Source: a virus
Length of the DNA stretch: 64,000 bases
IMG/VR virus record: IMGVR_UViG_3300028840_006907
Location: 288,001-352,000 of that record
Direction: 5' to 3' (one strand)
The notes under the pieces: generated by a model
What the model saw: the letters and a program-made list of their open reading frames with translations, nothing else
Told to the model about the DNA's origin: nothing
The model's database searches: none
In this document: piece by piece, positions 1-64,000 of the stretch
How positions within the stretch are numbered: position 1 is the stretch's first letter
Layout: every line of letters starts with the position of its first letter
Made by a program: the position numbers and the translations under genes

Positions 1-1
1 T

Positions 2-706
2 ATGAATTCGGTCGGAAAAAGAATTTGGATTGGGGCTGATGATCCTAAAAATTTGACCTTAAGAGTAGTAGACGAAAATTTAGACTATGCTTTTGAGATA
101 GGTATGTCTGATATGAAAGATACAGCACATTTATTAAATGCTCAAGAAATCGAAGTTTTCCGAAATAGCAAAGACCACTGGAGATTGGTGAAGGATGTCA
201 AGATCACTGAGCATCAGAAATATCTAATTAGTCATTCTTATTTCAATGGTATGGCGGATTATTTGAGTAGAATTTACAGTCAAGAGTCGTACTTTAGTGA
301 TTTACGGTTGAATGGTGAGATCAAGATATTAAAAGAAGGCGAATTACCTTTATACGATATTAATCCAGAAAAAGAAACCTATTGTTTTGGTGAGGATGGT
401 GAAGAGTTAATAAAGGTTGGATTTAAAAACAGAGTATATGTCCCTCTTTTTGAGATAGCCCAATGTCCTTTAAAAAAGTATAACTCTGTATGGGATGTAA
501 AGGTAGACGATTTTATTACCAATAATGATTTATTGGAATATGAGAACGATTTTTATGAAAGAATCGTAAAGGAGATAGGGACAAAAGTTAAGATAATTAT
601 CCCTATAAGAACTCCTATAACTGTTTTACCAGTGACTAACTGGGTTAAAGGTGAATTTGGTTTTTCATCTTTTATTATTCTTGGGATCGGAGTATTTAAA
701 CAGTGA
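2..706 (+). CDS. hypothetical protein (5' end may lie outside window)
   Basis: 234-aa ORF open from the window edge; its stop overlaps the next start (GTGA 703-706); no recognisable motif. Confidence 0.5.
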   Translation: MNSVGKRIWIGADDPKNLTLRVVDENLDYAFEIGMSDMKDTAHLLNAQEIEVFRNSKDHWRLVKDVKITEHQKYLISHSYFNGMADYLSRIYSQESYFSDLRLNGEIKILKEGELPLYDINPEKETYCFGEDGEELIKVGFKNRVYVPLFEIAQCPLKKYNSVWDVKVDDFITNNDLLEYENDFYERIVKEIGTKVKIIIPIRTPITVLPVTNWVKGEFGFSSFIILGIGVFKQ

Positions 707-1434
707 TTGATATTTTTATGACCACATGGTTTCGAGAAGAGTTCACACGTAAGTCTATTGAATTGATTCATGAAAGGACTAAACCTGGCACTTTCCAACT
801 TCATATTTTTGATAATAACAGTGGCCCGAAGATGCGCGAGTATTTAATAGGGCTTTTAAAAAATAAGAAAATAGCATCATTACATCTTGATTCTCGGAAT
901 ACCGGATGTCTTTATAATAAAGGTATTTTTCATATGATGGTGGAGGATTTTTGTAAATATTATATATGTACAGATAATGATGTCTATCCGCCTAAACTCT
1001 CTCCTGATTGGCTATCCCAGATGATTAAAATTATGGATGCTCATCCTGAACTAGCCTTTCTTGTCCCTCAGATACCCCCTCAGTGGCTTCAGGAACCTGA
1101 TCTTGCTAATTTAAAGGATGATATCGTTTATTGTAAAGCTGTTGGAAACACTTTTAAATTAGTTCGTAGAAAAGCGTTTCCTATATCAGAATTCCGTCCT
1201 GTACTAGGAGCATATGGTGATGATGCTCAGGTATGTGAACAGGTAAAATTACGAAATTATAAAGTAGCGTTTTGTCGGAATATTTTTTGTTATCATGCAG
1301 GACAATGTGAAAATTGGGGTTATAAAAAAGAAGAGATAGATTTGGATCCTCGTAAAGATGGTTACGGTAAACCGTTTAGCTATAAATTAATGAATGAAGA
1401 AACCTATGAACCTTTTCCGGAGAACAAAATATGA
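703..1434 (+). CDS. putative GT-A fold (family 2-like) glycosyltransferase
   Basis: HIFDNNSG and CTDNDVYPP (DxD-like) motifs typical of GT-A enzymes; start is GTG 703 or ATG 718; stop overlaps next start (ATGA at 1431). Confidence 0.5.
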   Translation: MIDIFMTTWFREEFTRKSIELIHERTKPGTFQLHIFDNNSGPKMREYLIGLLKNKKIASLHLDSRNTGCLYNKGIFHMMVEDFCKYYICTDNDVYPPKLSPDWLSQMIKIMDAHPELAFLVPQIPPQWLQEPDLANLKDDIVYCKAVGNTFKLVRRKAFPISEFRPVLGAYGDDAQVCEQVKLRNYKVAFCRNIFCYHAGQCENWGYKKEEIDLDPRKDGYGKPFSYKLMNEETYEPFPENKI

Positions 1435-1778
1435 AAAAGGCCACAGTAATAAGTCTGAGTGTAATAGTAGCTATTCTGGCAATAATTATTATAGTTACAA
1501 TAACTCATAACAGTGGAATAAATCTTACCAATCTTCATGTATCTGAAGATAAAAAAATTGAAGTAAATGAATGGGAACCTATAAAAACAGCCGGTGAAGA
1601 TGAACTAGTAAAAGTAGTTTGGGATCAGAAATATGGAGCTACGAAGACTGAGAATTGTAAAGTTGTATTTGAGAATAAGAAAAAGAAATTGTATAAATTA
1701 ATTGCCCCTGGTCTGGAAGTAGTAATAGAGCGTTCAAATATAAATGATATCTCATTTGAGATTATTAAAAAACAATAG
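1431..1778 (+). CDS. small membrane-anchored protein
   Basis: N-terminal hydrophobic helix ATVISLSVIVAILAIIIIVTI; translationally coupled to upstream gene. Confidence 0.5.
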   Translation: MKKATVISLSVIVAILAIIIIVTITHNSGINLTNLHVSEDKKIEVNEWEPIKTAGEDELVKVVWDQKYGATKTENCKVVFENKKKKLYKLIAPGLEVVIERSNINDISFEIIKKQ

Positions 1779-1844
1779 TGGTTCGAATAGATAGACCTAT
1801 ATATGGCACTATTCATTTAACTTTGATGTGTAAAGGAGATTGAA

Positions 1845-2657
1845 ATGAGTGAGTATATTCCTCAAATTTGTATTAGTGCTAGTGATCCTGTTAATTCGGT
1901 AAAAAGTCTACAGGGAAGTATTATAGGTATTCTATTTGAAAAAAAGGGTAAAGAAATTAAAAGTTCTATTTATGATAGACTCAAATCAATAGATAATAAA
2001 ATCAAAGAATATGAATCAGTATGTGGTAAGACTGAATCATTTGTGGAAGAGAAAGAGAAAGAACTAAAATCTTTAAAGGAATTTCATCAAACAAAAGAAG
2101 ACGAAAAAAAGGCTCTATTATTGCCTATTAAAAAGGAAATTGAAGAAAAAATAAAAAGAGCCAATGATATTACTTATGAATTTGATCTTAGTGTGTTTAA
2201 TGCAACAAAAGAGAAAGCGATTGAATTTGAAAAAGGTTTTGATGATATTAAAAATAAATTTGATGAGATAGATAATTTACTTATAAAAGATAGAGCTGTT
2301 ATTAAAGGTGCCAGAGGTATTCAGGGTTCAACAGGTCTTATGGGAGAAACGGGGATTCAGGGAGAACCTGTTCACGGTATAGGTTATGGAAGTGATGGTA
2401 ATATAGGAATAGGTACTGATAACCCTGATTCTATTCTTCATATGGGGACTGATCCAGGAGATAAAGCATATAGTAGATTAAATACACTTAATAATCTTTT
2501 AAAAAAATATATCAATAAACTGGAATCATTAAAAGAAGGTATTAATAGATTGAAAGAAGAAAAGAGACGTCTTCAATTAACCTATGATAATATTGATGAA
2601 TCCAGGGATTACAAATTAGATCTTAATATGTTGTCTGCTTTCGGTTTCGAAAAATAA
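1845..2657 (+). CDS. collagen-like / coiled-coil fibre protein
   Basis: RBS aaaggag; seven uninterrupted Gly-X-Y triplets GARGIQGSTGLMGETGIQGEP (nt 2307-2369) flanked by Lys/Glu-rich segments; IGIGTDNPDSILHMG resembles the VGIGLSSPLDALHIQ motif of the fibre at 59979. Confidence 0.6.
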   Translation: MSEYIPQICISASDPVNSVKSLQGSIIGILFEKKGKEIKSSIYDRLKSIDNKIKEYESVCGKTESFVEEKEKELKSLKEFHQTKEDEKKALLLPIKKEIEEKIKRANDITYEFDLSVFNATKEKAIEFEKGFDDIKNKFDEIDNLLIKDRAVIKGARGIQGSTGLMGETGIQGEPVHGIGYGSDGNIGIGTDNPDSILHMGTDPGDKAYSRLNTLNNLLKKYINKLESLKEGINRLKEEKRRLQLTYDNIDESRDYKLDLNMLSAFGFEK

Positions 2658-2670
2658 CTGGAGGAATGTT

Positions 2671-3144
2671 ATGAAAATTGTAAAAGCAATGAAAAAAATT
2701 GCCCGGTTGAAAGGGGAAGTACGCGAATTAAAGAAACGCATGAGCCGTTGTTTAAATACCCTAGAAGATAATGAAGATTTTGTTGAATCCTATAAGGATT
2801 TAGAGAAAGAATTACTTCATAAAATTACGATGATTATAAATTTGAAAAGTATTATTATGAAAGCAAATATTGATAATAATATGTTTTCTGTTATTGTGAA
2901 TTTGGGTGAACTTAAGAGTTATATGGAATATTTAAAAGAACTTGAACCTAAATCGGGTTTTAATAGTTTAAATGATTATTCAGATAAAAATGCTGAATTT
3001 AAATCACAATTGACTATAAAAGAAAAGAATGATAAAATTTCTGAATGTCAAAAAGCTATTAATGATTTGACAGATCTATTGGACGATTTTAATGCTACAA
3101 CTAATGTAGAATTTACAGAAATAGATTTAAAATTATTTGAATAA
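2671..3144 (+). CDS. hypothetical coiled-coil protein
   Basis: RBS ggagg 8 nt upstream; charged helical-looking sequence; no enzymatic motif. Confidence 0.5.
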   Translation: MKIVKAMKKIARLKGEVRELKKRMSRCLNTLEDNEDFVESYKDLEKELLHKITMIINLKSIIMKANIDNNMFSVIVNLGELKSYMEYLKELEPKSGFNSLNDYSDKNAEFKSQLTIKEKNDKISECQKAINDLTDLLDDFNATTNVEFTEIDLKLFE

Positions 3145-3149
3145 ATAAA

Positions 3150-3340
3150 AAGTGTAGTTGTCCGATGAATAGGTTATAATTTAGTTCAGTTCCGATTGAG
3201 CTTTTTTATAATTTATAAAAAATACATGGTATAAAGATATTGATATTTTCTTAATAATCGTCTTAGGTTTTACAAGTTTTTAGTTTTCAGTTGAGTCGAA
3301 TATCATTGTTCTTTTTTAGTTTTAGTTGACAACTACACTT
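3150..3340. repeat. 13-bp perfect inverted repeat pair flanking a 165-bp AT-rich segment
   Basis: AAGTGTAGTTGTC at 3150-3162 is the exact reverse complement of GACAACTACACTT at 3328-3340; TTTAGTT-containing imperfect direct repeats lie inside. Confidence 0.7.
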
Positions 3341-3361
3341 CCTTTATTAGATAGGAATAAT

Positions 3362-3652
3362 ATGGGTAAACTTCATAAAGAACTTTTTAAAGGATTAAAA
3401 TGGGTCCTTATTGCTATACTTATTATAGCGTTTATGGTGGGAGCCTGGGTAGGGTTGGCATGGTCAATAGGTTGGTTTGTAAATAGATTTTTTGATTTAC
3501 AAAATTTCAGCCCTGAGAGTTACATTTCATTCGGATCTATTATGCTGGTCTTTAATCTAATATTACAAATAATAACTGTAATTATCACCGTATGGGCTCT
3601 TCTTGCCTGGGGAAAATCCCGAGGAATGAATAATTTAAAGGGGGTCAAGTGA
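3362..3652 (+). CDS. small integral membrane protein
   Basis: ORF track starts at TTG 3326, but ATG 3362 (MGKLHKEL) is more plausible; hydrophobic stretches WVLIAILIIAFMVGAWVGLAW and IMLVFNLILQIITVIITVWALLAW. Confidence 0.5.
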   Translation: MGKLHKELFKGLKWVLIAILIIAFMVGAWVGLAWSIGWFVNRFFDLQNFSPESYISFGSIMLVFNLILQIITVIITVWALLAWGKSRGMNNLKGVK

Positions 3653-4134
3653 ATCGTACAATAGAGATTGATGCTGAATTTTTTGAGCACCTTTTAAATT
3701 GTATGGCAAATCAGAAGTATATCGGATCCCAATTACCTGAAAAAGCTGCCGAGAAACAAAAGATTATTGATGAGGCATGGCGAAAAGGTATGGATATATT
3801 AAATCCTATCGTTAAAACGAAAGATAAAGCAGAGGATGCTTTAAAAAAATTCAATAAGAAACTTCATAAAGATCTCCCCCTTATTACAAAAAAGATAAAA
3901 GATGTAATGGATGACAATAAATATCCAAAGGATTATGTCACTGAATATGCTATGAAGTGGACTTCTGTAAGACAAGATTGTGAGATGTATTGTCTTATAG
4001 CAGAATCGGTAGATAAAGAAGAATTCGAAAAGTTATGTGAAGACAGAAGTTATACCCGGAATATGAGAGATTATATCATAGAGGTTTTAAAACATGTAGG
4101 GTTAGGAGATAATCTTGAACTGGGACATGAATAG
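3649..4134 (+). CDS. hypothetical protein
   Basis: 161-aa ORF; GTG start overlaps upstream stop (GTGA); no motif recognised. Confidence 0.5.
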   Translation: MNRTIEIDAEFFEHLLNCMANQKYIGSQLPEKAAEKQKIIDEAWRKGMDILNPIVKTKDKAEDALKKFNKKLHKDLPLITKKIKDVMDDNKYPKDYVTEYAMKWTSVRQDCEMYCLIAESVDKEEFEKLCEDRSYTRNMRDYIIEVLKHVGLGDNLELGHE

Positions 4135-4315
4135 GTTTGAAAGATGGTTTTTAAAACGGCTTTGTAGAAAGATAGTGACACAGGGTGATCATAAGAGGCG
4201 TATTATTGAACATTATAAAATATTAATGGAAGCTGCAAAAGAAGAATTTACAGAAGAAAATAAGTATGGTCTTGATAGTTTCATGCAAGAATGTTTTGAA
4301 AAAGCACTTAAATAG
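4127..4315 (+). CDS. hypothetical small protein
   Basis: ORF track 4115 (TTG); ATG at 4127 overlaps upstream stop by 8 nt. Confidence 0.4.
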   Translation: MNRFERWFLKRLCRKIVTQGDHKRRIIEHYKILMEAAKEEFTEENKYGLDSFMQECFEKALK

Positions 4316-4335
4316 TAAAGGAAGATAATTGAAAT

Positions 4336-7320
4336 ATGGCAGAGCAATTAAAAGTTGGATGGGTCGGATATGGGGGTAATAGTTGGATGGCTGAGGATCT
4401 TCGGCCAGTTATAGAAAAGCTAGGAATGACTTTATTCACGATTCATGAACATGATAACGCAGATATTAAATGGGAAAAGGATAACTGGTTCAATCATTTA
4501 AAAAAAGCTGATATAGTTATAGCTCCAGCTAATTATAAAAAACAACCTGCAAAGAGTGCAAATCGATTAATACAATCAATGTCAATGGGTAAACCTGTCA
4601 TATGTTCTCCTTTACCTGCATATTTAGATGTGGCTAAAAAACATCCTGGTTCATTTCTTCTAGCTGATGTCCCGGAAGAATGGGAGGAATGTTTAAAATT
4701 GCTTAGAGATAATCCTTCTTTTCGTAAACAGATGAGTGAGAAGGCTCTAGAAGCTGTTGAAGATTTTTCGATAAATGTCATAGGAAATAAGTGGCTAGAA
4801 TTATTAGAGAAAGATGTACCAATAAAAAAAGATACTGAATCGAATAAAGTTCTTATTACAGATATAATCATACCTACATATAAAAATCTTCGTGGCTTGA
4901 AGTTATGTATTGAGAGTATTCTGGAGTGTACGTTAGTGCCGTACAATATTATAATTGTAAATAATGGAACTGATGAGGAATTGCATAACTATTGTTCTCA
5001 ATTGGTAAATGTAACTTACATAAAAAAAGACAGACTTAATTTTGCCCAAGCCATGAATGTCGGGATTAAAGCAGGTGATTCTGATTTAGTCGTTCTATTA
5101 AATGATGATGTTATTGTCAGTAAAGGATGGCTTATGAATTTGAAATATGCCTGTACTGAAGATGTGGGTGCAGTAGGACCTTTAAGTAATTGTGATAAAT
5201 CCTGGCTCCATAATCATGATATCAATATTGGTGGAGTAGAATTACTGCCTGGTTCAAATACTTTTGAACAAATTGAGCCTATTATTTCTCAGATATATAA
5301 TTATGAATCTCCTTTTTTAGAAGAACCTGAACGAAAATGGGTTGCATTTTATGCTACTTTAATTCCTCGGTCAGTAATAGAAGAAGTAGGTTTTTTAGAT
5401 GAGTCCTTTACAAATTCGGGAGAGGATGTTGATTATTGTAACAGGATTATGAAGTTAGGGTATAAAATAAAACAGACCTATAAAAGTTTTGTATTTCATT
5501 TCGGAGCTGTAAGTAGGAAATTACTGGAGCAGGAAGATAAGGGCACTTATCAGAAAGCTGATGAGGAGACTCAAGAATATTTAAAGATCAAGTATTCAAA
5601 ACCAACAGTAATAATCTATTCCGGTGCCAGTTGGGAGAGATGGAGTTATAAGTCTCTTGAACAGGGGGGTATTGGTGGTAGTGAAGTTTGGCAGATAAAT
5701 GTTTGTCGTGAGTTAAATAAATTGGGTTATAGAGTAATCAGTTTTAATGATTCCCCGGAAAAGGAAATGTGGGAAGATGGGATTCAATATCTTCATTATG
5801 GAGAATTTTCGAAATGGTGTGATGGTAACTATGCCGATTACGCAATTATAAGTAGAACAACCGATCCTTTACATCATCCTTTAAGAGCTGGAAAAATATT
5901 TATAATGGTTCACGATGTCTGGTTACTTTCTGCTAGAGATCAATTATTCCTTGATAAAGTAGATAAATTTTGTGTACTTAGTAAATGGCATTGGGATTTT
6001 TTTAAAGGTCACCATGGAATCCAAGATGAATCAAAATTGGCGTTGACTTCTAATGGGATAGATTTTAATCGTTATGATAACAAAAATATTGAAAGACATC
6101 CTTATAAAATGTTTTACAGTTCTTCCCCGGATCGAGGTCTTGATACACTCCTTTACCTATTTCCCTTTATTAAGGAAAAAATTCCAGAACTTGAACTCCA
6201 TATTTATTATGGATTTAACAATTGGGAAAAGGCAGTGAAGATGAGAAAAAACCAGATTGAGATAGATAGAATGAATAAAATAAAAAAGGATATGGAACAA
6301 CCTGGGGTATTTTATCATGGCCGAGTTGGTCAGAAGGAGCTAGCTGAAGCGCAATTAGAATGTTCTCTTTGGGCCTATCCGACGGATTTTGAAGAAGTTT
6401 TTTGCATCACTGCTATTGAGGCTCAAAGAGCCAGAATCCCTGTATTAGCAACGAATTACGCTGCTTTACAGACAACAGTAGGTGACTCAGGAATTCTAAT
6501 AGGAAATGGCATGAAAGGAGAATCTTATACACGAGATTATCGATTAAAATTTGTAGATGAGTGTATAAAAGTTTTAACAGATAAAGAATATAGAGAACAC
6601 TGGATTGAGAAAGGTTTAAAAAATACGGAGAAATATTCTTGGGAACAAGTGGCTAAAAATTGGAAGAAATTGTTTGAAAAAAGTGATCAAAAAGTAGAAG
6701 CAAAAATTATAGATGAAAAAGAATACAAGAAAGATCGAGTGCTAGTTCATGAAATGAAAATAAGTTCTAATTATATGCCAGATCCTCACAGCCATTTAAA
6801 TAATGAGAGAGATCGTTTTCATTATTATAAAACACTTAATGCTTTCGTTTCATCAAATTCATGTAGTGCATTGGATGTGGGTTGTTTTGATGGGTGGATT
6901 GATTTTCTTCTTATAGAACAAGGATTTAAATTAACTGGAGTTGAGTTGATGGAACCTCTTGTTCAAGCTGCTCGAAAATATGCAGAAGTTAAACAACTTG
7001 ATTATACAATTTATCAGGGTTTTTTTGAAGAGATTGAGATAGACCAGAAATTTGATTTAGTGATATGTTTGGAGACTTTGGAACATATTGATTTAAAACT
7101 TGTCCCTGAGTATATACAAAAAATGAAAAGTCTTGCTACAAAGGGTCTTTTCATATCACTCCCGGATCAGAAACATGAAGATAATACCCAGCATTTATGG
7201 ACACCTACTGAAAATTTAATAAGAAAAATGTGGGGTAATAAAAAGAATTTTTCATTGGAATACCATACTTATCAGGATTCAAATTTACCCGCTAATTGGT
7301 TAATTTATTTCGAAGTGTAG
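4336..7320 (+). CDS. 994-aa multidomain glycosyltransferase / methyltransferase fusion
   Basis: Four segments. ~4336-4830: GT-B C-terminal-half-like. ~4858-5536: GT2 (IIIPTYKN, LLNDDVIVSKGW, GEDVDYCNR). ~5608-6676: GT4/GT1 (GGIGGSEVW, EVFCITAIEAQRARIPVLATN). ~6825-7320: class I SAM methyltransferase (ALDVGCFDGW, LVICLETLEHI). Confidence 0.85.
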   Translation: MAEQLKVGWVGYGGNSWMAEDLRPVIEKLGMTLFTIHEHDNADIKWEKDNWFNHLKKADIVIAPANYKKQPAKSANRLIQSMSMGKPVICSPLPAYLDVAKKHPGSFLLADVPEEWEECLKLLRDNPSFRKQMSEKALEAVEDFSINVIGNKWLELLEKDVPIKKDTESNKVLITDIIIPTYKNLRGLKLCIESILECTLVPYNIIIVNNGTDEELHNYCSQLVNVTYIKKDRLNFAQAMNVGIKAGDSDLVVLLNDDVIVSKGWLMNLKYACTEDVGAVGPLSNCDKSWLHNHDINIGGVELLPGSNTFEQIEPIISQIYNYESPFLEEPERKWVAFYATLIPRSVIEEVGFLDESFTNSGEDVDYCNRIMKLGYKIKQTYKSFVFHFGAVSRKLLEQEDKGTYQKADEETQEYLKIKYSKPTVIIYSGASWERWSYKSLEQGGIGGSEVWQINVCRELNKLGYRVISFNDSPEKEMWEDGIQYLHYGEFSKWCDGNYADYAIISRTTDPLHHPLRAGKIFIMVHDVWLLSARDQLFLDKVDKFCVLSKWHWDFFKGHHGIQDESKLALTSNGIDFNRYDNKNIERHPYKMFYSSSPDRGLDTLLYLFPFIKEKIPELELHIYYGFNNWEKAVKMRKNQIEIDRMNKIKKDMEQPGVFYHGRVGQKELAEAQLECSLWAYPTDFEEVFCITAIEAQRARIPVLATNYAALQTTVGDSGILIGNGMKGESYTRDYRLKFVDECIKVLTDKEYREHWIEKGLKNTEKYSWEQVAKNWKKLFEKSDQKVEAKIIDEKEYKKDRVLVHEMKISSNYMPDPHSHLNNERDRFHYYKTLNAFVSSNSCSALDVGCFDGWIDFLLIEQGFKLTGVELMEPLVQAARKYAEVKQLDYTIYQGFFEEIEIDQKFDLVICLETLEHIDLKLVPEYIQKMKSLATKGLFISLPDQKHEDNTQHLWTPTENLIRKMWGNKKNFSLEYHTYQDSNLPANWLIYFEV

Positions 7321-7322
7321 TT

Positions 7323-7610
7323 ATGAATAGGTATGACATTATTTTGGGTAACAATAGTCGGTTAGCGATGATGGAAAAATGGTCCCCTAAAGATTATAGA
7401 CAGGAATATTTAGGGGAATTCGTAAAACCAACATGTTCAGTTTCTGATGGTCATAATAATTATTGCCCATCAAAACCAGAACATTTTTTTGAGTATCATG
7501 GTAAAGAAGTGGGTTTATGTAAAGACTGCTATTTACATTATTTAAATGGACATTTTGATAAAAGATTTCAGAAAAAGAATTATGGTTATACCATCTATCA
7601 AATCGATTAA
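7323..7610 (+). CDS. Cys/His-rich hypothetical protein
   Basis: ATG 7323 just after upstream stop (track start 7296 overlaps); CSVSDGHNNYC...CKDCYLHY suggests a metal-binding knuckle. Confidence 0.45.
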   Translation: MNRYDIILGNNSRLAMMEKWSPKDYRQEYLGEFVKPTCSVSDGHNNYCPSKPEHFFEYHGKEVGLCKDCYLHYLNGHFDKRFQKKNYGYTIYQID

Positions 7611-7611
7611 A

Positions 7612-8247
7612 ATGAAAAAAGGGCTATTTTTTACTTTTGAAGGTATTGATGGTTGTGGCAAAAGTACTCAATTAAGATTATCTACAGAATATCTTAAAAC
7701 TAAAAATATCCCTCATATAGTGACCCGAGAACCGGGAGGTACACCACTAGCAGAGAAAGTCAGAGAAATAATATTATCCCCACAGAATGATATTAAAGAT
7801 CGAGCTGAAGTTTTATTATACCTTGCTTCTAGAGCACAACATGTGGAAGAAAAGATAATCCCGGCAATGGAGCAAGGTAAAATTGTGCTTTGTGATCGTT
7901 TTCAGGAAGCTACATTTGCTTATCAAGGATTTGGTCGTGGTTTTTTAAGAGAGACTTTAGAAGTTTTAAATAATTTCTCTACTGATGGGTTGCAGCCAAC
8001 AAGGACCTTTATTTTTGATGTGAGTCTTAAATGTGCTAGTGAGAGATTAAAGAAGACCGGTAAAGCTCCGGATCGGCTTGAGCAAAATTCTCTTGAATTT
8101 TTTAGTAAAGTACGACAGGGTTTTTTTTCTCTAGCTGAAATTCATTCTGATCGAATACATCTTATTAATAGTGAGAAACCTATAGATGAAATTTTTGAAA
8201 TTGTTAAAAAAGATATAAACAAATATATAGATTATGGAAGCATATAA
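7612..8247 (+). CDS. tmk: thymidylate kinase
   Basis: FFTFEGIDGCGKSTQ P-loop, TREPGGT, LLYLASRAQH and LCDRF...AYQG motifs; ATG 7612 follows upstream stop (track start 7546 is upstream-extended). Confidence 0.9.
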   Translation: MKKGLFFTFEGIDGCGKSTQLRLSTEYLKTKNIPHIVTREPGGTPLAEKVREIILSPQNDIKDRAEVLLYLASRAQHVEEKIIPAMEQGKIVLCDRFQEATFAYQGFGRGFLRETLEVLNNFSTDGLQPTRTFIFDVSLKCASERLKKTGKAPDRLEQNSLEFFSKVRQGFFSLAEIHSDRIHLINSEKPIDEIFEIVKKDINKYIDYGSI

Positions 8248-8401
8248 ACTTTGTCCTCGATGTGGGGAATTGGTACCATTCAATACATATTTTGGTGGGT
8301 ATTTTTGTAAGTGTGGTTGGAAAGATGATACTTTTGATAAAGAGCGTATTGCTGCTATGAGAAAATGGAAACTACCAAAATCTTCAGATGGAATTATTTA
8401 A
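8234..8401 (+). CDS. 55-aa zinc-ribbon protein (below ORF-track size cutoff)
   Basis: My translation: MEAYKLCPRCGELVPFNTYFGGYFCKCGWKDD...; CPRC...CKC pairs; overlaps tmk 3' end by 14 nt. Confidence 0.4.
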   Translation: MEAYKLCPRCGELVPFNTYFGGYFCKCGWKDDTFDKERIAAMRKWKLPKSSDGII

Positions 8402-8681
8402 GTTCATACCATTCTGGCATTGCTTCTTTTTTTGAAAGTTTTCGTTGTACCTTTATAGATGTTTTAGGTTCATTTTTAACATATACTTTGTTATATCCCA
8501 GGGATTCCTGGGGATTTAATTCCATATCATTTGTTATTTCAAAAGAGATACCAGAAAAATCACTCTCTATTCTAACTCTTCTTTTATTATTCTCCTTCGA
8601 TTTTTTAACTGCTCTAAGAAGTTCTCTTAATGTTTTTTCGGTAAGATGTATCGTACTTTTATCGATATTTATATGAGGCAT
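8394..8681 (-). CDS. hypothetical protein
   Basis: MPHINIDKSTIHLTEKTLRELL... reads as a normal soluble protein, unlike the low-complexity + strand ORF 8365-8676; convergent with tmk operon. Confidence 0.4.
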   Translation of the reverse strand: MPHINIDKSTIHLTEKTLRELLRAVKKSKENNKRRVRIESDFSGISFEITNDMELNPQESLGYNKVYVKNEPKTSIKVQRKLSKKEAMPEWYELK

Positions 8682-8930
8682 ATTCCCACCCAATAAATTT
8701 TATAGCCGATCAAAAATTAAAGATAATATAATGCATTTCTAAATTTCAAATTTCCTTTAATTCAAAGGGTATTTCAGTGTCTCTTTGTGGCTCTTCAGTT
8801 TAATAATCATTTAATATTAGCTTCTAATTAGGTAGAGTTATACAAGAAATATTTATGAATAAATTCGATTATCTATTAATAGTTAACCGTTTTAAAAGCA
8901 TAGAAAATCTTAGGAATAAAAAGAGGCTGT

Positions 8931-10280
8931 ATGGAACAAAAATTATCGGTTATAGGATTAGGTAAATTGGGCTGTACAATGATGGTATGTTTTGCTCATA
9001 AAGGATGGGAAGTTATAGGGGTTGATGTTAATGAATTAACTATTGAAACTATTCTACGAGGTCGGAGTCCTATCGATGAACCTTTTGTAGAAGAGATGAT
9101 AAGTGATAATGCAGAAAGGATAAGAGTAACATCTGATTGTGAAAATGCTGTTTTAAATAGTGATGTAAGTTTTGTAATAGTTCCTACTCCCAGTAAGGAA
9201 GATGGGTCTTTTTCGACAGAATATGTTGAAAATGCTACAATGGAAGTTGCGAAAGCTTTGACAAAAAAGAACTCTTATCATTTAATTGTAATTACTTCTA
9301 CTGTTCTTCCTGGAGACAGTCTTCGAATTTCTTATGAGATTGCTCGGGAGTCAGGGAAAGAACTAGGAAAGGATTTCGGTGTTGTTTATAATCCTGATTT
9401 CATAGCACTCGGTAAAATTGTCAGCGATTTTTTAAACCCTGACATGATCCTTATCGGTGAGTACGATGAGAAGTCAGGAGATATCATTCAAGACATACAC
9501 CTGAAACTTATAGATAGTAATCCTACTTTTCATAGGATGAATTTCTTTAATGCTGAACTGGCGAAAATTTCTCTTAATGCCTACTGTACTTTGAAAATTA
9601 CTTTTGCGAACATAATCGCGGAGATATGTGAGAATTTACCTGGCGGTGATTCTAATAAAGTCTTAAGTGCTGTAGGAGCTGATAGTCGGGTGGGTCAAAA
9701 ATATCTCAAAGGTGGTTTGGGGTACAGCGGACCATGTTTTCCGCGTGATAATCGAGCCCTCGCCCATTCTGCAAGGTTCTTTGGCACTACAAATTATTTC
9801 TGTGAGATGACAGATGCAATAAACAACTATCATAAAACAGAAAGAATATGCAATCTTTTATTGGGGTACATGGAAGAAAAGAACACAAAAGAATTAGCTA
9901 TACTTGGTTTATCCTATAAGGAAGATACTCCTGTGATTGAAGAATCTGTATCTATTTCAGTTATAAAAACTCTTTGGGAAAAAGGAATGAATATAAAAGT
10001 TTTTGATCCGGTTGCTATGGAAAATGCAAAAAGAGAATTAGAAGGTTATGATAATATTTATTATGCCTCTTCTGAATATGATTGTATAGATGGTACTTCC
10101 GTTTGTTTTATAGCTACTCCTTGGAAACAGTTCTTTAGTTTGAATCATCAAGAAGTAATAAAAAGAATGAAAAAGAGTTCTATTATTCTTGACTCATGGG
10201 GAGTATTACCTTATGACAGAGCAACTAATAGAGGCAAAAAAGTAGAGGTAAAACAACTAGGGAAAAATTATCAATCGTAA
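8931..10280 (+). CDS. nucleotide-sugar dehydrogenase (UDP-glucose/GDP-mannose dehydrogenase family)
   Basis: N-terminal Rossmann VIGLGKLGCTMMVCFAHKGWEVIGVDVN; catalytic-Cys region GGLGYSGPCFPRDNRAL; family-typical length of 449 aa. Confidence 0.85.
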   Translation: MEQKLSVIGLGKLGCTMMVCFAHKGWEVIGVDVNELTIETILRGRSPIDEPFVEEMISDNAERIRVTSDCENAVLNSDVSFVIVPTPSKEDGSFSTEYVENATMEVAKALTKKNSYHLIVITSTVLPGDSLRISYEIARESGKELGKDFGVVYNPDFIALGKIVSDFLNPDMILIGEYDEKSGDIIQDIHLKLIDSNPTFHRMNFFNAELAKISLNAYCTLKITFANIIAEICENLPGGDSNKVLSAVGADSRVGQKYLKGGLGYSGPCFPRDNRALAHSARFFGTTNYFCEMTDAINNYHKTERICNLLLGYMEEKNTKELAILGLSYKEDTPVIEESVSISVIKTLWEKGMNIKVFDPVAMENAKRELEGYDNIYYASSEYDCIDGTSVCFIATPWKQFFSLNHQEVIKRMKKSSIILDSWGVLPYDRATNRGKKVEVKQLGKNYQS

Positions 10281-10342
10281 AAATTAGATATAAGAAGTCT
10301 CATTGAGACTATTCAATAAAATAATAAATAGGAATAAAAAAG

Positions 10343-11146
10343 ATGCCGAGATTAAGCTTTATTGTCACTGGACGAAATGACAATTATGACCAAAATTTTA
10401 ATGAACGTTTAACCATCGCTTTAAGAAGAAATATAAAATCCCTTCCAGACGCTGAATTCATTTTTGTAGAATGGAATCCTTATTTAGACCGCCCATTAAC
10501 ATGTTCAAAATTAAAAAGGACTTTTGGAGATCGAGTTAAATATTATGTAGTTCATCCTAAATATCATAAATATTATTGTAACATTGATGGTTTTCTTGAA
10601 TACCCTCCAAAAAATATCGGAATACGTAAGGCTACAGGTGAATTTATTATTTGTACAAATTCAGATGTAATTTTTTGTCCAGATCTAGTTCATTGTATGA
10701 ATATGCATTTGGAAAAAAATGTCCTTTATCGTGCTACTCGAATTGATATCCGACCAGATTATCTTAATGTAAGTTTCCCCCTTCATCCAAAATTTAAGCT
10801 TGAAACAAATCAAGGTCCTATGAATGCAGCGGGTGATTTTCTTTTAATGCATCGGGATCTATGGTATAAAACTACTGGTTATTGCGAGGAATACCCGTGG
10901 CAGAGATTACATAAAGATGCTCAGATAGTTTATTTGCTTTCTAATAAAAGAGGGTATGAAGTTCGAAACATAGGATCTATGACACATTGGAGACATCCTA
11001 GCTCCTGGTCTAATGGAAAATGTCGAGCTAGAGTAGGTGATGTGAATTGGGATTTTCAAAAATGTAATTACAAAATGAATAAAAAAACATGGGGTCTCAC
11101 GTTTACAGATGAGGTCGAAAAAGACGGCATAATTTGGCTAATTTAA
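10343..11146 (+). CDS. putative glycosyltransferase (GT-A-like)
   Basis: LSFIVTGRNDNY N-terminus and ICTNSDVIF acidic motif resemble GT2/GT7-type enzymes; assignment tentative. Confidence 0.4.
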   Translation: MPRLSFIVTGRNDNYDQNFNERLTIALRRNIKSLPDAEFIFVEWNPYLDRPLTCSKLKRTFGDRVKYYVVHPKYHKYYCNIDGFLEYPPKNIGIRKATGEFIICTNSDVIFCPDLVHCMNMHLEKNVLYRATRIDIRPDYLNVSFPLHPKFKLETNQGPMNAAGDFLLMHRDLWYKTTGYCEEYPWQRLHKDAQIVYLLSNKRGYEVRNIGSMTHWRHPSSWSNGKCRARVGDVNWDFQKCNYKMNKKTWGLTFTDEVEKDGIIWLI

Positions 11147-11176
11147 ATTTACATATAGATATTGAAAGGAGATTGT

Positions 11177-12151
11177 ATGAAACGTATATTGGTTACTGGA
11201 GCAGGCGGTTTTATTGGAGGCCATTTAGTCACTCGATTGAAAGAGGAGGGCTATTGGGTTCGTGGAGTTGATATTAAAGAGCATGAATATAAGAAGACTG
11301 ATGCAGATGAATTTTATCTTAAAGATTTGAGAATAATGCAAAATTGTCTTACTTCATGCGCTGATATTGATGAATGTTATACATTAGCTGCTGACATGGG
11401 TGGTGCAGGATTTGTTTTTACTGGTGAGAATGATGCTGATATCATGCATAATTCTGCGAAGATAAATTTAAATATGGCTGAAGCTTGCCGAATACAAGGA
11501 GTAAAGAAGATATTTTATTCCTCTTCAGCGTGCATGTATCCTGCTCATAATCAAACCGATCCGGATAATCCTTTACTTTCTGAGGATTCTGCTTATCCTG
11601 CAGCTCCCGATAGTGAATACGGGTGGGAAAAACTTTTCTCAGAACATCTTTATTTAGCTTATAACAAAAATTATGGACTGGATGTTCGTGTGGCAAGATT
11701 TCATAATATTTTTGGAGTTTTGGGAACATGGCAAGGTGGAAGAGAAAAAGCTCCTGCTGCATTGAATCGTAAAGTAGCTATGGCTAAAGATGGTGATGTA
11801 ATCGAAGTGTGGGGACCTGGTACTCAAACACGTTCTTTCCTTTATATAGAGGAATGTATTGAAGCAGTACGTCGTTTCATGGAATCAGATTTTTTAGGCC
11901 CTGTAAATATAGGTTCTGAAGAAATGATTTCAATAAACGATCTTGCGAAAATGGCCATAGATATTAGTGGTAAAAAACTTACTATCAAAAATGTGGAAGG
12001 TCCTGTAGGAGTTATGGGCCGTAATTCAGATAATAATTTATATGAAGAAAAGGTTGGATGGAGACCTTCAAAACCTTTACATTATGGTATGGAAAAGACT
12101 TATGCTTGGATAAGTGATCAAATTAAACAAATTTATCCCTTTAGAAAATAG
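11177..12151 (+). CDS. GDP-mannose 3,5-epimerase homologue (extended SDR)
   Basis: RBS aaaggag, ATG 11177. VTGAGGFIGGHL. Long collinear similarity to plant GME recalled from memory: DEFYLKDLR, LAADMGGAGF, SSSACMYP, RFHNIFGVLGTWQGGREKAPAA, TRSFLYIEEC, NIGSEEMISIN, GRNSDNNL. Confidence 0.85.
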   Translation: MKRILVTGAGGFIGGHLVTRLKEEGYWVRGVDIKEHEYKKTDADEFYLKDLRIMQNCLTSCADIDECYTLAADMGGAGFVFTGENDADIMHNSAKINLNMAEACRIQGVKKIFYSSSACMYPAHNQTDPDNPLLSEDSAYPAAPDSEYGWEKLFSEHLYLAYNKNYGLDVRVARFHNIFGVLGTWQGGREKAPAALNRKVAMAKDGDVIEVWGPGTQTRSFLYIEECIEAVRRFMESDFLGPVNIGSEEMISINDLAKMAIDISGKKLTIKNVEGPVGVMGRNSDNNLYEEKVGWRPSKPLHYGMEKTYAWISDQIKQIYPFRK

Positions 12152-12154
12152 CTT

Positions 12155-12856
12155 ATGGAATTAATAACAAAAGCAGTTATAATGGCTGGTGGAGAGGGTA
12201 CTCGGTTAAGACCTTATACAGAAATGACTCCTAAAGCAATGTTAGAGGTTAACGGTATTCCTCTCTTACGTTTAATGATAGAGAGACTTCATAGTTTTGG
12301 TATAACTCATTTCTATTTAAGTGTAAATTATCTCTCGAAAGTAATCTGTGATTATTTCGGTGATGGATCTAAATTTGGGATTAATATCACTTATATAAAA
12401 GAACCTTATTCGATGGGGACCGCAGGTTCAATTAGTATGGTTGATATTGAAGAACCTTTTTTGGTTATAAATGGAGATGTTTATACCAGTCTTGATTTTA
12501 GAGATCTCTTTGTAGAATTTAGAAGATCTAAATCAGATCTATTAATATGTTGTAGGGAGCAATTATTAAAAACAGATTATGGTGTTATTGTAAAAGAAGA
12601 TGACAGGATAACTTCCTGGGTTGAAAAACCTGAGTTTACTCATTACATAAGTTGTGGTATCTATGTATTCAAACCAGAGATTGTAAAATATATACCTAAA
12701 GAACATTTTTTTAATATGAATCATTTAGCTGAAGCGGTTATTGAAAAGAATAAAAAAGCTGGATTTTATTTAATGGATGATCTAGATATCTGGATTGATA
12801 TAGGAACTATTGAAGAATATAATAAGGTCAAGGAATTGTTAACAGTAAAAAAATAA
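12155..12856 (+). CDS. sugar-1-phosphate nucleotidyltransferase
   Basis: AVIMAGGEGTRLRPYTEMTPKAMLEV matches the GGxGTRLxPxTxxxPK NTP_transferase signature. Confidence 0.85.
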   Translation: MELITKAVIMAGGEGTRLRPYTEMTPKAMLEVNGIPLLRLMIERLHSFGITHFYLSVNYLSKVICDYFGDGSKFGINITYIKEPYSMGTAGSISMVDIEEPFLVINGDVYTSLDFRDLFVEFRRSKSDLLICCREQLLKTDYGVIVKEDDRITSWVEKPEFTHYISCGIYVFKPEIVKYIPKEHFFNMNHLAEAVIEKNKKAGFYLMDDLDIWIDIGTIEEYNKVKELLTVKK

Positions 12857-12865
12857 GAGGATAAA

Positions 12866-13759
12866 GTGAGAGTTGTATTTATTGGTTGCGTCAATTTCAG
12901 TAAAGCAATGTTGGAATATGCTTTAGAAATAGAGTGCCTTGAAATAGTGGGTATCGTGACAAAATCAGAATCCAATTTTAATACAGATTTCTGTTCTTTG
13001 GCCCCTTTAGCCCAGGAACATAATATTTCTTATCTTTTATACGATCAATTAAAATCGGAAAGTGGACTCAATAGTTGGGTTGAATTAAAATTTCCTGATG
13101 TGATCTTTTGTTTTGGTTGGTCCCATTTATTAAAAGCTGAACTTATAGAAATTCCTAAAATAGGAGTCATAGGACATCATCCTACAATGCTTCCTAAGAA
13201 TAGAGGGCGACATCCAGTAATATGGGCGTTAGCTTTAGGATTGGAGTATACTGCTTCAACTTTTTTCTTTATAGATCCTGGGGTGGATTCTGGGGATATT
13301 CTAGATCAAATCCCTGTAAATATAAATTTTGATGATGATGCTAGTATTCTCTATCAGAAGATCACAGTGACTGCAGGAAAGCAATTAAAAACATTTTCTC
13401 CTCTTTTGGAGAAAGGAGAATATATAGTTGTTAAACAAGATATGAGTAAAGCTACATGGTGGAGAAAAAGGTCAAAAGCTGATGGATATATTGATTGGCG
13501 TATGAGTTGTTTTTCCATTCATAATTTAGTCCGGGCTTTGACTTGTCCTTATGTAGGGGCTCATTGTGAATTTAACAATAGGGATATAAAGATCTGGAAA
13601 GTTAGAATAATGTATAAAGGATTAGATGATATTGAACCAGGTAAAATAATCGATTTAAATAGAAATAAAAATGAAATCTATATAAAGTGCGGGGATGGAG
13701 TTATGTGTATCTATGATCATGAATTTGATCCTCTGCCTGAGATCGGAACTTATTTATGA
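12866..13759 (+). CDS. sugar N-formyltransferase (Fmt/ArnA-N family)
   Basis: GTG start with RBS aagagg; HHPTMLPKNRGRHPVIWAL (SLLPxxRG-type) and IDPGVDSGDIL motifs; C-terminal Fmt-like domain. Confidence 0.8.
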   Translation: MRVVFIGCVNFSKAMLEYALEIECLEIVGIVTKSESNFNTDFCSLAPLAQEHNISYLLYDQLKSESGLNSWVELKFPDVIFCFGWSHLLKAELIEIPKIGVIGHHPTMLPKNRGRHPVIWALALGLEYTASTFFFIDPGVDSGDILDQIPVNINFDDDASILYQKITVTAGKQLKTFSPLLEKGEYIVVKQDMSKATWWRKRSKADGYIDWRMSCFSIHNLVRALTCPYVGAHCEFNNRDIKIWKVRIMYKGLDDIEPGKIIDLNRNKNEIYIKCGDGVMCIYDHEFDPLPEIGTYL

Positions 13760-14415
13760 AAATTATTGCCATTGCACCTCATCCTGATGATGAGACTCTG
13801 GGATGTGGTGGTACACTCTTGAAGCATCGGGATGCCTCAGATGATATTTATTTGGTTCTTGTTACTACAGCAGGTTCTGAATACAGTGAAGAGCATATCA
13901 ATAATAAATACAAAGAAATAGATAATGCCAACGAGATTTTTGAATTTAAGACTATCTTCGATTTGGGTTTCCCTGTTACTCATATTGGTTCTATAGATAT
14001 ATCAGAAATAATTGGTAAACTAATGGACACATTTAAATTAGTGGGTCCCGATATTATTTATGTTCCTTTCCCGTATGATATTCATACTGATCATCAAGTT
14101 GTTTTTGATGCGGTTTCTTCGTGTACAAAATGGTTCAGAATACCTACTTTGAAAAGAATACTAGCCTATGAAACTATATCTGAAACAGATTTTATTATTA
14201 GACCCGGTCCTTCTTTTATCCCTAATGTTTTTGTCAATATTGAAGATCACATTGATAAAAAGATAGAGGCTATGAAATGCTATGCTAGTGAAATTGCTAT
14301 GCCTCCTTTTCCTCGTAGTGAGGAGAATATCAGAGCCCTGGCAACATTAAGAGGTTCAACATCTGGTTTCAAAGCTGCGGAAGCTTTCATGTTGTTAAAG
14401 GAGATAGATGAATGA
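13756..14415 (+). CDS. PIG-L/LmbE family deacetylase
   Basis: AIAPHPDDETLGCGGTLLKH signature; HTDH downstream; ATGA coupling to upstream gene. Confidence 0.85.
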   Translation: MKIIAIAPHPDDETLGCGGTLLKHRDASDDIYLVLVTTAGSEYSEEHINNKYKEIDNANEIFEFKTIFDLGFPVTHIGSIDISEIIGKLMDTFKLVGPDIIYVPFPYDIHTDHQVVFDAVSSCTKWFRIPTLKRILAYETISETDFIIRPGPSFIPNVFVNIEDHIDKKIEAMKCYASEIAMPPFPRSEENIRALATLRGSTSGFKAAEAFMLLKEIDE

Positions 14416-15380
14416 GTAAAAAAGTTTTAGTTACTGGTGCAGGAGGATTTATAGGATCTCATTTAGTAAAACGGCTCATGGAATATGGGTATGATGTTAC
14501 AGCACTGGTAAAATATAATGCAAATGGTTCTTGGGGCTGGTTAGACACATTTCATCGTTCTGTAATCAAAGATATTAGAGTAGAGTTGGGTGATGTTCGG
14601 GATCCGGAACAAATGATGAGATATAAAAACATGGATATTATTTTCCATTTAGCTGCTTTGATAGGTATCCCTTATTCCTATGTAGCTCCTCGTTCATATG
14701 TCGATACCAATATAAACGGTACTTTAAACATGCTTCAGGTTTGTCGGGAAAATGGAGCTACTTATATTCATACATCAACTTCTGAGGTATATGGTACAGC
14801 CCTTTATGAACCTATTGATGAAAAACATCCTATCCAAACACAGAGTCCATATTCAGCTACAAAAAGTGCTGGAGATAGTTTAGCAAAGAGTTATTATCTT
14901 TCCTTCGATTTGCCCGTTATTATAGTAAGACCATTCAATACTTTTGGAACACGTCAATCTTTAAGAGCTGTTATTCCCACTATTATCAGTCAGGCATGTA
15001 AAGATGATGTTATAAAACTTGGAGATCCAAGTACCATGAGAGATTTCATTTTTGTGGATGATACTGTAGAAGGCTTTATAAAGGCCGCTGAGAGGGGAAA
15101 ATCTGGAGAGACTTATAATATAGGTTATGGCAAAAAAAGGTCAATAAGAAGTATTGTGGATGACGTAGGCAATATATTAGGTAAAGTTTTAAAAATTGAA
15201 TCGGAACCAGAGAGAATGCGACCTCCGAAGAGTGAGGTAAGAGTTCTTGTTTGTAATAATGAAAAAGCAAAAAAAGAATTGGGATGGGATATTAAATGGC
15301 CTTTTAAAAAAGGGTTGGAATATTTGATCTACGATTGGCAACGAGAAAACAAAGAAAGTAAAGATTTTTATCATGTCTAG
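14412..15380 (+). CDS. NAD-dependent nucleotide-sugar 4,6-dehydratase/decarboxylase-type SDR
   Basis: VTGAGGFIGSHL, TSTSEVYG, YSATKSAGD (YxxxK). Confidence 0.85.
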   Translation: MSKKVLVTGAGGFIGSHLVKRLMEYGYDVTALVKYNANGSWGWLDTFHRSVIKDIRVELGDVRDPEQMMRYKNMDIIFHLAALIGIPYSYVAPRSYVDTNINGTLNMLQVCRENGATYIHTSTSEVYGTALYEPIDEKHPIQTQSPYSATKSAGDSLAKSYYLSFDLPVIIVRPFNTFGTRQSLRAVIPTIISQACKDDVIKLGDPSTMRDFIFVDDTVEGFIKAAERGKSGETYNIGYGKKRSIRSIVDDVGNILGKVLKIESEPERMRPPKSEVRVLVCNNEKAKKELGWDIKWPFKKGLEYLIYDWQRENKESKDFYHV

Positions 15381-16449
15381 TATATTTTTACACATACCTC
15401 ATATAGGGGAAGAGGAAAAGGCAGAAGTAAATAAGGCTCTTAATACTGGAGAATTGACCTGTGGAAATTATTTAAATCAATTTGAAAAAGAATTAAGTGA
15501 AAGGATAAATTCTCCTGTTGTTTTATGCTCTTCTGGAACAGCAGCTTTGCAATTAGGTCTACATGCTATGGGTATAGGTCCAGGAGATGAAGTAATTGTT
15601 CCTAATATGTCTTTTGTTTCGACTATAAATTCTGTTTTATATATGGGTGCTACCCCAGTTTTGTGCGATGTAGGTGATCCTGAATACGAGCTTTCCATTG
15701 ATCCTGAAGAAATAATCGATCTCATAACTCCTCGAACTAAAGCTATAATGGTATCTCATCTTTGTGGGGGATACGGTGACATTGAAAAGATATTAGATAT
15801 AGCTAGTGCGTATAAAGTTGATGTCATTGAAGATGCTGCTCAGGCAGTAGGTTGTACTATGAATGGCAAAGCTTTGGGAACATTTGGAAAGTTTGGTGTC
15901 TATTCATTTAATGGGAATAAAATTATCACCACAGGTGGTGGAGGCACTCTTTTAACTTCAGATCGTGGAATGAGTCAGAGAGTACGAAATCTTCTTAATC
16001 AAGCGAAAGACATTTTAAATCCTTTTTCTCATATAGAGATGGGGTATAATTATAGAATCAGTAATATCCATGCTGCGATAGGTTGTGCTCAATTAAAAAA
16101 ATTAGACTCTTTTATTGATAAGAAAAAATTTATTCATGAGACCTATAAAAAGAAGTTAGACATAATAACTTATAAGGAAAAATCCAATTATTGGTTGAAT
16201 GTTTATAAAGTAAAAAAATTTAATCCTTATGAAGCTGTTTGGAATCTGGATTACAAAAGCATAGAGACTCGTCCTATTTATACCCCTTTTCATATGATGG
16301 ATTTTCTTAAAAAATATGGTGAGGATGAATACCCGGTTTCAGAGAAATTATATAACAGTCTTTTTTGTTTGCCATCTTATTTATCTCTTGATGAAGAGAT
16401 AATCGATAAAGTAGTGGATGAAATAAATAATTTGGAGAATAGTGAATGA
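15373..16449 (+). CDS. DegT/DnrJ/EryC1/StrS family sugar aminotransferase
   Basis: SGTAALQLGLHAMGIGPGDEVIVPNMSFVST and SFNGNKIITTGGGG (PLP lysine region). Confidence 0.9.
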   Translation: MSSIFLHIPHIGEEEKAEVNKALNTGELTCGNYLNQFEKELSERINSPVVLCSSGTAALQLGLHAMGIGPGDEVIVPNMSFVSTINSVLYMGATPVLCDVGDPEYELSIDPEEIIDLITPRTKAIMVSHLCGGYGDIEKILDIASAYKVDVIEDAAQAVGCTMNGKALGTFGKFGVYSFNGNKIITTGGGGTLLTSDRGMSQRVRNLLNQAKDILNPFSHIEMGYNYRISNIHAAIGCAQLKKLDSFIDKKKFIHETYKKKLDIITYKEKSNYWLNVYKVKKFNPYEAVWNLDYKSIETRPIYTPFHMMDFLKKYGEDEYPVSEKLYNSLFCLPSYLSLDEEIIDKVVDEINNLENSE

Positions 16450-17141
16450 AAAAACATATCCTTTTGATGTTTAATATGGGAAATAGTGGTGGGAAGTATT
16501 TCGAAGATATTTGTAATACTCACGAAGATGTTCAGATATGGCAAGAAGCAAATCACCTTTTAAAAGTAGATCATCTTGAGACACCAGTTCAGTTCGACAG
16601 GGTATATGCTTTTTTCATGAAACAGTATGAAGAAAATAAGAAAAAAACCATCGGATTAATAAAAGCTTTTGATCATCGGTTAATAGGATTGGCTGAAAGA
16701 ACTGGTGGGTCTATCATGCAGATGTTCAGACATCCTGTAGGTGTGGTGGGTTTTAAGACAGGCCATAAAATGGCTGAGTGTGAACAGAGAGGTTTGTTTG
16801 ACAAACTAGACACACCTGAAAAGATTTTTGAAGCTCATGTGGATTTTTATGCCTCAATATATAATTCCTATACGAAGAATGCTCATAAGTGGCCTGTTGT
16901 TAAATTAGAGGATTTAAAAAAGTCTTTACGGGAAAGAACTCCGTATTTTGAAGATGTAATGAAAAAAGCGCTGAAAGTTGACTGGCAACCGAAACATACA
17001 AAAAAAGTTATTAATATGGGAGGGCTTGAAGAGAATAGAGATCATTTTGATATTTGGAAATCATGGGAAGATTGGAAGAAAGATATTTTTCTGAAGTATT
17101 TCCAGGAAATAATGAAATTGTATATGTATGAATGGGAATGA
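16446..17141 (+). CDS. sulfotransferase-fold-like protein, paralogue A
   Basis: MFNMGNSGGKYF (P-loop-like) and MFRHPVGVV (RxP) motifs; clear paralogue of 20367-21158 (IGLIKAFDH, HVDFY, LEDL, IWKSWEDWKK). Confidence 0.4.
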   Translation: MKKHILLMFNMGNSGGKYFEDICNTHEDVQIWQEANHLLKVDHLETPVQFDRVYAFFMKQYEENKKKTIGLIKAFDHRLIGLAERTGGSIMQMFRHPVGVVGFKTGHKMAECEQRGLFDKLDTPEKIFEAHVDFYASIYNSYTKNAHKWPVVKLEDLKKSLRERTPYFEDVMKKALKVDWQPKHTKKVINMGGLEENRDHFDIWKSWEDWKKDIFLKYFQEIMKLYMYEWE

Positions 17142-17155
17142 TAGGAGGACGAAGT

Positions 17156-18151
17156 ATGAAAAATTTGGAAATCATAGCTGAGTTCGGAACTAATCATGTC
17201 GATCCTAATGGTAAAGTTCTTGAAAATATTGAGGATTTGATACATACACTAGCAGACAAAGGAGCGACTGCAGTTAAATTTCAGCTTTTTAAAGCTGATA
17301 ATTTAGTAGAAAAGAATACTGAAGTACATGGCCTTATAAAAAATTTGGAAATTGCTCTTGAAGAGCATGTCAGATTAAAAAAGATCTGCGAAGAAATAGG
17401 TTTGCGGTATCTTTGCACTCCTTTTTGCGTTGAGTCTTTGGATGCTCTTCTTAGTATAGGAGTAAAGGAAATAAAAATAGCCAGTTGTGATTGTGGTAAT
17501 TTACAATTGATGTCAGATATTGTACAACGTCATAACAAAATTCATCGAGTTATAATGGCTACAGGTATGTCAACATTGAATGAAATTGGTGTTTCCATTG
17601 ACATCCTTATTGATGGAGGATTTAATATTGATCTTTTACATTGTACAAGTGTTTACCCTACACCGATATACCGAGCTTCTCTAGACATGATAAGAGTCTT
17701 AAAAAAGAAGTGGGGTTTATTTAATATAGGATATTCGGATCATACATTGGGGACTGAAGTGGTGGGTATAGCCCGAGCTATGGGTTGTACCATTTTTGAA
17801 AAGCATGTAACTCCTGATAGAACAATGCCCGGTTTTGATCATGCTTATTCTTTTCCTATTGATGAATTTGATAAATATGTCGATGCTATCAAGAATGTCG
17901 ATCAGATAATAGGAGAAGAAAGAAAATACGTAGATAAAAAAGAAGCAGTATCTCGTGATGCCATGAAAAGAGGCATATGGTTTAAAAAAGAAGTGTTTAA
18001 AGGGCAGAAAATAACCAGAGATGATATCATTGTACGAAGACCGTTGAAAGGGGCCGTTAACCAGACTTACTATTTTTCTGTTCTTGGTAAAAAAGTAAAG
18101 AAGAATTTTAATGAGGATGATCCCGTTTTAACGGAGAATTTATATGAGTAA
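17156..18151 (+). CDS. nonulosonic acid synthase (NeuB/PseI/LegI family)
   Basis: RBS taggagg, ATG 17156; IIAEFGTNH...AVKFQLF N-terminal signature; YSDHTLG; C-terminal SAF-like segment. Confidence 0.85.
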   Translation: MKNLEIIAEFGTNHVDPNGKVLENIEDLIHTLADKGATAVKFQLFKADNLVEKNTEVHGLIKNLEIALEEHVRLKKICEEIGLRYLCTPFCVESLDALLSIGVKEIKIASCDCGNLQLMSDIVQRHNKIHRVIMATGMSTLNEIGVSIDILIDGGFNIDLLHCTSVYPTPIYRASLDMIRVLKKKWGLFNIGYSDHTLGTEVVGIARAMGCTIFEKHVTPDRTMPGFDHAYSFPIDEFDKYVDAIKNVDQIIGEERKYVDKKEAVSRDAMKRGIWFKKEVFKGQKITRDDIIVRRPLKGAVNQTYYFSVLGKKVKKNFNEDDPVLTENLYE

Positions 18152-19052
18152 AATAGGAATTCGATGTGATTGTGGACCGGTAATGGGCATGGGTCATATA
18201 TCTAGGCAGAAACTTATTTATGAAGAACTCATGAAATTGGACCACGAAGTTTCTTTTTTTGTAAAAAGAGAACGGAACATAGTTAAATCAATGGGACTTC
18301 CACTTTCAAATAAGATTTTAATGGATACAATGGATACTTTGATAATTGATTTAGTGGAAGGTTTTGAGGATTATGATTTTCCTCGAACTAAAATAGTTTT
18401 TTATGATGGTCCGGAAATGATACATTGTGATGCTGATATCATTTTTGCTTTAAATTATAAACAACAGAAATCCTGGTATAGAGGAACGGGTTATTATGTT
18501 GGGCTAGATTATATCCCGATGGATCCCAGCATTTCTAAAATAGAGAAAGAATTTGGTAATTTAGAAAAAATATTAATTATGACAAGTGGAATCGATCCTT
18601 GGGATATGCCAGGACAAATAGTTAGAGTTATTAAGGATCTGGGTTATGACATCACAGTTAAATTATCTAATGCTTATCCAAAAGATTGGATCAGTAAACT
18701 TGAGAAACATGCTGAGATAATTTTAAATGTGGATAGTGTTGCTTCATTATATGAAGAATATGATTTAATGATATGTACTGCAGGAAATGTGTTGTTCGAG
18801 GCTGCTGTAGCTGGTTTACCCTGTATAAGTTTTTCGACGGGTAAAGTTCAGGAGGGCCATGGGGCGTTTATGAGTGACAAAGGTTTTTCAGTTCATCTTG
18901 GAGGCTTTTGGAATAATACTGCTGAAGTTGGTTATTTGTCTGATGCTATAAAATTTTTAGCTGATAGATCGGATAGAGAACAAAGATCTGAGATAGGTCG
19001 TTCTATTTGTGATGGTAAAGGATTAGAAAGGATAATAAATATTATAGGGTAA
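18144..19052 (+). CDS. PseG-like nucleotide-sugar hydrolase / GT28-type protein
   Basis: IGIRCDCGPVMGMGHISRQ resembles the PseG GxGHxxR start; C-terminal TAGNVLFEAAVAGLPCI resembles the MurG/GT28 C-domain. Confidence 0.55.
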   Translation: MSKIGIRCDCGPVMGMGHISRQKLIYEELMKLDHEVSFFVKRERNIVKSMGLPLSNKILMDTMDTLIIDLVEGFEDYDFPRTKIVFYDGPEMIHCDADIIFALNYKQQKSWYRGTGYYVGLDYIPMDPSISKIEKEFGNLEKILIMTSGIDPWDMPGQIVRVIKDLGYDITVKLSNAYPKDWISKLEKHAEIILNVDSVASLYEEYDLMICTAGNVLFEAAVAGLPCISFSTGKVQEGHGAFMSDKGFSVHLGGFWNNTAEVGYLSDAIKFLADRSDREQRSEIGRSICDGKGLERIINIIG

Positions 19053-19055
19053 AAT

Positions 19056-19718
19056 ATGAAAACTATCGCATTTACATTGCCAGTAAGAAAGAACAGTCAA
19101 AGAGTAAAAAATAAAATGTTAAGACCTTTTGCAGGGAGAAGTTTATTTGAGATCTATTTGGATAAAATCGAATGTTTCAAACATTTGGTTTATGTTGTTG
19201 CCTATGAAGAAGAATTTATTAACATAGCTAAAAAAAGGGGATTTAAATATCTTCATAGAAGTGAAGAGTCTGCTAATGGGGAAACTTCTCCAGTTATCCA
19301 TAGTTATTTAAATGAGATGAAAGAAGATTTCATTTTTATGGCAACTGCGTGTTGTCCTTTGATGAAGACAGAGACTTTGAAAAATATCATGGTAGAGCTA
19401 TGTTCAAAACTCCATGATCCTAATTATCACGGTTTAATAACTGTAAAAAGATGTGGTAATGCTATTTGGAATTCAGAGAAGAAAGTAATGAATGATGATG
19501 TTCGAACTTTCAATACTAAGTTAAGAAAACCTTTTTACATCGAGACTAGTTCCGTTTTTGTTTTTAGACGTGAAAGATTTCTTAAACTAGGTGCATATTG
19601 GGATTTTGGTGATAAAGATCCCGATCTTTATGAAATTAATTCAATTGAAGCTACTGATATTGATACAATGGATGATTTCGAAGTAGCTGAAATACTTTAC
19701 AAAAGAAGGTTGTCATGA
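19056..19718 (+). CDS. CMP-nonulosonate cytidylyltransferase family (NeuA/PseF-like)
   Basis: LPVRKNSQRVKNKMLRPFAGRSL resembles the R-x-S-x-R-x-x-x-KN...G-x-(S/P)-L signature; ~220 aa. Confidence 0.6.
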   Translation: MKTIAFTLPVRKNSQRVKNKMLRPFAGRSLFEIYLDKIECFKHLVYVVAYEEEFINIAKKRGFKYLHRSEESANGETSPVIHSYLNEMKEDFIFMATACCPLMKTETLKNIMVELCSKLHDPNYHGLITVKRCGNAIWNSEKKVMNDDVRTFNTKLRKPFYIETSSVFVFRRERFLKLGAYWDFGDKDPDLYEINSIEATDIDTMDDFEVAEILYKRRLS

Positions 19719-20374
19719 AAAATTATGGCTATGCTGATATGAGTGAAAAAGAAAAATTATCTAAAGAACAAGTATTAGAATTTTGGAAAAATCCTATAAA
19801 CGATAATACTAATAAAAATGAGAACAATGATCCTGAGCATTATTTGAGTGGGGAAAAACGTAGCCGATATCTCGTTGAATTAATTAAAAGGCATTTACAT
19901 AAAGAAGCAAAAATATTAGAGATTGGTTGTAATGTCGGGAGGAATTTGCATTATCTATATGAAACAGGTTATAACAATTTAAATGGGATAGAAATTAATG
20001 ATAATGCTGTTCAAGTGATGCATAAAAATTATCCCGAATTATATGGAAGTGTAGGAATTTATAATTGTCCGGTTGAATCTATTATTACATCTTTTTCCGA
20101 TGAAGCCTATGACTTGGTCTTTACAATGGCTGTTTTAGAGCACATTCATTATGAGAGTGATTTCATTTTCTCTGAGATAGCTCGGGTAGCCAAAAGATGT
20201 ATAATTACAATTGAAGATGAAAAAACTACCTGGAGTAACAGACATTTTCCTCGTAATTATAAGGAGGTGTTTGAGAAGATCGGGAATTGGGTACAGATTT
20301 ATGATATGAATTGTGGTGGGATTAATATACTTGATGATCGATTTTGGGTAAGGGTATTTAAAAAGAATGTCTAA
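19715..20374 (+). CDS. class I SAM-dependent methyltransferase
   Basis: ILEIGCNVGRNL (motif I) and DLVFTMAVLEHI. Confidence 0.75.
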   Translation: MKNYGYADMSEKEKLSKEQVLEFWKNPINDNTNKNENNDPEHYLSGEKRSRYLVELIKRHLHKEAKILEIGCNVGRNLHYLYETGYNNLNGIEINDNAVQVMHKNYPELYGSVGIYNCPVESIITSFSDEAYDLVFTMAVLEHIHYESDFIFSEIARVAKRCIITIEDEKTTWSNRHFPRNYKEVFEKIGNWVQIYDMNCGGINILDDRFWVRVFKKNV

Positions 20375-21158
20375 ACGAATAGTGTTAGTCAGAAATATGG
20401 GAAACAGTGGCGGTGCCTGGTTAATGAAGGTATTTAATATGCATGAAAACATATTAATGTTTCAGGAATTAAACCAGATACTGAGGTTAAGATATGATTA
20501 TTCGGATATAAATAAGAAGAATCTAAATTACCCTCATGTTGACTATGATGTAAAAATAGCTCAACGGAGTCGTGATCTTAAAGGATTTTTATTTAATAGT
20601 AGAACTCAGTGTCATATAGCAACTAGTTTTCTTTTATATCAATATGATATTAGAAAAGAAGATGCGATTGGGTTAATAAAATGTTTTGATCATGAATCTA
20701 TAAGAGAATGTAGAGTAAAATGTCCTTCTGTTAAAGTTGTACAAGTTTTAAGAAATCCTATTGGTATAATAGATTTTTATATGAGTCAGGAAAATTTAAG
20801 GCAAATAGCCCATCATGATCCATATGAAATATCTTTTAAAAAACATGTGGATTTCTTTCATAATAAATTTATAGATTTTTGGGAAAATAATGAAAAAAAA
20901 GGTGAGAAAATTATACGACTAGAAGATTTGAATATATCATTGAAAGATGGAAATCCTTTCTTAAAAGACACTATGGAAGATTTATTTGAAGTTAATTTCT
21001 CAAATGAATTTATTGAAAAAATCAAACAAAATTTAGGTTATGGGAATGAAGGTAACCAGAATAAAGAGATATGGCAAAACTGGGAAGGATGGAAAAAAGA
21101 ATATTTCAAGAAATATTTCGAAAATCTAATGATGAATCTTGGCTATGAATTGAGGTGA
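20367..21158 (+). CDS. sulfotransferase-fold-like protein, paralogue B
   Basis: LVRNMGNSGGAWL and VLRNPIGIIDFY; paralogue of 16446-17141. Confidence 0.4.
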   Translation: MSKRIVLVRNMGNSGGAWLMKVFNMHENILMFQELNQILRLRYDYSDINKKNLNYPHVDYDVKIAQRSRDLKGFLFNSRTQCHIATSFLLYQYDIRKEDAIGLIKCFDHESIRECRVKCPSVKVVQVLRNPIGIIDFYMSQENLRQIAHHDPYEISFKKHVDFFHNKFIDFWENNEKKGEKIIRLEDLNISLKDGNPFLKDTMEDLFEVNFSNEFIEKIKQNLGYGNEGNQNKEIWQNWEGWKKEYFKKYFENLMMNLGYELR

Positions 21159-21161
21159 TAA

Positions 21162-21737
21162 ATGAATTTATTTGAATCTGCGTACTATACTGAAGAGGAT
21201 CTGAGAAAAGGCGGTTTTAAAAGTGTCGGTAAAAATGTTCAGATTGATAAAAGTTGCACGATAATAGGCTTAGATAAAATCACTCTAGGAGATAATGTTC
21301 GAATCGATGGTTACTGTTGTATTATTGCCACAAAAGAGGAAGTGATTTTCGGTTCTTATATTCATATAGGTTCGTTTTGTCATCTCTGTGGAACTGCAGG
21401 TCTTATAATGAAAGATTTTTCAGGTTTGTCACAAGGAGTTCGAATTTACTCCTCTTCTGATGATTATTCAGGAAAGTTTTTAACTAATCCAACTGTTCCC
21501 GATAAATACACAGGTATAATAAGAGAACCAGTTATTATAGGTAAACATGTTATAATCGGGGCTAATACTGTTATTCTTCCAGGAGTTGTTATAGGTGATG
21601 GGTCAGCTATTGGTGCCATGTCCCTTGTAACAAAAGACGTAGATAAAAATAGTGTCTATGCAGGTTGTCCAGCGAAATTTATAAAAACACGTTCAAAAAG
21701 AATATTTGATTTAGAGAAGAGGTTATTAAATGAATAA
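21162..21737 (+). CDS. left-handed beta-helix (hexapeptide repeat) acetyltransferase
   Basis: Hexapeptide periodicity, e.g. GKHVIIGANTVILPGVVIGDGSAIGAMSLVTKDV. Confidence 0.85.
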   Translation: MNLFESAYYTEEDLRKGGFKSVGKNVQIDKSCTIIGLDKITLGDNVRIDGYCCIIATKEEVIFGSYIHIGSFCHLCGTAGLIMKDFSGLSQGVRIYSSSDDYSGKFLTNPTVPDKYTGIIREPVIIGKHVIIGANTVILPGVVIGDGSAIGAMSLVTKDVDKNSVYAGCPAKFIKTRSKRIFDLEKRLLNE

Positions 21738-22443
21738 ATCAATTTTCATATGTTCAGGAGGTCGATGTGGTACACATTGGGTTCGGCCTATTCTTGCTCA
21801 GCTTTTAGATTTACAAACTGGGTTTGATTGGAAAGGATATAATCCAAATAAAATTCCCTTTAAAACAGAACCTGGAGCTATTTGGAAAATAAAGATGGTA
21901 GAAAAGAGAGAGCCAGGAGGAAGGATTTATTCAGGGCATATGCCAATTACAGAACTTCTACCTATTATCAGTTTAGTAAATATAATAATTCTTATAAGAG
22001 ATCCTAGAGATATGTGTGTTTCGGCTGCATATTATACTCCAGAAAGAAGAGTATTAACTCAAGAAGAATTTGAATCTAAATTTAATAATTTATTAATACA
22101 AGGAAGCCCGAATCCTGATTTTCATGAATCTTATATAGAAAGTAAGAATAAAATACCTCATTTTTTATTAAAATATGAAGATATGATTCATGATGATTAT
22201 GGCTCAATAGTTAAATTTTTAAATAATTCAGGTTATAAATTTGAAGAAGAAAAATTAAAATATGTACTTGATAAAAACTCATTCAAGAATTTATCAGGTG
22301 GACGAGAAGCCGGTGAGGAGGATAATACCGCTTTTTATAGAAAAGGTATTGTGGGTGATTGGGTAAATTATCTCTCTAATGGTTTACTTGAACAATATAC
22401 CGATAGGCATAAAACTTTGTTGGAAGAATGGGGGTATATGTAA
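21730..22443 (+). CDS. sulfotransferase (Sulfotransfer_1-like)
   Basis: 5'-PSB-like GGRCGTHW, 3'-PB-like IRDPRDMCVSAAYY, and FYRKGIVGDWVNY (RKGxxGDW). Confidence 0.8.
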   Translation: MNKSIFICSGGRCGTHWVRPILAQLLDLQTGFDWKGYNPNKIPFKTEPGAIWKIKMVEKREPGGRIYSGHMPITELLPIISLVNIIILIRDPRDMCVSAAYYTPERRVLTQEEFESKFNNLLIQGSPNPDFHESYIESKNKIPHFLLKYEDMIHDDYGSIVKFLNNSGYKFEEEKLKYVLDKNSFKNLSGGREAGEEDNTAFYRKGIVGDWVNYLSNGLLEQYTDRHKTLLEEWGYM

Positions 22444-22444
22444 T

Positions 22445-23116
22445 ATGGAAGATTATTTTGAACAAATGGTAACAGTTTTTAAAAAGTACTTTAAAGAGTA
22501 TTATCGTAATGTATTCACAAATCAATCAGTGGAAACCTGTACAGGTATTTATAATCTTTGTAAAAAAGAAAATCCAGATCAAGTAGTGGAAATGGGAACC
22601 AATCATGGGGCTTCTACTCTTTCTATAGTAAAAGCACTGACTGATTTAGGGAAAGATTTGTCTATTATTACTTCAATTGATTTAGACCACGAGAAATGGA
22701 AGGCAACATTTAATATACAAAAAGAATTGATTAAAAAGTATGATTTAAATTTAGGAAAAGTAAAATTAATAACTCAAGATTTTAATTCAGTAGATCCTGT
22801 AGAAATAATTGACCCTGAAAAGAAAGTATTTATTTTTTATGATATGCATGATCATCGAGGCCCATGGTCACAGAGACTACTTGATTTATGGGTACCTTTA
22901 GTTAAGAATGGTGTCTTCTCTATTCATGATGTAACTCCTGTAAGTGAATCCTTTGAAATAGTTCAGGATAAAATTTCCCCTCGAACAAAGATACAGTATA
23001 AGAGTGGGCAGTATTTTGCAGGTTTCAATGAATGTTTTCGAATAATAAAATGGGCAAATACAAATAACATAAATATAGAGATATTTCCAGGAGGAGTATA
23101 TTTCAGAAATGGCTAA
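22445..23116 (+). CDS. putative class I methyltransferase-like protein
   Basis: ATG 22445 follows upstream stop (track start 22379 overlaps); VVEMGTNHGASTL glycine-rich loop; FIFYDMHDH. Confidence 0.45.
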   Translation: MEDYFEQMVTVFKKYFKEYYRNVFTNQSVETCTGIYNLCKKENPDQVVEMGTNHGASTLSIVKALTDLGKDLSIITSIDLDHEKWKATFNIQKELIKKYDLNLGKVKLITQDFNSVDPVEIIDPEKKVFIFYDMHDHRGPWSQRLLDLWVPLVKNGVFSIHDVTPVSESFEIVQDKISPRTKIQYKSGQYFAGFNECFRIIKWANTNNINIEIFPGGVYFRNG

Positions 23117-23795
23117 CATTTTTATTGGAAAAAATATGTCAAATATAAAAAATATTCCTGGTTTAAATAAAATAACAAAGATACATGATGTGGCTGATTA
23201 TGTGAGATTAGCTGATTTTGTCTATAAAACAATTTCCCATTCTATGGATAGTGGGATTGATTTAGATTATTCTGTTAATCAATTGTATTGGCAATTTGTG
23301 AATAAAAAGAGATTTGGATGGTGCTATATGCATGCTCTGTATTATCATCTTATAGTACAAGAATATGGTCGTGAATCTTTTGTTTATGATTATGGCTTAC
23401 CAGCGCCACAATTAACTCATAGTGTTGTTGTAGTAACTTTACGTGATGATAAGTATTTAATTGATCCTTATTTTAATCGTTATTATGTAACAGAAAAAGG
23501 GAATCCGTATACATTTCCTGACTTATTGGCTATGATAAAAACTGATCCAACAAAAATTTATAGTAAATATGGACCTGGTTTGAAAGAAGTTAAACAGGGA
23601 GATAAATATATAGAAACTTCTCCTGAACAATTTGAAAAAGGAGTATTGGAATCGTGGCGAGTAAATCAGAATTATGATAAAATAATGATGGAAAAATTTA
23701 ATAGCACAAATGCATTATTATTAATGCATTGTAAAGTACAAAAAGCTAAAGTATGTAAAAAAATAGATGGGACAAAGTATTTTGACTTTTTCTAA
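23109..23795 (+). CDS. hypothetical protein
   Basis: 228-aa ORF coupled to upstream gene (ATG overlaps stop); GWCYMHALYY could be a Cys-His site, but the fold was not recognised. Confidence 0.4.
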   Translation: MANIFIGKNMSNIKNIPGLNKITKIHDVADYVRLADFVYKTISHSMDSGIDLDYSVNQLYWQFVNKKRFGWCYMHALYYHLIVQEYGRESFVYDYGLPAPQLTHSVVVVTLRDDKYLIDPYFNRYYVTEKGNPYTFPDLLAMIKTDPTKIYSKYGPGLKEVKQGDKYIETSPEQFEKGVLESWRVNQNYDKIMMEKFNSTNALLLMHCKVQKAKVCKKIDGTKYFDFF

Positions 23796-24570
23796 TGTTA
23801 TATCCTTTATCAGTGCATTTAAAAAGTTTAAACCTCCTTATGGTATGATACAGCATTCTGCTATGTATTCATGGAATGCTAATAATATTGAAGTATTTGT
23901 TCCAGATAATGAGGTTGGAGTTAAAGATGCTTGTCAGAGTTATCCTAATATTAAATTAATCCCCGATGTTAAACGGGCTCGGGAAATGGGCTTTTCAAAT
24001 CAGTCTCCTATGGTAAAAGATCTGATTGCAAAAGCTCTACCTTTAATCAATACTCCGATGGTAGCTTTAATTAATTCAGACATTATAATTCAACCTGATT
24101 TTATAGAAAGAATAGAAAAAATACTGAAAGAATACGGTTTTGATATTTATATGGTGGGAACTCGATTTGATATTAAATTGGATATTCATATAAGTTCGGA
24201 AGAGACATATAAACAGGTATTGAGTTCAGAACGAAAAAGTTATGATGGCAGTACTTCTTCAGATATATTTATAGCTTCTAAATTTACCTGGAGGAAGATA
24301 GTTCATGAAATGCCTGATTTTATTCTAGGTCGGTATGGGTGGGATAATTGGTTACATATGATTGCAGAACTTAAAGGATATCGTAAATTTAATTGTACAG
24401 ATGCTTTGACTATTCTTCATTGTGAGCATGATCATAAGCATATAGTTCTTCAGGAAAAGGCTGAAAAACAAAGTGCTCCAAGTTCACAGCATAATTTAAA
24501 GTTATGGAATGAAGTAAAAAATGTTTATGGGACGACCAGGATAAATGCATGGCCAAAAATTGAAATATAA
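23767..24570 (+). CDS. hypothetical protein, possible glycosyltransferase
   Basis: ALINSDIIIQPDF acidic motif; start uncertain (23767 or ATG 23845). Confidence 0.35.
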   Translation: MGQSILTFSNVISFISAFKKFKPPYGMIQHSAMYSWNANNIEVFVPDNEVGVKDACQSYPNIKLIPDVKRAREMGFSNQSPMVKDLIAKALPLINTPMVALINSDIIIQPDFIERIEKILKEYGFDIYMVGTRFDIKLDIHISSEETYKQVLSSERKSYDGSTSSDIFIASKFTWRKIVHEMPDFILGRYGWDNWLHMIAELKGYRKFNCTDALTILHCEHDHKHIVLQEKAEKQSAPSSQHNLKLWNEVKNVYGTTRINAWPKIEI

Positions 24571-24598
24571 TAGGGGTAAAGAAGTTTCTCTACCCCTA
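24571..24598 (+). terminator. stem-loop after gene 23767-24570 (no U-tract)
   Basis: TAGGGGTA (24571-24578) pairs with TACCCCTA (24591-24598) around a 12-nt loop; no following T-run, so terminator function is uncertain. Confidence 0.3.
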
Positions 24599-24661
24599 CA
24601 TGCACATTTTAACCACAATCCCATCTTATGGCTAAAAATATAATAAAAGGATGATACAAGA

Positions 24662-25480
24662 ATGAACCTTCTTCAGAGAGTAAAAAAATATTGGGATGAT
24701 AGACCCTGTAATATACGCCATTCAAAGGAACCCGTTGGAACCAGAAATTATTTCAATGAGGTTGAATATAAAAAATATAAAGTTGAACCGCATATATCAG
24801 GTTTCGCTGATTTTAATAAATGGAAGGATAAAAAGGTCCTTGAGATAGGCTGTGGGCTGGGCACTGAGACTATAAATTTTGCTAGAGCTGGTGCTAGGGT
24901 TGTCGCTGTGGATATGTCTGAGAAATCTTTGGAGCTGGCTAAGAAACGAGCGGAAGTTTTTGGCTTGTCCGATAAGATTACATTTTATCAGGGAAATGCT
25001 GAAGAACTTGATAAATTTATCCCAGCTCAGAAATTTGATCTTATCTGGTCTTTTGGTGTTATTCATCATACCCCGAATCCTGAGAACGTTATTGAATGTA
25101 TCAAGAAGTACCTGTCTCCAAGCAGTGAATTACGAATGATGGTTTATAATAAATTTAGTTGGAAAGTATTCTGGATCCTTTTTAAGTACGGGAAGTTTAA
25201 GTTTTGGGATATTGATAAATTCATAGCTCAAAATTCAGAAGCTCAGACCGGGTGCCCAATCACCTACACTTATACAAATAAATCAGTTCAAAAATTACTA
25301 AAAGGGTTTGTAATCGATAATATTAAAATTGAGCATATTTTTCCTTATAAAATTCGTGAATATAAGGAGAATAAATTCAAATTTATCTGGTATTTTAGAT
25401 ACCTGCCCAAATGGTTTTTTCATTGGTTAGAAAAGAGAATCGGTTGGCATATGTGCATAATCGCCAGATGGAGAATTTAG
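24662..25480 (+). CDS. class I SAM-dependent methyltransferase
   Basis: VLEIGCGLGTETINFARAGARVVAVDMSEKSLELAKKR and FDLIWSFGVIHH. Confidence 0.8.
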   Translation: MNLLQRVKKYWDDRPCNIRHSKEPVGTRNYFNEVEYKKYKVEPHISGFADFNKWKDKKVLEIGCGLGTETINFARAGARVVAVDMSEKSLELAKKRAEVFGLSDKITFYQGNAEELDKFIPAQKFDLIWSFGVIHHTPNPENVIECIKKYLSPSSELRMMVYNKFSWKVFWILFKYGKFKFWDIDKFIAQNSEAQTGCPITYTYTNKSVQKLLKGFVIDNIKIEHIFPYKIREYKENKFKFIWYFRYLPKWFFHWLEKRIGWHMCIIARWRI

Positions 25481-25482
25481 GG

Positions 25483-25567
25483 GTGGCCAGCCCCGCGTAG
25501 GCGGGGAAAAGGGATACGATAAGAAAAAATCTGCTCTGTGGAACAGCCCCACGAAAGTGGGGAATAA
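25483..25567 (-). CRISPR. two-repeat mini-array / solitary CRISPR-repeat-like hairpins (reverse orientation)
   Basis: Minus-strand copies CTTTTCCCCGCCTACGCGGGGCTGGCCAC (25483-25511) and TTATTCCCCACTTTCGTGGGGCTGTTCCA (25539-25567) match the repeat of the 51.4-kb array; 27-nt intervening sequence; sits between convergent genes. Confidence 0.55.
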
Positions 25568-25631
25568 TGCCACCCATTTTAAAAGATAGTATTGGGTGGT
25601 CTTTTAAATCAACTCTAAATTTTCCAGGAGT

Positions 25632-26096
25632 TTACAACCAGTCATCTTCTTTTCGGATAGATATTTTAGATAAAGTATCATTGTTAAGAAAAAGAGTTAC
25701 AATATAACGAACCCATTGATCATCATAATACCCAAATTCTTGTATTTCACTATTATCTGGAAATGAATCTACTATAACACTAGGTCCATAAACTTTCAGG
25801 ATTTTTCTTTTTGACATTCCAATCTTTAAATTTTGAAATTTACCTTCTTTAATTTCGATGTTATATAATCGGTGAGCAAAGATGTAACAAACCATATTCG
25901 GATAGTGCATATAAAGATCACTTTTAATAGTATCAATTTTTATAGGTTCTCCGAATTTTTCTATAACATCTTTAACAGTAAGGTCTTTTCGAAGATCGAA
26001 ATCAGGTCCGAATGGGAAGACACCGCAACTGTCGATTGAACGACTGAAGCATAAACTTACAAAAAGTATGATTGATATTAAAGTTTTCATATTCAC
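25632..26096 (-). CDS. secreted protein (signal peptide)
   Basis: N-terminus MNMKTLISIILFVSLCFS is a typical signal peptide. Confidence 0.55.
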   Translation of the reverse strand: MNMKTLISIILFVSLCFSRSIDSCGVFPFGPDFDLRKDLTVKDVIEKFGEPIKIDTIKSDLYMHYPNMVCYIFAHRLYNIEIKEGKFQNLKIGMSKRKILKVYGPSVIVDSFPDNSEIQEFGYYDDQWVRYIVTLFLNNDTLSKISIRKEDDWL

Positions 26097-26195
26097 TCCT
26101 CTCTATATATTATACCAGTCAAATAGCCATTTTATACCAAAAAAAATTGTAATAATCTTTTAATTGCGATGTAACGTAATGAAAAGGGGTAAATT

Positions 26196-26963
26196 ATGAT
26201 AGATGCGAAAAGAGTCGTTTTTTCATACTTAAATTTAAAAGTTGCCAAAGATATGACACCAGAAGAGGCAAAGAAAATAGTGGATAAAATGCCTCCAGGA
26301 AGATTTGATAAAATTAAAAAATTGTTACAGCCTTTTGCTAGATTGTTTAAAAAATCTTTTAATGTAAGAGATGCTGGTGTCCTTGATACTTTAGGAAAAT
26401 TAAGTAGGGCTAAGGGAATTCCTCTTGTTGAATTGTTAGCAGTAGCTTCTATCATGTTTGGTGCTACTGTTCCGTCTTATGCTGACACTGCTAAAGAAAA
26501 AGCTCCAATAGTTCAAGTAAAAGAGAAAAGGCCCATTTCTGAGGTAAGAGCGGATCTAGAAAAAGTTTTTGAATTACCAAAAGGTTTAATGACTCTTGTA
26601 AAAGTTACTCCTCAATTAGCAATAAATTTAAAAGGTATAGATGGATTTGTAGAGACCGTGGGTAAAAATCTCGATAAGAGTATAACTCCTGAAGTTTCAG
26701 TATTGTTAAATCAAGTCCCAGATAATCAATGGCCTGAATTATTGTCTGGTTTAGTAATGCAGAAAATTCAAGAAGATGATAAAGTTGATAAGAAATTTAA
26801 AAAGTTTATTAAACACCATAAAACTAGCCCTCAAAATATGAAAAAAGAGATAGCAAAAGTTGTCTCACAAGAGAAATCTGGCATTCAAAAATTTGTTGAT
26901 AAAGGCATGGCTGAGAAGGGCCTAGCTAAAAAAGCCCATGAAAGAGGCTATTTAATTTCATAA
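26196..26963 (+). CDS. hypothetical Lys-rich protein
   Basis: RBS aaaagggg; 255 aa; preferred over antisense ORF 26132-26455. Confidence 0.5.
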   Translation: MIDAKRVVFSYLNLKVAKDMTPEEAKKIVDKMPPGRFDKIKKLLQPFARLFKKSFNVRDAGVLDTLGKLSRAKGIPLVELLAVASIMFGATVPSYADTAKEKAPIVQVKEKRPISEVRADLEKVFELPKGLMTLVKVTPQLAINLKGIDGFVETVGKNLDKSITPEVSVLLNQVPDNQWPELLSGLVMQKIQEDDKVDKKFKKFIKHHKTSPQNMKKEIAKVVSQEKSGIQKFVDKGMAEKGLAKKAHERGYLIS

Positions 26964-27496
26964 ATAGCTGTCTTTGTAGTTTTCATACCGAAAAGTTTAA
27001 ATGGATATTTCCCTAAAAACAATTCTATTGCATCTTGGTATACGTATTCTACAGGATTTTGAAGAATTATAATTCCTCCTTTTCTCACTTTTGGAACAGC
27101 CTCTTTGATACAAGAAGATCTTGATCTACCATTTATGAAAATGATATCAAAAGAATGATCAGCAAAGTTATTTATATAATTTACATAGTCTCTAAAATTC
27201 TTATATAAATAAGCCGGTACAGTACTTCCGAAGCTCTCATGGCTGTAAGGAAAGGGTTTAGGGTCATCGATAGGTTCTATTAATTCATAAGTAAAATTTC
27301 CTTTATTAGGTCCTATCTGTTTTTTTAATGTCTCATATGTTTCTCTGTCATGTTCCACTGATACTACAGCTTTAACAGTTCTTCTGAAATAAATAGTAGA
27401 ATCTCCTGATCCATATTCAAAAGTGATCATGTCATATTCAATGAAACTTTTTAACCAGTCTATAGCTTCAGGTTCAATTGGGGGGTAAACTTCCAT
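26948..27496 (-). CDS. putative class I methyltransferase-like protein
   Basis: FEYGSGDSTIYF glycine-rich loop, DIIFINGRSR, KGGIIILQN. Confidence 0.5.
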   Translation of the reverse strand: MEVYPPIEPEAIDWLKSFIEYDMITFEYGSGDSTIYFRRTVKAVVSVEHDRETYETLKKQIGPNKGNFTYELIEPIDDPKPFPYSHESFGSTVPAYLYKNFRDYVNYINNFADHSFDIIFINGRSRSSCIKEAVPKVRKGGIIILQNPVEYVYQDAIELFLGKYPFKLFGMKTTKTAIYEIK

Positions 27497-27856
27497 TTAT
27501 TCTTCCTCTATTCTTTTTAGTCCAATATTTCCAAGTTCTTCATCATTAAGTTTTTCTAATTTTATATGTTCATTCATGATAATTACATAAAATGGAATAT
27601 CAATAGATGATTGAAAGATGTCAATTAAATCTTGTGCTTGTGCCTCGGTAACAGGCATTTTAGGTCTTATAATGACAAGATCATCTTCTTTCAATTGTAA
27701 CTTTTCTAATTGGTAATTTATAACGATGTTTTCTACATATTGTTCAGCTACCTCTTTTGGATTGTGGCTCAAAGTATATCCGCATTTGTCACATTTGCCT
27801 GTATAAAAATCGATAGCTTCATCTCTACATTCAGGGCATTCTATTTTTTTATCCAT
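27497..27856 (-). CDS. zinc-ribbon protein
   Basis: CPECRDEAIDFYTGKCDKCG (CxxC...CxxC). Confidence 0.45.
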   Translation of the reverse strand: MDKKIECPECRDEAIDFYTGKCDKCGYTLSHNPKEVAEQYVENIVINYQLEKLQLKEDDLVIIRPKMPVTEAQAQDLIDIFQSSIDIPFYVIIMNEHIKLEKLNDEELGNIGLKRIEEE

Positions 27857-27858
27857 TT

Positions 27859-28485
27859 CTAAAATTTCCTTTCTACAGTATCTTTGAATTTAATCATTTT
27901 CCCAGTTCCGGTTCCTATGTGAGGAAAAGGAGTTTCAAATTCATATTTAATGACACATTTTGGCCAAGTCATGGTTGATTTTCCTCTTCTTTGTACTTTT
28001 GTTGTTGTCACACTTCTATTGTTATCTTCTATAATGAATGTGCAAGGTAAATCCCAACCATCTACATAACGAACAGCTTCATAAAAATGTCCTTCATCTT
28101 CAGCTCCATCTCCAATAAAACACCATACTTTATTTTTGCTTTTCTCCATTTTTAAAGATAAGGCTATTCCGGTAGCTATAGAAGCGGTTCCTGCTAGTAT
28201 AGAAGATGACAGGAAATTTAATTTTTTATCGAAGACATGCATTGAATCCCCGTTTAATAATATCTTTTCAAGATCTTTTTCATTTCCTCCTGCTAGTAAA
28301 TAATGGTAGTGGGATCGATGGGTAGAAAGAATATAATCTCCTTCATTAACTTTTTTGAATATTTCAATAATTTGATCTTCATTTCCTCCATTTAAATATA
28401 TCAAATAAGGAAGAAGCCCTTCTTCAAAGAGTTCAATTACTCTCTTTTCAAAAGAGATAAGTTCATTTTTTGTTTTATTAAACAT
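27859..28485 (-). CDS. TPP-dependent dehydrogenase E1 alpha-like subunit
   Basis: HRSHYHYLLAGG and FIGDGAEDEGHFYEAVRYVDGWDLPCTFIIEDNNRSV match the GDG-x(~25)-NN TPP-binding motif of E1 alpha. Confidence 0.75.
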   Translation of the reverse strand: MFNKTKNELISFEKRVIELFEEGLLPYLIYLNGGNEDQIIEIFKKVNEGDYILSTHRSHYHYLLAGGNEKDLEKILLNGDSMHVFDKKLNFLSSSILAGTASIATGIALSLKMEKSKNKVWCFIGDGAEDEGHFYEAVRYVDGWDLPCTFIIEDNNRSVTTTKVQRRGKSTMTWPKCVIKYEFETPFPHIGTGTGKMIKFKDTVERKF

Positions 28486-29545
28486 AGTTATCTCCGTAAC
28501 ATTCTATTATTTGATGTATTATCTTATTTTTTGCCTCATTAGCACATTGATGTGTACAAGATATGTCAGGTCTAAAATTTTGAAAGAAATTTTCTGTATC
28601 TCGTGAGAACCAGGTTTCACTGAATTTTTTATTTTTAATGGATCCTACCAATCCTTTTGGAGAATAAGCCATATTGTGACAAGTATAGATATTGAGATCA
28701 GCTCCAATTACAGGTACTATTAACGAGAAGAAACATTTTTTGTATTCTCTTTTATTTACCATAGGAGATATATTGTAACTGTCAAAAACATCAATACCTT
28801 CAATTTGACTAGCATATATAGTATCCAATTGTTCTCTTACTTGATATTTAATGGTATTGTGATAGTTATAAAAATCAGGAACCCACACCGGGGAGAATCG
28901 TATATTATCTACACCCATTTTATGTACAAGTTGAAAAGCTTCTATTAAGAATTCACAATTTTCTTTTGTTATGATATAGTTGACCCCGAGATTACAGGAA
29001 CTTTCTTTTTTTGAAAAGTTAAGAACATTTTCTACTATTTGATGAAACATTTTAGGGGATGCTTTTCTCGATTCGATAAAACTTTTTTCATCCCAGTAAT
29101 CGATAGAAACTCTAATCCATTTAGCATGAGTCATAATATCAGCTATGTTTCCACTGAGGAATTGACCATTTGTTAATATGGAAAGATCTATTTTACACTC
29201 AAGAGTTTTTTCAAGTATTTTCTCAATACCTTTATGAATTAATGGCTCTCCTCCACCAGAATAGGTAATAGCTTTAACACCAATGTCTTGAAGATCCTCT
29301 AATATTTCCATCATCTTTTCTGTGGGAATTTCATCCACTCTTTTCATATCGTCATGCATTTTAGAAAAGGAATAGTTGTACACACAGAAGTAACAATTAT
29401 GACAACATCTATTGGTAGGTTTTATTCTGACATAGATAGGAGAAGTTACAACATCATTTCGAAACGATTTCAATTTATCAGGAAACCACACTATTTTATA
29501 GTTGTTGTATTTATTATTCATTGTCATAGAAACCTCGTGTTTCAA
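28478..29545 (-). CDS. radical SAM enzyme
   Basis: TNRCCHNCYFCVY (CxxxCxxC), YSGGGEPL, SILTNG; start uncertain (29545/29527/29521). Confidence 0.8.
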   Translation of the reverse strand: MKHEVSMTMNNKYNNYKIVWFPDKLKSFRNDVVTSPIYVRIKPTNRCCHNCYFCVYNYSFSKMHDDMKRVDEIPTEKMMEILEDLQDIGVKAITYSGGGEPLIHKGIEKILEKTLECKIDLSILTNGQFLSGNIADIMTHAKWIRVSIDYWDEKSFIESRKASPKMFHQIVENVLNFSKKESSCNLGVNYIITKENCEFLIEAFQLVHKMGVDNIRFSPVWVPDFYNYHNTIKYQVREQLDTIYASQIEGIDVFDSYNISPMVNKREYKKCFFSLIVPVIGADLNIYTCHNMAYSPKGLVGSIKNKKFSETWFSRDTENFFQNFRPDISCTHQCANEAKNKIIHQIIECYGDNYV

Positions 29546-30038
29546 TTAGCATCATAGAGGTTTCCCATTTTGCTGCCTCTTTATAATGGTATAAAATTTC
29601 TTCTGAGTTATTTAATCTGATAACAGGAAAATCTACCATTTTCGATACAGCTTCAGTATGGTCCTGGACATGAGTTATGCAACTATATAAAGGTTTTTCT
29701 TTTTTCCCAATGACAACTCTTATAATCACTTTAGGATCGTAATCACCGTTTGACATAACTTTTATTTTGTCTAAATGATTTACTATTGAATCTAGTGCAT
29801 TTAAAACAAAATCAAATCGTTCAAAATAAACAATTGGTTTGTATCCTCTGATGCTCATTCCTATGGCCATTCCTGCCATTAAGTTCTCGGCTACAGGTGT
29901 TTCGATTAATTGAGATTCCGGAACATCAATTAAGGTATTAGCTGCTCTAGTGTATTTTGTATTATATCCTATAAATACTGTTTTTTCTTGTTTAGCCAAT
30001 TCATTCATCGAGTATTTAAGAGCATCTATATATCGCAT
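29514..30038 (-). CDS. E1 beta-like (transketolase pyrimidine-binding) subunit, lacks the C-terminal domain
   Basis: MRYIDALKYSMNELAKQEKTVFIGYN...LIETPVAENLMAGMAIGMSIRGYKPIV follows the E1 beta N-terminal pattern; only 174 aa. Confidence 0.7.
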   Translation of the reverse strand: MRYIDALKYSMNELAKQEKTVFIGYNTKYTRAANTLIDVPESQLIETPVAENLMAGMAIGMSIRGYKPIVYFERFDFVLNALDSIVNHLDKIKVMSNGDYDPKVIIRVVIGKKEKPLYSCITHVQDHTEAVSKMVDFPVIRLNNSEEILYHYKEAAKWETSMMLIETRGFYDNE

Positions 30039-30656
30039 CTATTTAACCTTTTCTTTTGGTGTAATAATCAGATAACCTTGGTCTCGGTAATCTTTTGTGA
30101 CATCGTGTGTCTCTTTAAACATTTCAACAATGTAATTAGTACCATTTAAACCGTATTTAGGTCTGAAGTATCTGTAACGTGCTATTAAATTACCTGTTTC
30201 AAATGGCCCATCTTCATGATGATTTAGATCATCAATAATCATGACGTCTTTACCTTTTCGATATTTTTTTATCATTTCGAGTTCTAAGTTTAAAGGAAAT
30301 TTCAATCTTTTTGGAAGATCTTCATCATAGTGATGTCCATCTATCTGAAAGTCAGCTCCGGGAAAATGAGCATCTAAAAAGAAAAGAACTACATCAGTTT
30401 CTTTAACTTCATTTTTAAATAGTGATTCGAGTCCTACTGGAGATTCACAATTCAAAAAATTAATTCGTGGGTCTACAATATTTTTTGAGGTTTCATTGAA
30501 AAGTTTTTCGATAATTTCAATAGAGTGTATTTTTTCAAAAGGAAATCCTAATGCATATGTTACTCCTTCTCCTTTTCCCGTACCTGTCTCTATCATAATA
30601 TTGCATCCGTAATCTCTGATATACTCATCAAGTTTATGCTTGTTTAGAGTTCCCAT
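30039..30656 (-). CDS. methyltransferase-like protein, FLDAHFPGADF family, copy 1
   Basis: ETGTGKGEG glycine-rich loop, FFLDAHFPGADF, IIDDL, QGYLIITPK; paralogue of 32001-32615. Confidence 0.45.
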   Translation of the reverse strand: MGTLNKHKLDEYIRDYGCNIMIETGTGKGEGVTYALGFPFEKIHSIEIIEKLFNETSKNIVDPRINFLNCESPVGLESLFKNEVKETDVVLFFLDAHFPGADFQIDGHHYDEDLPKRLKFPLNLELEMIKKYRKGKDVMIIDDLNHHEDGPFETGNLIARYRYFRPKYGLNGTNYIVEMFKETHDVTKDYRDQGYLIITPKEKVK

Positions 30657-31513
30657 TATATTTCCCTTTGGTTAAAGTTTGGTGTATAAAATTGTTGAAT
30701 CGCTTTATAATCATGTGGTAAAAAGTATTTCTTTATCCATGTATATGTAGGCATTCTATTGTAGATATTTTGATCATGAGTTTTTATGAATAATTTATGA
30801 GGAGGAAGTACTTTACAACATAAAATAGCACAGAAAGAATCGCACCCAACATAATAACCTGCGTATTTTGACAGGGCTATTATTGAAGTTAAAGGAATGT
30901 CTTTTGGGGCTATGAAATGATTTAAAGTAGGTGCAACAGGTGTGTCTGAAATAATGAGAACCTTTAAGCCAGTCTTTATTGACAGGTTATTTATAAATTC
31001 CCAATCATCATTATTGATAACCGCTATATCACTTCGTGGTCTTGAAGAGGTTGGATAGTGCATTAAGATATATTTAAAAGGTTCTATTTTTAATCCATTC
31101 CAATCAATATCATCAACACTAGCGCTCATTAAAAATGATGACCCTTGAAAAGTTCTATTGGTATCCATTATCATTGGTACCATGTCTACGGGACGTACAT
31201 CATCTTCAGGTTTTATATTAAGTAATTCTTTTCCTATTGTGTAATCAGGTTCGATGTCAGATCTAAAATGCCAGAAGGTATCTTTTATCGGGCTAGATTG
31301 AAAGGTCCTTCTCATATTTTTTCTACCTACTTCTTCATCTATGAAGTGATGCTTTTTTACTCTGTAATAGATATTATGATCAATTATAGGAGCTATGCAT
31401 TTCCCAAATCTGCATGGCCAGTATATTTCAGTTATAGATTCTCTTTCTTTTTGAGTCATTAAAGCATCGATACACATCATATCTCCGATGCCGACAGAGA
31501 AGTAAATTTTCAT
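30656..31513 (-). CDS. putative GT-B (GT9-like) glycosyltransferase, GIGD family, copy 1
   Basis: N-terminal IYFSVGIGDMMC and C-terminal YVGCDSFCAILC loosely resemble heptosyltransferase motifs; tentative. Confidence 0.35.
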   Translation of the reverse strand: MKIYFSVGIGDMMCIDALMTQKERESITEIYWPCRFGKCIAPIIDHNIYYRVKKHHFIDEEVGRKNMRRTFQSSPIKDTFWHFRSDIEPDYTIGKELLNIKPEDDVRPVDMVPMIMDTNRTFQGSSFLMSASVDDIDWNGLKIEPFKYILMHYPTSSRPRSDIAVINNDDWEFINNLSIKTGLKVLIISDTPVAPTLNHFIAPKDIPLTSIIALSKYAGYYVGCDSFCAILCCKVLPPHKLFIKTHDQNIYNRMPTYTWIKKYFLPHDYKAIQQFYTPNFNQREI

Positions 31514-32001
31514 TATTTTTCTCCAAAAATCATAAATGAGTGAAATAGGTCCCTTTCGGAAGCATAAATATTTTTATAGCCTTTGTTTTTCATGTAATCT
31601 TGGATAATTTTAGGTGTAAAGATATGCCTATGTTTTCTATTGTTCCATGGCCTCCAATATTCTTGTTCATAATGAGGAAGGTATAAGAACAATATCCCTC
31701 CTTCTTTTAAAATTTCATACCAATAATCCATGGCATCTATCCAGTTTTCGATATGTTCTAAGCAATGACTTGAGAAGACATAATCGACATCTTTCTTTGG
31801 TAAATTTAAAGCATGATACCCATCATCGAAGATTAGGTCAATAGGAATAGCTCCAGGTAAAGCCCAGGATCCTTTTCTGCATCCTATGTCATAACCTGTA
31901 CCTTTACATAATTGTTGGGCATAAGGTATAGCGAATTTGGCTGCATAACCTTCTGCTTGAAAATGGGGGTAAAATTTATTATTGAATTCTATTAATTCCA
32001 T
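31513..32001 (-). CDS. class I SAM-dependent methyltransferase
   Basis: GYDIGCRKG, VDYVFSSHCLEHI, LKEGGILFLYLP. Confidence 0.7.
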   Translation of the reverse strand: MELIEFNNKFYPHFQAEGYAAKFAIPYAQQLCKGTGYDIGCRKGSWALPGAIPIDLIFDDGYHALNLPKKDVDYVFSSHCLEHIENWIDAMDYWYEILKEGGILFLYLPHYEQEYWRPWNNRKHRHIFTPKIIQDYMKNKGYKNIYASERDLFHSFMIFGEK

Positions 32002-32615
32002 TATTCCTCTCGTTTTGGTGTTATTATCATATATCCTTGTGATTGGAAATCTCTAGTAAGAGAATGTGTCTTTCCGAATGCATCAAAAAGGAATTTTGAT
32101 CCGGAGGTAGGAGATATTTCATGGGCTAAAGTATTCGGTCCATCTGTAAAGGGGCCACTCTCATAAAGGCGTAAATCATCAGTTATAATTATATCATTTG
32201 TGACATCTTTTAAAGATGTGATTACTTCTACTTCTTTCTCACATGGGAGTCTCGTATTATAATCAGGTTCACTATTATAATAGGTATAATGGAAGTCAGC
32301 TCCTGGGAAATGAGCATCTAAAAAGAACAGTGTGTTGCCTTTCAAGTCCTTTATGATTTCGGGCAGAATTTTAAATGAGTTACCGTGATAAATTTTACAA
32401 TTTTTCCCTTTTTCTTTTGATAGAGCATCAAATTTTTTTACTGCTTTTTTATATATCTGATCATAAATCTCTATTGAATAAAAATTTTCAAAGGAATAAT
32501 TTAATGCATATTCCAAGCAATCACCTTCACCGGTACCAGTTTCAACATAATTTTTGAGGTTAAACGATTTAATCCATTTTTCCATTTCTGTAATAACTTG
32601 ATTTATGTGTCCCAT
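32001..32615 (-). CDS. methyltransferase-like protein, FLDAHFPGADF family, copy 2
   Basis: ETGTGEGDC, FFLDAHFPGADF, IITDDL, QGYMIITPK. Confidence 0.45.
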   Translation of the reverse strand: MGHINQVITEMEKWIKSFNLKNYVETGTGEGDCLEYALNYSFENFYSIEIYDQIYKKAVKKFDALSKEKGKNCKIYHGNSFKILPEIIKDLKGNTLFFLDAHFPGADFHYTYYNSEPDYNTRLPCEKEVEVITSLKDVTNDIIITDDLRLYESGPFTDGPNTLAHEISPTSGSKFLFDAFGKTHSLTRDFQSQGYMIITPKREE

Positions 32616-32623
32616 TTAATTCC

Positions 32624-33286
32624 TTATCTATAATTGTAATTGACTTTGAATAAGTCTTTGAGGTGGTAATAGTTCTTTGGTCCCCATCTTGAAAAGAGAT
32701 CAATCTTTTTTGCCTTTAAAGTAAGCTTTTCCATTATGTAATTAAACACTGTATCGATTAATTGAATCTCTTCAGCATTTTCAATTACTTTGGACCAATC
32801 AATTACATTAAAACCTTCATAAAGAGTATTATCTATTATTCTTAAATTAGTGGTAATTGGTATGGGAAAACATTTACTATGAGGAGGAGTACCATAATGA
32901 ATATTTCTAAAGACATATCTCTCATTATCTTTTAAACCTAGTATTTTATAATAAAGTTCATTTTCTTTCTTAGGGAATCTTTTAAAATTAAAGTAATTGG
33001 TCCAATCCCTGTGATCCAGTCCTACTAATTTATACTTTCCTTCCATGATAGGACCTGGAATTATTTGATCCGCATTTTGTAGATCTACATAGAGGTCTAT
33101 ATTATCGGGTTGGCCAAGAGGTACGAATTCGACTCCTGGGCTTATGAGGTAATCATTATACCATAAAAATTCTTTTCTGACGGGCCATTTTACTTGATAG
33201 CCTTGGTGCACAAAGTGCTGACCAATTTTTTGACAGAAAAAGACATCTCCAATGCCAGCCGGTTGATTTATTACGCATAGTTTCAT
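32624..33286 (-). CDS. hypothetical, GIGD family, copy 2 (possible GT)
   Basis: N-terminus MKLCVINQPAGIGDVFFCQ parallels 30656-31513. Confidence 0.3.
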   Translation of the reverse strand: MKLCVINQPAGIGDVFFCQKIGQHFVHQGYQVKWPVRKEFLWYNDYLISPGVEFVPLGQPDNIDLYVDLQNADQIIPGPIMEGKYKLVGLDHRDWTNYFNFKRFPKKENELYYKILGLKDNERYVFRNIHYGTPPHSKCFPIPITTNLRIIDNTLYEGFNVIDWSKVIENAEEIQLIDTVFNYIMEKLTLKAKKIDLFSRWGPKNYYHLKDLFKVNYNYR

Positions 33287-34090
33287 TTATCCAATAATAT
33301 CCTTTAAGTATTTGTCGTATAAGATATCTTCAATTATGTCATACTGTAAGGCAATTTTGAAATTATTCTCAATATATTCCATCAAGGAATAATACAATTC
33401 AGGGGATAAATCCGATACATCAAAGTCATCTTTTAATGTTATGATACCACGACTATCAAAAAACTCTCCTACATCGGGACTCCCATGATATACTGGAACT
33501 GTACCAGTAGTAAAACAGTCCAATATTTTTTCAGTCCAGTAAGTTTCATATTGTGAATTTTCAATTGTAACGGAGAACATGTAATCTACCAGAGCAATTT
33601 CTTTTTTCTCTATTTCATTAAACCCTCTGCCGTAAAGATCTAATTTATCTCTTAATTTATTTACCCATGCTAGTCTGAAATTATGGCCAGCACACATCCT
33701 TTTAGCAGAACTCATCATTGAGGCTAATTTAGTCTTCTTATAAATTTTAGGTTCCTTTATCCAGTACCCGTGAGAGGTGATGTAATGGAAATTATCTGCA
33801 AGGCTGTAGATTCTTTTGTCATGGGTAAATAGGAGAGGATAGGATTCTGAAATTTCTTTTGCATGGGCTATTATGTTGTCTATTACATTAGGAATAATTG
33901 AACTGGATTCTACTACCCAGGCAATTTTATTCGTTTTATTATTTATGTTCGGAACTATTTGTTCATCTACGAAAAAAGTCAGATCTTCTTGTTTACCTTT
34001 AGACCAATCAAAGTACGTAGGTTTTTTCCATAGTGTAGAAGAATAAGCATGTTGGAACCAACCACCTATAAGTCCTATTTTCTTTTTCAT
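33287..34090 (-). CDS. GT10 (alpha-1,3/4-fucosyltransferase-like) glycosyltransferase
   Basis: YMFSVTIENSQYETYWTEKILDCFTTGTVPVYHGSPDVGEFF aligns with the Helicobacter FucT motif FNLCFENTQGYGYVTEKIIDAYFSHTIPIYWGSP (from memory). Confidence 0.8.
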   Translation of the reverse strand: MKKKIGLIGGWFQHAYSSTLWKKPTYFDWSKGKQEDLTFFVDEQIVPNINNKTNKIAWVVESSSIIPNVIDNIIAHAKEISESYPLLFTHDKRIYSLADNFHYITSHGYWIKEPKIYKKTKLASMMSSAKRMCAGHNFRLAWVNKLRDKLDLYGRGFNEIEKKEIALVDYMFSVTIENSQYETYWTEKILDCFTTGTVPVYHGSPDVGEFFDSRGIITLKDDFDVSDLSPELYYSLMEYIENNFKIALQYDIIEDILYDKYLKDIIG

Positions 34091-34710
34091 TACAGACCGC
34101 CCTTGATATAGAATGCATCACCCCATGTCCCTCCATCCCATGTGGTCTCAGCTCTTTCAAAACCGTATTTTGAAAGGAAAGAATCCAACTCAGTTACCAT
34201 GCAACAATTTTCATAGACTTGATCACGATTTACTTCAGCAATGATATAGTCAATCTTTCTTAATGTCTCTGTGCCCCCTTTAAAAACTTCCAGCTCAAAT
34301 CCCTGGACATCAATATTAATGAGGTTGCTAAAATCAGAAAAATAAAAGTTGTCTAATTTTTCTACTCTTATCTCATCCGATTCTTCAAACTTAATATGTG
34401 GGTACTGTCTTAAATGTATCAGTGGTTTTAATAAGGAGCTAGATTCTCCTTGATTGGATGATTTATAGAAAGTCTTAAAACATTCTTCCGGACCTAAAGC
34501 AATGTTATAAATTCTTACTCTAGAGTCGTCTTTGATATTCTCGTATAGTACTTTAAAGGAATCTGGATCGGGTTCGAAAAAGTTCATCTCTTTTATTGAA
34601 TCATATTTTATATAAATTTTATATTCTTCCCCATAATGGGCTCCTATATGAATGATCCCAGTAACATTCATGTCGTATTTGTTTATTAATCTATCGAAAT
34701 CAAGTAGCAT
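34090..34710 (-). CDS. FkbM-family methyltransferase
   Basis: IHIGAHYGEE, NIDVQGFELEVFKGG, IIAEV. Confidence 0.7.
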   Translation of the reverse strand: MLLDFDRLINKYDMNVTGIIHIGAHYGEEYKIYIKYDSIKEMNFFEPDPDSFKVLYENIKDDSRVRIYNIALGPEECFKTFYKSSNQGESSSLLKPLIHLRQYPHIKFEESDEIRVEKLDNFYFSDFSNLINIDVQGFELEVFKGGTETLRKIDYIIAEVNRDQVYENCCMVTELDSFLSKYGFERAETTWDGGTWGDAFYIKGGL

Positions 34711-36765
34711 TTAATCCTCCCACTTAAGTTCAATCTCTTGATGTGGGGAAATATTTTTTACCCCTTTAATATTTCTGATAGATAGTTTACGGCCTTCCAA
34801 ATATTTCTGATTAAATTCTCCTGCTGAAATATTACCATGTCTGTTAGGGTAAGCTCCAACAAGATTTACAGGTATATTAACAATTTTAGATTCGTCATAA
34901 CAGAGCATCATAGGTCTTTCTGGAATCTGTTTCATAAGAGCATCTTCGAAAGTATTAGGATTGTTATAGGTACCGTTTTTTATTGCACTCATTAAATCAG
35001 GTGTACGATAGATATTTCCATCAACACTCATGGGATACCCCCAATCCCCGGCATAATTTTTCCATTCCCATTTATTTTCTGAAGAAAGATCGGGAGGCGG
35101 AGATGGTATGTTTTGGGGATAACAGAAATTGATCCTAGAGCATAATCTCAAAGAGATGCTTAAGATCTCATCTGGATTTAATTTGTCAAAGTCATTTCTT
35201 AATTTGTACGGTTCTTTGAATACAATGTCATCAACTAAAAACATTGTATATTCTTTTTCGGTATTTACAGCATTTATAACTGAATCTTTAAAATCATTAG
35301 TTTGTTTATAAAAGTAGAATCCTGGATGATCTGAGATAACTTTATCATAACCAGCTTTAAAATCATCGTTACTGTATGTCCATATAATAGTTATTTTGAA
35401 TTCGTACCAGTTTTCCCAAAGTTCCTTTATACTTCTTAATAATAAATCTAGTTGACATGCCCGATCTTTACTGAAAATAACAACATTCATATTTTTTAGT
35501 CTTTTATAGGGAGGTCTTTGGAAGATCCCATGAGCACAGTCCCTCTGTGTAGACCCTCTTTTATGGTCATTGACATCACTTTCAGTATTATAGATGTAGT
35601 TAAATGAAGTTAATAATTTAGCGTGTGAAGGACCTGCCATTTCGAGCATGGGTATCATGAATGACAAATCTCCTGCCATATGCCAGAAAGTGTCACCAGA
35701 GATAAAATCTCTTTTATCTATTTTTCTAAACAGCCATGTTTTAAAGGTCCTTAAATGAGTGGCTCTCCAGTCGGTGGTTTTTCTGAGAAGGTCCCAATTG
35801 GGCATTTTTGCCCATCCATCTCGTTCACCTCTTCCATTATATTCTCTAAATTGTCCGAATGAGATCCAGGTATCCGGGTCTTTATAAGCTTCAAGGACTC
35901 TTTCAAAAACCTTATTGTCATCTGGTAGCCAGTCATCTCCATCAATATTTATACAAATATCTTGATTATTAATTTCGGGTCTATGTAAAGTATGATAATA
36001 ATTTCCGCTGACATATCTTTTTTCGGTATTATTTATAATAACAAATCGATCATCTCCGTAAGTATGCCTTTCAATAAAATCAAGACTGTTATCTGTAGAT
36101 AGGTCATTACAGATATAACATTTCCAGTTTCTTACTGATTGGTTTTTTATACTGTTGATACATCGGATAATGTATTTACCTGCATTCCAACATGGAGTGA
36201 CAATTCGTAATGTATTTTTTTCTTCTTGATATTCTTGTAACACTTTGACTTCAGGTTTGGTCTCTTCTTTTTGGATACTCTTTTTTCGAACAACAATTTC
36301 GAAGGACCATTCTCCGTACATTTTTAAGTCGTAACGTTCATGATGGATAAGTTCTACACCACCTATTTTTTGAAGAATTTCCCAGAGATCTTCCCAGCCA
36401 AAATGATGGATATGTTTTTTGTTACATCTTGGATCATCTAATGGATGATAATATTCTTTGTCTACTTGGTAGAGGACTAGATATCCATCATCTTTGAGTA
36501 TTCTGAGCCACTCTCTGAGGGTTGCTTCGGTATCATATATTTCTTCCAATAAATGACTGGAATAGACATAATCAAAATGTTTATCAGGGTAGCAGGGCAT
36601 GAGACGGGCGTCTATGGGCATGTCTGCGAAAGGACTTAAAAGATCTATCCCTATAGCATCAATTTTTATTTTTGTATTACCACAGCCTAAGTCAACTCCT
36701 TGACCTTGACAGTATTTGAGTAATCTATTTCTGCAATTATCTGTTTCTCCTTTATGTCTTTCCAT
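34711..36765 (-). CDS. 684-aa methyltransferase-GT2-unknown domain fusion
   Basis: ~36765-36271: class I MTase (VDLGCGNTKI, FDYVYSSHLLEEI). ~36213-35506: GT2 (IVTPCWNAGKYIIRCINSIKNQ, NIDGDDWL). ~35476-34711: uncharacterised domain starting VVIFSKDRACQLDLLLRSI. Confidence 0.8.
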   Translation of the reverse strand: MERHKGETDNCRNRLLKYCQGQGVDLGCGNTKIKIDAIGIDLLSPFADMPIDARLMPCYPDKHFDYVYSSHLLEEIYDTEATLREWLRILKDDGYLVLYQVDKEYYHPLDDPRCNKKHIHHFGWEDLWEILQKIGGVELIHHERYDLKMYGEWSFEIVVRKKSIQKEETKPEVKVLQEYQEEKNTLRIVTPCWNAGKYIIRCINSIKNQSVRNWKCYICNDLSTDNSLDFIERHTYGDDRFVIINNTEKRYVSGNYYHTLHRPEINNQDICINIDGDDWLPDDNKVFERVLEAYKDPDTWISFGQFREYNGRGERDGWAKMPNWDLLRKTTDWRATHLRTFKTWLFRKIDKRDFISGDTFWHMAGDLSFMIPMLEMAGPSHAKLLTSFNYIYNTESDVNDHKRGSTQRDCAHGIFQRPPYKRLKNMNVVIFSKDRACQLDLLLRSIKELWENWYEFKITIIWTYSNDDFKAGYDKVISDHPGFYFYKQTNDFKDSVINAVNTEKEYTMFLVDDIVFKEPYKLRNDFDKLNPDEILSISLRLCSRINFCYPQNIPSPPPDLSSENKWEWKNYAGDWGYPMSVDGNIYRTPDLMSAIKNGTYNNPNTFEDALMKQIPERPMMLCYDESKIVNIPVNLVGAYPNRHGNISAGEFNQKYLEGRKLSIRNIKGVKNISPHQEIELKWED

Positions 36766-36788
36766 TTTATTCCTCTAATTTAAATATG

Positions 36789-37337
36789 TTATCTGTTATC
36801 TTTTACAATCTGTTCTAATTGAGCTATACGATTTTTTAACTCAGTATTTTCAGTTTTTAATTTTTCTAATTCTTTCTCTTCTTCAATTTCGGTGTCTTTT
36901 ATCATAATGGAAAGAATTTCAATTTCAGCAGGTTTAATAATTTCTGGAAAATGTTCGAAATTAATTAAATAGAAATCTATTTCGATTTCTTCCTCCAGAA
37001 TTGAGTTGATTTCAGTAAAGAGTTTTTCATATTTATTTTTTAAATCAATAAGTTCAATTTTGAATTGAGGATTTTCTGCAACACCTTTAAATTCTTCGTT
37101 CTCGATGATGGGGGCATTATTTTCGTCTCTATCCACATATTTGGCACAAAGGTTTAGTCTCTTTTCTTCAAATTCATTTAAATCTTTTTGAAGGTTATCT
37201 AATATTTCGAGTTCTTCTTTTATCTTGTTTTTATTTTTTAATAAACCTAGTCCAAACCATTTGGATGCATCTATAATACTAACTCTTTGTATTGATTCGT
37301 TAATTTTTTTGATTTCTCCTCTTTTTATTTTAGCCAT
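36789..37337 (-). CDS. hypothetical coiled-coil protein
   Basis: 182-aa ORF; Glu/Lys-rich with C-terminal ELEKLKTENTELKNRIAQLEQ. Confidence 0.5.
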   Translation of the reverse strand: MAKIKRGEIKKINESIQRVSIIDASKWFGLGLLKNKNKIKEELEILDNLQKDLNEFEEKRLNLCAKYVDRDENNAPIIENEEFKGVAENPQFKIELIDLKNKYEKLFTEINSILEEEIEIDFYLINFEHFPEIIKPAEIEILSIMIKDTEIEEEKELEKLKTENTELKNRIAQLEQIVKDNR

Positions 37338-37344
37338 TTTTTTC

Positions 37345-37842
37345 TCACTCTGTCCTTGTTATGTTGTAAACTTCAGTTTTTATCTTATCTAATTTTTTAA
37401 GAGTATCTTTTAAATTTTTCTCTATATCAAAGATTTCTTTCACAAATACTTCACTAGCGTTATATTGACCTTTTTTTATTTGCATTATAGCTATTTGTCT
37501 ATGTTCCGGTTCTGAAAGTACAAGAACGGTATTATCAGGAATTTTTCTTGAAATTATAACAGTAGCTCCCCACATATAACCCATAATACCATTTCTTATA
37601 GATTCTTTTCTTGTCTCCATATCAATTGAATCTTTACAAAATTTTCTAATATCAACATAAGATCTAGAATTCATTAAAACTTCATTTACTCTATTTTCAT
37701 GTTTTTCTATTTCTGCAAATCCATCAGCTAAAATATCGGGTATAAAATTAGGAATAGGGCTTTTAATAATTTTCCTAATATTTAATGACTTGATGAATTC
37801 TTCATATTCTATGTCTTTTAATTCTTTCGATAGGTATGCCAC
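37345..37842 (-). CDS. hypothetical protein (shares xWGA motif with 38393 and 38722 genes)
   Basis: GIMGYMWGATVIISRKIPDNTVLVL resembles KIWGAQIWIAPEATEIKAY and GFLWKTPVLLIEEATEVKVY of neighbours. Confidence 0.5.
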   Translation of the reverse strand: MAYLSKELKDIEYEEFIKSLNIRKIIKSPIPNFIPDILADGFAEIEKHENRVNEVLMNSRSYVDIRKFCKDSIDMETRKESIRNGIMGYMWGATVIISRKIPDNTVLVLSEPEHRQIAIMQIKKGQYNASEVFVKEIFDIEKNLKDTLKKLDKIKTEVYNITRTE

Positions 37843-38393
37843 TATTCATCCCCTTTAAAGATAGTATCTAAAAGTGAACCTTTATTATCCGATAATATGC
37901 AATTTTCGAAATAGGTTTTGAAAGATAAAGCATTTATTAATCGTTGAAAATCGACTCTTATTATTTTAAAGAAATAGTCATAAGCACAAGATGGGCATAT
38001 ATGATATATTTCAGGTTTTCCAGAGTTTTCTGAAACAATATCATATTTAATACATGTACTCTTAGCAGGGATATTACATCCTTTGATAGAACATTTTTGA
38101 GCCCATTCAATTATCTCTATGAATACTCTTCCTTTTTCACCATTATAGAAATTTGTGTAGAAAGGATTTATTTTCATATAAGTAATAGGGAATATATTAT
38201 ATACAGTAAGAACCGTATGGGGCTCTTTCATTGTTGCATCGATATCTTCTGAATTTCGTGAAATATATAATTCAGAGTCACATTGCATAATTTCTTTAGC
38301 CTTATTTTTATCACTAGTGGCTATTACTACTCTGTATGAGAAATTCAAAAGATTATCAAAATATTTATCAGTTGTAAATACTTCTAAATTCAT
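37842..38393 (-). CDS. hypothetical Cys-rich protein
   Basis: CSIKGCNIPAKSTC...ICPSCAY putative zinc site. Confidence 0.5.
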   Translation of the reverse strand: MNLEVFTTDKYFDNLLNFSYRVVIATSDKNKAKEIMQCDSELYISRNSEDIDATMKEPHTVLTVYNIFPITYMKINPFYTNFYNGEKGRVFIEIIEWAQKCSIKGCNIPAKSTCIKYDIVSENSGKPEIYHICPSCAYDYFFKIIRVDFQRLINALSFKTYFENCILSDNKGSLLDTIFKGDE

Positions 38394-38731
38394 TATAATC
38401 CTAATCTTTTAATAGTATGAGCTATATTTGGGAAATCCTCTTTTAATATATTAAATTGATTTTTACTATATGCTTTGATTTCGGTTGCTTCAGGAGCTAT
38501 CCAAATTTGAGCACCCCATATTTTTGCACAACATCCTTTTTCAAAACGTTCCTTATTTTTTTCAAAATCAAAAAAATTGTATACTTCTCTTGCGTAAAAC
38601 CAGTCTTGTGGGCCTATAATTATATGATCAACTTCTTCTTTAGCGCTTCGTATTTTTGAAAATATCTGTCCAAAATATCCGATTATATCTTCTTCATTCA
38701 TTTTTTTTAAAATTGACATGTCTACTCCCAT
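38393..38731 (-). CDS. hypothetical protein, tandem paralogue 1
   Basis: Shares the ...W(G/K)...EATE(I/V)K(A/V)Y...F...(K/M)KDFPN pattern with 38722-39081; start 38731 or 38719. Confidence 0.5.
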   Translation of the reverse strand: MGVDMSILKKMNEEDIIGYFGQIFSKIRSAKEEVDHIIIGPQDWFYAREVYNFFDFEKNKERFEKGCCAKIWGAQIWIAPEATEIKAYSKNQFNILKEDFPNIAHTIKRLGL

Positions 38732-39081
38732 CGTACTTTTTGTAATAATAGATTGTTAGGGAAGTCTTTTTTCATATCACTGAAATTTCCTTCGTGGTAA
38801 ACTTTGACTTCAGTTGCTTCTTCAATTAATAATACAGGGGTTTTCCATAGGAAACCCACTAGTCCATCTTGAGAGTGTTCATGTTTTTCGATAGAGTCGG
38901 TGTCTAAATATTCTCTGATACCTGATAAGGATGTGAGATAATCCCAATCAATTCGATTTATTATCATATAGCGTGGTTTTTTCTCTTGTCTGATAAAGAG
39001 CAAAGAGATGTGATTAATTACTTTATTCTTTTTAGTATTTTTATTACCGGTTTTTCCAGCGATTTCTTTTAAGCTTGGCAT
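38722..39081 (-). CDS. hypothetical protein, tandem paralogue 2
   Basis: See 38393-38731. Confidence 0.5.
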   Translation of the reverse strand: MPSLKEIAGKTGNKNTKKNKVINHISLLFIRQEKKPRYMIINRIDWDYLTSLSGIREYLDTDSIEKHEHSQDGLVGFLWKTPVLLIEEATEVKVYHEGNFSDMKKDFPNNLLLQKVRWE

Positions 39082-39084
39082 TTA

Positions 39085-39759
39085 CTATTCCCGGTAAAAA
39101 GGTGGAAAGGAAACCCAATCTTTCATTCCTTTTAGAACGAGTCCATCTACATCTACCTGCATTCCTCCTACTATTTGGATCATGGGTTTGAACTTTTCAC
39201 AAATTCTTTTTATAAATCGGAAATCATGTTCAGGTTCATGTCTCCAAGGTTCTTCGATGGCCCATTCTCTTTTTACTATATAACAAGGAGTACCTACGTG
39301 GCATATGATAGGAAACATATGAATATCAATTTCAGGAACAAGAACAATTGTCTCGGGATCTCCATCTTTATACATCCGGGATTGCTGACATGACATCTGT
39401 ACTATACCAATCATGTTGTCACGGCAATTTGAGATGAGTGTTTCGAGATAAGTATCTTTGTAACGATCATCATCATCACAAAATACTAGGTATTGTCCCC
39501 GAGAAATTTTTATACCGTGATTTCGTGGTTTCGTTCCTGGAGAGATATCCATATTACCGTAATCTTTTTCGATATTACAGAATTGTGTCCAGGGTCCAGC
39601 AGTTTTCATTAAGTTAATGACATCTACAGGAGGTGGTCCATCATATACTATTATATGTTCAAAATTTTTAAAAGTTTGGTTTTTGAAATCGTTAAGTAAA
39701 TTTGATAGTTCTCTTACACCGCGAGAAGCAGGGGTAATAACACTGATAGTTGGTCCCAT
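39085..39759 (-). CDS. GT2 family glycosyltransferase
   Basis: ISVITPASRGVRELSNLLNDFKNQTFKNFEHIIVYDG and VFCDDDD (DxD). Confidence 0.8.
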   Translation of the reverse strand: MGPTISVITPASRGVRELSNLLNDFKNQTFKNFEHIIVYDGPPPVDVINLMKTAGPWTQFCNIEKDYGNMDISPGTKPRNHGIKISRGQYLVFCDDDDRYKDTYLETLISNCRDNMIGIVQMSCQQSRMYKDGDPETIVLVPEIDIHMFPIICHVGTPCYIVKREWAIEEPWRHEPEHDFRFIKRICEKFKPMIQIVGGMQVDVDGLVLKGMKDWVSFPPFYRE

Positions 39760-40011
39760 TTTGTCTCCAAGCCAATTTTAAAAAAGATAAATAAAAATTA
39801 GGTCTCATCATAGTAAAAAATATTAAAAGAATATTAAAATACCCTTTACATGCCATATAAATACTTTTTTCTTTTAGAAGTCCTTATAGTCCAGTAGGTT
39901 ATATATCAATTTAATTATCTTTTAATACAAAATTCCTTTGTATAGATCTAAATTTTCTTTAAAATAGAGATATTAAATTCAAATCTAAATCAAATAGTGA
40001 AAGGATTCCTA
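39760..40011. promoter_or_regulatory. AT-rich divergent intergenic region (strand switch)
   Basis: 252-bp gene-free region between the minus block ending at 39759 and the plus block starting at 40012; no promoter elements confidently placed. Confidence 0.4.
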
Positions 40012-41475
40012 ATGGTAACAGAGTTTACAAAAGGCAAAAATCAAAAATTTGTAGCAACTATATCCTTCAGTCTTAATTGGGATGATAGAGATATTAAATC
40101 TATTAAGATAAAAGAGGGTCAGGAACTTTTCTATGATGGTGAAGTAGCTACTGTAGAAAATGGTGCTGGACAAGTAAAAGGTCGGTGTATGGGGTTAAAA
40201 TCAGCCATTAATGTTATGAATTGGTTGGTTCCTGTGGAAAATGGGGGGTCTTCAAAAACTCCTGAAGTACCAAAAATAGTTAGTGATAGTTTATTTGAGA
40301 ATGATGATTATAAACCAGGAATAGGTGGAAATCTTGACACTTATATCGAACGAACTAATGAAATTGGTGGGAAACGAGAAATTATCAAGGAAGAAGATTT
40401 GATTGTTAAAACTGTCTCACCTATTAATAAGAGAGAAGAGCAACCTAAGAAAGGAAAATTGGAAATAGCAGGAGATCAAGTTGAAGTCCCTAAAGACCGC
40501 CTTTTAGTAAGTAGTACCACTATAAGAACAAAGTCGAGTAAAAGAGATGTCACAATAACCAGAGCTGATGAAATGGGAGCTGATTCGGTACAACCTCTTA
40601 AAAAGGTTAAAGGAACAACTGCTAAAAAAGAAAAGAAAAAAAGTTTTACAGTTGATGATACTACTCCAAGACAAATTCATGAAGATATGAAATTGGATGA
40701 GATCCATCGTATCACTAAAGTTGTAAATGCTGATGAGTCTCAAGATGCTAAAGTTGTAAAGAAAATCGATAGATCTAAAGTAGAAGTCAAAGAAATTGAG
40801 GGAGTTACATTAAAGAGAACCGATTCTCCAAAAGATGTTAAGTTTAATAAAACAACTTCTCCTACTGAAGTTTCTATAAAAACTACTGTTGGTTCTGGAA
40901 GTAATTATTCCGCAGGAGATCAAGGTGGTGTGGTTGTAGGTAGATCTAAAGTTGCTAAAACTGGAGTTGAGAAAAAAGGTCAAGATTTAATTGATGATAT
41001 TTTTGAGGAAGCTCCAGTAATTACTGAAGAGGAAAAACAAAAACAAGCTAAAAAATTAGCTGAGAGAACAAAAAAAGCCCAAGAACGAGCGGCCAGCAGG
41101 AAAAAAAGTTCTAAAGAAACACAGAAAATGATGGAAAAGGAGAAAGAAGTTCAGAATGTAGAAGTTGAAATCCCTGCTGATAAGGCACCTGATCTTATTG
41201 AAGAAGTAAAAGCAGATGATTTAACAAAAATTACATCAGTGGAAATAGATGGTGATTTAACTGAAATAACTTCTGTAAAAGAAGATACTGTTGATTATCT
41301 ATTAATGTTGCCCGATAATTGGAACAAACTACATTGGGTAAAGAAGGAAAAATTTATAAAAGAAGTAACAGATGCTTCCTTTATAAGGTTTATTCTTTCT
41401 ATGGAAATAACCAAAGCAGTCAGAAATGCTTGTTTAGAAAGGTTAGAAGAACTTGGACAGAAAGAGTCAGGCTAA
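40012..41475 (+). CDS. Lys/Glu-rich hypothetical protein
   Basis: ATG 40012 (track GTG 39997); long charged low-complexity middle, e.g. KQKQAKKLAERTKKAQERAASRKK. Confidence 0.5.
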   Translation: MVTEFTKGKNQKFVATISFSLNWDDRDIKSIKIKEGQELFYDGEVATVENGAGQVKGRCMGLKSAINVMNWLVPVENGGSSKTPEVPKIVSDSLFENDDYKPGIGGNLDTYIERTNEIGGKREIIKEEDLIVKTVSPINKREEQPKKGKLEIAGDQVEVPKDRLLVSSTTIRTKSSKRDVTITRADEMGADSVQPLKKVKGTTAKKEKKKSFTVDDTTPRQIHEDMKLDEIHRITKVVNADESQDAKVVKKIDRSKVEVKEIEGVTLKRTDSPKDVKFNKTTSPTEVSIKTTVGSGSNYSAGDQGGVVVGRSKVAKTGVEKKGQDLIDDIFEEAPVITEEEKQKQAKKLAERTKKAQERAASRKKSSKETQKMMEKEKEVQNVEVEIPADKAPDLIEEVKADDLTKITSVEIDGDLTEITSVKEDTVDYLLMLPDNWNKLHWVKKEKFIKEVTDASFIRFILSMEITKAVRNACLERLEELGQKESG

Positions 41476-43231
41476 ACGAATACTTGCGAATGTTGTCGAT
41501 TTTGATATGCATAACCTTTTTCCTCCACGAACCTTTATGGAGAATCTGGAAGATGCATCATCAGGAGAGTTTACATCTCAGCCTCAAAAAACTCTTAGGG
41601 AACGCCCTTATGGTACTCAACCATTAATGGTAACCCCTAAGTATGAGGGTGATTTCCTGAAAAAGTTACGGAAACCCGAACTAGAAGGCAAACCTGTAAT
41701 GCCTTTGGAAAATGTCGTGAATGTTTATGCTGCAAATCCAAATAATTTATGGGATTTCAGTATGCCTTCTGAATGGTTAAAACATCAGGAACGGCCTTTT
41801 CCCCGTAACCTCGTGGATCTCTATTATGAAACAAATAGGCCAGGTGAGGGTGTTGGAGAAAAAACTCTTGATGAATACCATGATCGGGGTTGGGATGCAG
41901 ATGATGCTCCTGAAATGTCAGAAGACAAACCTATTCGTAGAGGACCTTTTCCTGGGAAACCTTTAAAAGTTCCTTTTCATTCGGCATCAAAAAGAGTGGT
42001 GGCGTCATATTTATCTGAGTTTACGGAAAAAGATGAATGTTGTGGACCGAATGTAGGGATAGTTGTAGCATCATATTTAATGAATTGTGTTCCTTCTGAA
42101 TTTATTGTTAATTTTGAAAATATTAAAACCGCTATGTTATTAGAGGGGTTAGAAGAAAGTCGGATTGATAGTAAAACAAAAGGACTTCATAAATTAGAGA
42201 CTGGGGATGTGGTTGTAAGACCTTATAGAAATAGCCCTAAACAGGGTAAATGGATTTTTAAAACATTCTCAGGTCCAAGACCACCTGCAGCAATAGAGTG
42301 GCCTTATACTACAACTTTTGAGTTTATACCACATGGAAGAGAAAAACGAGTAAATAAACTTCATGTAAGAACGAGTTGCACTTGTCCTTCCTGGCTTTTT
42401 TGGGGTGCTCAATATAATGCTACTATGCAGGATTATAGGTATGGTCCTATAAGACCTAAGTTTGCTCCTCCTGACAAAAGAGATAAAAGGCGTAAGTTTT
42501 TAGCCTGTAAACATATCATAGCTTGTATTCCATATTTAGTTGGAACAGGACAACGTGGTAAATTTACCGATGAAGGTTTTTCTCTTCATATGATTGATGT
42601 TCCTGTAGAAAAGAGAAAACGGATCATAAAAGCTCCTAAATTTCAAATAATGAAAAAGGCTCCGATAGAAGAGTTAAGAATACCCCAGGAATTAATGAAA
42701 GCAGGTAAGAAGCCTGAAGTAAGATCTATTGTTTCTGAGTGGAAAACTGCTACTCCGCGTTTAAGAAAATCCATGTTGAAAAAGTTGGATGATGTTCAGG
42801 ATGTCTCTTACATAGCTCATAGGTTTCCTGAATCAGCTACTCATTTAGTTGCTGAGAGATTGAAGGAAATTGGTGATAAGACAAAACAGATGGATGTCAA
42901 GAAAGATGCGGTGGAGGAAATAAAAGTAATAGAGAAGATTGAGGATAAAGTTGAAAAAGCTCTTCCAGAAGTTCCGGCTGAATTGAGTCATTTTGAAGAT
43001 GATGAGAAGATCCAAAATTTATTAAAGGACATTAAAGAAACTCCTGGTTGGGAAAGAAAAAGTACACTTTTGAAGGAACAGGATGATGCTGATGCTCTTG
43101 CATATATGGCAATAGCTTTATATCGAGAGGATTTTGATGAAAGTGTTAATATTATCCTTGAAAAATTAAGTGATATGGTTAAGGAAAAGGGTGATCCAAA
43201 AGCCAAGAAATGGTCGGAGTATATTTATTAA
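41453..43231 (+). CDS. SWIM zinc-finger-containing protein
   Basis: SCTCPSW ... FLACKHIIAC fits the CxC-x(n)-CxH SWIM pattern. Confidence 0.6.
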   Translation: MDRKSQAKRILANVVDFDMHNLFPPRTFMENLEDASSGEFTSQPQKTLRERPYGTQPLMVTPKYEGDFLKKLRKPELEGKPVMPLENVVNVYAANPNNLWDFSMPSEWLKHQERPFPRNLVDLYYETNRPGEGVGEKTLDEYHDRGWDADDAPEMSEDKPIRRGPFPGKPLKVPFHSASKRVVASYLSEFTEKDECCGPNVGIVVASYLMNCVPSEFIVNFENIKTAMLLEGLEESRIDSKTKGLHKLETGDVVVRPYRNSPKQGKWIFKTFSGPRPPAAIEWPYTTTFEFIPHGREKRVNKLHVRTSCTCPSWLFWGAQYNATMQDYRYGPIRPKFAPPDKRDKRRKFLACKHIIACIPYLVGTGQRGKFTDEGFSLHMIDVPVEKRKRIIKAPKFQIMKKAPIEELRIPQELMKAGKKPEVRSIVSEWKTATPRLRKSMLKKLDDVQDVSYIAHRFPESATHLVAERLKEIGDKTKQMDVKKDAVEEIKVIEKIEDKVEKALPEVPAELSHFEDDEKIQNLLKDIKETPGWERKSTLLKEQDDADALAYMAIALYREDFDESVNIILEKLSDMVKEKGDPKAKKWSEYIY

Positions 43232-43578
43232 TGAAAATCGTTCCAGACATAATTTATTCAAAATGTAAAACTAGCTTGTATTGTAAAGGAGGAGAGACTC
43301 TAAATGATTCTTTGAATTACGGTTTCGCCTATATAGAACAACAGGATCATATCGTTGAATACATTGTGGCAAACAATCGTGTGATGAAAAGGATTTTGGG
43401 AGAAATCGGTGATTCAAAATTGAAACCTGAAAAACAATTTATTGGAGAACTCTGGACAGCAAAATTATTATTGTCGAATAAATTGCATGATTCACAAATA
43501 CTTTTTTCTAACAGTGTTTTTTCAATAGTTATAAATCTAAATCTAAATCCAAAGGAAGTTGACAATGCCTACATATGA
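43231..43578 (+). CDS. hypothetical protein
   Basis: ATG 43231 overlaps upstream stop (TAATG). Confidence 0.45.
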   Translation: MKIVPDIIYSKCKTSLYCKGGETLNDSLNYGFAYIEQQDHIVEYIVANNRVMKRILGEIGDSKLKPEKQFIGELWTAKLLLSNKLHDSQILFSNSVFSIVINLNLNPKEVDNAYI

Positions 43579-43954
43579 CTATTCCTGTTCTTCTTGTAAG
43601 GTAGTAGAAGAGCATATACACCCAATAAATGATGAACCAAAATATAAATGCCCTAAATGCGGTAAAGTAATGAAAAAAATAATTTCAGGTAGTTTCGGAG
43701 GATTTATAATGAAGGGTGGAACACCTGCTATTCATTATAGAGAGAAACAGCAACGCTTAAAAAATAGTGAAAAAATGGAGAAAAAACAGAGGCAAACATG
43801 GGGAGACTCTGGGCCTAAGATAGCCCCCAATATAGCGGGTGTGAGAACTGATTCTTGGTCAGATGCTCAGAAGATGGCTAAAGAGGCAGGAATGAATCAT
43901 GAGAGTTATACACCATATGTAGAGAAGGAAAAGAAGAAAAAAATCATCATTTAA
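43565..43954 (+). CDS. FmdB-family zinc-ribbon protein
   Basis: MPTYDYSCSSCKVVEEH...YKCPKCG is the characteristic CxxC_CxxC N-terminus; RBS aaggaag. Confidence 0.7.
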   Translation: MPTYDYSCSSCKVVEEHIHPINDEPKYKCPKCGKVMKKIISGSFGGFIMKGGTPAIHYREKQQRLKNSEKMEKKQRQTWGDSGPKIAPNIAGVRTDSWSDAQKMAKEAGMNHESYTPYVEKEKKKKIII

Positions 43955-44005
43955 GTCTTAATAATCTTTTGATATCGGTTTTATATTAAAATAAGGAATT
44001 TATCT

Positions 44006-44647
44006 ATGAATAGTTTTATTGAACCTCTTTATAAAGCAGTCGATTTGATCAAATTTGGTTGGAGTCGAGAAGCTGGTGCAGTCTCATATAATATGTATGT
44101 AGGACAGACTTCAGGGTCTTTATCACAACTTTACACAGATATACCTGATGTAGCAAGCAAACAACCCGTTGGACTAGGGAAAGTTATCCGTGATGCAACG
44201 ATAGAAGATGTAAGATCGACTTTAAGTCTAGCAAGTACAGTTAATTTTGGTAATAGGACGTTGTATTTTGCCATCACTTATGTAGACTCAGTAGGAGCAG
44301 AAAGTGCCCTAGCTGATTCCAGAATAGTAGAAGTACCCCCAGTTGGCATAACTCCAAAAACTATGAAAGATGATCCAACAATCAGAAGACAGGGATTTGT
44401 CTATAGTGAGGATTTATTAAAATGGGTAAAAATGGCTGGTTCCGCAAGTGGTGCTTTAATTACAAGTGAATCGAGTTTTTATTCAGATAATATTACAACT
44501 GAATATACTTATGACGGAACAAATCTATCGACTGAGAAGTCTTATTTAAGTGATGCCACGACTGCAGGGTCACCGGCAAAATTAAAGACATATACTTATT
44601 CTGGGAGTGATTTAATTAAGGTTGTAGTAACGGACAGCACCGTTTAA
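44006..44647 (+). CDS. hypothetical protein (possible virion protein)
   Basis: 213-aa Ser/Thr-rich beta-type composition; FGWSREAGAVSYNMYVG hints at an FN3/Ig-like fold; not verifiable here. Confidence 0.5.
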   Translation: MNSFIEPLYKAVDLIKFGWSREAGAVSYNMYVGQTSGSLSQLYTDIPDVASKQPVGLGKVIRDATIEDVRSTLSLASTVNFGNRTLYFAITYVDSVGAESALADSRIVEVPPVGITPKTMKDDPTIRRQGFVYSEDLLKWVKMAGSASGALITSESSFYSDNITTEYTYDGTNLSTEKSYLSDATTAGSPAKLKTYTYSGSDLIKVVVTDSTV

Positions 44648-44723
44648 TAATCTATTGATACGGAAAAAATAGTATATCTCAGGATTATAATGACAATTTA
44701 TTAATAGCTAAGGAGGAAATACC

Positions 44724-44990
44724 ATGGCAATTCCTACAGTAATAGTCAACTATGATGGTACTGATTACGGCAGAGTTTATCTAGGTGATGTTGGTCGAAG
44801 ACATCAGCTCGGAGGTGCGAAGGGCCTTTATTCTTTAGGTCAAGATCGTTATCTCAGTAGTGGTCAAGATGCAACATTTATCGCTACAAGTGATGTAATC
44901 ATGAGTGCCACATATGCCGGAGCAGATAGAACCGGTCAGATTAAGAACATGGAAGACAGGGGTGCCTTTACAGTTACTGACACCTTTTAA
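44724..44990 (+). CDS. small, probably highly expressed protein
   Basis: Strong RBS aaggagg; followed by a strong intrinsic terminator. Confidence 0.55.
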   Translation: MAIPTVIVNYDGTDYGRVYLGDVGRRHQLGGAKGLYSLGQDRYLSSGQDATFIATSDVIMSATYAGADRTGQIKNMEDRGAFTVTDTF

Positions 44991-45031
44991 ACGGTCATAA
45001 AGATGTAATGTATTAGAAATCAGCCCTTAAG

Positions 45032-45067
45032 AAGGCCACCGTTATTTTTAAGGGTGGCCTTTTTTTA
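45032..45067 (+). terminator. rho-independent terminator
   Basis: AAGGCCACC (45032-45040) pairs with GGTGGCCTT (45053-45061); followed by a T-run. Confidence 0.75.
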
Positions 45068-45113
45068 TAAGATATTAGATAACAGATTTAAATATTAGAT
45101 AAGAGAGTTTTTT

Positions 45114-45410
45114 ATGGACGAAAATGAAATTATTACTGATGACAGTTTTGATGCTTCATCTGGCTATCAAACATGTGATTTATATTTGGCAGCTTTTTTT
45201 CTTTCTGCTGGATGTGAAATGATGAAATCAGTACGGAATAAGAGAACAAAAAGAGTTTATTTTCTTTTTGAAAAGAATCCAACACTGAAAGATTTAAAAT
45301 TAGATTACTTTAGCCGTAAAGCTAAAATTGATGCTTTAACATTTGCTGATAATGTGAAATCTCTTAAAAGTCTATGCCATAATATATCGACTATGAGGGA
45401 TATGAGTTAA
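45114..45410 (+). CDS. hypothetical protein
   Basis: 98-aa ORF. Confidence 0.5.
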   Translation: MDENEIITDDSFDASSGYQTCDLYLAAFFLSAGCEMMKSVRNKRTKRVYFLFEKNPTLKDLKLDYFSRKAKIDALTFADNVKSLKSLCHNISTMRDMS

Positions 45411-45428
45411 ATCTAAAAGGGGGCATAA

Positions 45429-45599
45429 ATGGCTACCACTATTGTAAATCAAGAAAGAGAAAAGGTGATTTCTCCTACTCTAGGAGATAAAATGTCTTCA
45501 TCAGAGCCTAGTGTTTATTATGTTACACATAAATGGGTTCTTGATTCTACGAGCAATGTGCCTGTTGGTACTCAAGTCGAAATAAGTTTTCCTTCTTAA
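45429..45599 (+). CDS. 56-aa hypothetical protein (below ORF-track cutoff)
   Basis: RBS aaggggg 5 nt upstream; my translation MATTIVNQEREKVISPTLGDK...VEISFPS. Confidence 0.4.
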   Translation: MATTIVNQEREKVISPTLGDKMSSSEPSVYYVTHKWVLDSTSNVPVGTQVEISFPS

Positions 45600-45613
45600 A
45601 AGGTTTATAATAT

Positions 45614-46051
45614 ATGTTGCTAAATGATTTTGTTCGAGTTGTCAATGCAGCGAAAAAATTCAAAATAAAAGATAAATTTGAATTTATTTCGTTTGATGAT
45701 ATTACTCATGAAACAGGTGGATTGAAAGATGATCCCGAAAGTATTGAAATTTGGGCTGCTGTAAAAATCTTTTATGAAGGCGAACTCCCCGATAGTTATA
45801 AAGCACTCAATCTTATTATCGGGGATTGGGTAGAAAAGAATAAAAGTGAATTAACAAAAGTCCTTCATTCTGAATTGAAATATCACTTTAAAGAAAAATA
45901 TAAAGACAGTGATTCGGAAGAACTGGATAAACTTGATGATTCAGCTATATGGGCGGATCAACTAGATTATATGCCTGCTACAGTTGAAGGTGAAAAAGCA
46001 TTAATGATTGAAATTGAACTTGTTCTTCACGCTGAACCTATCGAGGAATAA
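45614..46051 (+). CDS. hypothetical acidic protein
   Basis: 145-aa ORF. Confidence 0.5.
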   Translation: MLLNDFVRVVNAAKKFKIKDKFEFISFDDITHETGGLKDDPESIEIWAAVKIFYEGELPDSYKALNLIIGDWVEKNKSELTKVLHSELKYHFKEKYKDSDSEELDKLDDSAIWADQLDYMPATVEGEKALMIEIELVLHAEPIEE

Positions 46052-46053
46052 TT

Positions 46054-46431
46054 ATGAGGAAATCTAATGAATCTACTGATAGAGCATGTAATGCTGTTGT
46101 TGACTATATAGATGAAGGATCATTATACTCTGCCGGTAGATTGGTTATTTATCGGCAAGATTCTAGTGTCATGTCAATTCATAGCCTTTCTGATCCAGCA
46201 TGTATAGACTCAACTGATGGGACCGCAGTATTTAATACTATCTATGATGCTACAGCTATGCTAGACGGTACAGCAACAACATTCGATGTATTAAATAAAG
46301 ATGCAAGTAATGTCTTTGATGGAAGCGTATCCTTAACAAATGGCTCAGGTGATCTGAAATTACCTGCTACAACCATATATCAGGATTCCACCATTAATAT
46401 CTCATATGCCTTTTACTCTGTCCCACGGTAA
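46054..46431 (+). CDS. hypothetical protein
   Basis: 125-aa ORF, tight spacing in operon. Confidence 0.5.
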   Translation: MRKSNESTDRACNAVVDYIDEGSLYSAGRLVIYRQDSSVMSIHSLSDPACIDSTDGTAVFNTIYDATAMLDGTATTFDVLNKDASNVFDGSVSLTNGSGDLKLPATTIYQDSTINISYAFYSVPR

Positions 46432-46437
46432 GGTCCT

Positions 46438-47013
46438 ATGGATATTTATGACGGAAAACTATCCCTTGTTGATAGTACCCATATTAGTGAATTTATAGGG
46501 AGTATTACTCTTACTAGTTCTCTTCGACTTGTTGATACCACTCATACCGTTTCCCTTACTGGGTATGTCTTAAATGACTCAACTTATCTCCCTGGTGATG
46601 CTACCTTTGCTCAAGGCAGTGAGCTAACTTCTGCTGATATGACGGTTGTCTTTGCTGACTGGACATATGCTCACGGTGTTCCGAATATTGATGGTACCCT
46701 TGTAGATGGGACTTTAGGTTATAGATGGTTTGATCCATATAGAATTCATTACAGTATTTATTATATGGATTATGATACCTCTGATTTTAATCTTATCGGA
46801 TATAGGTATCGAGAACCAGGTCGTCAAAATGTAGGTTTATATTTTGCCCCTATGATAGTAGGGCAACCTGGTCATTACGAAAATAGATGGGTATATCAAA
46901 GAGAAGTATTGGGCTATTCTCAAGAAATAAGACAAAAATTTACTTCTATGTCCAGTGGCCTGGACGCTATGAGAGATTACCCAGTGGATTCCACTAGTGG
47001 TGACAGTACGTAA
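46438..47013 (+). CDS. hypothetical protein
   Basis: 191-aa ORF. Confidence 0.5.
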   Translation: MDIYDGKLSLVDSTHISEFIGSITLTSSLRLVDTTHTVSLTGYVLNDSTYLPGDATFAQGSELTSADMTVVFADWTYAHGVPNIDGTLVDGTLGYRWFDPYRIHYSIYYMDYDTSDFNLIGYRYREPGRQNVGLYFAPMIVGQPGHYENRWVYQREVLGYSQEIRQKFTSMSSGLDAMRDYPVDSTSGDST

Positions 47014-47027
47014 ATGGAGGATTTAAA

Positions 47028-47807
47028 ATGAAAATATCGAATTTAACTTTAGAACTTGATAAAATAGCGGATGAAATCCAGGTCCAGGATCCTACTATAG
47101 CCCTTGCTATTGATAAAATATCTGATGCTTTGGAGAATCCTAAAAAGAAAATCGATCCTTCAACTTTAACAGATGAACAAATTAAAAAGATGAAAGTTCA
47201 TCTTAGAGTCAGAACTGCTCGATATGTTATTAGTAGTGAAACTTTGCATATGTTAAAGGAAGCAGGTCTTAAGGAAGATTTTGATAAAATATTCAGTAAA
47301 GGTAAAGCCACATGGTTTAATTTATGGAATAAAATTAAAGATAAAACTCTTATGGCTGAAATAAAAGCTTTAAATTCTGTCCATGCTATCAAAGAATTCC
47401 TTAAAAAAAATCCTGCAATGAAATGGACTGTATTAAGTGCTATTGCCTTAGGTCTCATATCTTTGCCTTTGGCAGCGAATGTCGATATCATATCTCCAAG
47501 TAATTTAATTGATCTTGTCACTAGTATCGATATTGATATAGTGATGGATCCATCTGGATTCCCTTCTCTTGAAATCACTATTGATGATTCATGGATACAG
47601 GAAGTAGCTCAAGAAAGTATGATGGATGCAAAATCTAAAGAGCAGTTAAAATCCAATCTTAAAGATAGTCTTATGGAGATTTTAACTGAAAAGTATGAAA
47701 GAAGTCCTTTGAAAAAAGTTATTAAAAAAGAACAGATAATTCCACATCTCCAACGAATTATTAAAGAGCAATTATGGCCAAAAATTTTAAAATATTTAGT
47801 TATATAA
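47028..47807 (+). CDS. hypothetical protein with one hydrophobic segment
   Basis: RBS ggagg; WTVLSAIALGLISLPLAA hydrophobic stretch. Confidence 0.5.
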   Translation: MKISNLTLELDKIADEIQVQDPTIALAIDKISDALENPKKKIDPSTLTDEQIKKMKVHLRVRTARYVISSETLHMLKEAGLKEDFDKIFSKGKATWFNLWNKIKDKTLMAEIKALNSVHAIKEFLKKNPAMKWTVLSAIALGLISLPLAANVDIISPSNLIDLVTSIDIDIVMDPSGFPSLEITIDDSWIQEVAQESMMDAKSKEQLKSNLKDSLMEILTEKYERSPLKKVIKKEQIIPHLQRIIKEQLWPKILKYLVI

Positions 47808-47822
47808 TAAAGGAGATATAAG

Positions 47823-47966
47823 ATGCCTACTAGAAAAGTTTATGGTGGTAAAAATTATGATTGGAATTATGGTAGAACCAGAGATGATTTAAAAGCTGAA
47901 GCAAAATGGAAAGAATCAAAAGACCGGAAAGAACGTCAAGAACAAGACAAAAGAAATAAGAAATAA
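47823..47966 (+). CDS. 47-aa basic protein (below ORF-track cutoff)
   Basis: RBS aaggag; MPTRKVYGGKNYDWNYGRTRDD...; stop directly abuts next ATG (TAAATG). Confidence 0.35.
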   Translation: MPTRKVYGGKNYDWNYGRTRDDLKAEAKWKESKDRKERQEQDKRNKK

Positions 47967-48536
47967 ATGTTTTATAGAAGAGAATTAATTGATCTAAATT
48001 CTAGTGAAGGAAAGACTCTAATGGAATGTATGTTGCCAGGTTGTCAGGGCAATGAGTTTAAAGAGACTGTTGCCAATAGATTAAGAAAAGTCTCACGGAT
48101 ACTTAAGGCTCAATTCTATGACATCGATCCTGAAATGCTCCTGAGACTATATCAGGATTATCTCGAAGAAATGCCTGATAATTGGAATTATATCCTTCCA
48201 CCTGAACTTAATGAAATTATAAAAAGTGGTCAGGCTAGTAATTATTTTCTACTTGATATTCGGAAACCTGAAGATTTTCAGGAAGTTCGTATACCAGGTA
48301 CAGTAAATATCTATTGGCAAGATGTATTGAAAAAAGAAAATTTAAATAAATTGCCTATTGATAAAGAAATAATAATTATTTGTTATCTTGGTCATACAAG
48401 TTCTCAGATCTTGGTTATTTTGTCCACATTAGGTTACCGTTGTAGATCTCTGAAGTTCGGGATGGGTAAAAGTCCCGATGTAAAAGTACTTATAAAGGGT
48501 TGGTTGGATTATAATTTCCCAGTGATAAAACAATAG
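47967..48536 (+). CDS. rhodanese-domain protein
   Basis: LLDIRKPEDFQEVRIPGTVNI and active-site loop CYLGHTS (compare GlpE CYHGNSS). Confidence 0.75.
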   Translation: MFYRRELIDLNSSEGKTLMECMLPGCQGNEFKETVANRLRKVSRILKAQFYDIDPEMLLRLYQDYLEEMPDNWNYILPPELNEIIKSGQASNYFLLDIRKPEDFQEVRIPGTVNIYWQDVLKKENLNKLPIDKEIIIICYLGHTSSQILVILSTLGYRCRSLKFGMGKSPDVKVLIKGWLDYNFPVIKQ

Positions 48537-48543
48537 ATTTATT

Positions 48544-49032
48544 ATGAATAAGCAATCGTTTAATAAAGAAAATGTTACAGAACTTCTTAGTCAATTGAAA
48601 AAAGTAGTTAATCGGGATTTGGGTGATGAATATAATCAGGAATTAATAGAATTAAGTAGGAAAATAGACCGAAATTTTAAAAAGAGAAAATTAGTAATGC
48701 GGGTGGCTTCTAATTTTTTAAAAACTATTCTTGCTACAATGGCATATAGTACTCATGGTAAATGGTCACCTTCAAAAGAGATTTATAAAACTGAAAAAGA
48801 ACGTGGTAATAAAGTTGATAAACTTCTTTTACAAGAAAATTATGACGCTATTTGGGTATGCCCTAAACCAGAAGATTGTGTAAGATATAATAGAAGTAGT
48901 GATGAAGAAGATGATCCTGTAACACAGGAAGAAATTGATGAACTCGTCAAAGTCAATTTGAGTGGAGCTACACACGTAAAATCTATGGATGATGGTGATG
49001 GCGGGGAATTATGGATTAGAAAGGCAAAGTAG
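48544..49032 (+). CDS. hypothetical protein
   Basis: 162-aa ORF. Confidence 0.5.
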   Translation: MNKQSFNKENVTELLSQLKKVVNRDLGDEYNQELIELSRKIDRNFKKRKLVMRVASNFLKTILATMAYSTHGKWSPSKEIYKTEKERGNKVDKLLLQENYDAIWVCPKPEDCVRYNRSSDEEDDPVTQEEIDELVKVNLSGATHVKSMDDGDGGELWIRKAK

Positions 49033-49610
49033 TGATTTGTTCTGATGAATATCAATTCATATTTTATGCAGTCCCTAAAACCGGTTCTCGATCCATGCAA
49101 AATTTTCTTCAACGTTACGGTCGTCGCTCTGTAACTGGCTGGTCACCTAATCATAATAATTATGAAGAAGTAAAAAGTGATGTAGGTATAGAAAAAAGTA
49201 ATAAATATTTTAAGTTTGCTTTTTTCAGAAATCCATGGGCTATGCTTGTATCCATGTATTTCTATAATATGCATATATGGGGACTAAATGCCAAAAAAGA
49301 TTCTGTTGTAAATTGGCTTAATACATATAAAGGCGGGGATCCTTATATTCCTTATATTTTTGATAATGAAGGAAATGCCATTTTGGATTTTATGGGTAAG
49401 TTAGAAAATTCCAGAGAAGATTTAAAAACTGTCTGTAAAATGTTAAAGATCCCGATCTCAGGAGAATTGTCCCATATAGGAAAACAACATGTAAAAGGAA
49501 GATTGGATTATAGAGCGTATTATGAAAGTCCAGTACTAGTGGAAAAAATAAGAAAGATATTTTCAAAAAGTCTTAGTGTGTTAAATTATGACTTTAATGA
49601 AGGGGTTTAA
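49032..49610 (+). CDS. sulfotransferase (family 2-like)
   Basis: GTG start; FYAVPKTGSRSM (PKxGS/T) and FFRNPWAMLVSMY (RNPxxxxVS). Confidence 0.7.
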   Translation: MICSDEYQFIFYAVPKTGSRSMQNFLQRYGRRSVTGWSPNHNNYEEVKSDVGIEKSNKYFKFAFFRNPWAMLVSMYFYNMHIWGLNAKKDSVVNWLNTYKGGDPYIPYIFDNEGNAILDFMGKLENSREDLKTVCKMLKIPISGELSHIGKQHVKGRLDYRAYYESPVLVEKIRKIFSKSLSVLNYDFNEGV

Positions 49611-49673
49611 CTTAAATATAAAGCTAGGGTCTTATAAGTTGTGATGGGCTTATATATGACTAAAGTGTGGTAA

Positions 49674-49715
49674 GTGGTCAAGGTTCTTAGAGAGGTCCCT
49701 TGACCACTTTTATTT
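49674..49715 (+). terminator. rho-independent terminator
   Basis: GTGGTCAAGG (49674-49683) pairs with CCTTGACCAC (49698-49707); followed by TTTTATTT. Confidence 0.7.
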
Positions 49716-49764
49716 AATTTAAGTATATTAATTTCCCAGAGAGCATAACTAATGCAAAGAAGTT

Positions 49765-49807
49765 TAGGTTGTGGGACCAAGGTCAGGGTTCTGCAACCTA
49801 TTTTTTT
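49765..49807 (+). terminator. second terminator-like hairpin (possible sRNA 3' end)
   Basis: TAGGTTG (49765-49771) pairs with CAACCTA (49794-49800), with an inner GACC/GGTC stem, then T7. Confidence 0.45.
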
Positions 49808-49949
49808 ATCCTATAATACCTCCCATAATTTATGCCCATTAAAGAGGCCAGTAAAAATTTATTTTCTGGCATTTTTTGTAATAAACTTCTAATATCTGTA
49901 ACCTCCGATAAAGGGAAAGCGACTATTACCCTAAAAAGGAGGTCCGTTT

Positions 49950-50816
49950 ATGGACAAAAAATATGAAGACCGAATGCTTGTCGTTTTTATCTTAGTGGGT
50001 CTAGTTGGTGGGTCACTGTTCTATTTCCTTAAAGATGGTCAGCCTCTCAGCTCAATTTTCATGACTTTCGCTCTATCAAGTATCCTCTATCGATTCCTGG
50101 GTGGAATTGGCCAAGGCACAAAATTCAGTGTCGGAGCATTTCGGTTAGGTGGTAGTGCAGCCTTCATGATCGGCTGTATCTTTTTTATCAACGAGTACAT
50201 TTTCCCAAAACCAGAAATCAACACCATTGTTTTAAGTACTCCCCAGGATCGATGGGTTCCTGTTAAATACCCTACAGGTGAGTATGTGAATGTTAAGGTA
50301 TTAACTCCTTCTGGAGATACTATTATTCATGGTATAAGTAGTGTAGAAATGGATGCTTTAAAAAAAAGGGAATACTGCATCACAAAAGAAGGGGAGAATT
50401 TTTATATCTGTTCTAATGCTGATTCAACGGTAATAGGCCATCTTAAGTTTGAAGATGTTTTTAAAGCTATTGAAAATGATATCCATATCACAGTCCAAGA
50501 TTTTCGGGTTTTTAAATTATACCCTAATCCTATAAATGACCCAAAAGATCAAGAAAAGAAATATAAAACTACTGATTCACTTGATGCTGTAAGTCAGACT
50601 TTTCCCATAGTAATCGAAGTCGATAAAACTAATATGAATATAAAGACAAAGGATGACAGTTTATTAACATCAGATGTACCTCGTAGTGAAAAATTCTATT
50701 TAGTTGATATTGAAAATGAGTATTTTATAGTTACAATATTACATGCTAATTTAGAAACATCAGAAAGTAAATGGTATTCTGAGTTTCTTGTTGGAAAAGT
50801 ATCTATTAATCGATAG
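49950..50816 (+). CDS. membrane protein with C-terminal soluble domain
   Basis: RBS aaaggagg; three N-terminal hydrophobic helices (MLVVFILVGLVGGSLFYF, IFMTFALSSILYRFLGG, GGSAAFMIGCIFFI). Confidence 0.55.
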   Translation: MDKKYEDRMLVVFILVGLVGGSLFYFLKDGQPLSSIFMTFALSSILYRFLGGIGQGTKFSVGAFRLGGSAAFMIGCIFFINEYIFPKPEINTIVLSTPQDRWVPVKYPTGEYVNVKVLTPSGDTIIHGISSVEMDALKKREYCITKEGENFYICSNADSTVIGHLKFEDVFKAIENDIHITVQDFRVFKLYPNPINDPKDQEKKYKTTDSLDAVSQTFPIVIEVDKTNMNIKTKDDSLLTSDVPRSEKFYLVDIENEYFIVTILHANLETSESKWYSEFLVGKVSINR

Positions 50817-50823
50817 AGGTAAT

Positions 50824-51252
50824 ATGAGCAATATGAAAATTGCAATAGCTTCTTATATGCGTTATACAGTTGTTTTAGCCAACTTGAAAGAGCATTTCAA
50901 AAGAGAACTCGATCTAGCTGGCCTATTTGATAAAGACTCCGATTATAATGGAATGATAGGTAACGCTGTTATGGACCTGTGTAAAGTCTTCTCTGATCAG
51001 GGCCATAGCGGGTTCTCCGCGAACTGGGTTCTGAAATTGTTCGATACTCTTGGTCACTATAAAACGTTGACTCCTATTACAGATAATCCGAAAGAGTGGA
51101 TGAAGGTTACAGATGGCCTCGGTAGAGATGAACCGGTCTGGCAGAGTAATCGAAATCCTTCCCTTTTTTCTAATAATGGTGGAAAGAGTTATTATGATGT
51201 AGACGATAAGAAGCGTAAGAAGATCCGCTCTAAAAAGTTTAAAAAGAAATAA
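50824..51252 (+). CDS. hypothetical protein
   Basis: ATG 50824 follows upstream stop (track start 50788 overlaps); basic C-terminal tail. Confidence 0.5.
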   Translation: MSNMKIAIASYMRYTVVLANLKEHFKRELDLAGLFDKDSDYNGMIGNAVMDLCKVFSDQGHSGFSANWVLKLFDTLGHYKTLTPITDNPKEWMKVTDGLGRDEPVWQSNRNPSLFSNNGGKSYYDVDDKKRKKIRSKKFKKK

Positions 51253-51414
51253 TTTTTCTGAATAAATCAGGTTTTTTTCTTATTCTTTCGATAATTTCTC
51301 TTCTCTTTTTTCTCATAATTTATTATAATTATATATAGTATCTATAGCTCTTTGAAATTGGTAGAAATTTACTGAATCCGTAAGCCCTTGATCTTATGAT
51401 ATTTATGTTTTAGT
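51253..51414 (+). promoter_or_regulatory. AT-rich CRISPR leader-like region
   Basis: 162-bp gene-free AT-rich segment immediately 5' of the first repeat in the I-E repeat orientation; possible TTGATC(51388)-17 nt-TAGTAT(51411) promoter, weak. Confidence 0.45.
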
Positions 51415-52313
51415 ATATTCCCCGCGTATGCGGGGCTGGGCCGATAAATCTTAAAATGGGTAAGATAAAAACCTGAATATTCCCCGCCCATGCGGGGCTG
51501 ATGCGTAATATAAATAATTTTTGATCAATTATAGGACATATTCCCCGCCCCTGCGGGGATTCCCCGAAAATATTGATGTTTTTTTGTATATATCAAAAAT
51601 ATTCCCCGCCCCTGCGGGGTTGATGCGAATACCGAACAAGTGCAGGGCCTGCAGATTATATATTCCCCGCGTATGCGGGGCTGGCGCGTAGGAGGTAAAA
51701 ATGAAATCGAAACATATTCCCCGCGTATGCGGGGCTGGTTCTAGAATTGAATGAAGCGCTGAATTTTCCCCGCCCATGCGGGGCTGAACCGACCGGGAAA
51801 TCATATCTATCCATAAATCTTGCATATTCCCCGCGTATGCGGGGCTGAACCGATACTAGATTGGGACATGTGTTTACCCAGAACATATTCCCCGCCCATG
51901 CGGGGCTGAACCGATTTCAAAAAACACGACCAGATAAAGATGAATATTCCCCGCGTATGCGGGGCTGTGTCAGGGTGAGAGGCTCGTGACGAATAATTTT
52001 TCATATTCCCCGACTCTTCGGGGTTGCCCCTCAGGAAGCTATTGAATTGCAAAAAACTGTATTCCCCGTCTATGCGGGGCTGTCTCTCCACATGCAAATG
52101 TAAGTAGTAAATACTGAATATTCCCCGGCATTCCGGGGCTGATCCCGTCTGGTAAAAACATAAAATGGTTCATCATAAGTATTCCCCGCCCATGCGAGGT
52201 TGGGCCATCCAGTACTGCTACTGCTAGGACCGTATTCCCCGCCCATGCGGGGCTGATCCTACGACTGGGACAGAAGTATTCATTGGTTTCACCCCGGCCT
52301 TTCCGGGGTCTAA
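51415..52313 (+). CRISPR. type I-E-like CRISPR array, 16 repeats, no adjacent cas genes
   Basis: Best repeats ATATTCCCCGCGTATGCGGGGCTGAACCG at 51824 and 51885 (51763 differs slightly). The TTCCCC anchor recurs at 51418, 51480, 51541, 51602, 51663, 51717, 51766, 51827, 51888, 51947, 52006, 52062, 52121, 52182 and 52235, plus a degenerate copy near 52288. Unique intervening sequences. Confidence 0.85.
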
Positions 52314-52316
52314 AAT

Positions 52317-52355
52317 AAGGATCTGAGATTTTTTTCTTAGATCCTTATATTTTTA
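52317..52355 (+). terminator. rho-independent terminator immediately after the array
   Basis: AAGGATCTGAG (52317-52327) pairs with CTTAGATCCTT (52336-52346) with one G-U; 8-nt loop; T-rich tail. Confidence 0.65.
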
Positions 52356-52409
52356 ATAATGTATTTATATTATTCCTTTAAATAATATCAAAATAAAAAA
52401 GGAAAAAGT

Positions 52410-53315
52410 ATGGCAATTGCGTTTATGAGAGGAAGCACCACTAATCAGAATGATTTGACCATAACGGTACGTGATACATCCAATAATTTGATCGACCCGT
52501 ATTCGTTGGAGTATGCTGTCTTCGATTACACTAGTGGCACTGAGGTCCTCATCGGATCCCCTGTTAATACTCCGCTCAAGTTGTCAACAGGAGAATATTG
52601 GGCGGAGGTTGTAATAGCAGCCGATGCCAATATAGGTCTCTGGCGCATCCGTTGGACAATTCAAGAAACAGCAGTCAGTCCTGTTTATCAATCGGTTCAG
52701 GAATTTCAAGTAGTAGGTTCCAGTGTTGTGACGAGTGTAACCGGAGATGCAAATTTTGATGCATTGGTCCATTCTTTACGAGTGATACTCCGAGACAACA
52801 ATCCGGACCGCAACTACAGATTTCGTCCCCCAGCTTCCGAGAAATTTATCCAAGGTCAGACCCAAGTCTTTGGATTCATTTGGGAAGATGAAGAGCTTGT
52901 AGAGTATATATACATGGCTATTGACGACTTCAATTCACGCCCCCCGACTACAGGTATAGATGTGGCCAATCTTTGGGGAACTGAGAGACGGTGGAGAACT
53001 ACAATTATTTTAAGAGCAGCAGCTTTTGCATGTTTCGCTATAACAATGAATTGGATCGCTGACGAATTTTCTTATTCAATTTCTGGAGTATCTCTTGACA
53101 TTGAGAAATCTTCGAAGTATCAATCTATGAAAGAGAATTATATCAATGAATATGACAAGCTTGTCGAGGCCAATAAGAGATCCATAAAAATTATAAAAGG
53201 TCTTAGGCAATATCGGTACGGGGTGGGCATCACGAGCGCCCTGGGACCCATGAACAGACCTGGAGTTCAAAGTAGAAGAAACCTTATAAGTCCAAGTTAT
53301 GGCCCTTATTTCTAA
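52410..53315 (+). CDS. hypothetical protein (possible virion protein)
   Basis: 301-aa ORF; visibly less AT-rich than its surroundings; no motif recognised. Confidence 0.5.
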   Translation: MAIAFMRGSTTNQNDLTITVRDTSNNLIDPYSLEYAVFDYTSGTEVLIGSPVNTPLKLSTGEYWAEVVIAADANIGLWRIRWTIQETAVSPVYQSVQEFQVVGSSVVTSVTGDANFDALVHSLRVILRDNNPDRNYRFRPPASEKFIQGQTQVFGFIWEDEELVEYIYMAIDDFNSRPPTTGIDVANLWGTERRWRTTIILRAAAFACFAITMNWIADEFSYSISGVSLDIEKSSKYQSMKENYINEYDKLVEANKRSIKIIKGLRQYRYGVGITSALGPMNRPGVQSRRNLISPSYGPYF

Positions 53316-53408
53316 TGAGTTATGGAGATGATAGCTTTTTCTGTAAATCTAAATTATTCTATATGATTTTATAAAGAATATTTGTAGACTTGGACCTAGG
53401 GCAGTACC

Positions 53409-55859
53409 TTATATTTTATTATTTTTTCTAAGGAGAGCTATCTGACGTTTAATCCATCGAGGAGTTTCTTCAAGAGTTTCAGCCATTTGATTTCTTGTCA
53501 TCTTTCCACGATTATCTATTATGAATTGGAGCTTTTCTTCAGTCTTTCTATCTTTGGTACAACCAATAGGGTTTTTTGTAGATAATGTACCTTTTTTTTG
53601 TAAGAATTTTATTTGAGATTTAACCCATCGCTCTGTTTCATTGAGAGCTTTAGATAATTCTTTTTTAGTTTTATTTTTATAATTAGTGATTATATACTGC
53701 GTTTTTTCAGGGGTTCTTCTACATTTTGTTGAGAATTTAGAAATCTCTTTTAAATAGGTAAATTTCTCAGTGGGTTGTTTAATATTTATATCTTCAATAC
53801 ATTTTGAATTATATATTTCTTTTTCTCTTTTAGGATAAGGTTTAGTAACATAATTTTTTAATTTGTTAATTTTTTTCTTATCTCTTTTATTTTCACCTAT
53901 TAATAAGACATATTTATGTTTTCTTTCAGTAATAAATTTTTGAGCTTCAGATAATATATTTTTATTCCAATTATTCCATTGAACTTTAATTCCTTCTGGT
54001 ATGGTACTCATATTTTTAAAACCATTTTCTTTAAACCATTCCTTTTGAGAAATAATCCCTTGATTTTTACACCATTTTTTAAATGCTGATGTACGTTTTA
54101 GAGATTGAGCTGAAAAAGTCCTATTATTTTTAATGGAAGGATGTTTATATAAGTATGAACTTCCAAAGTTATTTCCTAGATAATCAAATCCACAAGCTTG
54201 GTAAATAGTCCCTATTTCAAGAGCTTTAGGATCAGCATAACCTATGAAAGCTCTTTTAGAAGTGTTATTAGCCATCCAATTACAAGCAAACCTTATAAGA
54301 CGGCTACCCAGGTTTTTCGGGGTCCATGAGGCAGTGGCACCTCTTTGAATTAAAGCTTCATATTTGGGAGTATCTTTACCTAGAATTTTGGAATATGCTG
54401 TGGGTTCATTTATAAATAATACTCCTGCGAGAATATTATTGTATCTGGCTGTGAAGCACCATTTTGGTATTACTCCAATTGTTCCTAACCATTCATATTT
54501 TTTTATAAATTGGACCATTTCATTATTAAATTTTTCTTCAGATAATGTAAAAGAAGTAGCTTTTAAAGAAGAGTGATTGAAATCGATATTTTTTTTATCT
54601 TCATCAATCCATTGAAGTTTCTTTTTATATTGGTGGCATATAAAAGTGGTCTTGTTTTTACTGTTAATTTTATTTTTTATTAAATCAATGATAATACCTT
54701 TTCGGATAGCTTCTTTTACATCATCAGACCAAAATCTAATCAAATTGGGTATATTTTTATTTTGGATTTCATCATTCTTAATATTTTCTTTTATTTTTAA
54801 TGCCCTTGGAGACGTATCATTTTCTCTTATTTCTTTACCATGCCAATAATTACCATCATATTGTACCCATAAGTTATAGCGAGGCATATAGAAATCAATT
54901 ACATGTTTAATAATTGGGTGCATAACTTGATGTTCTACAAAAGGATCAAATACAATAAGATAATTAAAAAAGTTATTTTCTTCATCTGAGGATGAGAAGG
55001 AATTATTTAGTTTAACTGTTTTATATGTTTTTTCTTTTATTTCAACATTCTGTTGGGGATTTTCAACGCCATATCTTTCAATATTAGTTTCAGTGATTTT
55101 TTTCTTAATCTCTGGAGATTGGAATACATTGTCAACCCCGTATCTTGATTGTACTGTTACTTTAACTTTTCTTTTTACTTCTTTAGATTGAGAGGGGTAT
55201 TCTACTCCTCGTTTTTCAATATTAGATTGACGGGATTTTTCTTTCATTGAGTTTAGTTGAGTAGAATATTCTACGCCATAACGTTTTTTAATAGTTTCGT
55301 TATTATGTTTAACTATATCTTCATTTATTTTATCTCGATTCCTTCTTAATCCTAGTTTAATAGCTCTTTCTCGGATGGCTTTCCAGGTCCTGTTTTCAAA
55401 GTAGAGCATAATAAATTCCATAGAATTCTTTTCATATACTTCTTTTAAAAGATCATCTTCTTTGGGTGACCAGAAGTCTTCCCTAGCAGGAGCGCTTTTA
55501 CCACCATCAATCATTTCTTGTTTAATTATTTCAGGATTTCTTTGAAGGTTTAATTTTTGAGCATTACTTCGGATGCTTTGCCATGATCGATTCTTGAATT
55601 TAGAAAGGATAAATTCTTTTGAATTATTTTCATATATATTTTTAAGAATATTTATCTCTTCGGTTGTCCAGGAATCTTTTCTTGGTCCTCTTTTTTTACG
55701 GTCTTCATTTATAAGGTCAGGATTACGGTGAAGATTTAGCTTACGTGCTTTTCTACAGATGGTTGTCCAAGATTTATTTAATTTGGAGATAATAAATTCT
55801 TTTGAATTATTTTTATATATTTCTTTTAATAAATTTTCTTCTTCTATTTTCCAACGCAT
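53409..55859 (-). CDS. free-standing homing-endonuclease-like mosaic protein (Myb/SANT x3, HNH-associated repeats, PD-(D/E)xK-like core, Mom/GNAT-like domain, C-terminal HTH repeats)
   Basis: ATG 55859 with RBS aagagg (track start 55916 less likely). Three W-x2-EE-x2-L...Y...W...I repeats. Four (R/K)(Y/R)GVExxxQ repeats. VIDFYMPRYNLWVQYDGNYWHG. NLGSRLIRF...FIGYADPKALEIGTIYQACGFDYLG. Confidence 0.65.
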   Translation of the reverse strand: MRWKIEEENLLKEIYKNNSKEFIISKLNKSWTTICRKARKLNLHRNPDLINEDRKKRGPRKDSWTTEEINILKNIYENNSKEFILSKFKNRSWQSIRSNAQKLNLQRNPEIIKQEMIDGGKSAPAREDFWSPKEDDLLKEVYEKNSMEFIMLYFENRTWKAIRERAIKLGLRRNRDKINEDIVKHNNETIKKRYGVEYSTQLNSMKEKSRQSNIEKRGVEYPSQSKEVKRKVKVTVQSRYGVDNVFQSPEIKKKITETNIERYGVENPQQNVEIKEKTYKTVKLNNSFSSSDEENNFFNYLIVFDPFVEHQVMHPIIKHVIDFYMPRYNLWVQYDGNYWHGKEIRENDTSPRALKIKENIKNDEIQNKNIPNLIRFWSDDVKEAIRKGIIIDLIKNKINSKNKTTFICHQYKKKLQWIDEDKKNIDFNHSSLKATSFTLSEEKFNNEMVQFIKKYEWLGTIGVIPKWCFTARYNNILAGVLFINEPTAYSKILGKDTPKYEALIQRGATASWTPKNLGSRLIRFACNWMANNTSKRAFIGYADPKALEIGTIYQACGFDYLGNNFGSSYLYKHPSIKNNRTFSAQSLKRTSAFKKWCKNQGIISQKEWFKENGFKNMSTIPEGIKVQWNNWNKNILSEAQKFITERKHKYVLLIGENKRDKKKINKLKNYVTKPYPKREKEIYNSKCIEDINIKQPTEKFTYLKEISKFSTKCRRTPEKTQYIITNYKNKTKKELSKALNETERWVKSQIKFLQKKGTLSTKNPIGCTKDRKTEEKLQFIIDNRGKMTRNQMAETLEETPRWIKRQIALLRKNNKI

Positions 55860-55962
55860 ATGAGTACCTCTTTTTAGTATATTACTTATTATAACAGGTA
55901 TTAGAGTTATTGTCAATATTTCATTTAATAAATATGGAATTCATTAATTTATAGGGAAAAAG

Positions 55963-56316
55963 ATGGAAATTGAAATTTATGGAAAAGAATTTGTTTCTTG
56001 TAATATTTTAAGGGCTGAAGTAGGTACAAATTGCCCACAGGGGGGAGATACAGGACATGGTGGTCGAACTATTTTAAGATTGATTGATGAAGCAGCTACT
56101 GATATAAGTATAAAAGTAGATGGTCAGCCTTTAGGTAGTATAAAAACTTTGGAAATATTATTAGGTGGCGATACTGAGTGCGACACTTTTATGAATGCTC
56201 TTAATTTTGCCTTGAATGTATTAAAAGATCATAATCCAAATTATGAAATGGATCCACATATAAGAGGTTCTGGGAAGGGATTGATACAAAAAGATTATAA
56301 AATAGAAACATTATGA
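55963..56316 (+). CDS. hypothetical protein, upstream partner of ATPase
   Basis: 117 aa; GTNCPQGGDTGHGGRT Gly-rich loop; stop overlaps ATPase start (ATGA). Confidence 0.5.
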   Translation: MEIEIYGKEFVSCNILRAEVGTNCPQGGDTGHGGRTILRLIDEAATDISIKVDGQPLGSIKTLEILLGGDTECDTFMNALNFALNVLKDHNPNYEMDPHIRGSGKGLIQKDYKIETL

Positions 56317-56861
56317 TTACAAAGATAGAATTATTAGAAAAATACAGAACTTTAAAACCGTTTGTTATGGAGCCTAATCTAGGAGTCAATCTTATTGTTG
56401 GTGAGAATGGTTCGGGTAAATCCTCATTGTTAAATATTATAAAGGAAAATGCTCCTGAGGTAAGATTAGAAATTGAAGGTACTATAAATTATTACCATTT
56501 TGATACGGAAAAGGACAATCCTCGAACTCAAGGCACTCTTCCATTTAATGCTCCTGGTGATGTTTATGCCTATCATCTGACGTCACATTTCCAGAGTCAT
56601 GGTGAAGTACTATTTCCTATTTTAAATCTTATGAGAACTTTTGAGAACAGGATTTTATTCTATGATGAACCGGAGAGTGGGGTCTCGATTAATAATCAGT
56701 TAAAGGCATGTACTGCGATAAGAAAAGCGGTAAGGAATGGTTGTCAACTTTTTATTGCGACTCATTCTTATATATTTATAAAAAAATTTAAAAAAGTCTT
56801 TGATTTAAAGACATATCAATTTGTAAAATCAGAGGATTGGTTATCTCAATTTAGGATATAA
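56313..56861 (+). CDS. minimal ABC/SMC-type P-loop ATPase (182 aa)
   Basis: Walker A GENGSGKSSLL, Walker B + D-loop ILFYDEPESGV, H-loop FIATHS. Confidence 0.75.
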   Translation: MITKIELLEKYRTLKPFVMEPNLGVNLIVGENGSGKSSLLNIIKENAPEVRLEIEGTINYYHFDTEKDNPRTQGTLPFNAPGDVYAYHLTSHFQSHGEVLFPILNLMRTFENRILFYDEPESGVSINNQLKACTAIRKAVRNGCQLFIATHSYIFIKKFKKVFDLKTYQFVKSEDWLSQFRI

Positions 56862-56862
56862 C

Positions 56863-57000
56863 ATGATACCAGAATGGGTTTATAGATTAATGGTTGAAGA
56901 TCGAGAACGATGTATGATAAATCATTTAGAAAAAAGGAATTATATTGACGAGGAAGAGATAAAAGAGAATACTCTTTCTGATATCTCTGAAAAGGATTAA
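56863..57000 (+). CDS. 45-aa hypothetical ORF
   Basis: ATG 2 nt after ATPase stop; MIPEWVYRLMVEDRERC...; no other support. Confidence 0.25.
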   Translation: MIPEWVYRLMVEDRERCMINHLEKRNYIDEEEIKENTLSDISEKD

Positions 57001-57073
57001 AATATGACTCTCATGGATTTACATAAATAAATTTTATTTCACATATTTTTTAACTTTACATAAGGAGACATAC

Positions 57074-57913
57074 ATGCACAAAATAATAGTCTTATTATTA
57101 GTTTTGTTAGTGAATGTTTTTTCTGTAACGCCTGAATATTTGTGGGTAGGTTCCTACACTATTGAGCATTACAATAATGGTGTTTATTTGGCTTATAGTC
57201 ATAAGCAAGCTTCTGCTTTTACTTCTCTAATGAGTTGGCTTATTAATTGGAAAAATCTTGATATTGATTATAAGTGGAATCATAACTATAAGGATGCTGC
57301 TGTTAATGAGACAGTATTCGAAGGACAGGATTTTAATATTAATGAATTTCTCATTTTTGTTAGTCATGGTTATCGGGGAGGAATGGTCATTAATAAATAT
57401 AATACTTCGACTACTTATGCAATGGATATCTCTAATCAATATCCTAATACCAGATCATGGGATTTTGGTAATTCTTATACCAAATGGATTATCATGGGTT
57501 CTTGTCATACAATCCTGGATGAGCATGTGACTGTGTGGGGGACCACTTTTTATTTTTACGATCAGATTTTTGATGGTGTGCATAGTATTATGGGCTATAA
57601 ATCTGATGGTAGAAACGTTTATGATGGTGGTCCGATAGGAAGATTCCCATTAGAGTGGGTTCATAATCGACGTTCTATTTGGAATGCATGGCGTGTGTCG
57701 GTCCGGGAAGAAGTATATGAAGGTTGCAACCAAGATGTGACACCTTCCATGGTAGGTGTTTGGGGAACTGTGAATGGGCAAGATTGGGATGCAGATACTG
57801 AATTGTTTTATGCTGTGTATGATGCCTTAACACCTCATAATGAAACTTTGGGGGCTTGGATAGGTTATGGTATGATGTATCGTCATGTTGAATATGGCGA
57901 TCCGGAATATTAA
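57074..57913 (+). CDS. secreted protein, possible clan CD (caspase-fold) cysteine peptidase
   Basis: Signal peptide MHKIIVLLLVLLVNVFS; hydrophobic strand + His-Gly (LIFVSHG) and hydrophobic strand + Cys (WIIMGSCH) in dyad order. Confidence 0.4.
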   Translation: MHKIIVLLLVLLVNVFSVTPEYLWVGSYTIEHYNNGVYLAYSHKQASAFTSLMSWLINWKNLDIDYKWNHNYKDAAVNETVFEGQDFNINEFLIFVSHGYRGGMVINKYNTSTTYAMDISNQYPNTRSWDFGNSYTKWIIMGSCHTILDEHVTVWGTTFYFYDQIFDGVHSIMGYKSDGRNVYDGGPIGRFPLEWVHNRRSIWNAWRVSVREEVYEGCNQDVTPSMVGVWGTVNGQDWDADTELFYAVYDALTPHNETLGAWIGYGMMYRHVEYGDPEY

Positions 57914-57930
57914 AAAAGGGAGATAAAGAG

Positions 57931-58848
57931 ATGAAAAAAGTATTTATTATAATAGTATTGTTTTGTGCTTATGGATTTTCAGAAATATCTGTGTCAGATA
58001 TTGTTAAATCATTTGTGGATAATCCAAAGACTTTCAGATCTAGATTGTTGAAATATGAAGTTATTCCAGACCATGTTGATTTACCAATAGAATTTGTCGA
58101 TGATGAAGATGAAAGTTTATGGAAAACTAAGAAAAAGGTTAATTATATAATAGATTATTCAAAGATGTCGAAATGTGCTGATAAATTTAGAGATCTTTTT
58201 GCATATGAAGGATTGACTGAATATCAGTATATGGATCAGTCAAACCTTTTGGTATTTAATCATCCTAATGGTGGCCGTGAAGTATCCGCACAGATTGTCA
58301 GGGATTTGATTAATACTAGAACAGAGGCAGAATTAAAAAATATAGGATTGACTTTAGGTGAAAAGCTCTTTGCCATTTTTAAGAATAAAATAGAATTTCA
58401 ATGTACGGAAATAGAGTATACAAGGGGTCATACGAATTTAAACCAAATAAGTAAATACTCTATTCGATATAGGCGTATTTTTAATGATGGTATTGTCTTA
58501 CAGAATATTTCCTATATAATGTTAACTCTGGAAGGACTTGGTGATTTGATTGAAGTCGAGATTAAATGGCCTAAATTTAAAAAATGTGAAAATATAAAGA
58601 ATGGCATTTTAATTAAGGACGCTTTAATATTAGCTAAACAAGAGTATAATGAAATCGCTTCTCGAAAAGTTGATGAATTCTTAAATATTGAAGCTATCGA
58701 TAGACTTTCTATAACTGGATCTTGTTTTGGATGGACTCATGAGATCATTGATGGTGTTAATTTATTAAAACCTAGTTATGGGTTTGTGGGAATAGCTGAA
58801 ACAAAGAATGGTAAAAAAGAACATCATTATATAAATATCGATAAATGA
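57931..58848 (+). CDS. secreted hypothetical protein
   Basis: Signal peptide MKKVFIIIVLFCAYGFS; RBS gggag. Confidence 0.5.
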   Translation: MKKVFIIIVLFCAYGFSEISVSDIVKSFVDNPKTFRSRLLKYEVIPDHVDLPIEFVDDEDESLWKTKKKVNYIIDYSKMSKCADKFRDLFAYEGLTEYQYMDQSNLLVFNHPNGGREVSAQIVRDLINTRTEAELKNIGLTLGEKLFAIFKNKIEFQCTEIEYTRGHTNLNQISKYSIRYRRIFNDGIVLQNISYIMLTLEGLGDLIEVEIKWPKFKKCENIKNGILIKDALILAKQEYNEIASRKVDEFLNIEAIDRLSITGSCFGWTHEIIDGVNLLKPSYGFVGIAETKNGKKEHHYINIDK

Positions 58849-58888
58849 TCTATTTTTTTGATACAGTTTTGTAGAAATGGGCTAAATC

Positions 58889-59614
58889 TTGCAACAACAA
58901 ATTTTCGGGTGTTTAAAAGATACTCTTTCGATTCTGATTGTTTTAAAAGATCCTACAGTTGTTAAAAAGATTATAAGGTTTATTCAGCCTACTTATATTT
59001 ATAATATCACAATAGTTAATTCGGTTAAAGGAGCACAGGAAGTTCTTGACAAAGAAAGAGTTCATCTCTGTCTTCTGGGTTCTGAATTTAAAGAATTTGC
59101 TATTATAAATAAATATTTATATACTTCGTTTATAATATTTGTAATTGATGATATAAATTATCATGAGATTTTTAATTATGTGAAATTAGGAGTTAAGACT
59201 CTAATTGACAAAGGTAGTATTAACTTCTCTTTGATAAAAATAATTAATCATTTTTCTCTTAGGAATGTTATTAATCCATTCTATAGAAGAGGTTTCGAAG
59301 ATATTTTATCTGTTTCCACTGAAAAATTAATTGAAAGAAATCCTAGTGGAGTAACTGACTGGGCTTCTGATTGTGGTATATCAGAAAGACAATTAAGATG
59401 GATATGGAATATAAGATTTAAAGTAAAAACTAGAATCGTATTATTTATTTATAAAATTTATAAAACTGCTTTTGATGTTAAAAACCCTTTAGACAAAAAG
59501 ACCTTCGAACAATTAACTTTTTTCTTTATTTCCCATAAAAATGAAATAATAGATTATATCAATTACTTACAATTAAAAGATGTTCCTGTCTACAAAATGT
59601 TCTTTCAATCGTAA
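58889..59614 (+). CDS. possible pseudo-receiver / HTH regulator
   Basis: TTG start (uncertain); ILIVLKD...HLCLLG resembles a receiver domain lacking the acidic pair; GVTDWASDCGISERQLRWIW resembles an HTH. Confidence 0.3.
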   Translation: MQQQIFGCLKDTLSILIVLKDPTVVKKIIRFIQPTYIYNITIVNSVKGAQEVLDKERVHLCLLGSEFKEFAIINKYLYTSFIIFVIDDINYHEIFNYVKLGVKTLIDKGSINFSLIKIINHFSLRNVINPFYRRGFEDILSVSTEKLIERNPSGVTDWASDCGISERQLRWIWNIRFKVKTRIVLFIYKIYKTAFDVKNPLDKKTFEQLTFFFISHKNEIIDYINYLQLKDVPVYKMFFQS

Positions 59615-59695
59615 TAAACTTCTAATACTCTATTCAATGTAATAATCAATTGATATTTAGCTCTGTTTTAAAGACTATCTGATAAGGAGCAAAAA

Positions 59696-59941
59696 ATGGC
59701 TTTTGAAGTTGAATATTTTGAATTGTCACCGAGCGATGCAACAAATGAGTATGTCTCATTAGGGGGTGTTCCAGTGGTTGCTGATAATGTTGCAATAGAT
59801 CTTGTGGGAGGTACAGCCCAAGCATTAACGAATGATTTTGCCGTTGATGGAACAAGAATTGTATGGGATAGTACATCCTATAATTTAAATGGACTGCTTG
59901 CTACTGGTGACAAAATGAGAGCTATCTACGATAGATCCTAA
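59696..59941 (+). CDS. small fibre-associated protein
   Basis: RBS aaggag; 81 aa; immediately upstream of fibre gene. Confidence 0.5.
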   Translation: MAFEVEYFELSPSDATNEYVSLGGVPVVADNVAIDLVGGTAQALTNDFAVDGTRIVWDSTSYNLNGLLATGDKMRAIYDRS

Positions 59942-59978
59942 CACCTATAACTAATCGATTTTAAAGGAGTTAGAGCAA

Positions 59979-62900
59979 ATGGCTCAAGTAGAAAGAAAAT
60001 GGATCCAGGACCAAGCAATTTCCAATGAAAAAGTAGATCCCACTGATATTTATACCATTACAGGTTTAAGAGTTGATGAAACCAATGCCATTGGGAGAGT
60101 AGGAATAGGTTTATCTAGCCCTTTGGATGCTCTTCATATTCAACGAACTGATTCTTCTTCTGGAATGATGCTGGATCTTAGTGATGGTACAAATGGTAAA
60201 CTTTATAAGATATATTCAGGAGCTAATGGTTTACTGAATTTTACTGATGCTACAGATGGGGGCATATTCACCTATGGTGAATCAGGTTCGATAGGTCGAG
60301 TTGGTATCAATACCGCATCTATCCAAGATCACCTTCATGTAAGTTCCCCTTTAACAGATGCTGCGTTAAGACTTGATTTAGATGATGGACTCAATGGTCG
60401 AGCTTATCGTCTTGTCTCAGATACAGATGGAGCTTTTAGGATAATTGATGTTGATGCGGGTAATGTAAATAGACTTCAGATTGCTAATACAGGAACTTTA
60501 ACTGTCTCAGGTGATGCAACTTTTGATAGTAATTTTCAAATTAATGGTACTGTTACAGTTATTAATACTGAAATTGTCATTGCAGATCAATTAGAAATAA
60601 ATCAAACTGACAATCAGGCAGCATTGATAGTAAGTCAAGATACAGGTGGTGCTACAGCCACTGTAATGAGAATTGAAAATGCTGGCACAGGCCATGCTTT
60701 AACCGTAGATTCTGGTAATGTAGGTATTGGTACTTTAACTCCGGCTGCTCCTCTTCATGTTCAAGGTGATATAATTACTGCCAATGGGTATAATATCGGA
60801 GACACCACTCATAGAATTGGTACTCTTTGGATGGCTTCTACTGTAGATTATTTGACTGACCTTAATTTTAGTTCAGGTGGAACAAATGTTACTTTTGCAA
60901 CCGGTGGAAATGTCGGGATAGGTTCTGGTACTCCTACCCAGGCCCTGGATGTGGTTGGAACTATAGAAAATACAGGTGATATCATAACAACTGGTTCTTA
61001 TCCTTCCGGTTTAATAAGAGGAGCTTATTTAACGATAACTACTGGAAATTCGACTTTCCAAGGAAGAGTGGGAATTGGTGTTACAAGTCCGTCTTATCCT
61101 CTTCATGTTGGTGGAGACATTTATTCCAATACAGGTAATATTGTAGCCACTGCTGGAACTGTGACAGGTGGATCTGGTTTAATAGCTACTACAGGTGGTG
61201 TTATAGCCTCTGCTGGAAATATAACAGCGACCTTGGGTGATCTCATCGCTTCTGCGGGTTCTGTAACTGCTAATACAAATGTAACTGCTACGAATGGAAA
61301 TATAGTTGCTTCTAATGGAAATATTTCTGCTACGAATGGTACAGTAACAGGAGGCACCGGTTTAATAGCTACCACAGGGGGTGTGACCGCTACGAATGGA
61401 AATATAGTTGCTTCTAATGGAAATATTTCTGCTACGAATGGTACAGTAACAGGAGGCACCGGTTTAATAGCTACCACAGGGGGTGTGACCGCTTTAGCTG
61501 GTAATATCTCTGCTTCGGCTGGTTCTGTAACTGCTAATACTAATATAACAGCCACGAATGGTAATATTGTTGCTTCTAATGGAAATATTTCTGCTACAAA
61601 TGGTACGGTAACAGGAGGCACCGGTTTAATAGCGACTACAGGTGGTGTAACCGCTACGGCTGGAAATATCACTGCTTCAAATGGTAGTTTTGTCGCTCCA
61701 AATGGAATTGTAAGTGTAGGTTTTGGCGTTATAGCAGCAGGGGGTGATATATTTGCCCAAACGGGTAAAGTAGGAATTTCAACCAGTTCTATTGCAGGAG
61801 GTTATGTATTACATGTTCAAGGAAACGCTTATTGTTCAGGTCAAGTAGATACAAATACTTTGGATGTAGGTAGTGGCAGTTTTACTGTAAGTGCAATTGG
61901 TGCAACAAATATCGGACCAGGCTGGTTAACTTTCGGTCAACATATGTCTGGTGGAGGACAGATTGGATCTGCTTCTACCGTAAATATTGTTTCAACCAGT
62001 GGTGCAACTATGTCAGGAGGTTCAGGCGCTGTCTCAATTACTACTAATAACAGTGGTACGCCAAGTGCGATTAATGTGACCTCTGGAAATAACACCGGAT
62101 CAGGAGTTGGTGGAGCACTCAATCTGAATGCAGGTGATTCGGGAGGAGCTGGTACAGGTGGTGCAGTAACTATTACTGGAGGAACGGCTTCAGGTGGTGG
62201 ATCTACAGGAGGAGACATTTTGCTGCTTCCTGGAAGTGCTGTCTCAAATGGGCGCGTTGAGGTAGGCACAGGTGCCTCTTCGAAAAATTTATGGGTTTCA
62301 GGTAGTGTAACTATAGAAGGAGCTAATTCTGCTTTTGCTCTTTCGATTAATAATACGAATTATGTAGGAGCTTATTGTGCAATAGCAGGAGCATCAACGG
62401 TAGCTGGCTGGTTTGAAAATAGTGGTTCAGATTCAACATCTATGTTTGTGCAACAATTAAATACTGGTAAAGGGCTTTTCGCTACTGGATTAGGATTAAA
62501 TTCTTTTGCAGGATTTTTCCAAAGTACGGGCTATACAACTCTTAGGTCAGAAGTGAGTGGTACTGGAGGTGGTGATTATGCTGTACATGCAATATGTACA
62601 AATGCTGGATCGAGTGCCACTTCAGCAGCAGTTTTTGCTCAAAATTGGGGAGGTGGAAAAGCTATTCAGGCAACCGCAGGAACTGGAACTACTATTCAAG
62701 GGTCAAACACTAATGGTACTGCTATTTATGGGTCTCAAGCAGGAACCTCTGGTAGAGCAGGACGTTTTAGGTGTAATGCTGGATCTTATGCATACAATGC
62801 TGTTGAGGTAGAAGTGACTTCAGGTACAGGAGCTTCAAAAGGGATCTTAGTTAATTATACCGGTTCTGGTAATGCTATAGAAGTAAACGGTGGTAGTGGC

Positions 62901-63665
62901 TATGGTATTGAAGCATACCAAAGTGCAGGAACAGTTTATCATGGGACTAATTCAGGAACTACAGGTAGAGCTGCTTTATTCGAAACTTCTAATACCAGTT
63001 TTAATGGTACTATAGTTGAAATAAGTAGTAATACAACATCACTGAATAATAATTGTTTAGTTTGCAATCATTCAGGTAGTGGTACAGGTCTTACTGTTAA
63101 CTCCAATGCAGCGGGTGCTAGTTTTGGTATTAACAGCTTTATGCCGGGTGTCTCTGGAACTGGAAGAGCTATTAATGGCTACTGTGTTTCAGCATCAGGA
63201 TTTGCCGGTTATTTTACTGGGAATGTACATATTGCGGGTACTCTTTCTAAAACTGCGGGTGGTTTTAAAATTGATCATCCAATTGAACCTGAGACAAAGA
63301 ATTTAGTTCATAGTTTTGTTGAAAGCCCTGAGATGAGGAATGTCTATTATGGACGGGCTGTGACTCATGATGGGACAGCATCTATAGGTCTTCCGGATTG
63401 GTGGGTTACATTAAATGGGTCTAATAAGGAAGAGTATAATTATAGTTTAACTACTATTGGTAAATACAGCAGATTATTTATTAGTAAAGAAATAGAGAAC
63501 AATCAATTTGAAGTCTCTTCATTGGATGGAGACTGTACTTTTTCCTGGACTATCTCAGCCATTCGCCATGATACTTATGCTGAGAGCAACAGAATACAAG
63601 TAGAAAAGAACAAAACACAAGAAGAAATAGATGATTATAAAAAAGAGCATGGCATTTCTGTCTAA
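59979..63665 (+). CDS. tail-fibre-like protein (1228 aa) with Gly/Thr/Asn/Ala-rich repeats
   Basis: RBS aaaggag; repeated VGIG...P...LHV motifs; 34-aa repeat ATNGNIVASNGNISATNGTVTGGTGLIATTGGVT x3; long beta-rich G/S/T/A core; conserved C-terminal FKIDHP...VESPEMRNVYYG module. Confidence 0.8.
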   Translation: MAQVERKWIQDQAISNEKVDPTDIYTITGLRVDETNAIGRVGIGLSSPLDALHIQRTDSSSGMMLDLSDGTNGKLYKIYSGANGLLNFTDATDGGIFTYGESGSIGRVGINTASIQDHLHVSSPLTDAALRLDLDDGLNGRAYRLVSDTDGAFRIIDVDAGNVNRLQIANTGTLTVSGDATFDSNFQINGTVTVINTEIVIADQLEINQTDNQAALIVSQDTGGATATVMRIENAGTGHALTVDSGNVGIGTLTPAAPLHVQGDIITANGYNIGDTTHRIGTLWMASTVDYLTDLNFSSGGTNVTFATGGNVGIGSGTPTQALDVVGTIENTGDIITTGSYPSGLIRGAYLTITTGNSTFQGRVGIGVTSPSYPLHVGGDIYSNTGNIVATAGTVTGGSGLIATTGGVIASAGNITATLGDLIASAGSVTANTNVTATNGNIVASNGNISATNGTVTGGTGLIATTGGVTATNGNIVASNGNISATNGTVTGGTGLIATTGGVTALAGNISASAGSVTANTNITATNGNIVASNGNISATNGTVTGGTGLIATTGGVTATAGNITASNGSFVAPNGIVSVGFGVIAAGGDIFAQTGKVGISTSSIAGGYVLHVQGNAYCSGQVDTNTLDVGSGSFTVSAIGATNIGPGWLTFGQHMSGGGQIGSASTVNIVSTSGATMSGGSGAVSITTNNSGTPSAINVTSGNNTGSGVGGALNLNAGDSGGAGTGGAVTITGGTASGGGSTGGDILLLPGSAVSNGRVEVGTGASSKNLWVSGSVTIEGANSAFALSINNTNYVGAYCAIAGASTVAGWFENSGSDSTSMFVQQLNTGKGLFATGLGLNSFAGFFQSTGYTTLRSEVSGTGGGDYAVHAICTNAGSSATSAAVFAQNWGGGKAIQATAGTGTTIQGSNTNGTAIYGSQAGTSGRAGRFRCNAGSYAYNAVEVEVTSGTGASKGILVNYTGSGNAIEVNGGSGYGIEAYQSAGTVYHGTNSGTTGRAALFETSNTSFNGTIVEISSNTTSLNNNCLVCNHSGSGTGLTVNSNAAGASFGINSFMPGVSGTGRAINGYCVSASGFAGYFTGNVHIAGTLSKTAGGFKIDHPIEPETKNLVHSFVESPEMRNVYYGRAVTHDGTASIGLPDWWVTLNGSNKEEYNYSLTTIGKYSRLFISKEIENNQFEVSSLDGDCTFSWTISAIRHDTYAESNRIQVEKNKTQEEIDDYKKEHGISV
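61287..61490 (+). repeat. perfect 102-bp in-frame tandem duplication inside the fibre gene
   Basis: 61287-61388 and 61389-61490 are identical at all 102 nt; a third copy at 61551-61652 differs at 9 positions, all synonymous. Confidence 0.9.
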
Positions 63666-63695
63666 ATTTCTTTTGTAAAAAGGAGTTAAATACTC

Positions 63696-64000
63696 ATGTC
63701 ACAAGTGTTGAGAAAATGGATAGCTGATCAAGCCGTTAATAATGATAAAATAGATCCTACCGATACCTATACAATTACAGGATTGAGAGTCGATGAGACG
63801 AATGCCGTAGGAAGAATAGCAATGGGATTAAGCAGTCCATTAGATGCTATTCATATTAGGAGGACTGATACTTCTGCTGGTATAATAATGGATCTTGATG
63901 ATGGAGGTTCAGGACGATCTTATCAAATAACTTCAGATCAAAGTGGCTTTTTAAATGTAAGAGATAGAGATCTCGATGTTGATCGATTGACTTTATATTC
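63696..64000 (+). CDS. second tail-fibre-like protein (partial, runs off window)
   Basis: RBS aaaggag; MSQVLRKWIADQAVNNDKIDPTDTYTITGLRVDETNAVGR parallels MAQVERKWIQDQAISNEKVDPTDIYTITGLRVDETNAIGR of 59979. Confidence 0.7.
   Translation, partial: MSQVLRKWIADQAVNNDKIDPTDTYTITGLRVDETNAVGRIAMGLSSPLDAIHIRRTDTSAGIIMDLDDGGSGRSYQITSDQSGFLNVRDRDLDVDRLTLY

Follow-up and report, generated by a model that had tools for sequence, protein, structure and literature searches.

A virus-encoded sugar-chain operon carrying a linked module of GT9-like, putative glycosyltransferases and divergent methyltransferase-like proteins

Five genes lie on the minus strand between positions 30039 and 33286 of the window, that is, the whole 64,000-nucleotide stretch of viral DNA analysed here, which forms part of a 469,617-bp contig. 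The coordinates, strand and transcription order given for them in the initial annotation were reproduced exactly from the open reading frames. In order of transcription, the features discussed below are:

26948-39759, minus strand: whole operon, 19 genes, every intergenic gap no longer than 23 bp
39085-39759, minus strand: GT2, operon member
34711-36765, minus strand: methyltransferase and GT2 fusion, operon member
34090-34710, minus strand: FkbM methyltransferase (Pfam), upstream syntenic partner
33287-34090, minus strand: GT10-like fucosyltransferase (Pfam), upstream syntenic partner
32624-33286, minus strand: GIGD-2, 220 aa, predicted compact GT-B, GT9-like glycosyltransferase (family A3)
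32001-32615, minus strand: FLDAHF-2, 204 aa, class I SAM-methyltransferase-like (family A1)
31513-32001, minus strand: MT162, 162 aa, Methyltransf_23 methyltransferase (Pfam E 2.9e-12)
30656-31513, minus strand: GIGD-1, 285 aa, putative divergent GT9-superfamily glycosyltransferase (family A2)
30039-30656, minus strand: FLDAHF-1, 205 aa, paralogue of FLDAHF-2 (member of alignment A1)
27859-30038, minus strand: split TPP E1-like pair, operon members; a radical SAM gene also belongs to the operon

Neighbouring module genes either overlap, stop with start, in a TAATG or lie 0-8 bp apart, and the surroundings consist of glycosyltransferases, methyltransferases and nucleotide-sugar enzymes; the region is a large virus-encoded sugar-chain operon. 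No heptose-pathway, Wzx/Wzy/ligase or initiating-transferase genes were found in the 64-kb window, and hydropathy indicated no multi-pass membrane proteins among its ORFs of at least 100 aa. Megablast of the 26-40 kb region returned no match among GenBank phages. In the right-hand 24 kb of the window PHROG typing gave a Mom-like/HNH match only, and the basis of the viral assignment is therefore the IMG/VR homologues, together with the T4-like markers that related loci carry.

The two FLDAHF proteins are homologous, as had been proposed: over their full length they share 35% of residues (E 1e-33, far beyond chance), and all of the motifs quoted for them were found in both copies: ETGTGxG, SIEI, FFLDAHFPGADF, IIxDDL, GPF and QGY(L/M)IITPK. 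In a 57-member alignment (A1) that includes both, the residues E25, G27, S80, D100-A-H102, P104-G105, E128 and D146-D147 are invariant, every one of them being kept in FLDAHF-1, while position 49 is acidic (E or D) in 57/57 and T26, T28 and G29 are each conserved in at least 55/57. Motif I of the class I SAM methyltransferases and the acidic residue ending strand 2, which in these enzymes binds the SAM ribose, are thus present throughout A1, both window copies included.

Profile searches pointed the same way at the margin of detection. FLDAHF-2 scored 25.9 bits against Pfam Methyltransf_4, a borderline value given the cut-off of 24, and this model was matched by 17/57 family members; FLDAHF-1 had no match in Pfam, PHROGs or NCBIfam, and no NCBIfam or PHROG family corresponds to FLDAHF. 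All PDB matches of the FLDAHF profile were methyltransferases, but at E 0.005-0.2 (best 0.005). An hhalign comparison with a Methyltransf_24 protein of the same window paired VETGTGEG, SIEI and LDAH at E 9.5e-4, but with a probability of only 22%. The C-terminal 100 residues (P124, E128, DD, H184, QG) matched nothing known. FLDAHF is described here as SAM-methyltransferase-like; it is probably a class I SAM-dependent methyltransferase, though a divergent one whose profile support is borderline. Its invariant D-A-H at the end of strand 4 would be an active-site motif, and an invariant DD pair accompanies it; the arrangement may resemble that of the residues which bind metal and serve as base in metal-dependent sugar O-methyltransferases.

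The predicted structures of GIGD-1 and GIGD-2 both adopt a GT-B fold and both have GT9 structures as their nearest neighbours. Neither protein matched anything in Pfam, NCBIfam or PHROGs, and against PF01075 (Glyco_transf_9) both stayed below the curated threshold and gave no match even at E <= 1. Searches of PDB sequences with the single proteins and with the family profiles returned nothing, and a broadened GIGD-1 profile reached TibC at E 0.19, with nothing better. Among the remote relatives of GIGD-1, 24/65 match PF01075 weakly (best E 1.7e-6); for the GIGD-2 family, profile searches and hhalign gave no sequence bridge to GT9. Comparison of the GIGD profiles with E. coli WaaC and WaaF by hhalign yielded weak local matches only (WaaC probability 3-4%), in which GCDSF and IDTVF fall on WaaC SVDTG and HYPTSSRP on HATTRDDK. 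In WaaC the TTRxxK and VDTG motifs are the C-terminal donor-binding residues, and D13, on the Gly-Asp loop that follows strand 1, is the catalytic Asp. In the GIGD family alignments D11 and D14 are invariant, and D178 of GIGD-2 is Asp in just 37/57 members. Catalysis would probably depend on the Asp in the N-terminal GIGD loop as base, and the nucleotide-sugar donor would be bound by the C-terminal domain. Further matches of the GIGD-2 model are Q89398 of PBCV-1 (E 7e-13), itself uncharacterised, and proteins of giant viruses. Both GIGD proteins are glycosyltransferase-like, and they probably represent two families of compact GT-B, heptosyltransferase-like sugar transferases.

That these are two families is indicated by direct comparison. 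A shared GIGDxxxC start had been reported for them; the GIGD loop is indeed common to both, but the spacing is not, the sequences reading GIGDMMC in one protein and GIGDVFFC in the other. Beyond that motif no relatedness was found by sequence: BLASTP aligned just some 29 N-terminal residues at E 0.53, hhalign gave a probability of 2% over 16 columns, and a broadened profile was negative too. A GIGD-1 profile search of 1.84 billion representatives gathered 344 relatives, and the GIGD-2 family was absent among the best 150. On this evidence GIGD-1 and GIGD-2 are separate sequence families and would be very distant relatives at most.

The initial annotation had suggested that co-occurrence of the two families be checked across genomes, and in viral contigs the GIGD-2 and FLDAHF families proved to be linked reciprocally. 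The GIGD-2 family is present at 64/80 FLDAHF-anchored viral loci (within 2 kb at 60/80, adjacent at 31/80), and FLDAHF at 52/77 GIGD-2-anchored viral loci. It is the commonest FLDAHF neighbour, GT10 lying within 2 kb at 28/80. MT162, rightly called a standard methyltransferase, is not a mere spacer but a conserved third member of the module, with a homologue within 2 kb of FLDAHF in 49/80 viral loci and directly adjacent in 35/80. The order FkbM, GT10, A3, A1 is retained in L248, L085 and many other viral loci. In L248, the closest relative, the GIGD-2/FLDAHF pair is still adjacent, and in L085 the cassette has been replaced between 80%-identical flanks, the pair being swapped together. FLDAHF lies upstream of the glycosyltransferase in 22 loci and downstream in 42, a variability that says nothing about which of the enzymes acts first.

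At least 198 IMG/VR contigs carry one of the families and at least 305 another, and both of these also occur in the cultured cyanophages S-T4, S-SM2, Sf-CH5/8 and Mel-JY01. Every homologue found of all three families is labelled 'hypothetical protein', and the literature search found no paper describing the GIGD or FLDAHF families. Among T4-like aquatic phages the core of GIGD-2 family, MT162 and FLDAHF is found widely, and it seems to pass between them as one block. GIGD-1 followed directly by FLDAHF was observed in just the contig of the window and one close relative, which makes this pair lineage-specific. Bacterial FLDAHF genes are found without the GIGD families (1/80 and 0/80), and FLDAHF is for that reason independent of a GT9-like partner. 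A conserved gene of about 289 aa upstream of bacterial FLDAHF was tested as a GT9-like candidate and proved not to be one; on inspection it resembles another methyltransferase, but it has no Pfam hit.

With moderate confidence, the region is read as belonging to a glycan assembly line that the virus encodes and that employs GT9-like glycosyltransferases together with FLDAHF methyltransferases. The module is of a known kind, a glycosyltransferase with a methyltransferase, and the earlier idea of transfer plus modification appears reasonable, GIGD being the putative transfer step and FLDAHF the putative modification step. Each glycosyltransferase would add one sugar to the growing glycan, and FLDAHF and the adjacent MT162 would methylate that sugar or glycan; GIGD-1 and FLDAHF-1 may have been added in one lineage, in connection with the TPP/radical-SAM genes for sugar tailoring next to them. 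The analysis itself shows the predicted folds, the motifs, the paralogy, how the operon is built and which families occur together; which sugar is donated, what accepts it, where it is methylated and which step comes first are inferred from these.

The order could be reversed, with FLDAHF methylating a nucleotide-activated sugar, or carrying out some other SAM-dependent tailoring, before the glycosyltransferase uses the product. This is unlikely, though there are signs in its favour: an NDP-sugar epimerase/4,6-dehydratase often lies between or beside GIGD-2 and FLDAHF (L001, L006, L008, L017, L067), and FLDAHF-1 abuts the TPP/radical-SAM genes in the window. The sole indication to the contrary is that metal-dependent sugar O-methyltransferases with D-x-(D/H) and DD, as far as is known, act after glycosyl transfer.

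A more far-reaching reading, put forward as speculation and rather doubtful, is that the compact GT9-like glycosyltransferase and FLDAHF, with or without MT162, make up a virus-specific, exchangeable 'serotype cassette' placing methylated heptose-type sugars on the phage's own particles or on the surface of the cell it infects. If so, aquatic T4-like and huge phages would be its users, and cassette swaps such as the one that separates L085 from the window would vary the glycan made by the phage as O-antigen loci vary in bacteria.

Co-occurrence could also come from shared membership of an island and so need not mean consecutive chemistry. The families may simply reside together in a hypervariable glycan island of T4-like phages, their adjacency being incidental, as might be supposed from the widely varying gene order and spacing, from GT10 (50/80) and epimerases being frequent co-residents as well, and from the bacterial FLDAHF genes that lack GIGD partners. 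Such an absence of specific coupling is nevertheless improbable, given the rank of GIGD-2 among FLDAHF neighbours, the reciprocity of the linkage, and the joint swap in L085 and continued adjacency in L248.

The two pairs had been taken for a single conserved cassette duplicated in tandem, and a glycosyltransferase-like gene does precede FLDAHF twice, the FLDAHF copies are homologous, and the GIGD proteins have the nearest fold and the N-terminal loop in common. Tandem duplication of one ancestral GIGD and FLDAHF cassette followed by divergence is nonetheless very improbable. The GIGD genes come from different sequence families, and the FLDAHF copies are anciently diverged: their best homologues, which are found in other phages, reach 73% and 48% identity, against 35% between the two neighbours. 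The closest relatives of FLDAHF-1 (44-48% identity for the best non-self matches) adjoin GIGD-2-type rather than GIGD-1-type genes, and GIGD-1 homologues in L015, L019, L020, L036 and L086 have no FLDAHF after them; in L085, as in the window, the FLDAHF-1 orthologue (79% identity) follows GIGD-1. The identities observed run against the GIGD and FLDAHF pairs each being sisters, and the module is not a tandemly duplicated cassette.

The least credible reading is that the products hypermodify the DNA of the phage with methylated glycans rather than building a protein- or lipid-linked glycan. In its favour, phage GT-B enzymes can put mono- to trisaccharides, heptose included, on DNA 5hmC (bioRxiv 10.1101/2023.12.21.572611), and a Mom-like DNA-modification protein is encoded in the window (53409-55916). 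In the DNA glycan-hypermodification clusters of that paper the glycosyltransferase gene has beside it one for a cytosine C5-methyltransferase and one for a 5-methylpyrimidine dioxygenase or a hydroxymethylase; no C5-MT, 5mYOX/TET or ThyS-like domains were found in the operon/island genes scanned in the 64-kb window of the 469,617-bp contig.

The gene set is of an ordinary kind made from previously unannotated families, and a glycosyltransferase beside a tailoring methyltransferase is in itself a standard principle. What is added is a first functional reading for three families annotated 'hypothetical' in all records seen, which travel as a linked module within phage glycan islands. The chemistry of phage-encoded glycans, with methylated and possibly heptose-containing sugars, becomes testable in culturable systems.

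Among known systems, the nearest structural relatives of the GIGD models are GT9/PF01075 heptosyltransferases (WaaC 2h1f, WaaF 1psw and 3tov, as well as TibC 4rap, which acts on proteins), from which the GIGD proteins differ in size (220 and 285 aa against 320-380 aa) and to which their sequence identity is 8-15%. In S-T4 and S-SM2 the homologues adjoin heptose-pathway genes, unlike in the window. FLDAHF resembles class I SAM methyltransferases in its E-T-G-T-G-x-G motif I, acidic strand-2 end and Asp motif ending strand 4, its nearest Pfam models, by weak profile matches, being Methyltransf_4 (TrmB-like) and Methyltransf_24 (CmcI/TylF-like clan). Published accounts of virus glycan clusters neither name nor describe the GIGD and FLDAHF families. 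Glycosyltransferases and sugar methyltransferases occur together in the hypervariable 'LPS-like' islands known from cyano- and pelagimyophages (PMC7029224), and the setting here is the same, namely T4-like phage contigs rich in glycosyltransferases, nucleotide-sugar enzymes and methyltransferases. The capsid-glycan enzymes of PBCV-1 are likewise virus-encoded glycosyltransferases and sugar methyltransferases. The island of the window, at about 35 kb on a contig of the size given above, is far larger than in typical T4-like phages.

The coordinates, strand and order of five minus-strand genes were confirmed exactly as given in the initial annotation. At three of the four junctions inside this block, stop and start codons overlap as TAATG; at the fourth, 8 bp separate the genes. 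All five sit among 19 consecutive minus-strand genes (39759-26948) whose largest gap is at most 23 bp, and this series is therefore regarded as one operon.

Genes of the five-gene block and of the adjacent TPP/radical SAM set
33286-32624, minus, GIGD-2 (named, like GIGD-1, for an N-terminal GIGD loop), 220 aa
32615-32001, minus, FLDAHF-2 (named, like FLDAHF-1, for the FLDAHF motif), 204 aa
32001-31513, minus, MT162, a Methyltransf_23 methyltransferase, 162 aa
31513-30656, minus, GIGD-1, 285 aa
30656-30039, minus, FLDAHF-1, 205 aa
29514-30038, minus, TPP beta/transketolase-pyr-like gene
28478-29545, minus, radical SAM/SPASM-like gene, TTG start, 32-bp overlap
27859-28485, minus, TPP-dependent E1-like alpha-like gene

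These genes belong to a glycan island of about 35 kb (4336-39759 of the window, both strands) on a source contig of 469,617 bp. The island also encodes a GT2+GT1+methyltransferase fusion (994 aa), a methyltransferase+GT2 fusion (684 aa), UDP-glucose dehydrogenase, epimerases, a nucleotidyltransferase, a formyltransferase, a PIG-L deacetylase, a 4,6-dehydratase, a DegT aminotransferase, NeuB with a cytidylyltransferase (nonulosonic acid), a hexapeptide acyltransferase, a sulfotransferase and several methyltransferases. Hydropathy of ORFs of at least 100 aa gave no multi-pass membrane protein in the island that would act as flippase, polymerase or ligase, and the window gave no Wzx/Wzy/ligase or initiating transferase. 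The split E1-like alpha and beta genes flank the radical SAM/SPASM-like gene, in the same order as in L085, a close relative of the window; elsewhere (S-SM2, L086) a GIGD-1 homologue instead follows Zn-ADH and full-length E1/transketolase genes. The split TPP E1/radical SAM set suggests a pathway to an unusual branched or acylated sugar. At 39997-64000, nine of the ten large ORFs tested had no Pfam or PHROG match, including a 1228-aa protein (59979-63665), and an 835-aa protein (53409-55916, minus) combines a Mom-like DNA-modification domain, DUF7487 and HNH/homing-endonuclease-like regions. GC content climbs to about 0.40 past 60 kb, and no tRNA gene was found in the 64-kb window.

The two FLDAHF proteins are homologous, as had been proposed (35% identity over the full length, E 1e-33), and contain all the motifs originally quoted. 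FLDAHF-2 lies narrowly above the Pfam Methyltransf_4 cut-off (25.9 bits vs 24) and FLDAHF-1 has no Pfam match; among 57 family members 17 match Methyltransf_4, with weak matches of others to Methyltransf_12, 23, 24, 25 or RrnaAD. PDB matches of the family profile were methyltransferases only (E 0.005-0.2, N-terminal half). Column statistics showed invariant SAM-binding features (E25-T-G-T-G-x-G, with position 49 acidic in 57/57), an invariant L-D100-A-H102-F-P-G motif and D146-D147, and conservation of P124, E128, H184 and Q193-G194; both window copies retain every invariant residue. Furthermore, hhalign pairs VETGTGEG with VEMGTNHG, SIEI with SIDL, and FFLDAH with FIFYDMH, the partners all belonging to a Methyltransf_24 protein encoded in the window (E 9.5e-4). 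We conclude from these sequence comparisons that FLDAHF is probably a divergent, unnamed family of class I SAM-methyltransferases.

The GIGD proteins, in turn, had been read as copies of each other, which their sequences do not bear out (BLASTP E 0.53). Their family profiles aligned by hhalign with a probability of 2% over 16 N-terminal columns, and a broadened GIGD-1 profile still did not match the GIGD-2 family. A GIGD-1 profile search of 1.84 billion representative proteins found 344 relatives, and the GIGD-2 HMM matched none of the best 150 of these. Neither protein matched Pfam, NCBIfam, PHROG or PDB sequences. Confident AlphaFold2 models from family alignments (pLDDT 92.2 for GIGD-1, 94.7 for GIGD-2) have as their nearest fold GT9, the heptosyltransferase family of WaaC, WaaF and TibC. 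PF01075 (Glyco_transf_9) was matched by 24 of 65 remote GIGD-1 relatives found by profile (best E 1.7e-6), so that GIGD-1 appears to have a sequence bridge to GT9. Of 136 GIGD-1 profile relatives, 127 have an N-terminal G-[ILV]-G-D loop. The Asp of the GIGD loop, which we take to be placed like the GT9 catalytic Asp, is invariant across both families. HYPTSSRP and GCDSF of GIGD-1 and IDTVF of GIGD-2 align weakly (hhalign, probability 3-4%) to the HATTRDDK and SVDTG segments of Escherichia coli WaaC, presumably donor-binding. The models point to compact GT-B, GT9-like glycosyltransferases of two separate families (220 and 285 aa vs 320-380 aa for GT9 heptosyltransferases). Neither protein matches PF01075 by sequence, even at E <= 1, and both are therefore named GT9-like rather than GT9 members. 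BFVD fold matches of the GIGD-2 model include uncharacterised proteins of giant eukaryotic viruses: PBCV-1 (Q89398, E 7e-13), Bodo saltans virus, Hyperionvirus and Heterosigma akashiwo virus.

The folds, motifs, operon structure and gene linkage are observed, and the following scheme of donor, acceptor (a virion protein, a glycan of the host envelope or another molecule), methylation site and order of steps is inferred. Each GIGD enzyme would extend a glycan chain by one sugar, FLDAHF and MT162 together would methylate the product, and the second pair (GIGD-1 and FLDAHF-1) would serve the sugar from the adjacent TPP/radical SAM genes. This three-part reading as a whole is, on balance, probable. 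Methylation of the NDP-sugar before transfer, which would invert the order of those steps, seems unlikely.

An IMG/VR scan with the FLDAHF family gave at least 198 confirmed relatives, of which 80 loci were kept for counts. A same-strand GIGD-2-family gene was present in 64 of these, within 2 kb in 60 and directly adjacent in 31. The reverse scan from the GIGD-2 family (at least 305 confirmed relatives, 77 loci counted) found FLDAHF in 52 loci, adjacent in 31. In 49/80 loci a MT162 homologue is no more than 2 kb away from FLDAHF (adjacent in 35/80), so that MT162, previously passed over as a spacer, is linked to FLDAHF as tightly as GIGD-2 is; for the GT10-like gene the corresponding counts are only 28/80 and 12/80. 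Thus the recurrent unit is a trio of GIGD-2 family, MT162 and FLDAHF. Ahead of the trio there are usually genes for a GT10-like transferase and an FkbM methyltransferase, with NDP-sugar epimerases and dehydratases interspersed, and the GIGD-2 family often has two tandem copies beside one FLDAHF. In the window's closest relative the order FkbM, GT10, GIGD-2 (70%), FLDAHF-2 (73%) is retained. GIGD-1 is far rarer than GIGD-2 (22 clusters at 90% identity; 4/80 loci) and elsewhere lies between TPP E1/transketolase-like genes, on its upstream side, and a PfkB sugar kinase gene, with no second FLDAHF. The co-occurrence of GIGD-2 and FLDAHF was thus upheld, in viruses only: 80 bacterial FLDAHF loci, on chromosomes of Chitinophagaceae, Nitrospirillum/Azospirillum, Phycisphaerales and Burkholderiales, held one GIGD-2-family gene and no GIGD-1. 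Their neighbours are GT4 transferases (31/80), an MsbA-like ABC exporter (31/80) and further methyltransferase-like genes; an unannotated gene of about 289 aa, methyltransferase-like in appearance, lies directly upstream in 22. That the families merely reside together in one island by chance is strongly doubted.

A true tandem duplication of a conserved cassette, as the initial annotation had it, is very improbable. The order GIGD-1 then FLDAHF-1 recurs only in L085 (69% and 79% identity). Homologues reach 73%, 64% and 53% identity to FLDAHF-2 and 44-48% to FLDAHF-1, compared with a mutual identity of only 35% between these two, and GIGD-2-type genes adjoin the nearest FLDAHF-1 relatives (L067, L054, L045, L032); the two copies are therefore not recent tandem duplicates, and are probably old paralogues or separate acquisitions. 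The earlier observation thus stands for the FLDAHF pair and falls for the GIGD duplication, and its interpretation as a duplicated functional unit is partly right. In L085, the flanking GT10, MT162 and TPP-beta genes are 80-83% identical to those of the window, and the stretch between GT10 and MT162 (2637-5510; window 32001-33286) is occupied by other GIGD-2-family and FLDAHF genes (34-39% identity), together with two small additional ORFs and a piece of FLDAHF, 82 aa long and 53% identical to FLDAHF-2. This is probably a module replacement, which argues that GIGD-2-family and FLDAHF genes move and function together, and the interval looks like a hot spot of cassette replacement. Glycan hypermodification of DNA, which phage GT-B enzymes carry out in other systems (bioRxiv 10.1101/2023.12.21.572611), is hardly credible here: none of the genes scanned in the operon and island of the 64-kb window encodes the C5-MT or 5mYOX partner that defines it.

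Genes of T4 type for portal, gp15 and PhoH are present in related loci, and homologues of the families described here, always labelled 'hypothetical protein', occur in the cultured cyanomyoviruses S-T4, S-SM2, Sf-CH5/8 and Mel-JY01. In the Synechococcus phages S-T4 (L088) and S-SM2 (L089) they lie beside genes for ADP-heptose synthase/kinase, phosphoheptose isomerase and cytidylyltransferase, a neighbourhood compatible with a heptosyltransferase-like activity. The 64-kb window contains no heptose-pathway genes. A virus-specific, swappable cassette making methylated heptose-type glycans is distinctly unlikely. A heptose glycan made by the phage would be of note, since the LPS of marine Synechococcus has been reported to be free of heptose.

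Hypervariable, glycosyltransferase-rich islands have been described in cyano- and pelagimyophages, with host O-antigen modification as their assumed role (PMC7029224); the GIGD and FLDAHF families go unmentioned there. The present region is a familiar type of glycosyltransferase and methyltransferase module, built from previously unannotated families.

Follow-up and report, generated by a model that had tools for sequence, protein, structure and literature searches.

An array of 16 type I-E-like CRISPR repeats with 15 unique spacers lies in the stretch of viral DNA analysed here (hereafter the window: 64,000 nt, positions 288,001 to 352,000 of IMG/VR record IMGVR_UViG_3300028840_006907). The array is real, derives from type I-E, is carried by a huge phage and has no cas genes nearby. 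Since the hairpin bound by Cas6e is the only part that has stayed intact, the array probably serves to feed or jam a host-supplied CRISPR system, and not as a normal immune memory. As to the form that this activity takes, we tentatively lean towards a Racr/Cracr-like multi-hairpin RNA that would compete for, or regulate, a type I-E Cas6e or Cascade supplied in trans by the host.

Anatomy of the array

The units follow one another in tandem on the + strand, each with the form (A/G)TATTCCCCG-loop-CGGGGCTG, and the phage-type repeat can be written as ATATTCCCCGC(GTAT/CCAT)GCGGGGCTG. A repeat search placed the first 15 copies in register, and the degenerate copy 16 starts 55 nt past unit 15 (Table 1). 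From one start to the next, the spacing is 62, 61, 61, 61, 54, 49, 61, 61, 59, 59, 56, 59, 61, 53 and 55 nt. A preliminary description of this DNA, made from the sequence alone, had listed the same distances with the exception of the last one, given as 53 nt, a difference of register only. A uniform period of 61 nt is not found, as 61-62 nt separate the starts in 7 of the 15 intervals and 49-59 nt in the others, with spacers of 20-33 nt; this agrees with the irregular spacing and the canonical value in about half of the units that had been pointed out in that description, and the 3′ part of the repeat is irregular as well. The copy quoted there as the best one was found exactly, in unit 8 (51824-51852), which reads ATATTCCCCGCGTATGCGGGGCTGAACCG and has an AACCG tail in common with units 7 and 9, whose loop is CCAT. 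Equally correct was the remark that GC-rich repeats stand on an AT-rich background, with a GC content of 42-44% for the array versus ~33% for the window. The motif TTCCCCG-N6-CGGGG, with one mismatch at most, has 18 matches in the window versus 0.02 expected from 100 shuffles. Under a covariance model, the terminal repeat reaches 19 bits and the other units of the array 35-44 bits.

The three features that mark an I-E array, an AT-rich leader upstream, repeats oriented with the transcript and a degenerate terminal repeat, are all present. The leader starts, just past the stop codon of the preceding gene, with a weak hairpin and a T-run, and holds further on a site that resembles a sigma-70 promoter by consensus match only (TTCTCA-18-TATAGT, 51310-51339). 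When a JGI contig and a Logan contig were compared, the array agreed base for base, and as these are independent assemblies it is not an assembly artefact. A coding repeat was considered and rejected, because no + strand ORF spans the array and its periods are not divisible by 3. ORFs of 76-98 aa lie over it on the minus strand, one of which JGI calls as a gene, and they are artefacts that the array produces.

Table 1. Position in the window of the array, its parts and the features discussed in the text.
Feature	Position	Strand	Description and basis
Array	51415..52315	+	16 type I-E-like repeats (29 nt) and 15 unique spacers; repeat search, motif scan, alignment and covariance model
Repeat starts, 1 to 16	51415, 51477, 51538, 51599, 51660, 51714, 51763, 51824, 51885, 51944, 52003, 52059, 52118, 52179, 52232, 52287		
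Spacer sizes, 1 to 15			33, 32, 32, 32, 25, 20, 32, 32, 30, 30, 27, 30, 32, 24 and 26 nt, for a 29-nt repeat
Units 7-9	51763..51913	+	Full canonical I-E tail CTGAACCG, found in no other unit; spacers 7 and 8 of 32 nt
Terminal repeat	52287-52315	+	Degenerate, TTTCACCCCGGCCTTTCCGGGGTCTAAAA; 5-nt loop, tail lost
Leader-like region	51253..51414	+	AT-rich, 162 nt, between the Tad3 stop codon and repeat 1; sequence read directly
Intrinsic-terminator-like hairpin	52315..52348	+	14 pairs followed by a T-rich tail; closes the putative array transcript
Tad3-family gene (type I Thoeris inhibitor)	50824..51252	+	Pfam PF25185, E=5e-33, 113.8 bits versus a cut-off of 27
ORF301	52410-53315		Directly downstream of the array
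592-aa ORF	41453-43231		
Two-unit mini-array	25483..25567	-	TTATTCCCCACTTTCGTGGGGCTGTTCCA, a 27-nt spacer and CTTTTCCCCGCCTACGCGGGGCTGGCCAC; gap between convergent genes; covariance model, 34 bits each

Genomic context

The window belongs to a huge phage of ~390-470 kb. It maps to Ga0180437_10000019, a contig of 388,651 bp from IMG metagenome 3300017963, and its 592-aa ORF is 100% identical to a protein on a JGI contig of 469,617 bp and has homologues on contigs of 163-590 kb. ORF301 has homologues on IMG/VR viral contigs that reach 452 kb, more than 110 in all. It is the proteins shared with the 388,651- and 469,617-bp contigs, together with the ORF301 homologues on viral contigs, that identify a huge phage (>200 kb), so the apparent phage genome of the preliminary description is confirmed. 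The first 40 kb of the window contain a large cluster for the synthesis of nonulosonic-acid sugars, together with glycosyl-, methyl- and sulfotransferases.

The genes on both sides of the array agree only in part with those first described, a membrane protein, orphan ORFs and a homing endonuclease. Upstream there is no membrane protein but a gene of the Tad3 family, for which the JGI gene call gives 142 aa and the same Pfam match; downstream, the huge-phage-conserved protein encoded by ORF301 comes first and an HNH/Mom-like fusion follows. Tad3 is an anti-Thoeris protein that binds ThsB (PMC13402655), and the array therefore has an anti-defence neighbour, the stop codon of which lies 162 nt upstream of the first repeat. 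This adjacency may be coincidental, because a Tad3 gene is also present in a relative without the array (L057; 63% identity for Tad3 and 81% for ORF301), at whose syntenic site neither an array nor the hairpin was found in 19 kb. Moreover, no I-E-like array occurs within 6 kb of the ORF301 homologue at 80 huge-phage loci from IMG/VR, and no homologous array was found in the relatives L056-L058 or at those 80 loci. Missing as it is from the relatives, the array is a lineage-specific accessory insert.

Type I-E ancestry of the repeat

Judging from its repeats, the array is a copy or a derivative of a type I-E CRISPR array. The architecture of an I-E repeat is recognised in a length of 28-29 nt, a GC-rich stem of 6-7 bp with a 4-nt loop at positions 6-21, xTxTT before it and a handle after it. 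When 185,579 species genomes were scanned for the 23-nt core, regular arrays with a 61-nt period were found in a Propionibacteriaceae MAG (GTATTCCCCGCATGTGCGGGGCTGATCC) and in a Lactobacillus MAG (GTATTCCCCGCACATGCGGGGGTGATCC), together with four further single matches, roughly the number expected by chance. A metagenome scan for the same core led to peat contigs of 33% GC that carry an I-E cas operon. In one of these peat elements, L039, the repeat GTATTCCCCGCACACGCGGGGCTGAACCG directly follows a Pfam-confirmed cas3-cse1-cse2-cas6e-cas7e-cas5e operon with no cas1/cas2, and related repeats are carried by L038 and L139, two further I-E loci that lack adjacent cas1/2. Unit 8 of the phage is identical to the L039 repeat at 25 of 29 positions and unit 15 to the Propionibacteriaceae repeat at 25 of 28; no mismatch falls outside position 1 and the loop.

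The recurrence of the 23-nt core in arrays that adjoin I-E cas operons supports the type I-E identity proposed in the preliminary description. It had also been reasoned there that the proposal would fall if no host lineage carried a matching I-E repeat or Cas6e and no spacer matched a mobile element; as to the first part, lineages with such a repeat and a Cas6e do exist, of the L039 and L139 type, whichever the host of the phage may be. Searches of Rfam returned neither CRISPR-DR nor any other family, at gathering scores or at E<=10. As to a possible viral nature of the peat element, no relatives of its Cas7e were found in IMG/VR.

Absence of nearby cas genes

No Cas family appeared in the Pfam results for essentially every ORF of the window and of 10 kb past each end (84 kb in total), nor was there any match in tblastn searches with six Cas proteins of L039. 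At the Pfam level, the earlier statement that the 64 kb contain no cas gene is thus correct for essentially all ORFs, and it extends to the 10 kb on either side. The 84 kb surveyed are part of a genome of ~390-470 kb. Further homologue searches were done with the Cas6e and Cas7e of L039, the system with the closest repeat, and found no cluster on a contig of the size of this phage (388-470 kb), at a limited sensitivity.

This last result speaks against an ordinary orphan guide array, one that would borrow the I-E Cascade and Cas3 of the host, or distant cas genes on its own genome, to cleave or silence competing phages or host genes, and whose irregular units would be old and partly decayed. 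Such an array is the main alternative, serious but rather unlikely. As the cas survey covered only 84 kb of the phage genome, distant cas genes would be compatible with it. Huge phages commonly carry compact arrays without cas1/2/4, often with no effector either, which may use host Cas proteins (PMC7162821). The leader, the canonical orientation of the repeats, the degenerate last repeat and the terminator are those of a guide array, as are the 15 unique spacers, eight of them of 32-33 nt, and the three perfect CTGAACCG repeats. In this regard, irregularity is also seen in the peat arrays that follow a cas1/2-less I-E effector operon, where the spacers measure 18-109 nt.

Constraint on the repeats and their handles

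Change is distributed very unevenly along the repeat. In the 15 good units, departures from the consensus amount to 5% in the 5′ flank, 3% in each arm of the stem, 11% in the CTG, 28% in the loop and 41% in the last five nucleotides, so that flank, stem and CTG together have 15 changes in 300 positions versus 31 in 75 for the 5-nt tail (Fisher p=4e-14). Across 18 units the 6-bp stem is 97% paired, with compensatory A-U and G-C replacements (three cells) and one U.G, which can pair only in the + strand RNA. Three of the six stem changes are compensatory or wobble, and the rest correspond to a single G-to-A mismatch in unit 14. Changes in length fall outside the 24-nt core in eight of eight cases (p ~0.02 if neutral). 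Position 28 of the repeat (handle -2) is C in all 15 units, which indicates that the 29-nt register is intact and that the length changes lie in the spacers. Deletions that removed the tail together with the first part of the spacer were also considered as the cause of tail loss, and are contradicted by this invariant C28.

A conserved 8-nt 5′ handle is not found. The handle CTGNNCCG of the closest Cas-linked arrays is matched only by units 1 and 7-9, and one of the CTGATCC type by units 13 and 15. As a control we used L038, a Cas-linked I-E array with no cas1/2 and ~40 repeats, nearly all of them different, which nevertheless keeps the CTG (97-100%), the CC at positions 27-28 (100%), G29 (86%) and the 61-nt period. 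C27 and G29 are found in 36/36 and 31/36 of its repeats versus 9/15 and 8/15 in the phage array. Handle positions that are fixed in Cas-linked arrays are degenerate in 9 of the 15 phage units, and tails other than CG go with shorter spacers and periods (Mann-Whitney p=0.015); both observations count against the ordinary orphan guide array.

As read from these substitutions, selection has kept the part that Cas6e binds and next to which it cuts, with the 6-bp GC hairpin, the TATT before it and the CTG after it, and also the C at handle -2, whereas the rest of the 5′ handle, the length of the spacers and the loop have drifted. The canonical repeats occupy the middle of the array and not the side of the leader, and there is accordingly no sign of ongoing acquisition. 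Altogether, the pattern is atypical and informative, and argues that most units are not under selection as ordinary Cascade guides. The preliminary description had left two functions side by side, the hijacking of a host Cascade against competitors and an action of another kind, and a kept hairpin with a relaxed handle and spacer length favours the second.

The same data bear on a third possibility, that of a non-functional relic captured from a host or from another element as an I-E array and now decaying neutrally. Degenerate tails, irregular spacer lengths and mixed loops would be natural in a relic, as would a locus that is missing from the relatives and for which no target or cas gene was found. 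The decay is, however, strongly non-uniform: 15 consecutive hairpins are intact with mostly compensatory changes in the stem, no 24-nt core has an indel, C28 is invariant, the hairpin is kept at a second locus too, there with a compensatory pair of its own, and the array does not differ between the JGI and Logan contigs. A relic fits the constraint data and the I-E-specific register poorly, and we regard it as improbable.

A second locus on the minus strand

The second locus consists of two units 56 nt apart at the 3′ end of a long minus-strand operon, and its unit m1 has a compensatory change in the stem from G-C to A-U. The count of 16 units in the preliminary description holds for the main array, the two extra minus-strand units having been overlooked. 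Both loci were recovered with the covariance model, which was built from 18 units and used to scan the window and 20 kb of flanks (a total given as 108 kb). As the model finds just the array and the two-unit locus in the 108 kb, a REP-like scatter was discarded; hairpins dispersed singly over many intergenic regions, named beforehand as an observation that would speak against a CRISPR array, were not seen.

The position of the second locus is an argument for hairpins exapted outside CRISPR, either as sites for an RNA-binding protein or RNase of the phage or as RNA stabilisers or terminators that punctuate transcripts. In such a convergent gap, where a minus-strand operon comes to its 3′ end, terminators or stabilisers are expected, and GC hairpins are conspicuous in a genome of 33% GC. 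With only two loci in 108 kb they are, however, not a general punctuation signal, and T-runs are missing on the + strand. Moreover, three features, namely the 29-nt register, the 61-nt period and the AACCG/GATCC tails, belong specifically to I-E, and no Cas6-like gene was found nearby. Such an exaptation, which again agrees poorly with the constraint data and with the I-E-specific register, is in our opinion very improbable.

Spacers and their possible targets

The spacers are all different, they align with one another no better than shuffled sequences do, and their GC content of 34% is that of the phage. The suggestion that they are variants of one target was discarded, given this shuffle-level result of the all-against-all alignment. 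An impression, formed by eye, of structured or palindromic spacers was not sustained either, as their folding energies do not differ from those of shuffles (0/15 at p<=0.05) and for a true array the score was higher.

No targets were found with blastn among 50,697 phage records (GenBank) and 72,556 plasmids (PLSDB). Three scans of IMG/VR, done with spacers 7-9, gave one match, for spacer 7 (L055), with 20/23 identities followed by 4/9 in the distal part and no AAG-type PAM; about 0.2 such chance matches are expected per scan, and this one is probably due to chance. Against the retrieved I-E loci, the only match is that of spacer 10, to 13 nt inside the coding region of cse1 in a Propionibacteriaceae MAG of 65% GC, also judged to be chance, and spacer 2 has a marginal self-match of 15 nt in its PAM-distal part (31377-31391). 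The promoter regions of the retrieved I-E loci contain no match to the spacers. In the opposite direction, none of 552 spacers, collected from every I-E array retrieved, targets this phage. The lack of a convincing target in the phage records, the plasmids or IMG/VR is a further point against the ordinary orphan guide array.

A proposed mode of action

In type I-E systems, Cas6e recognises the hairpin of the repeat, cleaves at the 3′ base of this hairpin and remains attached to the product, and Cas5e and Cas8e require the 5′ handle. In the phage array, the requirements of Cas6e are preserved and those of a guide are relaxed (9/15 degenerate handles, 5/15 spacers of 20-27 nt, with eight at the full length of 32-33 nt); the array also adjoins an anti-defence gene and has a mini-array sibling, and it is on this combination that the tentative preference for an RNA that competes for, or regulates, Cas6e or Cascade is based.

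We infer its transcription, its processing by Cas6e, the supplier of the Cas proteins and the inhibitory effect as follows. The array would probably be transcribed on the + strand from its own leader as far as the terminator. During infection, a type I-E system provided in trans, most probably that of the host, would encounter 16 Cas6e sites on the transcript. A single-turnover Cas6e that stays on its product would be tied up by the array RNA, and Cas7 or Cascade would be loaded with RNAs chosen by the phage, many of them with a short spacer or a defective handle. Less functional Cascade would then be left to the host, in the way of the Racr RNA anti-CRISPRs and the viral Cracr arrays. Units with short spacers may also double as regulatory guides that do not cleave, and units 7-9, perhaps with 1-4 and 13, could still yield canonical crRNAs.

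Several observations count against a competitor or regulator of this kind. Seven canonical periods, eight spacers of 32-33 nt, 15 unique spacers and three perfect repeats are guide-like, and the invariant C at handle -2 suggests that the handle still matters, which makes a pure Cas6e sponge too simple an explanation. The described Racrs are solitary and the described Cracr arrays have 2-3 spacers; no spacer here matches the promoters of the retrieved I-E loci, and the Tad3 adjacency is possibly a coincidence.

A bolder proposal, conceivable yet doubtful, is that this is the largest multiplexed RNA anti-CRISPR so far: a 16-hairpin transcript from an anti-defence islet of a huge phage that would sequester Cas6e and load Cascade with defective or short-spacer RNAs, some of them regulatory, and whose loop and stem variants, at least three in number, would cover several Cas6e variants of the hosts.

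Comparison with known systems

With the chromosomal I-E arrays, those of the E. coli type and those of the Propionibacteriaceae, Lactobacillus, L038, L039 and L139, the phage array has in common a 28-29-nt repeat with TTCCCCGC-loop-GCGGGG, a (C/A)TGAACCG or GATCC tail and a base period of 61 nt. It differs from them in having no adjacent cas genes, a canonical period in 7 of 15 intervals, variable handle positions 25-27 and 29, and canonical repeats in the middle of the array instead of at the leader end.

For the arrays of huge phages, the use of host Cas proteins, repression without cleavage and the silencing of the host CRISPR have been proposed (Al-Shayeb et al. 2020, PMC7162821). The present array resembles the cas-less ones in its genome of >200 kb, without cas1/2/4 or a nearby effector, and departs from them in its 16 repeats versus a median of six (PMC7162821), as well as in its heterogeneous repeats, degenerate handles and spacers of 20-33 nt.

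In the case of the Racrs, the hairpin and the RNA upstream of it suffice, the 5′ handle is dispensable and an aberrant Cas6-Cas7 complex is formed (Camara-Wilpert et al. 2023, PMC10651486); among them, RacrIE1/2 inhibit an I-E system (PMC10651486). Racrs and the phage array are alike in being phage-borne mimics of a CRISPR repeat outside a CRISPR-Cas locus and beside another anti-defence gene, with the Cas6-binding hairpin as the conserved part and a 5′ handle that is dispensable in the former and degenerate in the latter. Unlike the solitary Racr units, the array is a tandem of 16 with spacers, leader and terminator, and the second locus has two units.

Cracr arrays have degenerate repeats and, in I-E, pseudo-spacers of 21-24 nt; besides competing for Cas proteins, they repress cas promoters (Liu et al., bioRxiv 10.1101/2024.10.29.618823). 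Their I-E examples contain 2-3 spacers, their spacers are defined by complementarity to cas promoters or to CreR/CreA, and they act together with other anti-defence genes (bioRxiv 10.1101/2024.10.29.618823). The phage array is likewise a multiplexed, array-like unit carried by a phage. Its likeness in repeats and spacers is partial, with 9 of 15 handles degenerate and five of its 15 spacers, of 20-27 nt, in about the range of the Cracr pseudo-spacers, as against eight of full length.

Mini-arrays borne by viruses have reportedly been described by Faure et al. 2019 and Medvedeva et al. 2019. It is the two-unit locus that is comparable to them, the main array being far larger. A mini-array architecture, with one I-E repeat, one spacer and one degenerate repeat, is also seen in four IMG/VR contigs (L003, L004, L006 and L007).

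Cas-less arrays of huge phages, RNA anti-CRISPRs and viral crRNA-like arrays are thus all already published. The RNA anti-CRISPRs and viral crRNA-like arrays known so far are single units or have 2-3 spacers, and come mostly from small phages and cultivated hosts. As a simple orphan guide array, it would be a further instance of a class already known. If instead it has the same function as the RNA anti-CRISPRs and crRNA-like arrays, their strategy would scale to a 16-unit array in an uncultivated huge phage, and Cas6e could be tested on a compact substrate with many sites, the array itself. The pattern of selection would, in turn, amount to a natural mutational map of the I-E repeat that is useful to a phage, with the hairpin, the TATT and CTG flanks and C(-2) kept, and the other handle positions and the spacer length free.

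Surroundings of the array in the phage genome

The main array of 16 type I-E-like hairpin repeats lies between a gene of the Tad3 family, which groups inhibitors of type I Thoeris, and ORF301. The Tad3-family gene is kept in the relatives L056 and L057, in which the genes are ordered differently and the array is absent. ORF301 has no family assignment and more than 110 homologues (40-74% identity) in IMG/VR contigs of up to 452 kb, with GC contents from 33% to 68%, and is a marker of a widespread huge-phage group.

Features of the window and of related type I-E loci
Feature	Location	Strand	Remarks
Sugar-modification cluster	window 1-39759		very large, in a phage
Two-unit mini-array	window 25483-25567	-	I-E-like hairpin as in main array; 27-nt spacer
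Tad3-family gene	window 50824-51252	+	type I Thoeris inhibitor; Pfam, 113.8 bits
ORF301	window 52410-53315	+
835-aa ORF	window 53409-55916	-	HNH/homing-endonuclease-like and D5-like regions, DUF7487, Mom-like DNA-modification domain
1228-aa ORF	window 59979-63665	+	nested 21-, 81- and 102-nt tandem repeats at 61277-61686
Three-unit degenerate mini-array	L049 5116-5281	 	conserved; same in L050, L051, L021; gap upstream of cas3
Type I-E locus L038	L038 4171-6780	 	JACLAD010013624.1, 49% GC; array of ~40 repeats

The same hairpin recurs in the window as a two-unit mini-array, placed between convergent genes at the 3' end of a 14-kb minus-strand operon, and one of its units (m1) carries the stem variant CCCCAC/GTGGGG shared with the repeat of the type I-E locus L139. 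Within the main array, 15 nt of the second spacer (51522-51536) match exactly, at the PAM-distal side, a site in the phage's own genome (window 31377-31391, +) that falls within a minus-strand ORF; with a marginal E value of 0.008 (one spacer, 568 kb), this self-match is probably due to chance.

The sugar cluster encodes UDP-glucose dehydrogenase, epimerases/dehydratases, nucleotidyl- and cytidylyltransferases, a formyltransferase, a PIG-L deacetylase, a DegT aminotransferase, NeuB, a hexapeptide acetyltransferase, sulfotransferases and a radical SAM enzyme, together with numerous methyl- and glycosyltransferases, a gene content that suggests synthesis of a nonulosonic-acid-type glycan. The 1228-aa ORF, without Pfam or PHROG matches, is followed beyond the window (L046) by two further ORFs of more than 1100 aa, and they look like fibre or surface proteins.

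Related repeats in viruses and in type I-E loci

In four IMG/VR contigs (L003, L004, L006 and L007), viral mini-arrays consist of the I-E repeat GTTTCCCCGCACACGCGGGGCTGAACCG, a single 32-nt spacer and another repeat whose tail is degenerate (…GCGGGGCAAAAGAAAATG); in L001 there are three repeats. As a control for functional drift we took the Cas-linked array of L038, a locus in which cas1/2 are missing from the stretch that separates cas6e from the array. Its repeats are nearly all distinct, at the loop and positions 25-26, while CTG..CCG is retained and the 61-nt period is strict.

In peat metagenomes (33% GC), the contigs L049-L054, L021, L037 and L039 carry the type I-E effector operon cas3-cse1-cse2-cas6e-cas7-cas5, with cas1/2 absent within 8 kb. 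Their arrays vary from sample to sample and hold spacers of 18-109 nt with 3' ends in common, as exemplified by the end ...GATGCTATTGACTCTGTT, found as an 18-, 64- and 109-nt spacer. This looks like turnover by recombination and not like Cas1-Cas2 acquisition. The conserved mini-array of L049, L050, L051 and L021, composed of TTCTTCCCCACGTATGCGGGGTGTTTCCA and two other units, resembles regulatory crRNA-like elements of the CreR/CreA type.

Follow-up and report, generated by a model that had tools for sequence, protein, structure and literature searches.

A G-like jumbo phage carries an array of CRISPR-derived type I-E repeat mimics in a variable cargo hotspot between a Tad3-family gene and a gene for a head-tail connector-like protein. 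The 64-kb stretch of its genome analyzed here (the window) contains 18 repeat copies, of which 15 form a secure array, one is a doubtful terminal copy, and two make up a separate mini-locus. Across these copies, conservation is seen in the sequence of the lower stem, in the pairing of the upper stem, and in the bases that immediately flank the expected Cas6e cut site (GGGG^CTG), whereas drift is tolerated in the loop, in the rest of the repeat, and in both the length and the sequence of the spacers. The best reading of the locus, to which we give an about even chance of being correct, is an array of RNA anti-CRISPR units directed at Cas6e and akin to Racr and Cracr.

Repeat units and array layout

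The array spans positions 51415–52260 on the plus strand and comprises 15 type I-E-like units (R1–R15), each scoring 34–44 bits against a covariance model trained on the copies themselves. A search of the whole window with this model returns exactly 18 copies and no extras, and the hairpin motif occurs 21 times in the window against 1.27 expected. The array units follow the formula ATATT-CCCCGC-NNNN-GCGGGG-CTGNNNNN, and 17 of the 18 copies share a layout of 5, 6, 4, 6, and 8 nt. From R1 to R15, start-to-start spacing is 62, 61, 61, 61, 54, 49, 61, 61, 59, 59, 56, 59, 61, and 53 nt, with 7 of the 14 intervals at 60–62 nt. Fourteen unique spacers of 20–33 nt separate R1–R15, and a fifteenth, of 26 nt, precedes R16; five of the 15 are shortened to 20–27 nt and three to 30 nt. 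Toward the leader-distal end, the repeats are more degenerate and the spacers shorter. Loops in the array copies read GTAT, CCAT, CCCT, CTCT, CTAT, CATT, and CCTTT, with the GTAT and CCAT types alternating along the array.

Several units depart from the common stem. The top stem pair changes from C-G to A-U in R11 (52003–52031; CCCCGA/TCGGGG), becomes a U·G wobble in R12 (52059–52087; CCCCGT/GCGGGG), and is flipped to G-C in R13 (52118–52146; CCCCGG/CCGGGG). R14 (52179–52207) has a C·A at pair 3 (GCGAGG); it is the sole copy with a broken pair, and the standard hairpin fold is not obtained for it. The doubtful terminal copy, R16 (52287–52316, plus strand), reads TTTCA-CCCCGG-CCTTT-CCGGGG-TCTAAAAT with a 5-nt loop and scores just 15.2 bits (E = 0.02). 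Its 3′ arm and all downstream sequence are conserved in a relative, L336, that is itself without an array.

The mini-locus sits on the minus strand between convergent genes. Its two copies, M1 (25539–25567; 33.8 bits) and M2 (25483–25511; 34 bits), are separated by a 27-nt spacer (25512–25538) and have TTTC and CTAC loops. Pair 5 of M1 is A-U (CCCCAC/GTGGGG), the stem type that dominates in the sister phage L341, and a terminator-like hairpin at 25546–25531 overlaps the tail of M1. An earlier note on this DNA had counted 18 copies; the count holds, but the copies do not all belong to one array, given the doubtful status of R16 and the separate minus-strand pair.

Stem pairing and conservation

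Over all 18 copies, 99.1% of stem cells are paired, and four cells across two pairs are changed on both sides. The stem changes comprise four compensated, one wobble, and one broken. The earlier note had reported double, pairing-preserving substitutions at 52006, 52121, 52292, and 25547 (the last on the minus strand), a wobble at 52062, and a broken pair at 52182. All are present at these positions, and the reading is borne out: the A-U and G-C changes are compensated, one copy has a G·U wobble, and one has a break. A covariation test by column shuffling likewise comes out above chance, since the score of the 18 copies is reached by none of 500 shuffles; the top stem pair has a permutation p of ~5e-4. 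With the 15 secure copies only, covariation is limited to one pair (C-G in 12 copies, otherwise A-U, G-C, and U-G), and the score is reached by 1 of 500 shuffles. Assembly error, raised beforehand as a possible objection, is an unlikely source of the variants because the array sequence is identical in the JGI and Logan assemblies.

A minimum-energy RNA fold of the whole array pairs different repeats with one another and is uninformative on local hairpins, so single-unit folds were used in its place. These give the expected hairpin in 17 of the 18 copies, at −9.7 to −13.6 kcal/mol.

Conservation is distributed very unevenly along the unit. The lower four C-G pairs diverge by 0.8% (one change in 128 sites). 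Divergence in the upper stem reaches 11%, with pairing retained and covariation confined to the two loop-proximal pairs. Elsewhere, it is 10% in ATATT, 17% in CTG, 28% in the loop, and 44% in the last 5 nt. The earlier proposal that selection acts on the hairpin rather than on the repeat sequence is thus sustained for the hairpin and not for the contrast, as the lower four pairs, ATATT, and CTG are conserved in sequence. The unit, 29 nt long, has the anatomy of a Cas6e substrate (5 nt, then a G+C stem of 6 bp closed by a tetraloop, then a tail of 8 nt) and is under selection as a hairpin, with strong independent support from L341. Cas6e reads both RNA sequence and shape (PMC3902920), and invariant lower pairs combined with covarying upper pairs are the pattern expected of a protein that reads sequence plus shape. 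This pattern suggests that the hairpins may be recognized or cleaved by Cas6e.

Relationship to type I-E CRISPR repeats

The units show both the Cas6e hairpin geometry of type I-E repeats and similarity to cas-adjacent repeats, with 25–26 of 28–29 nt matching real repeats. R7–R9 match 25 of 29 positions of a repeat (GTATTCCCCGCACACGCGGGGCTGAACCG) from locus L144, which adjoins a complete cas3-cse1-cse2-cas6e-cas7-cas5 operon on a contig of 33% G+C and exemplifies the CTGAACCG-type system, while R15 matches 26 of 28 positions of a Propionibacteriaceae repeat. The unit geometry equals that of E. coli crRNA, with an 8-nt handle, a 32-nt spacer, and a 21-nt hairpin (PMC4288178). Like the type I-E arrays of E. 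coli K-12 and T. thermophilus, the locus has a 28–29-nt repeat with an xTxTT start, a 6-bp CCCCGC/GCGGGG or CCCCAC/GTGGGG stem, a tetraloop, and a NTGNNCCG tail, along with a 61-nt period (in half of the units here), an AT-rich leader, and one orientation throughout.

The differences from such arrays are equally clear. No two of the 15 array repeats are identical, the tail corresponding to the crRNA 5′ handle is highly variable, spacers range from 20 to 33 nt, and loop types alternate; near-identical repeats and uniform 32–33-nt spacers are lacking, and there is no adjacent cas operon, with no cas gene lying within at least 20 kb. A control set of 68 real I-E arrays from metagenomes has almost entirely identical repeats at a spacing of 60–62 nt, which agrees with the earlier remark that such heterogeneity is unusual within one array. 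Mean mismatch to the best consensus is 4.9 here, compared with mostly <0.5 in the controls. Stem changes in the control arrays comprise 3 compensated, 15 wobble, and 31 broken, versus 4, 1, and 1 here (Fisher p = 0.0014). Instead of an ordinary array with odd repeats, the evidence favors a cas-less, phage-borne, CRISPR-derived array in an anti-defense hotspot.

A larger array in a sister phage

The closely related phage L341 carries ~65 units with 62 spacers at the same Tad3–connector hotspot. Its stem is CCCCAC/GTGGGG, its period ~54 nt, and its median spacer 25 nt. Of 414 stem cells, 98.6% are paired; pair 5 is A-U in 51 cases and G-C in 16, with two G·U intermediates. There are 13 U·G wobbles versus 2 C·A mismatches (binomial p = 0.004), and this excess points to selection on the plus-strand RNA. 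In a third repeat type of L341, too, the four lower C-G pairs are invariant and the upper pairs covary; 63 of its 64 cells are paired. One sub-block still consists visibly of tandem duplicates.

Genomic context

The Tad3-family gene (50824–51252, plus strand) encodes a predicted type I Thoeris inhibitor of 142 amino acids in both JGI and Logan gene calls, and matches Pfam PF25185 with E = 5e-33 and 113.8 bits against a cutoff of 27; all of its 284 homologues contain PF25185. Its end lies 162 nt upstream of repeat 1, and a Tad3 neighbor is also present in L341. The intervening AT-rich, leader-like region (51253–51414, plus strand) contains a promoter-like site at 51310–51339, with a sigma-70-like TTCTCA-18-TATAGT. 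This region can be partly aligned with that upstream of the first repeat in L341, and GTTTTAGT precedes repeat 1 in both phages. Downstream, an intrinsic-terminator-like hairpin with a T-run (52315–52348, plus strand) has a 14-bp stem followed by ATTTTTAATA, would close the array transcript, and is conserved in L336. From these signals, the array is predicted to read on the plus strand from the AT-rich leader to the intrinsic terminator.

The connector-like gene (52410–53315, plus strand) forms the right border of the variable hotspot and is conserved in jumbo phages. Its tblastn matches include a "head-tail connector protein" of Tunturiibacter phage Tunturi_5 and gp165 of Bacillus phage G. 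It is found at 112 IMG/VR loci and is 86% identical to its L341 orthologue. In five syntenic relatives, the hotspot is empty or holds other cargo, and in 80 IMG/VR loci reached through the connector gene, neither an array nor a single unit lies nearby. The array-bearing and syntenic relatives were reached through Tad3 homologues.

Other annotations of the array sequence were tried and rejected. Rfam gives no family at gathering thresholds anywhere in the window, and its array matches at E ≤ 10 are at chance level. A terminator or REP-like identity was rejected because T-runs are lacking: the repeat hairpins precede CTG and G+C-rich bases, and a T-run occurs only at the separate 52315–52348 hairpin. 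A coding reading was rejected as well, since the 98-amino-acid minus-strand gene that JGI calls across the array matches just the translations of other CRISPR arrays.

Proposed function and origin

In the preferred reading, each RNA unit would fold into a hairpin with a 6-bp stem and tetraloop that is recognized by the host Cas6e endoribonuclease, which would cut at the 3′ base of the hairpin and then remain attached. One transcript could thereby capture many Cas6e molecules, 15–16 here and ~65 in the sister phage. The products would be crRNA-like, with non-cognate 5′ handles and mostly short spacers, and could build defective or reprogrammed Cascade complexes. The device would then act as an RNA anti-CRISPR in many copies, either sequestering like Racr or supplying repressing guides like Cracr. 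Its origin is probably a captured I-E array, given the 61-nt period still seen in half of the units. It would since have evolved through recombination, duplication of units, and divergence, and canonical spacer acquisition does not explain the present form.

A more specific proposal is offered tentatively, at somewhat less than even probability. In a lineage of G-like jumbo phages, a captured I-E array may have become a high-copy device whose RNA transcript bears 16 to >65 Cas6e hairpins and which grows by tandem duplication and divergence without Cas1–Cas2 acquisition; this would represent an undescribed, arrayed RNA anti-CRISPR. It could serve as a sponge that captures Cascade subunits stoichiometrically, among them the single-turnover Cas6e, or it could supply a large set of short (~25-nt), non-cleaving guides that would reprogram host Cascade.

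Alternative explanations

A rather unlikely alternative, although the strongest, is that the phage has hijacked a guide array, in which case crRNAs or crRNA-like guides loaded in host Cascade would attack competing phages or, as short guides that do not cleave, silence host genes. The leader, uniform orientation, and terminator are compatible with this, as are the spacers, which are unique and unstructured; a search for structured spacers found a summed folding energy no different from shuffles (p = 0.39). Some units could be working guides, because about half keep a tail fitting the I-E pattern NTGNNCC(G) (R1, R7–R9, R13, and R15 have I-E-like tails) and 8 of the 15 spacers are of the canonical 32–33 nt. 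Published precedents also favor guides: the use of host Cas proteins has been proposed for huge phages that carry host-like repeats but no cas genes (PMC7162821), viral mini-arrays target related viruses (PMC11656645), and regulatory CreR/CreA guides are as long as the median spacer of L341, 25 nt (bioRxiv 10.1101/2024.10.29.618823). Spacer 5 resembles a ribosome-binding site plus start codon.

Against guides stands the 5′ handle region, which is the most variable part of the unit, yet E. coli Cascade requires all 8 nt (PMC4288178). Spacer lengths of 13–34 nt are unlike the output of I-E adaptation, and the L341 block grows via tandem duplication. Searches with blastn-short found no protospacers in the window, in 80 loci of related jumbo phages, or in ~1.7 Mb of further loci; neither did a comparison with INPHARED at E ≤ 10 or, for spacers S4, S7, and S8 only, exact IMG/VR scans in which every sixth base was masked. 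The spacers also have no match in the AT-rich I-E locus L144. The absence of targets is weak evidence, as the databases searched are small or truncated. A scan of species genomes for the host by exact repeat gave just a high-G+C Propionibacteriaceae array and scattered single matches, and among the arrays compared, none has a spacer against the window.

That the array serves a CRISPR-Cas system encoded by the phage itself, in another part of its 388-kb genome, is improbable. Many huge phages do carry CRISPR-Cas systems without adaptation genes and with compact arrays (PMC7162821), and the sequence inspected covers ~84 kb (~22%) of the 388,651-bp contig Ga0180437_10000019 (JGI 3300017963), on which the window lies reversed at about 88,443–152,442. 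Within it, there is no Cas match among the 75 ORFs of the window or the called genes of 10-kb extensions beyond both window ends, and tblastn with an I-E Cas set gives no matches. Phage cas genes normally adjoin their arrays, and a phage-encoded system would leave the repeat heterogeneity unexplained.

We attach a similarly low probability to a decaying relic, in which a host-captured array erodes without function and the paired changes stem from template-switch (quasi-palindrome) mutation or from imported repeats that were already compensated. Degenerate leader-distal repeats with shortening spacers are what such erosion would leave; both stem types occur in natural I-E repeats, compensated changes are occasionally seen in terminal repeats of real arrays such as L180, and the array in the window has one covarying pair only. 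Neutral decay, however, cannot leave the lower stem at 0.8% divergence while the tail reaches 44%. Template switching gives perfect Watson–Crick arms, leaving unexplained the plus-strand, RNA-specific excess of U·G over C·A in L341, a phage that keeps its ~65 units, 98% paired and still amplifying. Broken stems, moreover, predominate among the variants of real arrays.

It is very improbable that the units are unrelated to CRISPR and are instead clustered terminators, REP-like elements, or a repeat within a coding sequence. In favor, the hairpins are G+C-rich although the genome is AT-rich, three of the units are scored as terminator-like on the minus strand, and a gene has been called across them. 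Against this, no T-run lies 3′ of the plus-strand hairpins, the minus-strand tails read AATAT, the conserved flanks, 29-nt unit, and 61-nt period match I-E repeats, the called protein matches only translated CRISPR arrays, Rfam offers no other family, and the match to real I-E repeat sequences effectively refutes it.

Comparison with known RNA anti-CRISPRs and phage arrays

The favored reading, a Cas6e-directed RNA anti-CRISPR array, has its closest counterparts in Racr and Cracr. Like Racr, including RacrIE1/2 (Camara-Wilpert et al. 2023, PMC10651486), the locus mimics a CRISPR repeat, is carried by a mobile element without being part of a CRISPR-Cas locus, and adjoins an anti-defense gene, here Tad3; racr genes cluster with anti-defense genes (PMC10651486). 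Racr activity requires the Cas6 stem-loop and dispenses with the 5′ handle, as mutagenesis of RacrIF1 indicates (PMC10651486), and the retention of the stem-loop with a freely varying handle in this array is consistent with Racr-like Cas6 binding and CRISPR inhibition, and only that. Racr are defined as solitary units, in contrast to the 15–16 tandem units and two-unit mini-locus here and the ~65 units of the sister phage, and SRUFinder would drop the present locus as an array.

Cracr arrays (Liu et al., bioRxiv 10.1101/2024.10.29.618823) are likewise phage-borne, with degenerate repeats and spacers below canonical length (21–24 nt in type I-E), are multiplexed in one transcript, and are associated with other anti-defense genes. 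The present locus resembles them in being carried by a virus, in the degeneracy of its repeat-like units, and in the shortening of its spacer-like segments; Cracr are defined by a spacer that partially matches a host cas or creT promoter with a PAM, and the likeness drawn here is one of array form alone. Known Cracr arrays have 2–3 spacers, compared with 15 here and 62 in L341, and half of the spacers here are full length. The array thus fits neither the Racr definition nor the known Cracr arrays. It also resembles viral mini-arrays and the arrays that huge phages carry without cas genes (Al-Shayeb et al. 2020, PMC7162821; PMC11656645) in its jumbo phage carrier, host-type repeats, compactness, and lack of nearby adaptation or interference genes. 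In those arrays, the repeats are reported to match those of the host and the spacers often target related phages, whereas the repeats here are mutually divergent and the searches found no targets.

RNA-based anti-CRISPRs have so far been known as single repeat units or arrays of 2–3 units. If the favored reading is true, an array of 16–65 units that preserves only the features of Cas6e recognition would mean that phages can scale this strategy up, and that CRISPR arrays, once exapted, can evolve via duplication and divergence instead of acquisition. Taken together, the two loci are a naturally occurring mutational scan of the I-E hairpin, with invariant lower pairs, covarying upper pairs, tolerated U·G, and a free loop and tail, and every feature is testable with any Cas6e. 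Such loci also escape or mislead CRISPR finders and gene callers, as the 98-amino-acid JGI "gene" illustrates.

A cas-less array of type I-E repeat mimics

The locus is a phage-borne, cas-less array of type I-E repeat mimics in an anti-defence hotspot. Fifteen direct repeats occupy positions 51415-52260 on the + strand, with an extra hairpin at 52287-52316. The array repeat unit is ATATT-CCCCGC-NNNN-GCGGGG-CTGNNNNN: 29 nt made up of 5 leading nt, a 6-bp stem closed by a 4-nt loop, and a tail of 8 nt. Start-to-start distances are 62, 61, 61, 61, 54, 49, 61, 61, 59, 59, 56, 59, 61 and 53 nt, and the 15 spacers, counting the segment that precedes the 52287 hairpin, measure 33, 32, 32, 32, 25, 20, 32, 32, 30, 30, 27, 30, 32, 24 and 26 nt. 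A minus-strand pair at 25539-25567 and 25483-25511, spaced by 56 nt and situated between convergent genes, brings the number of copies to 18. Chance would place 1.27 instances of the motif in the window, where 21 are present. A covariance model constructed from these copies recovers the 18 and nothing more, scoring far higher in the + orientation than in reverse. The terminal copy (52287-52316) is doubtful because it scores only 15 bits and its 3' arm, along with the terminator behind it, is conserved in an array-less relative, L336.

The repeat unit belongs to the type I-E CRISPR repeat family. Real arrays carry GTATTCCCCGCATGTGCGGGGCTGATCC in Propionibacteriaceae, with a 61-nt period, and GTATTCCCCGCACATGCGGGGGTGATCC in Lactobacillus, and among the matches listed, TTCCCCGC....GCGGGGCTGAACC(G) is carried by more than 120 metagenome stretches. 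On one of these stretches, a contig of 33% G+C (L144), a GTATTCCCCGCACACGCGGGGCTGAACCG array is placed after a cas3-cse1-cse2-cas6e-cas7-cas5 operon. [quoted passage not shown]

Canonical I-E arrays combine identical repeats with uniform spacers and lie next to cas genes; the window locus departs from all three features and is not an ordinary I-E array. Among 68 real I-E arrays used as controls (about 2,400 repeats, from metagenome matches), nearly all repeats are identical and spacing is 60-62 nt, whereas no two window repeats are the same and spacing is regular in only half, confirming that such variability is unusual inside one array. GTAT and CCAT loops alternate along the first ten repeats, an arrangement not expected from polarised acquisition that starts from a single leader-proximal repeat. 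PADLOC models detect no Cas families among 75 ORFs, tblastn with the L144 Cas set finds no homologues, and precomputed Pfam calls contain no cas genes across 42-64 kb of the window and 10 kb beyond each end. The spacers are unique, share the G+C content of the phage and show no excess of structure over shuffles. No targets were found in the window, related jumbo-phage loci, about 1.7 Mb of other loci or INPHARED, nor in IMG/VR for spacers S4, S7 and S8, a search limited to those sets.

The tail of the third repeat (51559-51566) reads ATTCCCCG, a duplicate of the repeat start that looks like a slippage or recombination scar. In spacer 5 (51701-51754 together with repeat 6), AGGAGG is followed after 6 nt by an ATG that opens a 17-codon ORF, MKSKHIPRVCGAGSRIE, through repeat 6. 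It may be a genuine micro-ORF or a guide directed at the translation start of a gene, or have arisen by chance. A 98-aa gene annotated by JGI across the array (~51529-51825, minus strand) is similar only to translations of other CRISPR arrays and is rejected as a gene-calling artefact.

Genomic setting

The window comes from a metagenome contig of 388,651 bp. The carrier is a G-like jumbo phage, because the head-tail connector-like gene downstream of the array (52410-53315) is common to Tunturiibacter phage Tunturi_5 and Bacillus phage G and is also found on 112 IMG/VR contigs as long as 450 kb. Directly upstream lies a Tad3-family Thoeris inhibitor gene (50824-51252; E=5e-33). Ahead of repeat 1 comes an AT-rich, leader-like stretch that includes a promoter-like site, and behind the last unit stands a strong terminator-like hairpin. 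In 80 IMG/VR relatives, the vicinity of the connector gene holds neither an array nor a single unit. In closer, syntenic relatives, found via Tad3 homologues, the Tad3-connector interval is a cargo hotspot: it is empty in L338, L340 and L345, holds other genes in L336 and L342, and holds repeat units in L341.

Selection on the hairpin

The earlier note had read compensatory stem substitutions as selection on the hairpin rather than on repeat sequence. All the stem variants it listed are confirmed. An independent Logan assembly contains the identical array, which speaks against assembly error, and in a covariation test on all 18 copies none of 500 column shuffles matches the observed score. Across these copies 99.1% of stem cells are paired, both-side changes occupy four cells in two pairs, shifting the partner by 1-3 columns destroys pairing, and the loop-closing pair gives a permutation p of about 5e-4. 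In the 15 secure copies alone, covariation is confined to one pair (C-G in 12, with A-U, G-C and U·G) and the score is reached by 1 of 500 shuffles. Window stem variants comprise 4 compensated, 1 wobble and 1 broken, against 3, 15 and 31 in the control arrays (Fisher p = 0.0014; array proper only, 0.04).

Divergence from consensus is 0.8% in the four lower C-G pairs, 11% in the two upper pairs, where pairing is maintained, 10% in the ATATT flank, 17% in the CTG flank, 28% in the loop and 44% in the last five bases. In the lower stem it is thus the sequence that is conserved, in the upper stem the structure, and the wording "rather than on repeat sequence" goes too far. Cas6e recognises sequence and shape via a beta-hairpin in the major groove at the stem bottom, a mode that the invariant lower and covarying upper pairs fit (PMC3902920).

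A larger sister array

The closest relative found, L341 (Logan SRR24942399_22; connector protein 86% identical, Tad3 72%), carries about 65 I-E-like units in two blocks flanking its Tad3 gene (20-1094 and 2887-5670), a lower bound because the contig begins inside the first block. Their consensus is GTATT-CCCCAC-ACAG-GTGGGG-TTGNNCCG, with a stem that is mostly CCCCAC/GTGGGG, a median period of 54 nt and 62 spacers of 13-34 nt (median 25). The region upstream of repeat 1 ends in GTTTTAGT in both arrays.

When 52 L341 units are pooled with 17 window units, 408/414 stem cells (98.6%) are paired, pair 5 is A-U in 51, G-C in 16 and a G·U intermediate in 2, and none of 2,000 shuffles reaches the observed values. 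Where only one side changed, 13 cells are U·G, each through a C-to-U change in the 5' arm, and 2 are C·A (binomial p = 0.004); by distinct type the ratio is only 5 to 2, since duplication may have spread the CCUCAC variant. Stable U·G pairing is possible in RNA only, and here in the + strand transcript alone, so that selection acts on the + strand RNA hairpin and not on a DNA cruciform. Template-switch mutation, which yields perfect arms, cannot produce this asymmetry.

A third L341 repeat type, TTCCCCCGGTCTTGACTGGGGGCTGCTCC (5268-5670), combines an 8-bp stem with a CTTG loop. Its four lower C-G pairs are invariant, 63/64 cells are paired, and upper pairs covary (A-U/G·U/G-C and C-G/U-A/U·G). 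Its 53-54-nt units remain 60-89% alike with spacers included, which shows that the arrays grow by tandem duplication and indicates that it was recent in this case. This type may mimic a different I-E repeat variant.

Possible function

Selection at the RNA level preserves the hairpin and the nucleotides flanking the expected cleavage site, whereas the rest of the tail, the loop and the spacers drift. We favour, with moderate confidence, a multi-copy Cas6e-directed anti-CRISPR RNA, whose units host Cas6e would bind and cut before remaining on the product. Two published modes of action match. Racrs sequester Cas6 and Cas7 in aberrant complexes, require the stem-loop, can dispense with the 5' handle and are found clustered with anti-defence genes (PMC10651486). 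Phage-borne Cracr arrays, with degenerate repeats and 21-24-nt spacers, re-programme Cascade so that cas or toxin promoters are repressed (bioRxiv 10.1101/2024.10.29.618823). Divergent-tail units are unlikely to guide any single host Cascade effectively, because target recognition by E. coli Cascade needs all 8 nt of the 5' handle (PMC4288178). Some of the units, namely those whose tails are I-E-like and whose spacers measure 32-33 nt, may nevertheless be guides. A hijacked guide array is a possible but clearly less probable reading. That the array serves a cas operon located elsewhere in the phage genome is improbable, given that none lies in the window or the 10 kb beyond each end, and a non-functional relic is no more probable. 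A non-CRISPR element is very improbable, as the unit matches I-E repeats in both sequence and geometry.

The locus would act like a Racr or Cracr yet fits neither current definition: Racrs are solitary, whereas the window array has 15-16 tandem units and L341 about 65, and known Cracr arrays have 2-3 spacers against 15 here. Heterogeneous hairpin-preserving repeat mimics already exist, since IMG/VR mini-arrays L273, L219 and L328 mix CCCCAC/GTGGGG and CCCCGC/GCGGGG units at 49-nt spacing. What is new is the number of units (16 and about 65), together with evidence of duplication growth and the internal covariation.

Additional observations

These three mini-arrays and L240, L310 and L322 (also IMG/VR) have 2-3 I-E-like units at 49-74-nt spacing, with both stem types and wobble stems mixed, and look like published I-E Cracr/Racr elements. 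In L144 (195-7605; peat metagenome Ga0187863_10002705), the array directly follows the cas operon with no cas1/cas2 in between, spacing is irregular (53-138 nt) and a CCCCGT/GCGGGG wobble variant occurs. L111 and L106 have similar irregular arrays, and all three may be further non-canonical I-E loci.

In an 835-aa protein (53409-55916, minus strand), DUF7487 and homing/HNH-endonuclease-like regions occur together with a Mom-like DNA-modification domain and HTH motifs at the C-terminus; this protein is kept beside the hotspot in L341 and L342. Two opposed blocks at positions 1-39800, about 40 kb in all, hold genes for glycosyltransferases, methyltransferases, sulfotransferases, UDP-glucose dehydrogenase, epimerases and nucleotidyl-transferases, a sugar-modification module unusually large for a phage; one ORF there has a radical-SAM (pVip-like) match. 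A downstream 1,228-aa gene contains nested tandem repeats of 21, 81 and 102 nt with identities of up to 98% (61277-61686) and probably encodes a repetitive tail-fibre-like protein.

Within its repeat block, L341 carries an 80-aa helix-turn-helix ORF (3024-3263; HTH_17, E=1e-5, just below Pfam's cutoff) reminiscent of Aca regulators of anti-CRISPR operons. Half-repeats, CCCGTGGGGTGATCC, stand directly behind full repeats near L341 positions 160 and 925.

Follow-up and report, generated by a model that had tools for sequence, protein, structure and literature searches.

A cas-less array of type I-E repeat mimics in a jumbo phage, a possible multi-copy RNA anti-CRISPR

The plus strand of the window (the whole 64-kb stretch of DNA analysed here) carries 15 type I-E-like 29-nt repeats at positions 51415-52260, followed by a degenerate 16th hairpin and a terminator. 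The carrier is a jumbo phage of ~389 kb, and its cas-less array of repeat mimics may well be a multi-copy RNA anti-CRISPR, a reading that we draw from the sequence and place slightly below an even chance. The distribution of differences among the units shows that purifying selection acts on the Cas6e-type hairpin and the sequence immediately flanking it, and that handle positions -5, -4, -3 and -1 vary freely, as do the spacers. The analysis supports a maintained RNA mimic of CRISPR repeats, putatively working as a multi-unit decoy resembling the known RNA anti-CRISPRs (Racrs), as an array resembling the viral Cracr arrays, or as both.

The array and its immediate surroundings comprise the following features.

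50824..51252, + strand: homolog (142 aa) of Tad3, the type I Thoeris inhibitor; Pfam PF25185, E = 5e-33; JGI gene call; abuts the leader
51253..51414, + strand: AT-rich leader of ~160 nt upstream of the array
51310-51339, + strand: candidate sigma-70-like promoter TTCTCA-18-TATAGT, by consensus match only
51415..51443, + strand: unit w01, handle CTGGGCCG, 33-nt spacer, 42.1 bits
51477..51505, + strand: unit w02, handle CTGATGCG (G at -3), 32-nt spacer
51538..51566, + strand: unit w03, handle ATTCCCCG, a copy of positions 3-10 of its own repeat, 32-nt spacer
51599..51627, + strand: unit w04, handle TTGATGCG, 32-nt spacer
51660..51688, + strand: unit w05, handle CTGGCGCG, 25-nt spacer
51714..51742, + strand: unit w06, handle CTGGTTCT, 20-nt spacer
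51763..51791, + strand: unit w07, canonical handle CTGAACCG, 32-nt spacer
51824..51852, + strand: unit w08, canonical handle CTGAACCG, 32-nt spacer; 27/29 positions shared with the genomic I-E repeat ATATTCCCCGCGTATGCGGGGGTGAACCT
51885..51913, + strand: unit w09, canonical handle CTGAACCG, 30-nt spacer
51944..51972, + strand: unit w10, handle CTGTGTCA, 30-nt spacer
52003..52031, + strand: unit w11, compensated stem CCCCGA/TCGGGG, handle TTGCCCCT, 27-nt spacer
52059..52087, + strand: unit w12, stem with a U·G pair (CCCCGT/GCGGGG), handle CTGTCTCT, 30-nt spacer
52118..52146, + strand: unit w13, compensated stem CCCCGG/CCGGGG, handle CTGATCCC, 32-nt spacer
52179..52207, + strand: unit w14, with the sole stem mismatch (GCGAGG), handle TTGGGCCA, 24-nt spacer
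52232..52260, + strand: unit w15, handle CTGATCCT, 29 nt before the terminal hairpin
52290..52311, + strand: degenerate terminal hairpin CACCCCGGCCTTTCCGGGGTCT
52315..52348, + strand: strong intrinsic terminator (14-bp stem and T-rich tail) that ends the array transcription unit
52410..53315, + strand: conserved head-tail connector homolog (301 aa) downstream, used as synteny anchor

Between its AT-rich leader and the terminator, the array is a discrete plus-strand unit. Successive repeats start 62, 61, 61, 61, 54, 49, 61, 61, 59, 59, 56, 59, 61 and 53 nt apart; about 8 of the 15 spacers measure 32-33 nt and 7 measure 20-30 nt, so the original prediction was right that several fall below 32 nt. 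The units follow the consensus ATATTCCCCGC-loop-GCGGGGCTG-NNNCN, with 5 nt, a 6-bp GC stem, a tetraloop and an 8-nt tail, which is the layout of a type I-E repeat (the layout of the mature I-E crRNA is described in PMC5965381). When the motif TTCCCCG-N6-CGGGG was counted on both strands of the window with up to 2 mismatches, 38 matches were found against 0.62 expected from shuffles. The best unit, ATATTCCCCGCGTATGCGGGGCTGAACCG, agrees with the genomic I-E repeat ATATTCCCCGCGTATGCGGGGGTGAACCT of Lachnospiraceae MAGs at 27 of 29 positions, handle included. No Rfam family reached its gathering score over the window, and over the array only noise (E >= 0.55) was returned. A megablast search of INPHARED with 16 kb around the array gave no match, and neither the repeat pattern nor the consensus of a related array (L160, described below) had an exact match in IMG/VR; judged by this exact-match search, the clade seems to be absent from that collection. 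The minus-strand ORFs that run over the array (e.g., 51529-51825) were rejected as artefacts of the repeats. The start of the w05 spacer, TAGGAGGTAAAAATG, resembles a ribosome-binding site followed by ATG.

To locate the variation within the repeat, the pairwise difference at each position was computed across the 15 window units, whose mean pairwise identity is 79%. The outer stem (positions 6-10 and 17-21) differs by 0.013 and the 5' flank (positions 1-5) by 0.095; positions 25, 26 and 27 differ by 0.72, 0.79 and 0.60 and position 29 by 0.67, all near the 0.75 expected of random sequence. Altogether 31 of the 63 departures from the consensus lie in these 4 handle positions (binomial P = 2e-11), and a single one lies in the 10 outer-stem positions (binomial P = 9e-11). 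The stem cells are paired in 99.1% of cases, in units picked by register only, and the two inner stem pairs vary with compensation, from CG to AU, GC or UG. The conserved Cas6-type hairpin of the original prediction was thus recovered, and its claim of an unconserved handle holds for positions 25, 26, 27 and 29 but not for T23 and C28, which occur in 15/15 units (pairwise difference 0.00), nor for G24, which occurs in 14/15 (0.13). These three positions are under constraint, so that the handle is only partly free. C28, at handle position -2, is invariant although positions -3, -4 and -5 vary freely.

A set of 51 genomic I-E arrays served as the baseline. In these arrays, positions 25-28 differ by 0.03-0.05 and position 29 by 0.40, the latter variation being attributed here to its derivation from the PAM (PMC3764190). 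In genomic arrays with a 29-nt repeat, 95% of the spacers are 32 nt long and <1% are shorter. The window array lies far outside the natural I-E arrays, and the pattern of its departure is unlike uniform decay.

All 13 handle variants that had been listed beforehand, and the last 8 nt of every unit, were confirmed, and CTGAACCG occurs only at 51763, 51824 and 51885. That only three copies carry the canonical handle is accordingly correct as a statement of sequence, but 7 of the 15 handles fit the natural diversity of genomic I-E handles, xTG[A/G]NCCN, and look usable. Six of the 15 have G or T in place of C at -3. Handle requirements are known from E. coli only and may differ in the host; in the E. 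coli I-E system both C-3 and C-2 are needed for interference, and processing is unaffected by handle changes (PMC3764190). Four units (w01, w07, w08 and w13) resemble ordinary crRNA units in their handle and 32-33-nt spacer. The off-length guides that had also been pointed out are no evidence of non-function: E. coli Cascade is functional with spacers >20 nt (PMC5159557), and short pseudo-spacers are a hallmark of the guide-dependent viral Cracr arrays (bioRxiv 10.1101/2024.10.29.618823).

Of the relatives, the two closest for which upstream DNA is available, L089 and L160 (connector ~88-89% identical), both have arrays at the orthologous position. L089 begins within its array and shows four units with a period of ~50 nt and then a terminator; another contig, L173, likewise breaks at the array. 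In L160, ~17 units occupy 3040-3900, immediately before the connector gene, and more lie at 30-490 and 930-1155, up to about 30 units overall, the blocks being split by an ORF and a pair of IS607-like resolvase and TnpB genes. The loci L081-L083, L088, L090 and L091 (connector 81-83% identical) contained no hairpin units; there, a Tad3 or sulfotransferase gene lies near the connector gene, with a short intergenic gap. In the two related arrays the stem sequences are unlike the window ones and also vary among themselves (TCCTGT/ACGGGG, CCCGGC/GCTGGG, CCCCAC/GTGGGG and CCCCTGT/ACAGGGG), and the architecture is common to all: an A/T-rich 5' flank, a 6-8 bp stem, a tetraloop, YTG, three free positions, C and one nucleotide. 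Spacers of L160 and L089 are mostly 19-22 nt long.

A cross-phage alignment was made from 32 units of the three phages. In this alignment, 99.5% of the stem cells are paired, a percentage inflated by the picking of the L160 and L089 units with a hairpin finder, and 4 of the 6 pairs have changed on both sides. The covariation score of 0.51 compares with 0.26 in shuffles (0/500 reach 0.51) and is far above that of every slid register. In L160, 18 of 78 stem pairs are G·U, on one strand only, and the array folds at -281 kcal/mol on the plus strand against -171 kcal/mol on the minus strand. The G·U pairs and the strand-specific folding indicate that the selected structure is RNA, on the strand of the window array. 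The comparison with related phages that had been proposed therefore came out as the original prediction expected, in that compensatory and G·U changes preserve the pairing in L089 and L160, whereas the spacers and the majority of handle positions drift.

A 98-nt tandem duplication of two units, both spacers included, is present in L160, with 77% identity between the copies; a comparable duplication, repeating at ~63 nt, lies in the upstream block of L160. The related arrays grow by segmental duplication and divergence, and not by Cas1-Cas2 spacer acquisition; growth of this kind leaves the repeats without homogenisation. Unlike L160, the window array gave no evidence of duplication, as the similarity among its spacers is at chance level. 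The lengths of its short spacers show no 6-nt quantisation.

The same hairpin family occurs at a second site in the window, between convergent genes.

25483..25567, - strand: two-unit locus, TTATTCCCCACTTTCGTGGGGCTGTTCCA, 27-nt spacer, CTTTTCCCCGCCTACGCGGGGCTGGCCAC; 36.1 and 33.7 bits

Its first hairpin with the following CTG is identical to the L160 unit at 35-53. This hairpin, CCCCACTTTCGTGGGGCTG, is the same in the two phages, yet the flanks are unrelated.

The window belongs to the JGI contig Ga0180437_10000019 of 388,651 bp, and a near-identical copy of the region is present in run SRR6963591. The connector gene has >900 homologs, many on contigs of 0.2-0.5 Mb, and its matches include the head-tail connector of Tunturiibacter phage Tunturi_5, gp165 of Bacillus phage G and a 485-kb uncultured phage; on account of these matches and of the homologs on large contigs, the carrier is assigned to the jumbo phages. 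The Tad3 homolog is an anti-defence context outside the RNA element itself. A Mom-like DNA-modification fusion gene lies 1 kb downstream on the opposite strand, and an Acb2/Tad1-like ORF is present in L160. The neighbourhood of the array is an anti-defence region, which fits an anti-CRISPR role. The 64-kb window and the 10 kb that follow it, 74 kb of the 388.6 kb in all, yielded no Cas homolog. When 858 ORFs flanking genomic I-E arrays were compared with the window by tblastn, only the translated array itself matched, and PADLOC and Pfam searches of ~40 window ORFs revealed no Cas protein.

The spacers were compared with 1.3 Mb of sequence, including ~0.67 Mb of related phages, and nothing rose above chance, whether in the window or in 90+ related loci. 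They had no match in 78 genomic I-E loci, which are not those of the host, and no target in INPHARED or PLSDB; the four that were compared with IMG/VR had none there. Conversely, a search of the window with genomic I-E spacers, made in order to find the host, gave nothing convincing. The closest repeat comes from gut Lachnospiraceae MAGs but the phage from another sample type, so that this match is not taken to name the host.

For the preferred reading as a multi-copy RNA anti-CRISPR, the following course is proposed. The array would be transcribed during infection, and host Cas6e would bind and cut each hairpin. Cas6e remains bound to its product (PMC5965381), so a transcript of 16 hairpins would act as a stoichiometric sink, on which up to about 16 Cas6e molecules might be retained. 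Each processed unit would begin with the tail of the unit upstream, and where this tail is unfit for Cas5e/Cas8e the product would be a Racr-like RNA. About half of the crRNA-like RNAs would carry handles unfit for interference (6/15 without C at -3, by the E. coli requirement). Such RNAs may, like RacrIF1, seed Cascade-like complexes that are incomplete or inert, and the net effect would be to starve the host crRNAs of Cas proteins. Units with a canonical handle or a short spacer may also load Cascade as guides, in the manner of Cracr arrays. The predicted decoy function is in this respect borne out in part: the preserved hairpin and the anti-defence setting speak for it, while the constraint on T23, G24 and C28 counts against a pure Cas6e sponge, which has no obvious need of these positions, and the 7/15 natural-type handles together with the four normal-looking crRNA units weaken a strict decoy reading. 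Conversely, saturation at positions -5 to -3 and the presence of 15-30 non-identical repeats are difficult to square with a working I-E array dependent on every handle. Decoy and guide modes are compatible rather than exclusive, and both have been proposed for the I-E array of the Cracr paper (bioRxiv 10.1101/2024.10.29.618823).

The alternative that comes nearest, although we consider it unlikely, is that the RNAs serve chiefly as guides that load host Cascade, as in Cracr arrays or viral mini-arrays, with the titration of Cas proteins a side effect. They might be directed at competing phages or, through short pseudo-spacers, at host cas or toxin promoters or other genes, which would be repressed without cleavage. 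Viral I-E Cracr arrays with 21-24 nt pseudo-spacers and degenerate repeats do exist (bioRxiv 10.1101/2024.10.29.618823), and the 20-30 nt spacers of the window, those of about 20 nt in L160 and L089, and the activity of the E. coli system with spacers >20 nt (PMC5159557) agree with such use, as do the conserved T23, G24 and C28 of the handle, the four fully canonical units and the fact that the window spacers are unique and not duplicated filler. However, zero targets were obtained for any spacer (1.3 Mb, INPHARED and PLSDB; IMG/VR for four), C-3 is missing from 6 of 15 handles, the known Cracr arrays have 2-3 units against 15-30 here, and the spacers of L160 duplicate and drift together with their units. 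The array might instead serve a CRISPR-Cas system encoded elsewhere in the same jumbo phage, perhaps one without an adaptation module, so that it evolves by duplication. Systems devoid of adaptation or nuclease modules are often encoded by jumbo phages (PMC11656645) and the inspected portion amounts to 74 kb of 388.6 kb, but that portion yielded no Cas homolog, the heterogeneous hairpins within the L160 array fit one dedicated Cas6 poorly, and divergent handles would impair the effector of the phage as well; we regard this explanation as improbable.

Slightly less probable still is a host-captured CRISPR array in decay without present function, the alternative that the original prediction had itself named. 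The heterogeneous repeats, with their mean pairwise identity of 79%, the deviation of spacer lengths in the downward direction only, and the failure to find cas genes nearby would all be expected of it. Decay should, however, strike the stem as often as the handle, and 1 versus 31 substitutions were observed (P about 1e-10); the stem changes that do occur are compensated, the array has its own leader and terminator, and three diverged phages retain the architecture at this locus, in arrays of up to about 30 units. Uniform decay is thereby rejected, both statistically and by the architecture kept across the three phages. That the repeats have nothing to do with CRISPR and are some other structured element (tandem terminators, REP-like elements, or an sRNA array of the phage cut by a phage nuclease, for example) is the least probable of all and has very little chance of being correct. 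GC-rich hairpins in an AT-rich genome, and a two-unit locus between convergent genes, might suggest it; but the best unit matches 27/29 positions of an I-E repeat, handle included, the 61-nt period equals 29 + 32, the hairpins are not followed by a T-run, and Rfam families do not match.

As compared with known systems, the array that we favour as an RNA anti-CRISPR is closest in design to the Racrs (RacrIF1, RacrIE1/2; Camara-Wilpert et al. 2023, PMC10651486). Both are phage repeat mimics without cas genes, and both keep the Cas6 hairpin, the downstream handle being dispensable in the Racr and divergent here. In RacrIF1, the Cas6f stem-loop is needed and changes in the downstream 8-nt handle leave substantial inhibition; the RNA nucleates a Cas6f-Cas7f complex without Cas5f and Cas8f (PMC10651486), and titration of Cas6/Cas7 into aberrant complexes is what we would propose for the present array from its sequence. 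Racrs adjoin acr genes (PMC10651486), and the array lies beside anti-defence genes (the Tad3 homolog and the Mom-like gene). However, Racrs are solitary, whereas the present arrays line up 15-16 units in the window and about 30 in L160, in tandem and separated by spacer-like gaps, with heterogeneous hairpins and a partly conserved handle. The Cracr arrays (Liu et al., bioRxiv 10.1101/2024.10.29.618823) share with the locus a CRISPR-array-like transcription unit in a phage, degenerate repeats and short spacers (21-24 nt in the I-E Cracr); they use host Cas proteins and compete with host crRNAs, and the same is proposed here. In known examples the spacers number 2-3, the 8-nt handle is of the typical kind and complementarity to cas or creT promoters can be demonstrated, whereas the present array has at least 15 units and half of its handles are atypical. 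Viral mini-arrays (PMC11656645) are likewise cas-less, virus-borne and dependent on host Cas proteins; these carry 1-2 spacers, repeats identical to those of the host and spacers matching related viruses, in contrast to the heterogeneous repeats here and to spacers that match none of ~0.67 Mb of related phage sequence. With canonical I-E arrays the locus has in common the 29-nt unit, the 6-bp GC stem, the tetraloop and the 8-nt tail, as well as a 61-nt period in ~8/15 units, an AT-rich leader and a degenerate terminal repeat. It differs from them in repeat identity (79% against near 100%), in positions 25-27 (saturated, against 0.03-0.05 in natural arrays), in spacer length (7/15 spacers of 20-30 nt, against <1% under 32 nt) and in that neither the window nor the 10 kb after it yielded cas genes. 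By repeat identity, spacer length and cas neighbourhood the locus is not a canonical I-E array, and being tandem it departs from the solitary form of the Racrs, so that we place it in none of the known systems.

What is new here is that jumbo phages carry repeat mimics as an array that is long and heterogeneous and is driven by duplication. The SRUFinder pipeline, by which Racrs were sought, excluded repeats clustered within 100 bp (PMC10651486), so that any long arrays acting as decoys or hijackers would have escaped it and been recorded as "phage CRISPR arrays". We tentatively suggest, with somewhat less confidence than for the window array taken by itself, that jumbo phages of one clade maintain, at a fixed anti-defence site, a polyvalent and rapidly evolving RNA anti-CRISPR array of 15-30 units, in which hairpins are compensated, handles and spacers diversify and growth is by duplication; the array would soak up Cas6e/Cas7, possibly those of several variants of I-E, and certain units may also direct Cascade to host genes and so repress them. 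If the array is inhibitory, repeat mimicry can be multiplexed and can evolve by duplication, and a covarying hairpin, saturated positions -5 to -3 and irregular short spacers would together provide a criterion, readable from sequence, for telling such arrays from working ones. The footprint of constraint (the hairpin, T23, G24 and C28) would in that case amount to a natural mutational scan of Cas6e/Cascade recognition. The finding bears on the annotation of cas-less arrays in huge phages.

Units of the hairpin family were found at two places in the window, namely in the main array (51415-52260, +) and in a two-unit locus far upstream. These loci, together with features of the neighborhood and of the close relative L160, in which a hairpin array occupies the same place, are as follows:

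Window 25483-25567 (-): two-unit locus of the I-E-like hairpin family of the main array
Window 50824-51252 (+): homolog of Tad3, a type I Thoeris inhibitor (Pfam E = 5e-33)
Window 53409-55916 (-): 835-aa fusion protein with DUF7487, Mom-like DNA-modification, HNH/homing-endonuclease-like and HTH/Myb parts
Window 56313-56861 (+): 182-aa ORF matching the defence-type AAA/ABC ATPase models AriA, GajA, HEC-02A and PtuA
L160 1186-2990: IS607-like pair (serine resolvase and TnpB) inserted between hairpin-array blocks
L160 9064-9384: ORF with an Acb2/Tad1-hairpin domain, beyond the Mom-like gene

The two-unit locus is located between convergent genes within a glycan-synthesis cluster (window 1-40000), the size of which is unusually large for a phage. 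These ∼40 kb are dense with glycosyltransferases and SAM methyltransferases, and a radical-SAM enzyme, a UDP-glucose dehydrogenase, a TPP-dependent E1-like enzyme and a fucosyltransferase-like protein are also encoded there; rhodanese and sulfotransferase genes follow the cluster (window 47967-49610). The first hairpin of the two-unit locus with its CTG, CCCCACTTTCGTGGGGCTG, is identical to the unit at L160 35-53, whereas the flanks of this hairpin at the two sites are unrelated.

Within the main array, the spacer after the fifth unit, w05 (TAGGAGGTAAAAATGAAATCGAAAC, window 51689-51713), contains a perfect Shine-Dalgarno sequence and an ATG, which would start a frame of 16 codons running through the next repeat. 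This spacer may be a protospacer taken from a gene start, may have its target at a gene start, or may carry these motifs by chance. The 98-aa gene placed across the array by the source annotation (window 51529-51825, -) was rejected as an artefact of translated repeats.

Around the array, Tad3 homologs were found at the same position in the array-less relatives L081, L088 and L090. The Mom-like fusion is kept beside the head-tail connector gene in several relatives, with a length of 816-1001 aa. The ATPase-model match of the 182-aa ORF is confined to the P-loop at the N terminus and to the C-terminal end, and the ORF may represent a truncated ATPase or an ATPase mimic.

Many connector-gene homologs (L160 4113-5495, P0003, P0004, P0021 and others) carry an intein (Pfam PF14890), and the intein-bearing proteins reach 460-509 aa, compared with about 300 aa without it. 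The TnpB of L160 has OrfB_IS605 and Cas12f-like TNB domains. In two metagenomic contigs of close relatives (L089 and L173, both at position 1), the assembly stops either precisely at the hairpin array or within it. Hairpin arrays of this type break short-read assemblies, and contig collections will under-represent them.
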